A DNA stretch of 57,185 nt, counting the filler, from Streblomastix strix (Eukaryota): assembly GCA_008636045.1 (NCBI GenBank). It is 3 parts of 3 records of this genome, joined end to end, with 100 filler letters (N's around TTAATTAATTAA, not from the genome) between each part and the next. Parts side by side here need not be neighbours in the genome. Positions count along the whole stretch, not along the records: positions 19,113 to 38,103 come from SNRW01000554.1; 2 more parts are not named here. The stretch is one strand, 5' to 3'. The first letter of the stretch is position 1. Each line of letters begins with the position of its first letter. The translations under genes and the position numbers were made by a program. The notes beneath the pieces are model-generated. The model did no database searches and was not told the DNA's origin. It worked only from the letters and a program-made list of their open reading frames with translations. Below, piece by piece: positions 1 through 57,185 of the stretch.

Positions 1-3000
1 GTTGTCTTATTATTCGTGTATTGGAATTGATTAAGATTTATCAGAATATTTTGAAAAACGAATAGAAAATGGATTTTAAATGTTGTTATCCATATGAGAT
101 TAATCTATTTATATTTCACTATCTTTTTGCTTTTCATTAAATTTATCAGTTATTTATAATGGCTAAAGAACATTTGCAGATAATTTCATTTCTTTATTAT
201 TTTTATTCATCAATTTGATTTGATTATTTAAATCTTAATTATTGTTTTTACCATATTATTCTTCATCATCAAATAATTCTTATTTTTAATCATATTCTGA
301 GAGTGATTATGTTTTAATTAAATGTTTTTATTTAATGTTATTAGTAGATTAATTAACATCTTTATTACTACGGCTTCTTTTTATGAACAATCCTTCACTA
401 ACCTGCATATCAATATCTTATCCATTAAATTCATCAGTTAATTATCTAATTTATCTTTTATCACTTTTTTATGAATCAACTGATAAATTCCACTGTTTTA
501 TTTCTTCTGATAATTATTACTCAATTGGAGTTGTAGGAATTGATTCAAGTTCTTACATTGATTATTATAATAGTACCCGTGGTTAATTGTTGATCTTCAG
601 ATTGGCTATGAGTGTCTTATGTGTACGAGTCTATCCATGTTAGTTGTGAACTACTTCTGTTATTGGGAGAATTTTAGATTCAAGCAATTATGGACTTAGT
701 TATCTTTCAATCGGTTGATTGTCAGATGATGGAATAATTTATGGACTGTTTATAAGAGATTATTCTTTATTTGATTGAATTTATGGGGAATAAATAAATT
801 ATTATTATTATGAATGAACATCTAATATTGAAGGTGAATATAAATTAAGCTGTAGATCTAATTCATAATTATTTTTCATTATTTAAGCTTTATTATTTAA
901 TTATGAAAATTAAAATTATTGTTATTCATTAACTGGAGGACTTATACATTCACTCAATACATCAATACTACTCATTATATCCAATGTTTCTATTTATTCA
1001 CTCTCTCGACTCCCACCAACTTATCCAATAAATTAATCCCAATTAATTTTAATGGTCTAATTATTATCTTTCTGCTTCATTTCATCAATAAATTATTCAA
1101 TATAATTATTACGACTTTCTTATTGAGTTCCTTCAATTTGTTATTATAACTCATTTGTGCTTTGATTTGTATTTTAATCCACATCAACAAGAGAATCAAT
1201 TATAGTTTGCAATTCCTGAATAGTGTTTGTTCATGTCTCAACATCAAGGAGATTGAAACATGAAGTGTTTCGTGAAAGATATTTGGATTATGATTCATTC
1301 TAATTGTTTAAATTACTTTATGAAGCTAATTTAGTAGGAGTATATAAAGGAGATAATGTAACTTGTCTGGAAGTGCTTTGATCGGATAATTCATTGTTAT
1401 GATGATATGATTTAACAGCGTGAATATGAGATTAATTATTTGCAATATTAATTGAACTATTGTTTTATTATGATTATTATTCTTCCAATTAATAAATCTT
1501 ATCATTCTTCTTCTATAATCGTCGGAGTATATTCAGCGAGTTCAGTTTAATCTTCATCTGGTGATGAGAAAGAACTTATTCTTTTTATTCGTTAATTTCC
1601 TTGTCTAATTATACAGTCTTTTCTTTATAATCATCATCATTTTCTAACTATGCTCTTATTTTTTCATTTTCTAATTATTTTATTTTACTATCAATTTATT
1701 TGGCTTACTTAGTATGATTCTTTATTATCTTATTTCTTTCGTTATTCATTTCTTCTTCCCATTCAAATGGAGCATTCAAATCAATTTCATTTTCAGAAGC
1801 TGCTTATTTTAATAAGGAAATGAGATATGCATAATCTGGATCAGTTGTATAATCAAGTGATAAAATGTATGATTCAAATTCAAGGAATTGTTTGGGAAGC
1901 CATTTAAGAAGCTTGCGACCATGATAATGCTACTTTAATTTTTATATTTTTTCCTAATTTAATAAAAATTGAATAACAAATAAATAATGGATAAATGGAT
2001 TTTTATAAAAAAAATAATTAAATATAAAAAAAAATTAAAAATATTAAATATTAATGAAATCAATGTATATACAAACTGTTTCATCAATATCCGACCAAGG
2101 AAGTGTTCCATTATGAAACTCAACAAGAATATACAATAAACTCATCAGATCATCATTTCTTCCGAGTTCAACAAGTTTATGCGAATTTAATGAAGCATAC
2201 ATTAATGATCCTCTGAAATTAGTTTTATTTGTTGGCTATTAAATAGAATAAAAAATAATATTAATATTTAATATAAATAAAGGGATGTAAAATATATTTA
2301 ATATATATAGGGATGTAAAATATATTTAATATATATAGGGATGTAAAATATATTTAATATATATAGGGATGTAAAATATATTTAATATATATAGGGATGT
2401 AAAATATATTTAATATATATAGGGATGTAAAATATATTTANNNNNNNNNNTGTAAAATATATTTAATATATATAGGGATGTAAAATATATTTAATATATA
2501 TAGGGATGTAAAATATATTTAATATATATAGGGATGTAAAATATATTTAATATATATAGGGATGTAAAATATATTTACCTTAGTAATTATGCCATCTACT
2601 TTATGGATCTTCTTACAAAGTTCAAAATCAACAAGTTTTAATATTCCAGAAGTATTCGATGAGTTTCCAATCAAGAAGTTGCCCTACAATTCAAATTTAT
2701 ATATTCATAATTTAATTATTGATTTAAATGAAAGTTGAAAACATACAGGTTTGATATCTCGATGAACAAATCCTTTGCTATGAACAACTTGAAGGGTTTC
2801 AATTGCTTATATACCAAACTTCAGTACAGAATGAAGACTAAATTTATATAGATTCTTATAGTTTACCAAATCTCTGAGCAGAAATAATAATTGATAAGAA
2901 CAATTTAATTAATAATCATAATTATACATTAAATTTGGCCCCATCAGTTCCATGGCAAGGAATTTATAGTTCAAGTGAATGCCATAGCGATAGAATTAAG

Positions 3001-3282
3001 GAATATGTCTCGAATCATCTATAAAAATATCATTAATAAAGTAAATAATATGAAAATATAGCGTATTAATTAAAATAGGGCACCTAAAATTTTCAGAATT
3101 GCAGCTTCGATACAAACAGCAGTCTGTTCTCCAGTATCTAGTTCAAATTTTATAGCTACTTGTTTCATAGATGTATCAAGTGCACAGAAAATCATCCTAT
3201 CACTATCCTACGCAATGCATCTAATTATTTTGTAGTAATCTTTAATTACATCTCCAACTTTAATAGGATTATCTTCTTCCAT
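1..3282 (-). CDS. Casein kinase 1 / tau-tubulin kinase (TTBK)-family protein kinase with long low-complexity C-terminal tail; 3' end runs off the window
   Basis: ATG at 3282. GT-AG introns at 3019-3083, 2874-2927, 2684-2746, 2236-2578 and 1954-2076 keep the frame. With TAR=Gln the protein reads VAIKFE...AMELMGPNL...GFVHRDIKPGNFLIG...LVDFELCK...FRGSLMYASLNSH...LGRNDDLMSLLY...LPW...LDYTTDPDY...PFEWE (CK1/TTBK motifs). The last exon is open to position 1 except for one TGA at 1231-1233. Confidence 0.9.
2281..2578. repeat. 26-28 bp minisatellite (GGGATGTAAAATATATTTAATATATATA)n inside kinase intron 4
   Basis: About 10 near-identical tandem copies are visible, interrupted by a 10-N gap at 2441-2450. 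The terminal copy abuts the 5' splice site. Confidence 0.95.
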
Positions 3283-3769
3283 ATCTCTAGAGAGAAAAAG
3301 ATTTAAAAATAAAAATTAAAAATAAAAATTCGGTTTTTATATCAAACTATTGAAAGTATATTTAAGTTTGACTATTAAATAATATACTAATAAAATTTAA
3401 ATAGGAAAAAATATTTTTTATGTGTGCTATATTATAATTTAGTAAGAAATTCAATTGCAAATTATATTTATGAATTCAAAAGAATTTGAAAAAGAATTAA
3501 TTATATTTATTATTTTAAATAAAATTAAAACTAATTATTGTTTGAAAATATATTAAATTATTTAACTATCAAGCAGTGGAAACTGCAAAAATTAAGTTTG
3601 AAAAATTGAAAATAATAGGAAAAATTTTCTCAGTTCGTAAGATTTAATAGTATGTTTGTACAAAGCAAGAGTGATTTATAATTGAATATATATTAATTGA
3701 AAGGAAAACAACATTGAAATTGACTATCTTAATGAACTGAATGATAAGAATTTTATAATCAAATCTAAA

Positions 3770-3923
3770 TCACTTTTTCTTTGATTCTGAGAACAGTCGA
3801 GCGATATCAGAAGCAAATTCGGTTGCTTTGACTATTGAATTGATAGGTATAAACTCAGTATGGCTATGAAAATGCTCACCTCCAGCAAAAATGTTAGGAC
3901 ACAATAATCCTTTCTCAGTAAGT
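3770..3923 (-). CDS. pepT: Terminal exon of a peptidase T (M20 tripeptidase)-like gene; upstream exons not found in this contig
   Basis: After a CAG acceptor (AG at 3924-3925) it reads LTEKGLLCPNIFAGGEHFHSHTEFIPINSIVKATEFASDIARLFSESKKK-TGA. This matches the PepT C-terminal motif GLPCPNIFTGGxNFHxxxExI. Confidence 0.7.
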
Positions 3924-4576
3924 CTGTGAAATTAAAAAAAAATCATTAGGTAAAAATCTGATCTATCTGCAAAGTCCTATTAAATATGTACCATGGGTCA
4001 TTTTGAGTTATTATTAAATTGTTGATCTGTGACCCAAATCTTATAGGTTTTTGAACTCCTTGATATATGTTAATTAGAAAGTTATCGAGAAACAAAAGGA
4101 TTTTTGTTTTTTGTGTAAAAATATAAGATTAAAGAATTATATTGTAATTGTTAAAAAATTATATTATTTTCAATGATAAATGTAAAATTATTAAATTTAA
4201 ATAATTTAAATGACACTTACGACTAAAAATAAAGACAACTTCCATAGGCTGATTTTTTATAATCTATTTTACTAATATCTAAATTTAAATTTGCATAATT
4301 AACATTATTTCTTTAATTTTTCAGCAAATATAAGGCCAATATTATGACAATTAACGAAATTTATTACTTCGCTAATTCGAAATTATTTAATGTAAAATTA
4401 ATAGTGAAAATAAATAATGTAAAAGAAAATAAACACTTAAACAAGATTATTGAAAGAACATGATTGAGAGTGATTAATGTATGTGAATATTGAAGTATAT
4501 TAGTGATATACGTTAATAAATGATATTCTTGAAGTGAATGTCACACTCCTTTTTCACATAACTACTGATGATATTG

Positions 4577-4630
4577 AAAGAACGTTAATGAAAACGTTAA
4601 TGAAAACGATGATGAAAACGTAAATGAAAA
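4577..4630. repeat. 12-bp tandem repeat (GAAAACGTTAAT)n near the presumed left edge of the Polinton-like element
   Basis: 4-5 degenerate copies: gaaaacgttaat gaaaacgatgat gaaaacgtaaat. Confidence 0.6.
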
Positions 4631-5528
4631 GCATTATTTTGAGAACGAGAAATTGATACGGCTAGTGATTGACAATTGACTGCACAGGGTGCTTAGACAT
4701 TGATAGCGTTTTTAACTCATTTAAGAAATTAGCTGCCAATATGTCAATGTGCCGAATTGATAAGAATCACTGAAATATTTCTCATTGCTAAAATCAAAAA
4801 TAAAGTCGATTGGCAGCTCCAACGATGATTGAGTCATTAGCGTCTTCGTTGATGTCTTTTTTATTATCATAATTTTAATCAATTCATTTATTGTTATCAA
4901 ATCATTAAAATTTACTGTAATTTTATTTAATCTTTTCATTATCAATAATTGCATATCATTGAATTTTGAAACATAATTTGTTTAATTTTATTTGTATTTG
5001 ATTCATGCAATTTTGCGTTGCTCTCTTGCTGCAATTGTTGCCTGTTCTTTATCGGTATATTTCTTTGGACGATCTTATTATGTTGAATTAAATGAATATA
5101 TTTGTGATGATTCGGTTTATGTTGTTTCATTGATTGTCTCAATAGCTGTCATTTATTATGCGATAAAAAATTAAAAAATATATAAATAAATTTTTATATT
5201 TATTTCATCTAAATAAAAACTCTCTTGCATAATATTCTGAAATAGAATCTTTATTTTCACTTACGCATTTATAATAATACGAAGGTATTTTATTATATTT
5301 ATTTTATAAGAATGATTCTATAATCGGTATAAAAAACATTACGATTTATATATCGAATAAATTCTGCTAATTAATTAAAATTTTTTCTTTATTTCATAAA
5401 TTTTTATTATGCTTTTTAGAAACCAAGATATATTAGAATTGTGTTACCAGCCTAAACTGATAATATGCCCTATTATTGTTATCTTGCTAATTATCGCTCT
5501 AATTTCTTCGTTTATGAACGTATATATT

Positions 5529-8500
5529 CAGCGGTTCGTTTAACAAAAAAAGTTGTGCGTAAATAAAAAAAACTGTGCGTAAAATGTGAAATTATTCAGC
5601 GTAGATATTTTAATTTCAATCATTTACAAAGTCACTTAAGTTTTCGATTTGATATATAAAATCTTCAAATTCAATTTCTTCTTCTTCGTCATCGGGACCA
5701 GAACCTTCAACTTGTAGCTTTATTTGAGGGATTCTTCTTTATGTCAACTTCCATTCATTGAATACTAATTGTATGAATTCTGATGATGGTTCAATTAAGC
5801 CATTAATACTAATGTTCATTAATGACTATAATGAAGATTATAACAGCCTATTTCTATTGTTTGATTTCACATTCTTTAACTATGAAAACCCTCGTTCTTG
5901 TGGTGCATTTGAAAGTGGCATAGTAAGTGCATATTTTGCAATAGATCTAATTATTGGTACATTCTCAAATGCTTTTTCATCCTTGCATAATCTCTGACAC
6001 ACAAATCTTTATGATTTATCTTTGAAATTCTTTAAAAGATTGTTTCTTGCTAGTCTCCATTATTTCAATGCATCAAAGAAGAATTTTTCTTTTTCCTATT
6101 ATAGGTTATTTTATGTTTCTTTTTATTCAGATTATTACTATTTTATATCATTAGGATGCATTTTTTCATTTATTTAAATTTATTGTTTCAGAATTCTTTT
6201 GTTTTCATTAACTTTTCTTCTAAACAGATTCCATTTTTTATTCAGAATGTTTATAAGGTACTATTCGCCATATCCTTCAAGTTCATCTTCAGTTTATGGA
6301 GCACAATTTGGATTAAATATTGAGAGTGAAGTGATTATATCATTTTCTTTGAATCTTTCTTTAATAGAGTCAATTGTTAATTATATATATGTTTATTGAG
6401 ACTTTGTTATTGATTTTTTGTCATCTTCATTCAATACACCAGTTTCAGTCTCATAAAGATGCCAATTTGATTGTATCTATGACTCAATTATATTATTATC
6501 TTTGATTCTTTTGAGAGATTATGTACAGTTGAGAATTATTGGCTCAAGTTGATCAAAAGAAAAGTTTTATTTCTACATGTTCTTTGATGTTTCTGATAAT
6601 TACTCAAGAACTGGATCCAGAATATATAGTGAGAATATGAATTTCTTCTTCGTCGTTAAATTTCGCAGTCCAATTGCTGTGGCATTTCTGTTATTAATTA
6701 AAATTTATAAAGTTTTCCAAATGGATGTAAGTTCCAATTTGGTAGCTCTTATCGATGCGAAACACGAGAGCCAACGAGTATGGCATAAATTTTTCAGCTT
6801 TATTTATTCAGTTTATTCTCTAGTGCGGGTTTCAGCTAATAGTGCTGCATTCTTTGGAGATGTGAAAAAAAATGCCAAAGCTTTAAACACGTATTTTCTG
6901 CATATTTTAGTTCAATTACGTCCTCATCATTGATTGAATCTTCAGATGCAAGATTGAAGCGATGAGCAACACAGTGTGTAGGTTCAACTTCAGGAAAATC
7001 AATTTTAATTCTAGTAACTGACCCTGTTTTGATTCCTACCATTGATGCAGCTCTGTCAACGTACATTCCAGCAAGAAATGTTAAATTAAGTTCATAATTT
7101 TAAGCCATTCCTACAAAGGTTTAATGCAGATTCAATGCTGTTTATCCACCAGATCCAAGTGGTCTAATGTCAAGGAATAAGGTTATTATTTCCCCATTTT
7201 CTATGAATCTTACATATGTAATAAATTGACTCATATTAGAAACATCGGTTGATTCATCTACCATAGCTCCCCAAAATATTGAACGTTTGATTCGCTATAT
7301 GACACTTCTAGTAATAATATTTGAGATAATTTGAAGAAACGCGCTTATACTTGTATTTGATACATGGCCAAATTTCTGTAATAGCTCATGACCTCCTAAA
7401 GATATTATCATAGCATGGAGAGATGGAATTTTCTTGTTTGCCACCTGTTATTTAGCATGACAATAAATAATCTTTATAAGTTATTTTGCTGCGCTTTCAA
7501 CTTCTATCTCATTTAGTCCAAGTGGTTTCATTGTTTTGGTACCTAGACATCTTAAATGAGTTTTCGATCCAAGATGGCGAGTTATATCAGATAATTACTT
7601 TGGAAATGCATCTTTTAGAACAAATGGTTGCATGCCTTTAACTGCTTCATTTCTTTTATTGTTACATATTTTGCATCGAATTCCTCCGCTATCTCCAATA
7701 ATAAACAATTGCTGATGTTATGAATCAAGATTTTTCTTATCTTTTATCCATTAAGGGTATTTTCTTTTTGTTTCAATGTCAATTGTTTCCGCAACATCAT
7801 CACCTGAAGCTTCATCAGAATTCTACTCAGAATCGTCATTCATTTCTAATCTGGATCGTTTATATTTTTGAGTTAAGAGCTCATTATCATTTCCTTCTTT
7901 GATTTTTTGCATTTTGTGGAATCTAAATTTAATGTTAGTTATACTAAATTAAAAATAAATTACTATTTTGATTTATTTATATAAAAATATTTACATAATC
8001 TATACATAAATTTAAATAACATAATTTAATATATAGAAATTTAGTTATTGATGAAATAAAATGAATTTAAAATATTATAAATTACGAAAATAGATTTTTA
8101 AAGTCCCAATTGAAATTATTGTGACATATGCATGTAATGAAAATAGAAACTAAATATTTAAATATTATAATATTTGATTTAATGAAAACCTTCAACATTT
8201 TAGCGATATAATTAAATTAATAATAGCATTCGAAAAAAAAGCATGAGTTCAAAAGTTAATTCCAAATTATTTATATTAAATCAAACAATAATTTCAAATT
8301 TTAAAGTTTTATCTATAATTGCAAAATATTGGTACTGTTTATAACCACTAATTCAGCGTTTATTAAACCGTTTTTACATGAAAAATATTCTCGCATTTAT
8401 TTATTAATTAGCAAAAACTTGAAACATAATATTCTTCATTAATTAATTTTATAAAATATTTTTTATAGAGCAACATAAAATTCTTCGAAATGAACAAACA

Positions 8501-8963
8501 AATCTTTCATGGATAAATTGCATCTAAAACCAGTTTTTTATGTCTTATCAGAATTATTTCCATCTTGAAATATATGGATGATACAAAATATTAGTTTAAA
8601 ATATCATTAATATTAAAATAAACTTAATATCTATTTGTTTCAGAAAATTTATGTAATTTTTAGATATTTTTTTAAACAATACTAATAAATGCAAAAGATT
8701 ATGGCTTTGTGTATGATATAATCACTAATAATAATAATATTGTTTAAATCATCCAATTATATTATATAATAATTAAATTTTAATAATTATAATTAACATT
8801 TTTAATAGTAAAATTGCAATATTTTAATTCTTCTATTTCTCATTTTTTATTTCATATACATTACGCTTTTAGTATATCTTGAAATGTTCAGCGTAACTTG
8901 TGCGTAAATTGGCTAAAAGTTCAGCGTTGATTACGCTCACTTTTGACCTTAAACGAATCGCTG
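5529..8963 (-). mobile_element. Complete hAT-superfamily DNA transposon (~3.4 kb)
   Basis: 15-bp TIRs CAGCGGTTCGTTTAA (5529-5543) and TTAAACGAATCGCTG (8949-8963), one mismatch. 8-bp TSD TATATATT (5521-5528, 8964-8971). Subterminal TGTGCGTAAA and TTCAGCGT motifs at both ends. Confidence 0.95.
5616..7912 (-). CDS. hAT transposase (ZNF862/ZMYM1-like) with one frameshift in an A8 run at ~6865-6872
   Basis: ATG at 7912. Motifs: CKIC...RHLGSKTH zinc finger, AMVDESTDVS, YVDRAASMVG, HCVAHRFNLA, TRWLS and C-terminal dimerisation region PLSNAPQERGFS. Ends at TGA 5616-5618. Confidence 0.88.
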
Positions 8964-10289
8964 TATATATTATCCTTCTAAATCTCTTGATAATTGAACT
9001 TAATAAGTAGTATATTTATTTTGAAACGAAAGATGTGGCGTATCGTCGTATATACTAACGACTATTAACATTTATTATTTCGATGAAAATTAATTATATT
9101 TATAGCCAAATGCATTCCTTATTGTACGAATAACTGAATAGACAACTCTATTGTGATTAATGAATTTTGAATCAGTGAAACAATTAATAATTTTAATTTT
9201 TAAGCAAAATAAAGCAAAATACGAACCACTAAATCATTTCTCTCCATCTCTACGAATATTATTTACGTAATAATCTTTAATTAATTTTTGCAATTATCCA
9301 ACTACTTATGCGGCTGATTTATCTATCAATTGTTATACTTCTAAATATTTTGTGTTAATGTTTATGCAAAATAGAAACAAATATGTATTTCTTCCCTTAC
9401 CTATCTCATTTATTATTTTATCTTTATCAAAGATAGTATAATCATATTCATCATTGTTTTCTTCTAAAGCTTAATATACAGAAAAGACTATTTCAATTTC
9501 CCAACTTCCTAAATTTGGAGAAAAATAAAGTCGTTGTAGTCTTTATAATGGTTTTAATTTGTAATTTTTCACTGGTAAATATTAATTGTTAGCATATTTT
9601 TAATTAATGATATTTTCAAACAATTTTAATTTTATTTTGAAAGTAAAATAGGACATTTATTCCTCATCACCACCTTAAACCGGTGCAGATGATTATTTGG
9701 ATGTTGAACATCTTTATCCAATTATTTATTTTTTTATTTATTCTTTTGTTTTGCAGGTTCAAATTACGAATAAACTGAAATATAATAATAATACCAGTCC
9801 GCTACTGTTTGTTTTCCAATAATTATTTCATCTGCTTTCTCTGCTATAGCATCAACATATTTTTTCTTTGCAATTTTAAAGATATTTTTATGAACTCTGA
9901 TAGACTCATTTTATAATGAACTTTATATATTTTATCATCGATATCTTATTACACTTCAAATTCATATTCATCTCTTTGATATTATTCACCTGCAAAAGTT
10001 CTAAGGGTATCTTCATACAATTTATTTTCGTTTTACATTTATTTCTTGCAAAAATAAAACAATTAAAGGATTTAATGGAGATATTAATGATTCAAATAAC
10101 GTTTCGACTATCTGGCAGAATGGCAGGCTGGCAGCAGTTTTTGATGAAAGTTTTTGACTCGGAACACTCGGAACACTCGGAACAGTCAAAAGTCATTCAA
10201 TACCTATTCCATTTATGCGTGTCAAAATAACGTTTTTCATTAGTGCCTATCATCAGTGCTCATAATTAATAATTATATAATTATTTGAA

Positions 10290-13200
10290 CTCAATTGTAA
10301 TCCGCAAAATACAAAAATGGAGCTCAACATTAATTTTCAAGAACTACCATTTTATTATGAATTGATGTTAAACCTACTTTATTTATTTATATTTCTGACA
10401 TTTATTTAGCTTTTTAACCAAGAATAATATTTTGAGCATATGTTGAATCACCATTTTATGATTATTAAAATGTTTCGTCGTTTGGATGAATAATTTATTA
10501 TTATATTTTTCCTTTCAAACAATAATTGTAATCTTTTTCATTTTCAATAGGTAAGGATTATAAATGTGTTGTTTTTTTGGAGCTAAGGCAATGCAAGCCG
10601 TTCCTTCTGCCACATAACTGACTCCCAATAGTTGTTTATATGAGCCGAAGAAAAGAGAATAAATTTTAACGAAAAATTTCTGGTTTTTTATTACGTATTT
10701 AAATTTATGTCTATAAGCCTCCTCAGCGCAGGAGTTGCCACTGATGGCCCATATCATTGAATCAGTTTCACTACAAATATAATGCATCTTGTTCATATTG
10801 AAAGTTTTGACCATAAAATTATAGATAAAATTGATATACCAATATTTACTATCATCTAACACGAAGTACGCGGAATAAAGGCAAGTGTTACAGGTGCAGC
10901 ATTCAGCGTTAAATTACATAACAAATTAATCATCTGTTAATTGTTAATCATTAATGAATTAACCTTAAAGATGAGATAACCATGTTCAATCAGAACTAAA
11001 AAATTTCATTTGCGAATATATTTTTTTATTCATCCCATCAATTCCATAGCTAGAATTCTTAGCTAATTTGTAGAACTATTATTTTCCATTATATTTATTA
11101 ATTGATTATATCCTTTGATTCATAAATTCCTTATCAAATATATTGAATCTATCGTGCTTCGAGAATGTTTTAGCACATTAAAAATCATCAAATTTGAAAT
11201 GAAAATCATCAAATAGAAGCCACAAACAATAATTATTGAACGACATGAACTACCTATGCGTCGAGGATAAATTTGTTAATTTTCGTTAAATTTTATCATG
11301 CTGCATATTATTTTCCAGCAGCAGATTAAACATGTATGGCCGTAACGTTTTTTAATCAGTCTTAATATTTATATTTCTTAATATAGGAAGAAAATTAATG
11401 AAATCATTTATATGTTATTCGTCGATGTGTCCTTTAACAACTACGATTAACAACGGCATCCCCTCAACATCATTAAATCGTAGGGGATAATAAATTAAAT
11501 TTCTTGCTGTTTATTTATCTGTAATTTTATCCAAACTTTAACCTGCCATGTATTAACGATTACACATATATTTGATGAACTTATGCGTCTCTGAGCTCAT
11601 AACGCTGAGATATTAACAATTGTTTTCAAATGATAAATGATGGGTCACTATGTGGTCGGTATCGCAAGTGATGACTTTTCCATCAATATATTTTAATTAA
11701 TTTATTTTTGTTTCACCTGCAACATTATGTCTATGCATCACTTACGATAATCCACCAGTGATACCAGAACATAAAATTTAATAAACCTCTTCATCGGTTA
11801 TAGTCATTGGTAAATTTTTACAATAGCAGAAATTTTTTAATTATATTACTAATCATGTTAAATTTTAATCCTTATTTGATTTAAATTTATTACAGAATAA
11901 GCAGCACGGTTTTACGTTATCTACAGAACAGCCCCTGTTGTTGTTGATTCTATCTAATGTTGGTGGATTTTTGCTTGTGAATCGTGACTTACAGATATGG
12001 CATCCTGTCAATAGGAATAATTTTCAATAGAACGCACAATATAATTGCTTGTTATTGTAGCTTATCCCTCTATTTCTTTTTTTATCCTATTACGGATTAT
12101 TTTAAACTTTAATGTTCAAATAATTTTATGTTAGTACGAATGAAACATAATCATCTTTTGGTGCATAATATTAATCCAATTTGAAGTCGCTATAAGCAAG
12201 GTCGTATTTGATAGAATTAGCACATGCGAACATCGACATAGACTGCAACATGTCAATTTTAAAATTAAAAAACATATTCATTAAATAATCCAACGGCAAA
12301 TTCATTAAGCGACAATCTTCAAGGTTGTAGTGTCGAATGTTATCTCACCTGATCGAAAATTACTAAACAATGGATAAATTACTTTAATGTTTCTTTTGAC
12401 TAATATTTTTATTTTTAATTGTCTTATTAAACGCATCAATCAGAAATGGCCGAGGATTATTTATTATTTCATTAGAATTATCGTAATTGATGAATTTATA
12501 TGGAAATTCTAACTTGTTTGGAATTGCTTACGTTGTTTTAGGCGTGAAATCTTTTATGAATTATTTTAATTTCATTCTCGTACAATAAATCATCGCATCA
12601 ATGAGCCGCAATTTGGTTCCTATTATTATATGTCTATCGATGATTTATTTAGCATTTGAACCACTACCAAGATATTAAATTTTTTGCCATTCAGCGCTTT
12701 ATAGATTTTTTAAGAATTAGAGCAACATCAAACTTTGAAGAATTGAAGCCACTAGCAGGAACCACGTAATGCTATGGTATTGTCTCATCTTCATACTTGT
12801 TTGAATCGATAACTTTTCTGGCTTCCTTGAACAACTATTTTATCCATACAATAATGATGTTAAAGGTTCATTTGTCAAAATAAAAAGAATAAATTTAATG
12901 AACTGAACCATTATCTTAATCATCAATTTTATTTGTTTTTAATTTTTATAGGTCTTGCAATCGAAAGGGATTTATGAATTGAGATTTATTTTAAATAATC
13001 ACCGAATTTTTCATTGACGATTCTTTCTATGGTTTCAATGTCATGTACTATATAATATTTGGTATATTTAAATTCATCCTCTCCACCATGTGCCAGTAGA
13101 TACTTATAGCTAACATTATTCAATATCTGAGGAACATTTTGCATTTGAAATCTTTCTATATATACTTTCTTTATTATCTTTCCTCCATTTTTTTACATAT

Positions 13201-13900
13201 TTATATGTGTCTTTTTAGCTTAGATTATAAATTTGAATCTCTGGTCTTATAAGCCTATACTCCACAGATAGGACAATATTTTAAACCAGTTAATGCCTCA
13301 ACATCATTTATATAAAAAACGTGAGCTGTTTATAATTCGTTGATTGTATCAGTTATTAAAAGAACATTAAAATCTTTAGTTTATTCGTTCTGTTCGTTTC
13401 TTCTGTATTACTTCCATAGATAATAACTACTCGAAGAGCCACCCGAAGAGCTGCCAGTTTCTGCCGTTGTTTCTTCATAAGCAAACACATTTATATTTAA
13501 ATTTTCGTTTTAAATAAATTTATCTGCTTCTGTTGCGAAATTAAACCCATTATAATTATCATCTATTTTCTTGCCATAGATTCTTCAAAATAATCGCATT
13601 TCTTCTGCAATACGTAAATGTTCCTTATAGCGCTTGGCCGCCACTGAACCCTCAGCCTTGGTGTCTGATATCGTAATAAATGAATATGCTAGAAAGAAAT
13701 ATAAACTTTACTTATTTCTTTCAAGGTCAATATATCTAATTTCTCGCCAAGCGATATGCTTCTTTAATGATGATATTGTTCGACCGCCCCCACCAGCGCC
13801 TGCATGCGGAAGTCTAATCACCTAAATCATTATTGAAAATATACCTACTATTTTTTCTTTAGTGTCCATGATGGTTTTCTCTTAAATTTGAATAATGTAG
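10290..13900 (-). pseudogene. Protein-primed family-B DNA polymerase (pPolB) relic
   Basis: Motif B KFYKLAKNSSYGIDGMN (~11030-11080), motif C-like SETDSMIW (~10750-10775), ALAPK, exonuclease-region GFNSSKFD (~12728-12752) and N-terminal EALTGLKYCPICG. Multiple frameshifts. Confidence 0.85.
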
Positions 13901-13949
13901 TTTCTAAGGAATCTTTTATAATCCGCAAGGTCCATTTGGTTACGAATGA

Positions 13950-14853
13950 TTGTCGGTGCTCTCATCTCAGTTCTAGCTTCAAGGGGATGATTAATTTTAT
14001 ACGTTATTTATTAATCGTTTTACTAGTCATCAACTCGTTCAATAATCACTCCAAAATCAAATGCAATTATTTGTTGTTTAGTAGCCATTGGCAATTATTC
14101 ACCTCCATCATCACTTATAAACTTCTTTGCTTCGACAATATATGCTCTGAATATGTTTATCTTTATTTTTCAGACTTTTAGAGGCTTAGATATTGATAGC
14201 CATTTCATCTAAGGACCACTTTTTATTCGTTATAATTTTAATTTTGCTGCCAATGCTGCTCTTTCTAAATCGTCAAAATCTGAATAATGTTTTTTCTTCT
14301 AATTTCTTTTATACTAATACTCTGGGTCGTAAAATCCTACTGCTCTTGTATAACCATCGACTGAACAAATTTCATTAAATTTCGTGTCATAAATAACTAC
14401 ATTATCAGGTGTTGCATCATTATTATCTGAATTTTATTCAACTACACTAAATCGATTACCTAAATGTTTATCTTTTAAATATTTTTGAGCACTAACGTCG
14501 GATGATAACCTGTTGATTTTCTTAATATCTCCGCTTAAATAACCAACGAGAGTAGCAAAGACATCCCCTGCCTCTTCTCTCATTAATAAGCCTATGAGCT
14601 TTCTTGTTCTTTGAATCATTGATGGATGGAGCGGCAGCCTTCCAAACTGTTTTGTTCCTGTTCTCATTCTGTCTTATCTTATAAGCTGTGATTCTTAATA
14701 ATCGTAATCATCATAAATTCCATCAATTTCCATCAAACCACCGTTTCAAACTGAATTTTCAATTGCGCATTTTTCTGTAATAAATTCTTTTCTTGTGTTT
14801 GCTGATTCCTAATCAATTACTTATTGAATTTGATATTCCTTTAATTTTGACAT
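13950..14853 (-). pseudogene. Hypothetical Polinton-associated gene relic
   Basis: Coding-like frames (FGRLPLHPSMIQRTRKLIGLL...DNNDATPDNVVIYD...SVDGY) with frameshifts, lying between PolB and the ATPase. Confidence 0.4.
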
Positions 14854-14894
14854 TTAATTTCTTAATGATAAAAAAATGTTTTATTACATAAAAA

Positions 14895-15680
14895 TGGCGA
14901 GTTTAACATAAAAAGTTGATAATATGTTAAAAGAAAAAAGGTAAATATTCACGAAATTTTACCAATTATTCATAAAAAATTAAATTTTACAAATAATTCT
15001 GTAAATTTATCGATACGTTAGCGTGATAGTGGCAAGTCAAACAACGTCTTCAAAGAGTAAATAAAATTAATCCATTTAATGAAACAATGTTATGCACTGT
15101 TCATATACGTCATCGACTCAAATAATGACTCCACTTATAAAAAGATGAAAGATTTAATTAAAATTCCAACAAAAATTATTCCATATGCTGAAGTGGATTA
15201 AGTGCTGAATGATTTGATAGAATGCAAATAAGCGTACGATGAAATATAAATAAAATAATTATAAAATGAGCTAATGAAAGAATCAAAAGATGATATATTA
15301 ACTAATATGTTTGGAGCTAGTGGGGGAGTTAATCTTGACGTTAAATTTCCTCAAATTATCGGTTTATTTGAAGATGCAATTAGTATATTTAAAAAATAAA
15401 AATATTCTACTGTATAAAATGCTATTTTTGAACAGATAATCCAGAATAACATTCCTCCTCCGTTTATAGGATATCATTGGATTAGATGTCGCAATTAAAT
15501 CTAATCTTGATTCATAATGGTTCCTCGGATTTTTTAATAGATAAAAATTAAACTAATTTTCTATTATTCATCTAAACCATCAGATTAAGAGACAATTTGG
15601 CATGAAAATGAACGACAAACTAAAAAATAAATATTAGTGATATACAGTTATTTTTTATATGTCGATAATTACTAATAAAA
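14895..15680 (+). pseudogene. A32/FtsK-HerA-like packaging ATPase relic
   Basis: Degenerate Walker A QRDSGKS (~15019-15039) and Walker B-like IIGLFEDA (~15355-15378), with downstream IKSNLDSQWFLG. Frameshifted. Confidence 0.6.
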
Positions 15681-16300
15681 TCATTTCGAGTTAAAAAATA
15701 AAAAAATACATTTAATAACTTTTTAAATATCAATTATATTTTATTTTATATATAATTTATATATATTAATATTTATAAAAAAAATTCCATTATAATTTAA
15801 TAAACATTGAAAGGGCTACAAAGAAAAACGGAAAAAATAAAAAAAATATCGTTTTTGCAAATAATCTTGTTCGTTCATTGAACTTATTTAGATGGTGTTT
15901 AATACATAATTATATATATGTGATACATATATACAAAATAATATCAATAAAATAAAATATCGTATTATAATTAAAGATAAATTTCTATTTTCAAAATAAT
16001 ATACTTTAATTTTTTTAATAAATTTTTTTTAAAAAAAAAATAATTTCATCTTTTAAAATAAACATATATTTAAATTTTGTTAAATAAATTTATGTTAATA
16101 TATGTTGTATAAATATAATACATATGTATACCATATTTGTTGTATCTATATATCAACCGATTATCGTCATCGAATGAGTTCTTATATACTATTTGAATAA
16201 GTACCTTGTTATTACTAATCATGATTAAATATAAATATAATATTCATACAAAAATATACGCGTCAATGAGCCCGAGATAAACAGCACGGGCTGGTTCACA

Positions 16301-16681
16301 TCAATATTCCAGCATCAACTCAAGAACAAATTTTAATTAATAATTTATTTCCAATAATTCTTAATTTTAACGGAACCATATATATAAATATCTGTTGTGA
16401 TTGTATTAATTGAAAGGCTTATAAACACGTTATTCATTACAGTAGCCAATAAATTAATCGAAATATTATTCTTCTTGAACCATCGAACTATGAATGCTTA
16501 TGTCTGCATCAGAGCCTTAGTTTGAACAATGACATTAGAAAAATATTATTTTTCTTTAATTATCTGAATTTACAAACGCATAAGGTAATGCAAAACTAAC
16601 TCCATTCTAATCGTTCTATGCGATAACAACTCCATCATTTTATGTTAATGTATAATATGTAAAATTATAAACTGATGTCAT
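16301..16681 (-). pseudogene. Small beta-rich Polinton-associated protein (possible minor capsid/penton-like), frameshifted
   Basis: ATG 16681 MTSVYNF...FALPYAFVNSDN...IYIWFR...KFVLELMLEY-TGA 16301. The function is inferred from context only. Confidence 0.4.
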
Positions 16682-16831
16682 AATTGAACCTATTTATTAT
16701 AAAATAAATAAAAATAATTAATAGAAATATAACCAATGACCTATTTAATTAACCAAATTATTAATGTTTAGGTGTTAGTTATATATATAAATAAAAAAAT
16801 AAAAATGTTCTCAATTAATGATTTAATTATT

Positions 16832-17690
16832 TCAGGAACAAATTGGTCCATTTACTTCATCAAATGAATGGCTAGTATCATATATGCAGCTACCACCAGC
16901 AGCGGGTGAGAACAACCAAAATGTATCATGAACTGGGCAAAAAATCGGAGGCGATGATCTCTTTTGACTTGAATTAGCAATATAGTATGAATCTGTTGCT
17001 CCTTGATATTTTGGTGCTGCTCTGAGTTCGACAGATGTGTTTTAGTTCTGAATGTCTAGTCCATCGAAAGTTAATGCTCTGCTGCTGTTTCTTTCACATT
17101 TGGGAGAGTTATTAAAAAGCGTGTTAAATATATGCGAGGATTAAATCATCGAGTTGCTGTATTTCTTGATATTGTTAAAGCATCTTCAAATTCGTCAGTG
17201 GCTTCGAATAGCAGGTCCAAATTACTCACGTTCAACTGAAATTAGAAGAATTATTAGTCAAGAGAATTCGTTGGCATATCGAGAAAGTTGCTATCACAGG
17301 TGGTTACTTACATATTCTAATAGCAAGGATTTTCGAAGCAAGTCATAGCTCTTGCATCTTTAGGAGATAGAAGATATAAATCCGTTACGTGAGACATCGG
17401 AAATATTTTAAGATATACATATTCCAGTTAGTGTAGCAGAAGTTGGAAATGGCCATATTTCTACACGTTAGGCAGATACTACAAATGGACGTTAGCTGTA
17501 GAATTAATGGACTCGATTAAGGTATGCATCAGTAGCTTTACTACCCGCCATGTTTGCAGTTACCTCTGTTATGACATAATTTTTATGCTCATGGTAACTG
17601 GTTTGACGTTGTATACGATGTTTTTCAATCCTGATTCAGTTAGTGGTTCCGCATGTAATCCTGTTATCAAGTCTGCAGTATATCTAAATT
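16832..17690 (-). pseudogene. C-terminal part of a probable major-capsid-like protein of the Polinton-like element
   Basis: YTADLITGLHAEPLTESGLKN...EVTANMAG...RPFVVSAQRVEIWPFPTSATLTG...FEATDEFEDAL...LTFDGLD...HDTFWLFSPAAGGSCIYDT...TGA 16832. Beta-strand-rich and relatively GC-rich. The capsid assignment is contextual. Confidence 0.5.
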
Positions 17691-19012
17691 AGGTAAATAA
17701 TTTAATATAATAGACAATAAAACAATAAAAAAATTAAATCTCGTTCAGAGTGTTATTATAATTAAAATTTTAATGAAATCGTATATAGTATATCAAACTT
17801 GAAGAAATCTCTGAATTTGCCGATATTGAACATTTTATTTTGATCGGATAAGTTGTCGTCACAGGTGTCTTTGTAGTGAACTTTGGTGGGTCGAAGTTCA
17901 CAAACGGTCGCGGCTTTGACGGTTCCGGTTTTAATGAATTCTTTGAAATTTTTTGAAAATGGCCACCCAATAGATCGGATACCTGTTCGTGCACCGACCA
18001 TATTGAAGCCACAATGATACCTCAATAAAGAGATGAGATAAGGAGAGAAGGGGGCAATCAATTATTATCCTCGTCTCCCTTGGAGACAGGGTACCATTTG
18101 CAGTTAAAGTACTAGATCTGAAACAGGAAAATTCACTTAAAAAAGAATTGGGTCGAAATGATTGATTCGTTAAAAATAAAAATAACTTAGACGACATCGT
18201 CCGTCATTTGAAATAAGTTTGACGAATTTTAACAGGCCTAAATATATGTAAGTTTAATTAGATTAAGAGGTGTTTATTACAAAAATAAATCATAAATAAA
18301 TTGAATGGTAAAATATATTAGTGAAAATTTAGAAATTATGATCTTAAATTAAATATGACTAATGAATAATTAATATTTCTAAACAAAATATTATATTATT
18401 TAAAATTGAATTCAGAAAAAAATAAGAAAAAGAAGTATTAAATTATAACAAAAATTAATATTTTAAATGTTATTACTAATAGAAAGATAATTATCTTCCT
18501 TCAACTAAAAATACATAATAATTTCTACTAAGTTATATTATTTAAATAAGAGTAATAAGACTAGAATATAACATATGTTTGTATAAATTAAAATGATGTT
18601 CAAGGATAAAATTCATGACATTAAATACTAATAAAATCAAATATTAAAAATAAGGCATAAAAAAAACGAATCAATAAATAGTTAGGAAATTGAGGTATAT
18701 AAAACTAAATTGACATTGGAAAAATAGTTATGGATTAACAAAGTTCATCTTTTTCATACAAATAATACAAATATTCTCTCCAATGTCATTTATTAACTAA
18801 AGTTAATCAATAAAAAATCAATAATTAGTTAAGAAATATAATAAAAATTAGCTGATATTGATATCAAAGTATAATGCAACATAATTTATCACTTTTAACG
18901 CTTATCTCAATACCAGCATTATTATCTTTAAATAATGATTATATATTATGATTTGAATTCATATTTGTTTTTGATAATTTTTAATTATCAATAATTTTAT
19001 CATTTTATAACA

Positions 19013-19112
19013 NNNNNNNNNNNNNNNNNNNNNNNNNNNNNNNNNNNNNNNNNNNNTTAATTAATTAANNNNNNNNNNNNNNNNNNNNNNNNNNNNNNNN
19101 NNNNNNNNNNNN
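19013..19112. other. Artificial 100-nt contig linker (N44-TTAATTAATTAA-N44)
   Basis: The all-frame-stop spacer TTAATTAATTAA at 19057-19068 is flanked by Ns. An identical linker lies at 38104-38203. Confidence 0.95.
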
Positions 19113-19114
19113 TT

Positions 19115-22100
19115 TGATTAAATATAGAGTCTATTCCATTTCTTCTATTGATTTGATTTTTATTTAAACAATTAGGAAATATTGATTGAGCGCAATTCAC
19201 AGAGATGATTTAATGTTACAGCACCATTTTGAGGCAGACCAAGTTTAGAACATTATACGAGTGAAAGAAATTGTAGTTTTTCCAATACTTCAGGTGTTAT
19301 ACCATTCCTAATTTAAGATTGGTCATTGATAAATTAAGCATATGAACAAAGAAACAGTTTTTATACAGAATTTTACTGAATTAATTATGAATTAATATTA
19401 TCTTTTTTCATTTCATAATTAATTTCAATTTCATCACCTTAATTATATGAATTAATATTATAATCCTCATCATTGTCAAAATTATTCTAACCTAATAAAT
19501 TCGGAAGTGGAATTCTTGATCTTACTCTAATCTTATCACCCCATCTCTATTACACTTCAAATAGAGTAATTCCTTCTTCTAAATCACGAACCAAGATCAA
19601 ATCTTGTGCCAATGGGATACTGACAGGAATTGTGGCATATGCAATTCCTGTTGCACGCATCATATCATCTTATGAATTGGACAACCGTGATGTCTCCAAT
19701 TAATCTATTTCTGAGAAAGGGGATCCTAAGCGGAATTCTTAGTTTAATAAAATGTTAGTTGAATTTTGGTTTTAATCTCCTTCAATTACTGAAAAATCAG
19801 CCTCTGATGTTATAGGAAACAAATCTTTCTTATAGAAATCCTTGTCAAATGATGCTCTTGCTGTTGTAGCCCATGTTGATTTATCTCCAAAATTATCCCC
19901 ATAATCCAGATATAAATGTGAATAATTCTGCTAAATTCCATATTTTCTTCTTTATAATCTCTGTCTTGATGTTCCACTAGCTGTATTTAGAGATTTGTGC
20001 AGACCAGCTTAGGTAGCTTGTGGTGAAACAGCTATTGAAGATGAAAGTGGTTATGCAATGTGTGTGGATAGAGAAGGAAGGAAAATAGCATTTGTTGAAG
20101 GAATAAGGGAAATCAACTGATGCAAATTCGGAGAATATAATTGTGCTGAATAATCTGGTGTTTCTGACTGCATAAGAATTTATGTAGCTTCCAAAATTGA
20201 TGTAATTTAAGGTAATTTCTATAATGATTGAGACTGGTCCAAAATTTGTGTTTGATGTGACTTTGTTGGTGTGCTTGTTGGTCCTTTAATATATTCAGGG
20301 AGCAAAAGTGGCATTTTCATAACATCTCTGCTTTATTTAAGCCAATGAAGGGCATGTTTTTGAGTCTAAGTTGCATAAACAGGGGAAGTAAAAGGGCAGA
20401 ACCATGAAGTGTAGACTGCAAATGTGTGTAAAGTGTTTGTCACTGAAATAAAAGAAATCAAAGGAGTGTAAAGTGGTACTGTGAGGGGAATGTATGTGCG
20501 TTAAATAGGAATAATTTAATGTGTTGAAATTTGTTATGATTCTTTATTAGTTGGAATCTGAAGAGGTTTGATTGCAGTATTCTCTTCATGAGCAATCATA
20601 GTATCTAATGAGACATAAAATCCAAATGGCGATGATCTTCTTCTGACAGAAACAGCCTAATGAATAGAAGAGATTATTTCTCTTTTCTCAAATTCACTCG
20701 CCATTTCACCTCTTATTTCATCTTCTTACAAAAATGATATCAATCTTCCTCTTGGTGGTGCAGAAGAAGGATTCAATTATGAGCACAGACCAGGAATTGA
20801 TATCATTGCTGAGTGAAGTTGTGGAGAAAGACGAGTAAGTCGTGGAGCAGATGAAGACAATGACAGAGTAGATGGAGTGAGATCAGCAAGAATGTCACGC
20901 CATGTAAGTAAGTATCTCAATGCTGAAAGAAGAGATGCTGTTGGAGCAAGTTGTTTATTTTGGCTTCTTTTATCCTTTTCATCAGACTGAGAAAGTGGGA
21001 ATAGAGAGATAAGACCTGATGCAAAGACAATGAATTATGGTGATAATTCTTTTCTATTACAGAATATGTGTGTTGCAAGTGCGAGCGATTGTGAATGAAG
21101 AACCGCCAAACATGCGACTTTGATTGTAGACGATTATTGTTAGTTTTATGATCTTACTAAATGTTATGGAAGAATTTCCAAATATTTTCCATCAGCACTT
21201 CTGATTCCATCACATGAGTCTAACAACGCTTCCCACGAATGCAATAAAATATCTATTGAGTTGATTATAATGTGAGAAGGATGCAATCTTATATCGTAAA
21301 TTGCTCTTGCCAACCTATCCAAAATTCTGTATAATTCTGTGTGATTCGAACGAAGCACCATCTGTATTTCTTGAGATCTTTTATGACTCAACTGCCAATC
21401 ATCATCTGGATGATTGAATGGAGATGGAATTATTTGTTATATTTGAATTTATTATGATTATAATTATGTTTGAGCAGTAGATGAAGATTATTATGATGCA
21501 GTAACTTACTGCGATTATAATTTTGTTACTTGTGGAACAGGAGTTATCCGTGGAGTTGCAGTTGCAGAAGGAACAGCAGAAGCATTCGCTGAAACTGTTT
21601 AACTTGTATTCGTACTACTATTAGTAATATTATTTGTTACTGCTTTCTGAGCAACCACTGCCTTCATAAATTAAAATAGAATCTTTGTTGGAACTAAAAG
21701 AGTTCCTTAGTCAATAGATGCAAGTGAATGTCCAAACCTTGCCTCTGCCAGTTATATCCTTCTCTTATCTAATTATTTGGACCCTTAACCAAGAATCATC
21801 AAATTCTATGCATAAGTTGCACCAGCATTCTACCCTGTCATTTAATATGCTCTCTGTGAATATGCTAATGAGTATCTTCTTGCATGATCTCTAATCTCTG
21901 ACGTATATAGAATATGCGTTCTCAACTAGAAAAATAGAGATTATGGGAAAGTTTAGGCAGTATCACAAAGTACACCATGATAAAGATGACCTGTATTAGT
22001 GCCTAATTATGATAATAAGAAATATGAATGAGGAAGCCATATATGAGGTTTAATTCTTGGGAACTAACACAGAGGATATTAATATTAAGAAGAAAATTTT

Positions 22101-25100
22101 CTCTTTAATTTATTTCCTATTTAAAGAATAGCAGAAGCAGATACAGATTCTGGAATTGATTACATCAATTAATTACTAGAATTAATCAAAGTCAAAGATG
22201 ATGCTTTTCTTATCATTGTTCTTTCAACATTCTAATCAATAATTCCAGTCGTTACTCCATTTCTTTGCAAATAAATAAGCATTAGAGATGTTAACTATTA
22301 CCCTTTTTAAGGTCTTAATAAAATAGATGTTAATAATGAAAGTGAAATTGAAGAGAAAGAAGAATGAGGAAAAACACCAGGAATTTGGGGAAGAGAGAAA
22401 TCTTTATCTGAAACATTTGAATTAGATTGGTCTGATTGTTGAATTTGGTCTAATTGTTGAATTTAGGCTAATTGCTATAAAGTTTGTTGTTGCTGCTATT
22501 ATTATTACTATAATTATTATCTTGTTTGTATCACTCTCTGATACACAAGAGGAGATTTCATATTAATATTTCCGCTTCCACTCATTATTGGCTATTTTGC
22601 TATTTATTATGGTATTGATGACGTAATTTATTATGAGCCTATATTTTATTCCTTCAAATGATTAGATAATTTCTCGATCAATAATTTTGGTATTTCTGGA
22701 GTTGATCTATGTGCAGCCCAAGAAGATGCTTGCAAATAATGATTTTTATTATTATTGTAGTCATTAATGTTATTATTGAACAAATTATTATTATAAATAC
22801 TTGCACATACAACAATAAGAGGTGGGATCACAGCCATTCCGAATCTTCCCAACCCAAATGGCATTTCATTTATGATCTGTTTATTTGCCTTTATTAATAT
22901 TTAACCCAATAACATCCAAGATTTAGGAGATTGAGGTTGTTATTATGTTAATACAAGAGAAGTTTGAAGAGATTAAGATAATGAAGATGATGATTAAGAT
23001 TAAAATTAATTAGGCAACATCATTTATATTTACACCCATGATTATGTTCCAATATAATCTCGTCTAGAAAGGAGTAGCACAGGTTAATTGAATCCAGATT
23101 ATATAATAAGACCATTATTTCCCTTTATTTCTTTTTACTCTTTATTATTATTAGTATAAGTGTAATTATTTGATATTAAAATTCCTTATTATCTTTAATG
23201 CAAGATATATTTATGCTAAATATTTGAAGTAAGTCGAGAAGAACCATTAATTCCCTCAAATCTCAAAATCCTTGATTCAAGCTATTCAGGATATCTTTAT
23301 TTCTTATTATTCTAAGCCATATCAATTTCTTTTTAATTTCCTTCTTTTTCTGTAGATTAAATTTCTATCATTTCATCCTCATCCACATCTTCAGTTGTAT
23401 CTAATAGTGCTTTTAAACCAACAATTAATCTCGGAGTATCTCTCAGTTTCTTTAAATCTTAATCTTCATCAATTTACATTTAAAATGACTATTGTAAAGA
23501 TGAAGATATTGAAGAGGAAGATGGTGAAGTAGATATATTATCAGACTGATTTTGACTTTGAGGGAGAAGATGATCTTAATTTTGTTATTGCGATGTAGAT
23601 TCTTATGATTGTTATATTTATTATTATGGGTTTAAAGCTATTTAATTAATCTTAATTCCCCTTAAAGTAATATTCCTCAATGATTATCTGGTATTTAATA
23701 AAGAAAGATGCCTGGAAACAGTTAAAGAATCGGAGTATTTCATCAGTCTTCTAATCACCGATGCAGATTATGTAATAAATGATGAATATGAGCTATATTA
23801 ATTTCTAATATTAGCGCGTATTGGTGTAGGAGAATCGACTACTGTTGATCTCCAAATTGCTGATTAATGCCAATGCGAAGGTGTATGAAATGAAGATAGT
23901 GATCTATTAATCCATTTTGATGTGAGGGATATTAAAGAAGATGAAGATTAAGAAGATTAAGTAGAATAAGAAGTAGAAGAAGATTGTGGAGTAATGATGG
24001 GTATTTGGTTTGTGTCTTGAACTTCACTATTTAATTATTAAATACTATTATTTTCTTTTCTAATTTCCTGTTCTTTCTTATTTTTACCATTCACAGAATC
24101 AACGCATTCTTAATAGAACTCATATACATCAATTAATTATTATAAATATTTATTGATATTCAATTAATAATATCCAAAAATTTCTGGACCTTTTCTAATC
24201 TCCTATTATATCCATATAATAGATTTTTATATCTCTTCTTTAATCTTATTGAATATTGATAATGTGAAGAATCTTAAATTTTATTCTTTCGCTCTTCCTT
24301 ATTAAATATCAAAATTATAATGTGAAATTCCTCTATATAACAAATTCAATAATGAAAACGTTGTTAAATATATATTTTTCCCAGAATTGAACAGTGATTC
24401 TATATTATTTCCCAATTTTTGTGCAATTTCTTTAATAACTCTTGAATAATATATTGGTCCCATTTCAGCTATTGTTTGAATATACTCTTCAACTTCTTCT
24501 AAAGATTTATTCAAAATCAATTAACTATTCATTATATCTAAATAAAACTTTGTTTCATTTGTATTTTTAATAGATTTATTCATTATTTCACTTAAAATTT
24601 AAATCTCTTATGATTGAAGTGCATTTGGAAGTAGTGAAGGATCGATAAGTTTTAGTGCTGAGATAAATACATCAGATGGATCAAGTAATGAATATGAATG
24701 AAGATGATTAGAAGGAATTGGATGTGTAAAAGAAGAAATAAATGGTAAAGCAGCGGATTAGGGATGTTATATTGAATGTTATTAAAAATGATGAGTTTGA
24801 TTTTGAATAAATTGCTGTTGCTACAATTATGTTAAAGGGGTATGTTATTGAGTAAGCAATTACTTTTATTATTACATCTACATTTGTTGAAAAAGAAATT
24901 ATTATTTCTATTATTATTACTATTCTATCATTTTATTCTTTATTGAGACTTCTTTGATAACATCTCTCATCAATTTCTCATTGTTATATCCAAATAAAAC
25001 ATTTGGTCTTGCATTTGATAAATCAATTATTCTTTAATGAGCTACTAAATGTTTTTCATCTAAATCTGGGAAAAGTGATTAAGGAAGTTGTGTTTCATTA

Positions 25101-28100
25101 GATAAAATATAATAGAAATTACGAGAAATGAATTCCTATGGTAATAAAGATTGAATGTGTTTAGGCAATTCGTGAAGCACATGACGAAAGAATGAATGTT
25201 GATATAGTGAAAGAAGACGTTGAATCTGCGGATGATGTGAAGATTCTCTCAAAAAAGAAAATTTAAGATTATTTTCATTTTGCAATGAGAGTAAATTTAT
25301 AATTATTTATTGGATATCAGGAAGTGAAGCTCCAGTTAAGGAGAAAGGAGATTATTAATTTGGATAATGAGCTATGTTATAAAATGCCAATTTATTAATT
25401 GGAGCCTTTATTTGTGTAAGTTGTGGATAAATAAGTGATTAATGAAGAAGAAGAGGATTTTAAAGTTATATAGAAGATGATGGTGATGATTATTATTTAC
25501 TCAAATTCTATTTGGTCTGATTGTTTACATTCATATTCATCATTTTTTCTACTAAATTATCAAATTTCTTTTAATTTAATGGAGCATGCATATATAATTA
25601 CTATTGTGATATATCATATGCATTAATTATTGCAGATGTTACACCTGTTCCAAATTATGTCAATAAATTCTAAATAATTGGCAAATGATGTACTGAAGTA
25701 TTTTAAGATGATGATGATTGAGATAGATGTGATATTTGTTATCTGTATCTTTCATCTCTTTCTCTTTCTCTTTCTCTTTCTCTCTCTTTATCTTTGTCTC
25801 TCTCATTTCCATTTCTATTCTTGTCTCCTTCAGCTCCACCTTTTAGGCCACCAGGAACTGAAACAATATGAACCTATTCTAATTCATTATTATTGTGCTC
25901 TTACTATTTATCCTTTTCTATTTGCTCTATATCTTTATCCATTAGAGGATTATTATCTGGAACTAAATTGATGTTATTAAGTTCATCGTTAATTAAAGAT
26001 TGTTCATTAAATGTTGAAGAATCAGAAGAATCAGAAGAAGAATCAGAAGAAGAAGAAGAAATATAATTAGAATTTGAATTTGAAACAGAATTATTTGAAA
26101 TTTCTGCATTTTCATTTTCGCTATGTGCTTTCTTTTATTAATTTCTTCTTCTTTATTCGTTAATATTTTCTTCTACTTCATTTTCATCATTTTGTTCACT
26201 TTCCAACATAGAATCATCATCTTTTATATCATTTTCACATTATTTACATCCTTATACAGCTATTTTTCCCCAAATTTCATTATCACTTCTATTATCAGAA
26301 TCATCAATCTAATATTCATCTTCAATATTTTACTCATTTTCCTATTTTTATTCTATTTTAATTCTTTAATAATCACCATCATCTTCATCTTCACTCTCTA
26401 CAAGTTCAATTTTCAATGAATGTTGAATTATTGATTATTATTCAGATGATTAATTTGGATTTGTTTCATTTGGCACAATTTTTGAATCTTTATTCTCTTC
26501 TTTCTCATCATTTTATTCAATATCCTTTTCCATTTCTTTTTAGTCATCTTAATTTTTATCAATTCCTTTATCTGTTGTAATATTATTTGTTTTATTAATC
26601 TATATATCTATTATCCTTTTCTTCTTCTCATATTTAATCCATTTTAATCTTAATTTCTATAACTTATGAATTATTATGTCTTCCGTATTCTGCATAATCC
26701 CAATTCCATCTTCTTCGTCATATTCATCATCCTCATCAAAATCTTCTCTTTTCCCTATTCGCCTTCCATTGACTCTTTCAGTGTCCATCTCTCCTCCTCT
26801 TCTTTCATTGACTTGAATATTGATACCATCTTCAGTTACTGGGGAATACTTATATGAAGGTTTATTTGAATATGAATTTGGAAGAGGAAATTGTGAAGAT
26901 CCGCGAATGAATATTGAATTTTATCTTTTAAATTGAGAGAGTTCATGAAGAGATGAGAATGAAACGTGAGAATGATTGGTTAGTTTTGTATCAGATTTGT
27001 TTGCATTAATAGTATTGTTATCTTATATATCATTTAAAGGTTCAGGTTATATATTATTTTGATTAGGAATCTAGTTCTCTATCTCAATTTCATCTTCTTC
27101 TTCATTATCATCCTAATCTCTTCCTATTTCTTCTTTTTCATTATTTTCTCTTTCTTGTTGTTTCTCTTCTATGCTATTCATTATCTTCTACATTCCAATA
27201 TCATATTCTCTCTTAGCTTTCTTTCCTAACCAATATCTTTTCCCTCTTTAAATAATAACCCTTCTCTTTATGTCACTGACTTCATTATACGATAACAATA
27301 AATGAGACATTGAAAGAAGCCATGTTTTTGAATTGGAAGCTGAATGAGCATAGATTGAAGAAGGAATAGTGAGAGATGGTGAAGAATATATAGAGTGATT
27401 ATCTTTGTTGTTAAGTTGATTATATTTGTTTTGTAGTTTTTATTTCAGTTTGAAGAGAGTGATAGCCCTGTCAAATGGCGTTTCAATATACTAATTATTA
27501 TTCACCTTTTTTTGTGGCTTTCCTTCTTTCTTCAATGATGATGGTTATCCTTTATTCTTTTCTTGATCTTTACTTTTTTCTTCAATATTTTTATCTTTTA
27601 TTTCTTCATAATCTTATTTTTCTTATCTAATATATTCATTCACAATCCTCTATAATAAAGGCCATCTTATATTTGGAAGCTAATAAGGATAAAATAAAGA
27701 CAGACAATCTCCTTAATTAATAAAATTTGATGAATGTTATTATTCTAGTCTTTTAATATCAATTTATGATTTATGAATAGAAAATAAAGGTTGAAAAGAA
27801 GATGCTTACTCTCCTTTAATATTATTTTATTTCATTTATTATAATATATATTATGATATATTTGTTATCATTCCCGTTTCATTTCCTCTATTTACATTCA
27901 CATTTGACAATTACTGTAGCCATCCACCTCTCTTTTCACTCTCTAGTTCAATTAAAATTCTTTTTTACCTCAAATTTCCATTAAAATAAGAACCAGAGAA
28001 TGAATCAGATGGAAGCAATGATTGCAGAGAAGGTGGTAAGTAAACAAATGTATTATGAAGAATAAAAGGAGGAAGAGAAAGAATAGGAGAATGAAAATTG

Positions 28101-31100
28101 TATGGCATGTGAGATGAACGAGGAAAATTTGCAGAAGAAGTTGAATAAGACAGAAAATAGTGTTTAAAGTTATGATTAATGAATTTATTATTATTAAGAT
28201 TGTTTCTCATTTTTTTCTTTCTCCTTTATTTTTTCATTAATTAATTTATAGAAATAATTGAGTTAGAATCAGAATCTGTTTGCGATTAAGTAATAGAAAG
28301 AGATGATGATGAATATGATGATATTTAAAATGAATGGGGTAGTTTATTATCATCTGACGAACAGCTATTTTCCTTTGTTAATTCTTTCTCTTTTTCCAAT
28401 TCTTTTTCTTTCTCAACAACATCTTTTTTTATCTTCTTCTTCTTATTTTTGTTTGCTTTTTTCTCTCTTTCTTTTTCTAACTCCATTTCTCTTTCTTTTT
28501 CTTTTACTCTTTCTTTTTCTTCTTCTTCTTCTTCTTTTCTCTTTTTCAATTCAATCTACATCTATTTCTTCTTTATCTTTTTCTTTCTCTTCATTATTCT
28601 TTTCTTTACCACGATCTTTTATTTTTAAAATTCTTTTTTCATTTTCATTAATTGATTTAATTAAATTCCATAATCTTGCCTGGAATCGCCTGAGTATGAT
28701 TATAATCTACATTTATACAATATTCTCAAAGACTAATTGTTTAATAAATTTAAATATTCTTAATTTTTTTCTTACAAAATATATTATTAATTTTATTAAA
28801 GCTTTATTTGTTGTGAAGATGATAATTAAGCAGTTGACTGTGATTAAAAATATAATAATGAATTTGTATCAGTATCTTTTTCATCAATTCTAAATTCATT
28901 TCTCAAATCTGGCAAACTGAAATTTTTATTTATATTTAATCTATTTTCCATCATTCTGTTATTTTATTCTTATTATTATGTTTATAAATACAATTATTGT
29001 TATAATTACTAATTTTAAGATGGTATTCTCTTCATTTTTGCCTATATATAATTTAATTTAATTTAATTATATAAATATAATAATCTTTACTAATTTAGTA
29101 TTTAATAAATTCCAGTTTTATGCTATATATAATTATTATGCTATTATTTGAACAAATTATAGATTGTGTTGGATTCTGAGAAAGATGATTATGGAGTTGA
29201 TAATAATGAATTAATAATACTTCCTTTTGTATTTGAAAAGAATTAGGCTGCAAGTTAACCATTATTTTCACTATTTCCATATGCATTTCCAATATTTCCT
29301 TTATTTTCTATTGTCAATTAAGATTTAATGTTATTAACTATCATTCCTTATTCTATTACATTCAAACGACTGTAAAGTTAAGGCAAAAACAATTAAGAAA
29401 ATTTTGATGAGTTTTTATAGGATATAAATGATAAGAAACGGAATGAAGAAAGAAGCTAAGATTAATATGAATATGATTAAGATGAAAGAGAATTGAAGAA
29501 TGAAAGAGTTTGATGTTTTATTTAATTCAATTTTTCGTTTTAATCATGTTTATTATTATTATTTATATTTTTATATTTAACTTCTTTCAATTTATCTCCA
29601 AATTAAGCTGTGTGCAAAGCAAATTGTAAATAATCATTATTTCCTTCTCCATTAAGTTCTTATTCTTATTCATATTCTCTTCCTTTCTTTTTAATTTGCT
29701 TAATTCTTTTTCTTTCTCTATTTTCAATTTCTCTTTTTATTCTTTCCCTCTCTCTTTTTCTCAATATATTTCTATAAATGCTATCAGTAGCTCCAAGTGA
29801 ATAATAATCAATAATCTCTTTTTTATTGATATCTTTTAATTAAATTGCATTAATTTTTTATTTAATTTCATTTATGCGTTTGTACAATTATGTTGATGAA
29901 GAAGAATATGAAGATAACAATGGGTCAAATTATTTAATATAGTATTAATATTATTTCTCAAATTTCTTATAAATATTTTCTCTCGTATTTGCTTCTCCTT
30001 ACTGTAATAAATTATCTTGAAGCACTTTTTCTTAATAATCTTATTAATTTGTAAAAAGAGGCAAAATTAATTGCGTAAATAAATAAGGAAATCCAACAGG
30101 GTGATAAAAAGAATAGTTTAAAACATCGTTAGATAACATTTCTATCCTTTCTTATAAATTTTATGGGAGTATTTAATGCAAAAATGATATTAGACGATGT
30201 CGGAGGATTAAATTTGATGATGTCAAAGAAGATGAGGTCTATGGAGACTATTAAAATGAAAGATAAGAAATAGGAATTGAGGATTATTAGAAAATGTTTT
30301 AATTCTCTAAGTTATAACTCCTAGCAAAAAATGTAGATCTAAGACATATATGGAATATTTACATGAAAAAAGATGAATTAATATTCATGTTAATATTCAA
30401 ATTTGAATTTGAATAATTATATAATTATGAAGATAATGAAGAAGTGGAAGATGATGATGATGACGATTATTATGACAATTAGAGAGGCAAAATTTGTTAC
30501 TATTTATTTCCCTTATTATCAATTTTCTTTATAATAATATTTTGGCTATTTCCTGTTGGGTTTTATTATTGAGATTAAGGAATTTAAATTTATTGCTGTT
30601 GCTATTTTGTCCTGACATTCGGCGTCACTTAATTCTAAATATTAATTTATTATTATCCTCCCTAAGACGATTATGAAGAAAATGCCATTTGTTAAAATCC
30701 TGCAACATGTGTTATTTAATTTATTTGTTATTACTATTAAGATTATGATTATTAAAGTTATTATTATAAAGAAAGCGCAGTAGGTTAAACAGTTTGAATT
30801 TATCGTTGATTTAGCTATTATTATGATGATAACGATGTTGCTGTTGATGACTAAGAATAATAATTAACTAATTAAACAGAAGAAGTAGCAGCAGGAGATT
30901 ATTATTATTATTACGATTGCTTAATAATTTATTAAGAAGAAGATATTGTTGCATTTCCTTATTTAATATTTGTATTCCCTTTAATATCAAATTATTATTA
31001 AAAAGAATTCTAATAATTAATATTGTTCTATTATAGCTATTCATCTGCAGGAAGGATTAATTATTCTAATGAAACTGAGAGAGAAGCTTTTTAATAGGCA

Positions 31101-34100
31101 AATTATATCAATTCTTTATCCTCATATAATTATTAAATAAATTATTATTAATAAGCAAATGAAGAAGATAATGAAGAACTTTATTATTATATTTATTTAT
31201 ATAATTTTAATAATATTTATATAAGATTGAGATAATATGGATATAAATTTGATAATAATTACCACATTTACAATCGTTGAATAGAAAGAAGGTGAGGGAA
31301 ACGAAAACTGCGAATTGTTTTAATCATTCGAATTTTTGAAGGAGGAGAAGATGAGGAAGAAGGGTATTAAGAAAATTATTATTAATAATTATTCTCTTCA
31401 GATATCTTTTGCTTTATCATTTTTTCTATTATGCATGGTGGATAAATAGAAAGAATTGTATTAAAATAATGATCATGAGGAAGATTATTAATATTACTTT
31501 AATTTATTCCAAATTTCTATTTTTATTATTATTAATCTTACTCAATAATAATTCCCAGTTCATCTTATTTCAATTCTTCTTTTATTTCCAAAATTTCACT
31601 TTCATATTCATTCAAACTGGGACATTCGCATATTAATCTTACAAGCGAATTAATAAATAGTTTTAGTGACAATAGAATAAATTAAATTTTATCTTTATTA
31701 TCTTTTAATACATTATTCATATTAATATTCATTGAAGTAGTAATGTTGTTAATCAAATTCACACTTTCCTCTTTTTCAATTTCAACCATTTTGATTGTCA
31801 TTCTCATTACCTCTTCTTTCTTTTCATATCCAATCGGTTCAACAGAAATCCATATTATATTAAATAATTCAAATATTTCAGTTATTATTTCAGAATCTCT
31901 GAATTGTTATAAAAAGAAAGGAAATTTATCAATAAGAAAAGAAGAAAGTTTGAGAAATGGTTGATTGGATTACGTAAGAGAAGGTTAAGCTGCCTATTTT
32001 TATTTTTATTGTAGAATTTTTTCTACATTATTAGAATCTTCGATCCCCTTTTCCTAATAACACAATATTCCTTAATCAATTAAAACTAGTTCCCTTAAAG
32101 TTTGAATAAATAGTGAAATTTTTATTTTATTCTTTTGTTCTTATCTTTGAAATTCAATTTTTTATTATTATAGCTGTGATTAATATATCTATTACTATTA
32201 CTATTATGAAAATTATGGTTAAAATTATTATTATGATGATTAAGGTTGTTACTAAGTAGAAGATATAGAAGGATGATGTTATTGTGCTTATTAGGAAGGG
32301 CGAGATTATGGAGGAGGCATCGCATTGGAGTCTGAAGAATCTTATTATTACACTTAATACTGCTAATTAATGTTTATTTTCTATCCTTAATTAATTGCAA
32401 CATTGTTTTATACATTTCCAGATGTTACAGTTGCTCTTTATTATTATAATTAGGAAGGCGTTTATAATTAAATCTAAGAAGGCAGTTATTATTATTACTA
32501 TTATTATTATTATTATCCACTTGTTCTATCTATATTAGCAACATTCAATCCAGTCATATTTCTCGATTATTATTACTGAAATTATTATTAAATTTGTGGT
32601 TATTTTTCTTAATTTATAAGCATTTATTATTATTTAGATAATGATTATTGTGTGTTTTAAAGTAACTTTCGTAATTTAGACATAATTTCTTAATAAAAAA
32701 TTTAAATATTACAAATTCCATCTTTGCTTATTCGACGAAATCGATCAAGTTCAGAATCATCAACAACATCTTCAATATTATCTTCTTCTTTATCATATTC
32801 TTCCTCAGCACTATTTTCATTTTCTAATTTCTTATCATCTAAATCAATCTCCATTAATCCTTTTCTTTTCTTATCTTTATTGTACTATTTTATAATATTT
32901 CCATTATATAATCTCTTGGATAATACAATATTTATATCATTGTATTCTTTATTCATTTCTCTTCCTTCTTCTTTGATTACGTCTATTTCCTTATCCATCT
33001 TACTATTAATTATCTCATTCTCGATCTATTTCACATTCTTGTTCTTATTTATTTCTATCAAATTAAACTCATTAATAACAGAATAAGGATAAAGTGATGC
33101 TAAAAATGAAGCACTCTCTAAAAATTTCAGTTTTGAAATCTCACTCTCCTTTTTATCACCTTCTTAACTATCTGAAGCAATGTCAAATAGTAATAATATA
33201 TATATAATATAATTATTATTTTTTATTAATAGTGCATTCGATTGCAAGTTTGAATTTAATATAATAACTGTATTTCTGACATTTTATAGATATTTATATT
33301 TTAAAGCTAATTAAATTAAATTCTTTACAATAAAATCGGCAGCAAAGATGTGATTTTCTGAAGAGTTACAATGAATAATAAGTAAAATAAAAAATAAAAT
33401 AAATTTTATAATAATAATCGAACCTTTCCTCATCCTTTCACTTAATTCCTTTGCAAATGAAATAAATCTGTTATTTTCTTATGCAAGCATTTTTAAACAA
33501 CTATACATCATCAATGTATCTTTTTCATCATATTTTTCATCTAAATCATGGAGAACCTATATATAATTAACAGTAACTTCACATGCTTATCTAATTGATT
33601 CAAAAGCCGATTTGAGATTCTTATTTTCTCCTTTGAATTATTAGTCCAACATTTAAATTCTTTCTTTTATTTGTAATATTTCATTATCTAATGGAGTGCA
33701 GAGATTTAGTTAATGGAGTGATTATAGAGAAGAAGATGATGATAAAGAAGGAGGAGGAGGGGAAGGTGGTAGCTGAGATTATTGTTATTGAGAAGATGAT
33801 GGTTATTATTATGAAGATGAAACCTGAGTCTATTACTATTAAAGTTCTTATATTATTATTTGATTCTATTATCCTTATATTTATTTCTCCTGTACAACTA
33901 ATTTCCTCTGCTATTTCATTTTCTCTTTATCCTTTAGCTTTGCTTATTCATTATATAATAATTAACATAATTTACTCACCTTAATTGCCAATTTGTCAGA
34001 ATTACGAAAAACTAAATTATCTTAAGGCAAAGCTAGCTATTAATATAATGCAGGAGGTAAAGGAGGCAAAGGAGGTGAGGGTGCAATCGTTTATCCTGGT

Positions 34101-37100
34101 TATTATTATATCACAATGGAAGTAGCTGCATGAGCACCTTAAGTTTATTATTATAAGTTTCCAATCATATTCATTAATAATTATTATTCTTTTTCACTCC
34201 CACAAATATCCTCAAATTTTTTCAGATACGTTTCAGAATAATTCTTCATTTTATTTAATGAATATCGTTTTAATTAATTAATATATTTAATATTGACTGG
34301 AGAATATATGGAAGAAATTATATATGGAGGGAATATAGAACATTAAGAACCAGGATGATGTATATTGTTAAGTTTTAATGGATTAAACTTTTATAATGAT
34401 ATTTCTGTTAGTTTATCTATTTAAGGCAATTCATTATTGTCAATGTAATCATTTTCAATATTTTCTTCAATTACTCCTCCTGCTTCTTCCTCCTCCCTTT
34501 CCTCATCATCATCTTCTTCTTCTTCTTCTTCCAATACATCTCTCATTTCCTCCAAATCTCTTTTTGTATCTTCTTCATTTTATTTCTCAATTTATTGTTC
34601 TAATTCTTTCATTTCTTATTCCTTTATCTTTTAGTATTCCAAATATTATTATTCTCTTATTTTTTCCTCGTCTACTGCTTATTCTTTATCTTTTTACATT
34701 TTTGGCCCTTTTTCTTTTCTTTATTTTTATTTTTATTATTGTTGTTCAAGTTCTTTTTATTTCTATTTTTCTTTTTCTTTCTTCTCTTTTTCCTTTTTTT
34801 CTTTTTCTTTCTCTTTTTCTTTCTCTTTTTTCTTTCTTTTCAATTCTTCCTCTTTTATTTTTCCTTTATCCTTCTCTTTATTTTTCTCTCTTTCAATCTC
34901 CTTCTCTTTATCTAATTATTATTATTATTCCTCTTTTCTTTTCTTTTCTCTCAATTTCTCCTTTTAATTTTCCTTTTTCCATTCTTCCTGTGCTTTCTCT
35001 CCAAACGCTACTTCAATTAATTAAGACCAATTACCAACTTGATCTGAAGTAATAGATTCAATTTCCTTACTTCTTTAATGGAAATGAAGGATTTATCTAA
35101 TTGATTGTGTGACTTAATTTACGATTGGTCTATCTTCTAATTCATATGATGTTACGAATAGCATTAATTAAGGAAGAAATAATTTTTGTGATAAAAATAT
35201 CACTTCCCGAGATTAAAGGATGCATTCATTCAGTTTAAGTTACCAATGAGATTGACTCTTTTATAAATATGATTATTGTTATTATTATAACTTTTGAGCT
35301 TGAGAAGATAAAAATGGAGATTAAAATTATTGTAATGGCGATAAATGTATTTATTCATTATCTTTATATCCTATTTAAGCAAATTTCATCAACTCAAGAA
35401 GGATTTTAACCCATTTTGGTGTCGAATAAGGCAATTTATGTTCTATTTACCTTTATTCAAATGGGTAGTTAATTTGCTTATATTAACGTGGTATTGGTAA
35501 TTGTTATTTATACTGTGAAGATTATAATGATGTAGATATTGAATTTGAAGGAGGTGAACGGGATGATGGAGTGGAAGGAGATTATGACCGTAAAACATCG
35601 ACTTTCTAATTCTATTCTTTTTCTTTCGTATCAATCTTAGTTTCATCTTCGCCAAAAATCTATTTTAATATACTATTTTCAAATTAATCAAATATGCCTA
35701 TTTAATTTTAAGATTTAAGTGAACCAGGGTGACCATAAAGTGAATAAAATCCTGAAATTTATGATTTTAATTTAATTTAAGATATAATATTAAGTTCCGG
35801 AGGAATAAGCCTGTCTAAGAATATAAGATATTAATATCTCTTCCTATACTATTACTTGCTTATGTCATTTGAAACTTTTCTTTTTTATTCTTTCTCTTCA
35901 TCTGTCAAATCTTCTTCTTTATTTAATTCACTTTCGTTTTCTTAGTTATCTAAAACATTACTAAATAAATCATATTTATTTGTAAAATTAAAACACATAT
36001 GTATTCGTTCATGCTGCTATTATTATTGTTCATTTGAGTCAGGGTAAGGAATTTCTATTTCATTTAATTATTGATTAATTAATAACTAGTTAAAGAATTA
36101 AATACGATTATCTTGTTTTTTTGATGGATATTTTAATTGCAAAGATGTAGGTTGTGTTGAAGATGATGATTATGATGATGAAGAAGATGATGTTGGTTAA
36201 ACTGCAAGTAACCTTTCTAACTTAACTTTTTCTTCATAATTCAATAATTTCTAGATCACCAATTTCTGAACCATTCGAGCAACTCGCAAAGGATTTGGTT
36301 AATTAAAAGCTTAATTATCATTATTTTCATTAAATTCCTCTAATTCAATTTCTTTTCATTCTTCGTTTTTATTTTCTTCATTTTTTTCAGTGTAATTATT
36401 TATTTAATTCCATTCGTTATCATTCCAAATTATAATCAATGGAACTATGCATGCTATCAAATTTTTTAATATTTCTCCTTCACTTTCTATTTATTTGTAA
36501 CATTTTTCGTAAAATTTTTATTCTATTGTGTACTATTAAATTTTATTTTGTATTTAGGTATATTACTAAAGTTGCTATTAACTAAATTGTTATTAATGAT
36601 GTTATAATTATTGTTGCTATTATTTCTATTAATATAATATAATTAGTTATGAATTGATATTTTATTATTATTATTTACTATATTAATATGAAAGCATTAT
36701 ACTCTCCGATTCTCCTTCCAATACCCTGTTTTATGTTAGAATTATGTTTATATATAAAGCTAGCAAGTCATTCACTTACAATTTGCTATAATAAGCAGAA
36801 ATTACAGCTAAATAATTTGGGATAAGAGTATGCATGTCTTTTATTTATAAAATGAATATGAGAATTCGATGGGAGAAATTGGTAGGAAGATGAAGTAAAG
36901 AGAGAATAAATGTAGTGAAAAAGAGAATTTCGTGTAAGAGGCCGGGATCAGAAACTAAATTCTGATAAAATAAGTGAATATTTGATGAAGAAGATGAATC
37001 ATGTTATTCTTAATCTTCTTTTTCCTTTTCCAAATTACTGTTTTCTTAGTTATTATCCTTTTCTCCTTTTCTTAATTATTATATTCTCATTTTTTATTCA

Positions 37101-38101
37101 GTTTATTATGCACTAAGAATAGCCTTAGGAAAAATAAGACCTTCTTACATATAAAATTAAAGAATGAGAGAAAGAACTGAAGATGAAAATGATGATGAAG
37201 AAGAAGAAGAATACTTAGAAGATTTTTATTTATTTGTATATGTCCAGCTATTAATATTCATTCCTTTCCAAATAATTTCTCTCTCATATTAAGACAAACA
37301 TCCTCCTTCCCCTTCTTCATCTTCATCTCCTGTCATTCTATTATTTTCTTTTTAATTTTCTTTTTCTCTTGTATCTTCATTTCTTTGCTTTCTTTGCTTT
37401 AATTCTCTTCTTCTACCTCTCATTAATTATGATAATGAATATGCAATTGGTTCAGCAACAAATCGAAGGAGTGTTCTTTTAAGCTATTTAGAGAATTGCA
37501 TATTTGAAGGTGAGGATGGAGTAAGTGTGGTTGATATTTGAGAAGATTGAGGATTAGGAGGCTTAAATATATAATTAGTTATTAATCTCAATATTTTAAC
37601 TCGTGTAATAATAGGAAATATAACAGGGAATTCAAATAAGAAGAATTTTTGTATAAAAGAAAAATCTTCATTTAATTCCGACGTTAGGATTCGTGTAAGA
37701 CTAAGAATGGAAATGAATTAGTAATGTGTAAGATTATCAGCAAATTAAGATGGTTTTCTTTCATTTTCATTTTTTTCTCCTTTATACACTTCTTCTTTGG
37801 AACTTATTCTCAGATAAATAATTAATGCACCACTAATCTATCTAATTATATCAATAATTCCAGTATCATATGAAATCAATTGGAATAAAAGTGGAGAATT
37901 AACAGTTAAATATATAAAAGAATTGATTACATGAGTGAATTATTGTATAATCTGTTATGAATATGAATATTATTATGAGGTTTATGAAGAAAAGTAATAT
38001 TATGGCTCGTTTTATATTACTGATAAAATTAATTATGATTTAAATTTAAACATAATAAAATCATCTTTTAATCTCAGAATTTCTTCTGTCGTAAAATCTT
38101 G
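19115..38101 (-). CDS. TRRAP: TRRAP/Tra1-like PIKK-family protein (HEAT-FAT-PI3K-like), partial at both ends; ~6,330 codons in one frame
   Basis: With TAR=Gln one minus frame is open across the whole contig except for TGA at 36356-36358. Tra1-like motifs occur in the expected order: LTIPSSIYAHSASNSKTW (~27320), SQQQLYMHA (~25590), WINRSLSSFHTPSHWHQSAIWR (~23850-23915), YLQA (~22730), AQTFPQSLFFQLRT (~21917-21958; cf. Tra1 YPQALHFQLRT), LRYLLTWRDIL...SIPG (~20790-20920) and IPVSIPLAQDLILVRD (~19585-19632; cf. LPIAIPLSPQVRIMND). Confidence 0.78.
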
Positions 38102-38103
38102 AA

Positions 38104-38203
38104 NNNNNNNNNNNNNNNNNNNNNNNNNNNNNNNNNNNNNNNNNNNNTTAATTAATTAANNNNNNNNNNNNNNNNNNNNNNNNNNNNNNNNNNNNNNNNN
38201 NNN
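38104..38203. other. Artificial 100-nt contig linker
   Basis: N44-TTAATTAATTAA-N44, identical to the first linker. Confidence 0.95.
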
Positions 38204-38600
38204 AGGAGGAACTGGAATTGCTTTTTCTGGAATTTCAATTAAATTTAATAAATCTTACTAAATAATATTTATATCTTAAACAAATATTGCTTATTCTTCA
38301 ATATTTTAAGTATCTTTATCAATATTTTGACCTGAAATAGAACCCAATTAATTATTCAATTTTGTTTCTTAGATTGAAACAAACTCATCAGAATCAATTG
38401 AAATACTATATCATTTGTTTTAATTCTCATTAGAAATTTTGAATTTTTGCAGATCTTTTTCATTAGATTAATTTAGAAAAAAGCAAATTCATTTTTCATT
38501 CATTTCCTTCCTTTTTTATGAGTCTTTTTTTCATGTTTTTTCAAATAAGGATTAAAATCATTATTATTAAGTTCCAATTTAAAAATGATTAGCTGACAAC
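38204..38600 (-). pseudogene. Coding-like fragment of an unknown gene, frameshifted
   Basis: KLELNNNDFNPYLKKHEKKTHKKGRK*MKNEFAF, then a frame change to NQSNEKDLQK...NK*YSISIDSDEF...EIPEKAIPVPP up to the contig edge. Confidence 0.35.
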
Positions 38601-38769
38601 TATTAAATAAAATAAAAACAATATATAAAATGAACTGTATTTAATTATAAAATTAAATAAAATTTTAGAAACACTTTTATTTGGAAATAAAATTAAATTA
38701 AAATAAGTATGAATATATATAATTTAAAATAAATTGAAAATTAATAATATGATGAAATTTTTTAATTAA

Positions 38770-40378
38770 ATTAAAATAAAGATCAAATGGATTGGATAAT
38801 AAATAAAAAAATAGAGATCAAGTAGATTGGAATAAAAATAATATAAATTAATTAAATCTGTAGATGGTTTTTAAATTAAACAAAAAATTATTTAAATAAT
38901 TGAATTTAAATATAAAAAATATCAAGTAGACTAGATTTTAATTAAACTAAAAAAAATATCCAGTGAATATGATTTTAATCAAATTAAAAATATATCCAGT
39001 TAACTGGATTTAAATTAAATTAAAAAAAATATCAAATGGACTGGATTAAAACAAATTTAAAAAAATTTCGAGTGTACTGGATTTAAATTATATTAAAAAA
39101 ATATCCAGTGGATTGGATTTAAATTAAATTAAAAAAAGTATCCAATGGATTGGATTTCAATTAAATTAAAAAAATAACAAGTGAGCTGGATTATAATTAA
39201 ATTAAAAAATATTCAGTTGACATGATTCAAATTAAATTAAAAAATTATCGAGTGGACTGGATTTAAATTAAATTAAAAATATATCCAATGGACTTGATTT
39301 AAATTAAACTAAAAATAAATATCCAAAAGATTAGATTTTAATTTAATTAGAAAAATATCCAATGGACTGGATTTGAATTAAATTAAAAAAATTTTGAGTG
39401 TACTGGATTAAAATTAATTTAAAAAAATATCGAATGGACTGGATTCAAATTAAATTTAAAAAATATCCAGTGGACTGGATTTAAATTAAATTAAAAAAAT
39501 GTATTTAGTGGACAGGATTTAAATTATATTAAAAAAAATATCCAATGGATTGGATTTAAATTAAATTAAAATAATATTCAGTGGACTGGATTTAAATTAA
39601 TTTAAAAAAATATCCAGTGGACGGGATTTAAATTAAATTAAAAAAAAGTATGTACTGGACTGGATTTAAATTAAATTTAAAATATTTCCAATGGATTGGA
39701 TTTTAATTAAATTAAAAAAATATCGAATGGACTGGATTTAAATTAAATTAAAAAAATATCCAATGTACTAGATTTAAATTAAATTAAAAAAAATATCCAG
39801 TGGACTGGATTTAAATTAAATTAAAAAAATGTATCTAGTGGACGGGATTTAAATTAAATTTAAAATATATCCAATGGATTGGATTTTAATTAAACTAAAA
39901 AAATATCGAATTGACTGGATTTAAATTAATTTAAAAAAATATCCAATGTACAGGATTTAAATTAATTTAAAAAAATATCGAATGGACTGGATTTAAATTA
40001 AATTAAAAAAAATATCCAGTGGACTGGATTTAAATTCAATTTAAAAAATATCCAGTTGACTGGATTTAAATTAATTTAAAAAAAATATCTAGTGTACTAG
40101 ATTTAAATTAAGTTTAAATAATATCCAGTGGATTGTATTTAAATATAATTAAAAAAATAACGAGTGGACGGGATTTAAATTAATTTAAAAAAATATCCAA
40201 TGGATTGGATTTTAATTAAATTTAAAAAATATCGAATGGACTGGATTTAAATTAAATTTAAAAAAATATCCAGTTGACTGGATTTAAATTAAATTAAAAA
40301 AATATCGAATGGACCGGATTAAAATTAATTTAAAATAAATATCCAGTTGACCGGATTTAAATACAATTAAAAAAAATA
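38770..40378. repeat. ~39-40 bp tandem satellite, consensus AAAAAAATATCCAGTGGACTGGATTTAAATTAAATT, roughly 35-40 copies
   Basis: Directly visible. Each unit holds the inverted repeat ATCCAG-TGGA-CTGGAT. Copies are more degenerate toward the left end, and there are no unique spacers. Confidence 0.95.
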
Positions 40379-40379
40379 G

Positions 40380-40637
40380 GATTAACTTTTAGACACAACT
40401 TTTTAGAAAATCCAAGAAGACCTGAAGAAACCATTTGATGGAACAGAAGAATGGAAGTAAGAAATAGTTAAGAATAAAGAAAATAGTTGTTAACTAATAA
40501 GATCGAATTTGAAAGGAAATGTTGTTGCAATATTCGGAAGATAATTATTAAAGCTGGTGTAATAGAAAGTTTCAACTTTATATTTGAAAATCGTTAGATT
40601 AAATCATTAGCATGAACATACTCATTGACATTTTTGT
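40380..40637 (+). pseudogene. Exon relic of a lineage-specific helical-repeat gene family, truncated by an insertion starting TAGGGTTGTAGCC
   Basis: After an AG acceptor it reads DQLLDTTFQKIQEDLKKPFDGTEEWKQEIV...(frameshift) KAGVIESFNFIFENRQIKSLA*TYSLTFL. Confidence 0.45.
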
Positions 40638-41389
40638 TAGGGTTGTAGCCTAAGTCTGCCCATATATGCCTCTGTAAGCCCATGAAATAATGCTTCAATT
40701 GAATTTTTTCAAATGAAAAAAAATTTTGAAAACATTTTTTTAAAGAAGATATAAATTTTTATTAAAAATATTTTATTTTTATATTATATTATATTTAATG
40801 TTAAACAAACATTATTAGACATAATTTTATTATTGCTACAAAAAAGTTAAGTTTAGGATTTTGGCGAATTTTTTTGTTGGGCTAATATGTTTTCTTAATA
40901 ATCATAAATCTATATTTCATTATTGAATATATAAAAATTATTTCTACAAAATATCTTGAAGATTATCTTTGTGATTATTCTAATTGTTATCTAGTTATTC
41001 CATGGTTTCGAATTTGCGAAGATTAGTAATATAGTTAGGACGTCCACTGCTCCATTTGATTTAATTTAATAATTTAATAATTAATTAAAAATCTTGAGGT
41101 CTTTTCGCAATTTTTATGAATTTTTAGCAAGTTTTTAAGTGATTTTCTGCAGAATTTCAATATTTTATTTTATCGATTTTGCCTGTTTTTCATAGTATAT
41201 TTATCGTAATTTATATAAAAATTTAAAAAATTTGTTTCATATTTTTTCTTAATTATTATTCTCAAATGTTGAATTTTATTAGTAAGAATTTAATTATTTT
41301 TGGAACATTTCGTTTTTTAAAATATATTATTAATTCTTAAAAATAGTCAAAGAAATTTATACTTCATATAAAAATCATCATTTTATAAA

Positions 41390-44160
41390 ATGGATCCATA
41401 CAATATTCGACAATAAGATCACGCCCATGATTTAAGTTTAAGTACTGTTACTATTATCAAACTCAGCTAAAACTTAATTAAGATTTATCCGCATTTCCTA
41501 AATCTGAAGCACTAAGAAGACTCAAATTTATGCTTAGTGCATTTCATATTGAACCAACAAACGATGTATAATTACTATCTTTACGAATTGATATTGCATG
41601 GTAAAACGCAGTATCTACTAAAAATTACCACCAAAAAAGTTTAAGAAAATAATGAACTATAAATATAAGAACTGTAATTGAAATAAAAGCTTATAAATTA
41701 AGAATAAAAAATTCAAAATGAGTTCAGAAAGAAGTTTATACTTAATAAAGTTAAAGAACTCGAATAATAAAACCAATCTTAGCTAATATAACTGGAATAG
41801 AATAATAAATAACTTTCACTACTTCGTAATATGCTTCAAGATGATAATGAATTGATAAAGTTTGAAACAAAGTATAAAGAAAAGGAAAAAGAAAAAGAAT
41901 ACAATAAATAGATAGAAATTGATGCTAAAAATAAAGCTGATTAGGAAATTGAAAAAATAGAAAAATAAAGATAAATAGATCAGTAGGATCAAAAATTTAA
42001 GGAAATTTATGAAGAGTTTAATAATATTGCTGATCAAAATTTAGCAATATTACGAACAATTGAAGAAGAAATATAATATGATATTGATATTTTTAAAGAT
42101 AGATAACTCAAATTAATTGACCATGATGATAATTATGACGCATTAATGTTAGCTGAACCCTAAAATTAAGAAAAGTTTTATTAAGTCTTAATTGAAGCAC
42201 ATCATTGAAAAGAAGAAGAATTTGCTATATTAATTACCAATGAGAAAGAGCCATCAGTACATTATTATCAAAACCACATCACATCAATTAAATATATTCA
42301 CATTAATTTTAGACGAGTATATGAATTAGAAAAATAAAGACATTTTAGAATTGCTTTTAATTTCGGTTTTATTGTACAAATTATGAATTACATTGATGAT
42401 TGAGAGTTAATAATCGAATATTCAACTGTATTCCCACGAAATAATCTATCTTCATTGAATATTAATTCAATCATTACTTCCGAATAAGATACAGAAAATT
42501 ACAAAAAATATTTATTAGCAAAAATTATTAATAATTAAGATTTTACATTAGAATCTACTAAGAAACGATATGTTGCTATATTTTCGACGGTTATTGCAGT
42601 TTATAGATTACCACCAGCTGGAAAAGGGTATCCAGAACTATAAAAATTCATCAAAAGAAAAGAAATTCATTGTATTGATTCACCATATTAAACTAATTGC
42701 TTAGCTGAAGCGTTAAGTTTCTTTACAATGTCAGATTCTAAAGATAAGCGTTATCATTACAATGAAAGAGTTGCTGAAGGAGTAAGATTAAAACTTTAAA
42801 TTCAATCAATTCTTGGAGACCAAATCAAAGGTAATTCAGCAATCTATAATGATATTAAATTATTCTTCAAAATCTTACTAAAGTTTTGATTTTACGGCAC
42901 ACGGATGATAAGTTGCCAAATTCTTTAAAATTAATTTCTGTATCAACACATATCGATAAAATAAGGAAGGTGATTCTTATTTTCTTGATTAAGTTATCAA
43001 AAATAAAGATATTAATTCTGAAACAGTTAATGAAGAAATGGATGAGAATTTAAAGGATGTTGTCTAAGAAACTTAAGAAGCTAAGTATTTTAATATTCTA
43101 ATGCTTAATTTCGAAAATTGGGTTCATATATTATACATATTAGATCCTGTAGCATTAACAGGATATCGTTACTGTCCGAATTGTAAAGAACATGCTGTTC
43201 CAGTCAAAAATAAGAGTTGCAATGCTGCATGAGATTTTGAAAGGCATGTTACAAGCTGTAAATTAAATAAAAGCAAATCAGTTGTTCTAGAACAATTATT
43301 AGCTCAATTTGCCCCACATATTTCTGGTAAAAATTATGAATATATATTGTCTCATGATTAATAAGATAAATTAAAACTAATTAGATATTATATTTCTTAT
43401 TATTTCGAAGCTTTCGATAAGTATATTAATAAAGAATTTGGTAAAATATCATATTAGCACTCAATATAATAACCGTTTTCAGTTGTTATGATAGTAGAAA
43501 CAAAAGAATCTTGGAAAACAAAGTACTTTGATATAAGATCTGGACCTAATTTCATTGAATAATTCATAGAAGAAGTATTAGAAGATGCTAAATTCTCAGA
43601 TCCTAATATTCCATATGAAATTCCAGTTCCAGTGTTAAGTTTTAATTTTTCTCATATAAAGTAAGTTATTATAATTCATAAAGAATCGCATATAAAAATA
43701 TAATTTCTTGATGCTGAATTATATGCAACTGTAATTAGTTTAATAAAGTTCCATTAAGACTTTGGTGGGGAGATAAGCAAGAATTGATAGAAATATTTCC
43801 ATATGAAGCAATAAATTCAGATAATTATTATGAAGTTTTATCAGAAACTGAACCATTTTCAATGTATGATTTCTACAGTTCTTTGGAGAGTAAAGGTATT
43901 TCAGTAAAATAATATGTTCCATATCTTGAAGATAGTGAAAATTTAATGAATAAATTGTAAAACTTACAGTTTTGAAATGTATAAAATACAAAAACAATGA
44001 TAAAACCAATAGATTTTCTTATAAACAAGTAATTCTTGCATGGAATTGATATGTTTAATTAAATTTCAATGACTAGTTGTGCAAATGCTGCAAAATATAA
44101 GAAAGCTTATGATGAATTTAAAATTGATGGAAATTATTAAATGAATGAAAGTAATGAAAA
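41390..44160 (+). pseudogene. Second, divergent pPolB relic (N-terminal and exonuclease regions only)
   Basis: ESTKKRYVAIFSTVIAVYRLPPAG, KRYHYNERVAEG, ALTGYRYCPNCK...FERHVTSC and IRYYISYYFEAF parallel the contig-1 PolB (DTKEKIVGIFSIMIQVIRLPHAG, KRYKEHLRIAEE, ALTGLKYCPICG). It stops before polymerase motifs B and C. Confidence 0.75.
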
Positions 44161-44458
44161 ATAATTAAATTTTTTAAAACAAATATTTAAATAAACACTA
44201 CATACATCAAAACTAATAATAAATTTATTTATTTTTTCAAATTTAATTTTAATTTTAAATTATTTTATATTTAGATAAGAACCTATTAGATTAATACTTA
44301 GAGATATTTATATAAAGTTGAAATTAAAATTTATTGAACTGTTTAGAGCATAATTAGACTATATAAGAAGAATAGAGGAGCTATTAAATGGTATTTAAAT
44401 TTGTTAATTAGAATATATATATATCCTGAGTTCAATTACATTTCATTTTATTTATTAT

Positions 44459-47400
44459 TTGGGGATGCCAAATTGCCCCAGGGGGTAAAGTGGGGCGGTG
44501 CAAACAAAAAAGTGGGGCAATGTGTGACTATTAGATTTTTTACAAATTTTGATTAAAAATTTAAAAAAATATATTTAATTTTAATTAATTTATTATAAAA
44601 ATGATTTATTTTTAATCAACATAATTTTAAGAAAAAAGCCCACAATTGAAATTTTGATTCAATGAGATTCAGTTACTATTATTTAATTAAATCTATAAAT
44701 TTTCAATATATATAATTATGTTCTATCAAATATTTTTACAAAACAATAATTTGAATAGTGACTTTGTGGATTATTTACATTTCTAAATTTTAAACTTTAT
44801 TATCAATTGAACAGACCATTGTATTGATCATTTCTAAATTTAATATTTAAAACGAATAATTTAATAATTTTAAATATTATATATCAATTAATTAACAAAA
44901 TTTTACTTATCATTAGGGCATTGAAGCTCGTGAAATTAAAAATTGCCTCAACTTTCTCGTTTACGAAATTTGAAATAGACCATTTATAGCAGTTTCAATT
45001 ATAGTTGTTAAAACGGTATGATTTAATTAATTTAAACTTAGTTTATTAATTTGTTGGAATTATTTTTTGTAATTTTTCTTTAATATTTTTATTTTAATTA
45101 GAATTTCCTTCTTTGAATTAAATCGTTTGTGAATAAGTAACAATTTCGCAGTGTTCATTATATAATAAATAAGAATTTAGTTAAATTGGACATTCTTGAG
45201 AAAGCTAATTAATGTTACTTACATTTTGATTTAATAATTACTCCAATTGAGATAACAATAATAATATATTTAAGTTTGGATGAATACTTGAATTTCTAAA
45301 TCATTAGATTTGAAGACTTTAAGAAGATTTTTATTGTATGAAAGGAAATAAACATATATAATATAATGATATTTGAGTATTTTATTATATTTAATGTTTT
45401 TTGTTGTTAAAATAAAAGAAATGAAAATATTATAAATATGAAATTTAACTTATATTTATGAGATGAATTAAAATTTCAAAATGTATTTAAAATCTATTTG
45501 ATATAATGTCTAATTTGCAAAATTTTCAGAAGGATCCGAGGATTAATAGATCCTCGTCTCCGTCCAATTAAGAATATAGATTCACCGATAATCCTTTCGC
45601 AGGAGGCCTCTGAAGCAACAGTTGCATGAAGTCATAATGCAAAGTCAGCACAATCCTTCTACACATCGGTTCCCCTTCTCCAACCTCCCCAGAATGACCT
45701 TTCTCCATCCTTTAGATGGGATTAATGGGGCGATTTATTATCTTTTGTCCACAATTTGTGGAATTCGTCAATCATTGACTATATTTCTTCTGCAGAATTT
45801 CTTATATATATCTTAGTAATTAATTCATTGACTTCTTCCTCAATTCTTTCCAAAGTTATTGCATATCTGATACCGTTTATAACATCTGTAGGAGTAACTA
45901 TTTTCAATAATTTAATCTCATCATCCAGATCATCTTCAGAATGTTTTTCCTTCTCATTATTCTATTAATCTTTTTCCATTTTACTTTAGTTGTGATCAAT
46001 CTTTTTTTCTATCTCTTTTAATTTGATTTCTACATCTTTCAATTCAAGATCTTCGTCATCTAACGATTAATCATCTACAAATTTGCTATCAACCAATTCA
46101 TCTTATTCATTTTCACTATCGTCTTTATCAAAAGTAGTTGTGCTACTTTCATCATCATCACTCTCTTCCTATGATTAAACTTGATGTATTGGATAAGATG
46201 TATCCCTTTAACCAGTCAAAATTGGATAGTTCTTTAGGTTTTTATCCTTTTAATCTATTTCAGTTGCAAGAAAAATGTCCAAATACATCAACTATAGACC
46301 AAATGTAGATAAAGAATAGGCACAAATAGCAACTTTGTCGTATATAATTTCATCTCTAATTTGTTGAACTATGTAACTTGTCACTTTCTTATCTTTATCA
46401 TTATCGATTACTTTGAATAGTTGGTCATACTACTTTATTGCTTACATTGCTAGAGGAATTTCTACACTTACGGACTTCATATTACTTTAAACACTAGTGA
46501 TGAAATGCAATATTGGTTGAATTAATCGAAATGATGCGATGAGAGGAGTAATGTCTATTTTGGTTTGATTCTCAATTTGTAATTTATGTTTAATTAGAAA
46601 ATTAATTATTGATGATAAACTTAACCACCTGTGCTTCATGTGATCAGGACACAGCATCGATTAATTTTCTCATATCTTTTTTTCTTAAAATCTTTCCCAA
46701 TTTATTTATTGATTTAATTCTCCTCGCCAATCTTCCATAAAGATTACTTGCATGTTTAATAATTAAATTTGCTTTATGAGCAAAGCAATGTGAGTAGAAT
46801 GACAAAACATTAGCTCCATGATAAATATAATGCGCAACTGTATCTTTTTCATATGAATTATTTAAATTTTCATTTAGTTCATCATTATTTTTCAAATCTT
46901 CATCACTTTCCTCCATCTCATCATCTCTTTACATTTATTATCTTCTTCCTTTCTATCTCTTTTAATTTTTATTCCGTTTTTGTTATATCAAATGCATTAA
47001 TTTATGCCTTAGCTCCGTCAGATACCCATGATGCAATCTGAACTTTATGCTTCATTAAGAAATTCCAAATTCTTGCTCCAAATTTCGCAAAATCTTCCTG
47101 ATTTGACATATTTTTATAAATTCTTAATGGAAATGGATTAAGTTAAATAACAAGATTATTCAAAAGAACAAATTCAAGGATTTTGTGTATTATTGTGCAT
47201 CCATCTACTGTCAATGAAACCATTTAATTGCATATTTATTCAAGAAGTAAGTTGCACTCAGTTACTCTATAAACTTTGATGAATTTTGAAATATTTTTGC
47301 TGTAAGAGGAGGAAATAATGATTAAAATGGAAATTCAGACTTATCTTTTCATTTATTAATCGCATCATAAACAAATTGATAAACTTAGTCACAAACAGCT

Positions 47401-48773
47401 GCTTTGAATGATGTATTGGTATCAACGACTGCTCTAATAAATGATTATTGCAGAGGTGTTGGAATAATTTTTTTCCTTTCTTTGTTTGCAATTTCTGTTT
47501 GATCAGAATTTTTTTACAATATTGTTTCTTTTTACTCATTTCTAGACTTCAAGGTAGGATTAAACTTCAGTTCCAGTTGAGTAAATTGTGGCTTACACTA
47601 ATGTTTTGCAAATGACTTAAACTTATTTTCTCTTTTGTTTACTCTGCATCAGCCTTCTAATGGAGAATATTTAATGCTACAAATTCTTCTTCTTTGCTTA
47701 TTCTATATTCCATTTTCATCAACAATATTATATTTTATGCATTTTAGTTATCCCTTGGATGCATCTTCTACATTTCCTATCCAATATTTAAGAATTGGAT
47801 GATAATATATTTTTCCTCCTTTCATATCTATAATATCAAAATAAAACTAAAATTAATCAAAAATATAAATAAATTTATATACTTTTCTCTTGAAATTTAT
47901 TTTTACTAGCTTATGTCATAATTTATTCAAATATCATTAATGATGGTTATAAAATCTTTGCTTTTGGAGCAATAACGACCTTATTTGAAGTTGAGTTCAT
48001 TGAACTTAACTAGAACAATAAGAAAAAATTAATTGTTTAAAAAAAATTAAATTTATTCTAAATATGCAAATCATTTTTGTATTGAATTTCATTTAAAAAT
48101 TCAAGTATTGCTATATAAAAAAGAATTCAATAATATTATTGAATAAATAGTTGTGAAAGTGTAGGTTTAATGAAAAAATTAAAAAATGCGTACATTTTAT
48201 CAGAAGTATGTTAAATATTAACAATAATATTCAAATATGCTAGCATACATTCATATAATTTAAATAATACATAGAAAACAGTATATTGAACAAAGAAATA
48301 TGGTGAAACAAGTAGGGAAAGTTTTTAATTGGGGGCATCAGTATTTAATTGGGGTCAAAATTTTAATTGGGGGCAGAATTTTTAATTGGGGGCAGCTGCC
48401 CCTTTTTATTTTTGTGGGAGCTATGGTCTATTATTCAAAAAATTAGTATATATAAAAGATTTAAAATTGTAATTAGCATAATTTTAAACAATTATGAAAT
48501 ATCATGTTGGATTTCTCGTCTTAATAAGAGCTTGCCCCACTTTGCCCCCAATTAAGTTATATTTTGAATTTGGAACATATATGACAATATTTAATTTTCA
48601 TATTTACTAATGTGAATAATAAAATACTTTTAATATATAATTAACAAAATTTATAGTAATTCTAAGAAAAAAATATTTTTATATTTATTTTTTGATTTTT
48701 TTAACAAAATGGGGCAAAAACAAAATCGGGGCAGGGCTTTTGAAGGTGATGCAGGCATTTCTGGAATCCTCAA
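44459..48773 (-). mobile_element. hAT-superfamily DNA transposon (~4.3 kb), decayed
   Basis: Imperfect 12-bp TIRs TTGGGGATGCCA (44459-44470) and TGGAATCCTCAA (48762-48773). 8-bp TSD TTTATTAT (44451-44458, 48774-48781). Clustered subterminal TGGGGC motifs at 44490-44520, 48320-48400, 48533-48550 and 48710-48735. Confidence 0.88.
45480..47825 (-). pseudogene. hAT transposase pseudogene (>=3 frameshifts, internal TGAs)
   Basis: ATG at 47825. Motifs VSLTVDG, WVSDGA, HCFAHKANL, HRWLS and C-terminal DFAL*LHATVASEASCERIIG. Confidence 0.82.
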
Positions 48774-49192
48774 TTTATTATCTAGTCATTTTGATTATAA
48801 CATGAGAGTCAGATACAGAAGATGGTAGAAAAGTGGAGATTATTGGTATTTGTAATGTCTTCCGAAAGAAGGCAAGCTCACCTTTTATTAGCACATAGGG
48901 CCAGCTAAGGGCCAGGCCGTTTTCATGAAGTGAATGACAGTTTTTAAATATGTACTGATTAAATAAAATGATTGAATAAAAAATAAAAGTAAATTAAACA
49001 ATAAAACTTGTATTGATTATTTCGGTTGTTATTCATTTTCTGCATTGTTTATTGACGCGCTTAATTCAATCCCAGCGGGGATACAGTTGCGTCTGGTTGA
49101 GCTTGTCGTTTCTCTAATTAGAAAAAATATGATAATTAAAAAACTTAAACGCCCACCTCGGGAGAGCAATATAGTTGATATTGTGGAGGGAG

Positions 49193-49287
49193 AAGGTGAG
49201 CTTGCCTTCTTTCGGAAGACATTACATAACCCTTACGGATTATGCTGTCTTCCCTTCAGAAGGCAAGCTCACCTTTTATTAGCACAT
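49193..49287 (+). repeat. DIRS internal complementary region (ICR)
   Basis: AAGGTGAGCTTGCCTTCTTTCGGAAGACATTACA|TAACCCTTACGGATTATGCTGTCTTCCC...GCACAT equals the element's 3' terminus fused to its 5' terminus, on the opposite strand. Confidence 0.92.
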
Positions 49288-49397
49288 TAAAGTAATTGAA
49301 AGAATAGTATATTTCGTTTATATATTATATTTTATTAATTTATTAATTGCATACCATTATATTATATTATTGATATATATATTTTTCTTTTTATATG

Positions 49398-49616
49398 GGA
49401 ATCATAATAATGGAGCTTCATCAAGCGTCCATTCTACGTCCCTTTATTAATTTTAATATTATGTTATCCTTAAGGAATCGTTATGATGGTGCTTCATCAA
49501 GCTTCCATCTTACATCCTTTTTGTAATTTATAAATTATATTTATCATATCCTTAAGGAACCCTTGTGGATGAGCTTCTTCAAGCATCTATCCTTACATCG
49601 TTTATTTAATTTTAAT
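49398..49616 (-). repeat. Three diverged ~80-bp units, each with a conserved hairpin, in the DIRS 3' region
   Basis: GCTTC(A/T)TCAAGC cores at 49415, 49491 and 49573, with different but complementary outer stems. Confidence 0.8.
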
Positions 49617-49644
49617 CATTTTAGTTCTTATTTTACATTTGTTC

Positions 49645-49806
49645 ACTTGTTTTTCTTTGTTGTTACCAACATTCGAAGAAAGATGAAATTGATCATGAGT
49701 GACGTCTCCATGACCCTCTCCATGATCTTATTAAGTTATTGATAGATCCAGAGGTTAACCCAGACCTTTTTAAGCATTGTTTGAAGAGAGCTTCTCCAAG
49801 TTCACC
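49645..49806 (-). pseudogene. N-terminal stub of the DIRS tyrosine-recombinase ORF3
   Basis: An alternative frame overlapping the pol end reads GELGEALFKQCLKRSGLTSGSINNLIRSWRGSWRRHS*SISSFL. No catalytic R-H-R-Y core follows. Confidence 0.5.
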
Positions 49807-51811
49807 CCTTGACCAGTGAAATCATTATCTTCCCCGGAGGAAGTTTCCACTACATCTTCTTCATTCTCGGTCCCGGAATCAGATTCTCCTCACTCTAGCC
49901 CAATGTTAAATTGATCATTGATATGTCTTTAAGTTGCGACCACCATGGTTGACTTGTCCACTGCGGTGTAATGAAAATAGCTGTTATTCGTTCTTTAATA
50001 ACCTTTTAAATGACTCGTGAAATTAACGGTATTGGAGGGTGGAGTAATGGAAGTTCTCCTTTCCAACTATAGAGGAGGCAATCTCATCCTAAAGCTCTAT
50101 TGTCGTTCTAAATTGAGTAGTACCTCTTGTGCTTAGCGTTACGTCTGCTCGCAAATGCATCTAGAGTAATTGATATATGCCATTACTGAAGTAATTTCAT
50201 TAAGACATCCGATTTGATTTGTTAGTCGCCCGCTCTCGCAAGCCTAGATAAAGCATCTGGTTCCTTGTTGTCCAGTCCTTTGATATGTTCTACTTTAATT
50301 AGCCATCCAATTTGTTCGATCATCGCTAATATCTTGTCTATTTGTTTATGAATTGAAAAAGTTGCTCTTTTTCTCATCAAACAGAAACATGCGGTGCGAT
50401 TGTCGCTCTATATCTTTAGACATTTAATGTTCATTGCTTGGAGAGTGGCTTCGAATCGTTTCAGTGCCAGATAAATTGCTGAAATCTCCCTTTGATTAGA
50501 CGTGGGTCTCTGGTAGTACCATCTTCCAAATATTCTAATTGGATCCATATTGTTGATTTGAAGCGTCGCTCCCCAGCCACTAAGAGCCGCATTTGATGTT
50601 ATCACTTCTTCCTATATCTATTATACTATTTTTCTGGGTTTGTTATAGTATATCTGAGTTATCCACCACTCCAATTCTGCTAGACACTTCGTTGTGAGAT
50701 ACACTTTACCATACCAGCCTTTAAGCTTAACTATTCTATTCATTTCTTTACTAATTTATTTGACTTGTAGAGCTCCTCGTTAGAATTGTACTGCGGTGTG
50801 AATGACTCTTCCAATCATACATGCTACTTGTTTTGCGGTTTACCGCTGATTCCTGTATATGTTATGTATCTATTACTTGAGGAAATACATTAAGGAACCA
50901 TTCTTATCCTTGAATAAGCTAATCTCCATTATTGATGCATTGATTTTCCATCCCAGAAAGATGAACTCTTAAGATGGGTTCAATCTTGATTTTTTCTCCG
51001 AAATTATCCAGCCTAGACTCTTCAGGAACTGAACAATGACTTAGATTTAATGTCTGAGATATTCTTTTGATTAATGAAGTACCAGGATATCGTCCGAATA
51101 ACTGATTATTTTCACTTCGCTCGTCTCTCTGATCTTTGCGATTGCTGATGTGAGTGTTTTTGAGAAGATTCTTGGGGCGATTGAAATGCCAAAGGGCATT
51201 CCAATATGAGTGTATGTCTTGTTTCCCACTGCAAATGCTAGATAAGGTTGTAGTTCGCTTGATACCTAGATATGATTATATCCGCTTTTAATATCGATGC
51301 TGCATGCCCAGTCTTCTTATTCTCCTAATGTAAGTAGGGACTGAATGTCTTCCATTTTGAATTTACTCGTGATCAGTTCCTTATTCAATGTTCTAGAATC
51401 CGTTATTCGCCTCAAAGAGCCATCCTGTTTTGGGATTATGTGTACTGGATTCCACAGTTAAACATTCTTATCTTCTATTTACCTAATTATACCAAGATGC
51501 AGTTCCTCTCGTATCATTTATTTCATTTAGCGCTACATGATCTTGTTACCTTAGAATACAATCTTTTTTCTTTTCGTACTCAATCGATTTTAACTCAGGG
51601 AGCCTTTCTATGTAGGAGAGCAACCAATTTGAATAGTTTTACCAGCATTTAACTGTTACCATTCTGGTAGAAAATTAATCAATCTCGCACCAATTTGATT
51701 ATTATCCAGTTTATTAACATTTCATATTTGTCACCCCAACGGATCTTCTTGAACTATCTCTTCACGTTATTGAATTGGTGTGGTAGGTTGCGCTTCTGGT
51801 GTGTCAATTAG
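49802..51811 (-). CDS. DIRS pol: reverse transcriptase - RNase H - DNA N6-adenine methyltransferase-like domain (point-decayed)
   Basis: IGARLINFLPEW; WNPVHIIPKQDG; SIDIKSGYNH; GMPFGISIAPRIF; YSDD (51089-51100); RNase H ITSNAALSGWG (catalytic D->N), SNQREI, SDN, NKEPDALSR; MTase LDAFAS...LHPPIP...QPWW. Terminal TGA at 49802. Internal TGAs at 51731, 51722 and 50084. Confidence 0.9.
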
Positions 51812-52975
51812 TCAAGCCTATTGCGGTTATGTACTTTACTACTACGTGTTTGCGAATCCTCTTCCTGTTCCTCCTCGACCACGCTTGCCAAATCCTCTAT
51901 AGAAAGTACCATATCCACGACCTGAAGGGAATATTGGTCTTTATTGATAGCCATAGTATCCACGCGGAGGATAGATGTTGTTTGAAGGTAGCATTGATGT
52001 CTACTATTATAGAAACTGCTGCTGTAGAGGGTTATAACCTTTTTGGTAGGCGCTACTAAATGGATTTATTAGACATGGGACGCTTCCAAGGTTCATTTCC
52101 AATTGCATTTCCTTCATATATCTATCAGCTTTCTGTATGGTTTCTTCTGAGAATACATGCGAAGGTAGGAAATTTCCCTGTGATACTGCTTTGAAGCCTG
52201 GAGGTGCATTGGAATCTTCACGAATTTTTGCCACAGCCTGTGCTGCAATCGATATCATTTTGTAAGCACGCGCACATTGCTCCTAGTTGGGTCGCGTTTC
52301 AATGGACTCTTGGATAGCCACTAGGAGTGTTTATTAAGCATCAGTGATGGCACAAAGTGCATCGGCGAACCACTCATTCTTTTCAATCGGCGATTTTGGA
52401 CCAGGACTTGCAACTGGCCATTTTCCTCGATACCTAAACTTGTGGAGATCTCTTGTAATTCCTATTCTGTCAGTGTATCCGAGAGGCTAGAACTATCTCA
52501 TGATTATTGCAAGTTCATCTGAAAGTATTTCAATGAGCTTCTGGTCGGTAGATTGGTGATTTTTCGGTGCGTCAGGTATTTCATCTTCACTCAGTTGTGT
52601 TTCGTTGTCACTTGATTCATTTGCAGTTATTATTTTCCCTTCACTAGATTTCATTGTTTTCATGGCAATACCAATCTTGCTGCTTTTGTTTTTCCGTTTT
52701 TTACGAACTGACGCTTCAGACAGCGGCTGGTCAGCCTATTTGAAGTCGTGGTCGACAATATGCTTCATTAGCACTCTCATTTTTGTATCAAAATCAGCAT
52801 TTCGTTCGTCAAATGTCAGATCATCGAATTTGGCAGCCTGTAGCACTTTTAGCCTTTCCTCGTCTGATAAAAGACTGACACGCCATCGTGTTACTGAATT
52901 TAAGTCGTTCATGTACTCATGTCCTGAACCTTGCTTTTGGGAAGTTTCGTGGTTAGCCGATGAGTCTGATATCAT
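51812..52975 (-). CDS. DIRS ORF1 (gag-like) with C-terminal RGG/Q-rich tail
   Basis: ATG at 52975 directly after the ITR. Open (TAR=Gln) for 387 codons to TGA 51812-51814, with YRGFGKRGRGGTGRG near the end. Confidence 0.8.
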
Positions 52976-53754
52976 ACACTTTATGAAAAACGGCCTGGCC
53001 TTTAGCTGGCCCTATGTGCTAATAAAAGGTGAGCTTGCCTTCTGGAGGGAAGACAGCATAATCCGTAAGGGTTATAAAATTACGAATTATAAATATGAAT
53101 TATAATTATAATTATATTTATGAATTACAATTTTTAATATGTTAATATTTTTAATTTGATTTTAATTATATCTTTACATAAGTTCATTAACTTTGTGTAA
53201 TATAATCAAACGGAGTGAGATCATTTGATAATAAAATAATAATTGATTTACTACCTGATCAACCTTATGATGTACATCAATTTAATCCAGCATTAGAAAA
53301 TTAGGGTATTTAATATTTATATATATTGAGTATTTATTAATTATATGTATTTAATAATAGACGATGTAAGATCTAATTATTATTTAATAATATATATTTA
53401 AATTAATTAACATAAAAGAGATGAGAGGTCAGGCTGTTTTATCGAAACCTGTTCGAGTAGATGCACTGAAACTCAAAGTATATTAATACATAAAATTTTA
53501 ATTTGCATTATATTCCATATTTATTTATTTATTTATTCATTAATTTATTTATTCATTTATTCATTAATTAATTTATTTTTTTATCAATAATTTATTTATT
53601 CATTTATTCATTAATTAATTTATTTTTTATCAATAATTTATTAATTAGAATAAACCTGCAACAATTGAACTACCAAGTTGTTTTACTCATCTTAATTTCT
53701 GCCTTATTTTCCTGATTGTATATAGAATACTTGTTTGATGATGATAAAATTAAA

Positions 53755-53945
53755 ATATAAATGGTAAATAATAATAATAATTTAAATAATCTAAGAATGC
53801 ATTTGATACATTACTTCTCTTAATATAAGAAACTCTTATTAAATTGAATAATAATAATAATAATTAAAATAATCTAATAATGCATTTGATATATCACTTC
53901 TCTCAATATAAGATACTCGAACTAAATTGAATAATAGTAATAATT
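53755..53945. repeat. Degenerate ~88-bp tandem duplication
   Basis: AATAATAATAATAATTTAAATAATCTAAGAATGCATTTGATA...CTTCTCT.AATATAAGA occurs twice, plus a partial third copy. Confidence 0.6.
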
Positions 53946-54095
53946 TAAGAAGTATTTTCTTAATATTTAAGTTATTTTAATTCACTTCATAATCAGTAAT
54001 AATCTTAATTGTTATATATTTATATTTAATAATTTTAATTCAATAAAATTCGCCCAAAATATTTTAATCGCCCGCCCAGCAAAAACTGTTCATGT

Positions 54096-54779
54096 TCAGT
54101 TATTGTGAATGAAGTGGTTCAGTGTCTCTGCTTTGGCCCTGTTTGCCCAAGTCATGAAATCATCAGTTTATCCATTATTATTCATTTAATCTTCTAATTC
54201 TTCATTTGCACCTTCCTCTTCTATTTGCTCTTCGGTACTTCGAGCAAGTAATGGAAGAGATTGGAAGCATGGTTAATAATAATTTCTCCCTTTATGTAGT
54301 TTTCTGAGGAAATGGTTGATGTGAATCAATCCATTAAGTATCTCCTAATCTTGTTTTTCACCAACGCCTCCTGCTGTGCAATAAGAAATGGACATCATTC
54401 AGCCATATTCTTAATTAACAAGCTCTATTTGTACTTATTCATCTCCATTTTCTTGAATATATTTAAGACAATCTCTAAAGTTATGTTTCACTTCTAACTC
54501 CTATAGATCTTTTTCTTTATTGAAATGTGTGTCTAGTTTGAAAGTGGCAAGTGCTGAGAGTGATTGTAGAAGCTTCGGAATCTGAATCACTTATTTGCAG
54601 CTATTATTACTAAAGATTTGATCTATTAGGGATTGAAGATAACAAGAAATTTCAACAAGAGATGATTTTGATTCAAATTCTGGCTATTCTTTTTCTATTC
54701 TTTGTTTATTCTATTCGTATGGATCAGTAAACAAAGTTATGGAATTCGCTGAAATTTAGACTTCTTAATTGGATTCCAT
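54096..54779 (-). CDS. Intronless lineage-specific hypothetical protein (227 codons) with one internal TGA
   Basis: ATG 54779 MESNQEVQ...KQVIQIPKLLQSLSAL...ELVNQEYG*MMSISYCTAGGVGE...LPLLARSTEEQIEEGANEE...LNHFIHNN-TGA (54096), followed by ACA-TGA. No frameshift. Confidence 0.7.
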
Positions 54780-57185
54780 TTTATTCTGATTCTATTATTA
54801 CAAAATAAAATGAAAAATGAAAATGAAATACGAAAAATGATTATTTTTAAAGTAAACGTGAAATATTTATTAATAATAGGGAAATAGTTATAAATAAGTG
54901 TGGGGATATTGTAAAAAAGTAAACAGTCTAATAAAGCAATGAATCTTTGGTGTGCAATTTTACGCACAGTGAAAAATATTTTATTTCATATTTTCAATAG
55001 TTGAATAATAGATAGAAATCAATTGAATATAAAATGTAATAATTATGCACTCACACTTATGGTATAATATATGAAATATTTACAAGTTTTAGCGGTGTAT
55101 AAACGATTGAAGATTAATTATTAAAATTCTCTTTTAAGACAATGTAAATAATCAATATTTCACTTAATAAAGAATTATTTAGACCATAAATTGTGGGAAA
55201 TCATATTTTATATTACTAATGCGATTCACAATACTGACAAATAGTAAAATTTTTTTTATTTTATAGTTTTCTAAGAATGGATCTATAAAATTATTGAAAT
55301 ATAAAATTGAATATAATTTTAGATTTTGATTAAAAATAAAAATATTAAAATACTTAATTCATTATCAAATTAAAAAGTTCCATTAACCTTTTCTAAATTT
55401 GTTGACTCTTATTCAAAGTTAAATATTCATGGATATTTTTAAAAATCGAAATAATATTTATTTTTGATTGTTCAAATTTCAAAGGTTTTACTGGACTTTA
55501 CAACCACAAAACCGATAAATTAATTTTCGTTCGTTTAATTCATATCCAATTTATTGATACAACATAATTTCTTTCAATCTATTTTATTTATTCTTTTATT
55601 TTTAGAATGTTGAAATGAATATGCATGAACTGATATTAATGAAACTTGTACCGTCACATCCAATATATGCAATTACCCACCAAAATGCGTAATATGGGTG
55701 CAATTTAAGTGACGTTCAAATAAAAATTGTGTATCCCGGTGGGAAGAATATATTTAATGTATTAAATATAATAAATTCAACCCAGTATTGGAATCCAAAA
55801 TTTCTTTGTTTACAGGCTGTGAATAATGTTAACACAATATATTTCATACTATGCTTTCTATGTCAATATTACAACAGGGGTGACATTACATTTAAAACAA
55901 ATCCGTATCCTACGAGCGAGAAAATTTGCACTTTTTACAAAACCAAATTTCTATATCTTTCATAGTTCTAATTTTATTTTTATTTATTTCATTCCTATTG
56001 TTTATTTGTTTTAGTTTGATTTGACTTTATATTCAACATAATTTATGATTATAATATGCTAGTTTTTATTTCTCTTTTTTAAATTGATATTTAGGCCTTA
56101 ATATATTTATAATTTTATTGAATTTTTATTATTTTAGTTCCACATATATAAATAAACCAATATCGCCATAATTGTTAACCATTGATATTTAAACCGTTCT
56201 GAAATAGCTACACAAAACTTTATTTTCATCAACAGTTTTCTTTGTAATTAATTGATTATATTTCAATCGTTTCTGTTTTAAAGTTATATTATACATCTTT
56301 ATATTTACATTTTAGTGATTTTCAATCATATTATTATATTATTTAATATTAACCAATCTTACAAATTTGTCCAAATTTAAGTAAGTATTACATCTCGTCT
56401 ACATTTTGAATTTTATAATTTAAGTATTATTTTTGTTTATCTATGTGTATTTATTTTATTTTTATATTTTTCATCATTGTTTATTTTGTTTAACCAATGT
56501 TTAAAAATCATAATTTTTGACTTTTTTCCTAATTTTCTCTCATTTCTTTATATCTACTATAGGAACATAAGAATTAAGTAACATAATCAATTTTATACCA
56601 TTATAATTAATATTTTTAGGTATGAATTTATGTTAAGTAATTATCAAATATATATGAAATTTACTTGTTTTAATTAGTCATTTCAGTGATGAAACCAGTT
56701 AGCCATGCATTGCCAAGCAGGATGATTTAACAGTATGATTTTATTTGCTGCATTGTTATAACTAATATTTAAATTACTTATTGTTATAATAAAATTTATT
56801 CATAAAGAGCTAAGCTTAGTTAAAACTGTGAAAGAATCAAATAGAGATTTTCCATGAACCATCAATAGAACAAGAATTGTTTTTTTAATAATCATAATAT
56901 TTTTTTTATATTACTTCTGTGAATTTGAAACATAATAGATACTTTACAATAAAATATATAAAGCGGTTCTAACAAAACTTTTCATTTTAAATAATGAAAA
57001 TCGTAGCTATCCACGTATCTGGAATACTACCTTTTTATTCTGAGACTGTAACCTATGGCAATGGGTCCAGTCAACGAAACCCAAAAATATTCACGAAGTG
57101 TTAAACATAACATTAAACTACTTAAAATAAATAAAATCAATTTAAAATTTAACTTTAAACGTAAAGAACAAAAATTGTTAATAAC

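Follow-up and report, generated by a model that had tools for sequence, protein, structure and literature searches.

A lone in-frame UGA in a giant, possibly Tra1-like reading frame of Streblomastix strix

How does a reading frame of several thousand codons accommodate a single UGA deep in its interior, in an organism that has only UGA left as a stop codon? Streblomastix is reported to read TAA and TAG (TAR) as glutamine (PMC13002328). In this nuclear code (table 6), found in S. strix and a related oxymonad lineage, UGA is a pure stop, and a UGA in mid-gene calls for extra explanation. Below, we consider whether the codon is real, whether it could be bypassed, and whether it could simply mark a gene copy that no longer works.

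Frame, gene identity and codon use

The window, by which we mean the whole 57,185-nucleotide stretch of DNA that was analysed, consists of three contigs (19,012, 18,991 and 18,982 bases) with two 100-base N spacers between them. The 12-base core of these spacers is presumably an all-frame stop linker. The frame runs from contig join to contig join and fills the ~19-kb middle contig, and hence its start and its true stop are missing. It is open solely with TAA and TAG read as Gln (table 6); with table 11 there is no long frame at this locus. In likeness to the known code, its 6,329 codons include 516 TAA and 97 TAG, next to one TGA, a count that reads through one 66-nt in-frame intron-like stretch (33423–33358). 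The two other frames of the same strand contain 131 and 259 TGAs, and therefore a frame with only one is not due to chance. The GC content of the window is 26.2%, and a value of 26.6% is given for S. strix in Table 1 of PMC10703272.

The TGA lies on the minus strand at 36358–36356, where the plus strand reads TCA. Its codon context is GAA GAA TGA AAA GAA, and its protein context EKNEENKNEE*KEIELEEFNE. The sequence-only reading of this locus had described a lone in-frame TGA in a frame of ~6,330 codons, with ~580 open codons upstream, ~5,750 downstream and no frameshift or other stop. Our counts agree on each of these points across the 19 kb of the contig (Table 1).

The same reading had named the gene TRRAP/Tra1, the PIKK pseudokinase of SAGA and NuA4/TIP60, a name that is weakly supported. 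Like Tra1, the predicted protein is giant, and Tra1 is the only PDB match to a segment close to its C terminus. A 73-residue piece gave only two hits at E ≤ 10, both to Tra1 chains (E 1.2 and 1.4), in a match of 42 residues to Tra1 positions 3135–3176 of 3825, which we take to be the FAT-FRB junction. The other searches did not bear the name out. Three further short pieces and a 967-residue piece gave no PIKK hits in the PDB. The Pfam families Tra1, FAT and PI3K went undetected in 41/41 search windows at E ≤ 0.1, where divergence and inserts may hide them, and no PI3K-like pseudokinase domain was detected in the roughly 940 residues between the motif and the end of the contig. Word-based protein searches (subjects of 1018–2905, 3480–11076 and 275–875 residues) found no homologues, an exact look-up gave 0/6, and metagenome contigs and prokaryote genomes contained no homologue spanning the TGA. 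A single-sequence structure model (pLDDT 34) had no Foldseek match at E ≤ 0.001, which is uninformative given the poor model. Our literature search found nothing on TRRAP in oxymonads.

The frame also differs from yeast Tra1 in its size of at least 6,329 codons versus 3,744 residues (PMC5576489), in the low-complexity inserts (Gln/Ser/charged) that separate hydrophobic segments across 19115..36355, in the lack of a detected Pfam PIKK/Tra1 domain, and in its missing ends. Judged from its sequence, the gene may be Tra1-like, and its identity as TRRAP/Tra1 is weakly indicated. Tra1 is reported as essential in S. cerevisiae (PMC5982823), and the essential role of this gene had been put forward as an argument against a fixed nonsense codon. 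That argument is weak, because the identity comes from one short match and essentiality is known in yeast, not in oxymonads.

Codon usage offers a direct view of the meaning of UGA. The share of A-ending codons across six A/G codon pairs of the frame is 79%, from which about 26 of the 33 Trp-type codons would be expected as TGA. Instead, we observed one TGA versus 32 TGG, with 35 TGY in addition. The probability of this 1:32 ratio is about 6e-21 at 79% A-ending codons, and 4e-9 at 50%. UGA is not in routine sense use in this frame. A general assignment of UGA to Trp or Cys was rejected on the same counts, and the earlier suggestion of an ordinary but rarely used sense codon does not survive them either. 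The glutamine reading of TAR fits a CAA/TAA exchange between haplotypes at 37387, and a retroelement frame read with this code gave a Pfam match to reverse transcriptase (RT; E 5e-26).

Other codes with a reassigned TAR show some likeness to this locus. Parduczia and Condylostoma are known to give UGA a dual meaning, a usage placed in ciliates (PMC5304391), while UGA = Trp is placed in Blastocrithidia (PMC5304391, PMC10089648). These codes, too, have UGA deep in long frames, far from the 3′ end. However, they use UGA freely, with 2,518 coding TGAs reported for Condylostoma magnum (PMC10089648), whereas the frame studied here has one. Within the window, no tRNA genes were found. Among the literature matches listed, no title dealt with UGA read-through in oxymonads, and for metamonads we found no report of a code that can use all three stops as sense codons.

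Lone TGAs also occur in other frames of the window. A kinase gene with five introns (3281–1, minus strand) has a lone TGA at 1233–1231, followed by about 410 open, coding-like codons up to the contig end. This stretch has no in-frame TGA, versus 8 and 31 in the other frames, and no good intron covers the codon. Its HRDIKP motif is intact while DFG reads DFE, and from its motifs we take the gene to be casein-kinase/TTBK-like. A retroelement at 53428–49800 (minus strand), presumably DIRS-like, comprises a gag-like ORF and the overlapping RT ORFs (Pfam RVT_1, E 5e-26); its RT frame has one in-frame TGA at 50086, past which the domain continues, and the site had no match in viral contigs. Decayed ORFs at about 10500–18100 (minus strand), with in-frame TGAs at 10988 and 17148, had no database hit and, as we assume, resemble Polinton-type polymerase B and capsid genes. 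Single-lesion copies are thus common in the window, as seen from the lone TGAs in the kinase, RT and Polinton-like frames, and the kinase also fits tolerance of UGA. The window further holds a hAT-type transposase (8191–5616, minus strand; Pfam Dimer_Tnp_hAT and DUF4371) with one frameshift near 6900–6800, and AT-rich tandem-repeat tracts at about 38900–40600 and at 2240–2570, the latter within one of the kinase introns, which contains a 10-base N gap.

Table 1. Features of the frame and its surroundings, in window coordinates
Feature	Position	Strand	Basis or remark
Lone in-frame TGA	36356..36358	-	Codon count; also in X1 and X2 contigs
581 open codons before TGA, cut at contig start	36359..38101	-	No family match
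5,747 open codons after TGA, cut at contig end	19115..36355	-	Open-frame count
First in-frame ATG after TGA, 27 codons on, C at -3	36272..36274	-	Three out-of-frame ATGs ahead (36359, 36330, 36321)
Synonymous difference, Ile ATT/ATA, on TGA-bearing X2 contig	36434..36434	-	Contig comparison
42-nt Gln-rich stretch, apparently absent in frame from minor X1 haplotype (depth 12.6)	36540..36581	-	Visual reading of the fork; point of resumption located
Probable intron, candidate from sequence: 66 nt, GT..AG, in frame, free of TGA, T content 58%	33358..33423	-	Read through in frame
Tra1-like segment W...LLSQL...FPQSLFFQLRT	21917..22042	-	PDB match; motif at residue 5385 of 6329
Contig join, 3′ end of gene missing	19013..19112		N spacer with 12-base all-frame stop core (presumed linker)
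Contig join, 5′ end of gene missing	38104..38203		N spacer

The codon in contigs and haplotypes

Four termite-gut sequencing runs are listed, from two studies; three of them hold part of the stretch, and none is on record as RNA. Run X1 may be the source of the window, while run X2 comes from a different study and year. An X1 contig covers the TGA with 293 bases at a depth of 48.1 and no differences. The X2 contig spans 315 bases at a depth of 3.1 with two differences, of which one is listed (36434) and none is listed at the codon, and the TGA sits at least 139 bases from either end of it. Presence in contigs of two studies makes a one-off base-call or amplification error unlikely, and the former had been named as a finding that could undo the case. 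Hence, the TGA is a real, isolated UGA in the DNA. It is common to two near-identical haplotypes, the X1 and X2 contigs, where the synonymous difference at 36434 may be an error at the low depth of X2. Coverage of the codon comes from X1 and X2; runs X3 and X4 gave no record there, which is no proof of absence.

None of the records compared (7/7 from X1, and the 8 listed of 19 from X2) has a sense codon in a contig that spans the site. Contigs may hide alleles, however. At 37388 and 37589, the X1 contig reads T where the window and X3 read C. Single-base alleles are thus dropped from the X1 contigs, so that they do not show the absence of an intact allele. Further X1 haplotypes are visible as alternative contigs at 37061–37113 (depth 25.5) and 37700–37753 (depth 31.6). 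In addition, contig forks flank the TGA contig on both sides, with depths of 43.7 versus 7.5 and 40.9 versus 12.6, and the minor branch of the latter apparently lacks a short Gln-rich stretch (Table 1).

In X2, the versions of the gene between 35034 and 37497 range from 0–3% up to about 9–16% different. This spread suggests several related lineages or copies. None of the divergent X2 contigs listed (up to about 16%) covers the TGA. Short low-identity X1 and X2 records over 36334–36410, one of which has five gaps close to the codon, were discounted as GAA-rich repeats that belong to other loci. An X3 contig of 1,367 bases, matching the window at 37380–38000, extends 746 bases beyond 38000. It thus passes position 38103, where the window's contig starts, and may include the 5′ part of the gene that is missing here.

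Routes around the codon

Removal of the TGA by an ordinary short intron can be rejected. A 60-base stretch with the codon at its centre scores like coding sequence (0.119, with a frame median of 0.118 and −0.04 to −0.26 in intron-like stretches). Scores are low, at −0.03 to 0.04, in the held-out windows between 36658 and 36419. Frame-keeping GT..YAG pairs of 45–400 nt span the TGA in 14 combinations, of which the best scores −6.6. In comparison, the reference for this score, all six intron-like sequences in the window (6/6, picked by eye), reaches +1.9 to +10.2 in a leave-one-out design. Moreover, the T content of seven measured candidate stretches over the TGA is 25–29%, versus 45–59% in five reference introns, a comparison in which two kinase intron boundaries are off by one base. 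The T-rich, G-poor body and 3′ tract are not present in the candidate introns over the TGA. This is consistent with the sequence-only reading, which had seen no convincing short intron at the codon and had described the site as charged; we find the surroundings coding-like as well.

The 5′ splice sites in the window are degenerate (GTGCCC, GTATAA, GTATGT, GTAAAT and GTTTGT). A weak cryptic intron is therefore conceivable where an ordinary one is not. It would be 144–381 nt long, keep the frame and remove the TGA from part of the transcripts (intronization), with decay removing the rest. The 14 spanning pairs leave room for it, but a pair of this kind exists for 95% of all codons, and the best one over the TGA ranks at only the 34th percentile of all codons in a scoring model built on six by-eye introns. 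The low T content of the candidates argues against it too, as does the reported length of Streblomastix introns, 46–229 nt with T-rich 3′ ends (PMC1501061). We consider this route unlikely. Introns of 3n length look over-represented (14/25, P 0.016) in a small sample with boundaries by eye, comprising 3/4 measurable kinase introns (window 3083–1954; one with an N gap left out) and 11/21 lengths in Table 2 of PMC1501061. With TAR read as Gln, 3n introns can be read through.

Alternatively, ribosomes may pass the codon. Leaky or position-dependent read-through of UGA, likely with insertion of Trp, would involve a release factor that already ignores UAA and UAG, and a low yield of the scaffold protein would have to suffice. 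In support of this route, the frame is otherwise perfect over its entire length, the TGA site is charged and coding-like, and contigs of both studies carry the TGA with no alternative shown. The kinase gene provides a second lone TGA (context A-TGA-A) with a long open stretch behind it and no good intron, but with its DFE in place of DFG this example may be decaying. No 3′ stem-loop was found: the 150 nt downstream of the codon fold at −18 kcal/mol (z +0.65), and 146/200 shuffles are as good. Leaky read-through contexts have C at +4, as in UGA-CUAG, whereas the context here is UGA-AAAG. Without a stem-loop and without intron-like cover, no dedicated bypass signal is seen. Furthermore, basal read-through in eukaryotes is usually about 1% or less, which counts against this route. 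In yeast, UGA-A is reported to favour Trp-tRNA, although read-through is highest with C at +4 (PMC4748822). The dual-meaning UGA of Parduczia and Condylostoma is a precedent, yet one TGA per 33 Trp-type codons contrasts with the thousands in C. magnum. Read-through is, in our judgement, doubtful, though the strongest of the bypass routes.

A bolder form of this idea is that an oxymonad reading UAA and UAG as Gln also passes a mid-gene UGA at a frequency sufficient for a giant nuclear scaffold gene to function, and that this represents an early, rare-use stage of a code that can use all three stops as sense codons. We regard this proposal as somewhat more doubtful again.

Less likely than a cryptic intron would be a split gene. 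A first chain of at least 581 residues would end at the TGA, and a second chain of 5,720 residues would start at the next in-frame ATG (36274), by re-initiation or from a transcript of its own. Eukaryotic ribosomes re-initiate poorly once they have translated a long ORF, which counts against the first of these options. The ATG at 36274 carries a C at −3, and three ATGs in other frames come before it. Coupling of stop and start at 36359, where the two overlap as ATGA, was rejected, as the ATG there is out of frame and its reading stops after three codons. The 81-nt spacer between the chains is in frame and coding-like, and is far below the mean intergenic distance of 870 bp reported for M. exilis (PMC6759080). 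On the other hand, we found no homologue linking the upstream part to the downstream one, and in yeast Tra1 the N-terminal Finger is described as a solenoid distinct from the Ring (PMC5576489).

Differences between gene versions lend the split gene some further support. We scored 41 differences singly, namely the 40 listed out of 73 and one more; two of the 41 may come from repeats. Upstream of the TGA, 13 of the 27 listed differences are synonymous, where 21–29% would be expected (P 0.002–0.03). Downstream, the 4 synonymous differences out of 14 are indistinguishable from neutral (P 0.34–0.61) and also from the upstream part (Fisher P 0.32).

Recoding of the TGA as selenocysteine, or RNA editing to UGG, seems very improbable. 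In the rows searched of the supplement to PMC10703272, SelB and SEPHS are entered for S. strix, while the cells for SEPSECS, PSTK and SBP2 are blank. There is no Cys or redox motif at the TGA, which lies in a charged run of E, K and N, and no Rfam match was obtained in the window, the 3′ UTR lying outside the contig.

A possible sheltered nonsense allele or tolerated stop

As the best single explanation, we tentatively propose a young nonsense allele that is sheltered by an intact allele or copy, in which case the TGA haplotype would likely produce no full-length protein. A single base change, most likely from TAA (Gln) to TGA, would have occurred recently on a common haplotype. Translation would terminate at the UGA, and the transcript would probably be subject to nonsense-mediated decay (NMD); Streblomastix is reported to have UPF1 (PMC1501061). 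Cover for the dead haplotype would come from an intact allele or copy that these contigs do not show, presumably in a cell whose genome is present in more than one copy. The sequence-only reading, too, had considered a second intact copy, which would make this one a young pseudogene. The locus resembles known nonsense alleles and young pseudogene copies (NMD substrates) in having one stop in an intact frame, one change away from a common sense codon, with no bypass signal and with several haplotypes. The shelter is further supported by the dropping of alleles in contigs, the neighbouring decayed copies and a large mutational target. In all, 1,414 codons of the frame are one change from TGA, 516 of them TAA, and about 5 new TGAs would arise per 1% of neutral divergence. 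Depending on the transition bias, TAA accounts for 36–66% of the one-step paths to TGA, which makes TAA (Gln) to TGA the likeliest origin of the codon.

Several results speak against this sheltered allele. Unlike a typical nonsense allele, the stop-bearing form is seen in two studies, its intact partner is not seen in the site-spanning contigs, and the 19 kb of the frame contain no further lesion. At 0.3% neutral divergence, about 1.5 more TGAs and about 4 frameshifts would be expected in a dead copy, and none were seen. With the assumed indel rate, the probability of no second lesion is about 0.005 at 0.3% divergence and about 0.17 at 0.1%. Hence, either the codon is of very recent origin or it is tolerated. 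Of the 315 bases of the X2 haplotype, 2 are different (95% range 0.08–2.3%); these differences may be errors, but going by them the TGA may not be very young. The clean 19 kb is the strongest point against the sheltered allele. In addition, the unbroken X2 contig at its low depth would fit a fixed codon better than an allele at half frequency, and the related M. exilis is reported to be monoploid (PMC6759080), which counts against shelter as well. Taken together, the readings in which the codon is bypassed outweigh that of a null allele.

What the codon means for the biology of this protist depends on which explanation holds. A dead allele under shelter would be ordinary. It would still show that, in an AT-rich genome with TAR read as Gln, 8% of codons (516 TAA/6,329) lie a single transition away from the sole remaining stop, and that more than one genome copy is likely present in this protist. 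A codon that is both fixed and translated, however, would offer a natural snapshot of UGA starting to lose its role as a stop in a lineage other than ciliates and trypanosomatids, and a case in which to test how release factors abandon their last stop codon.
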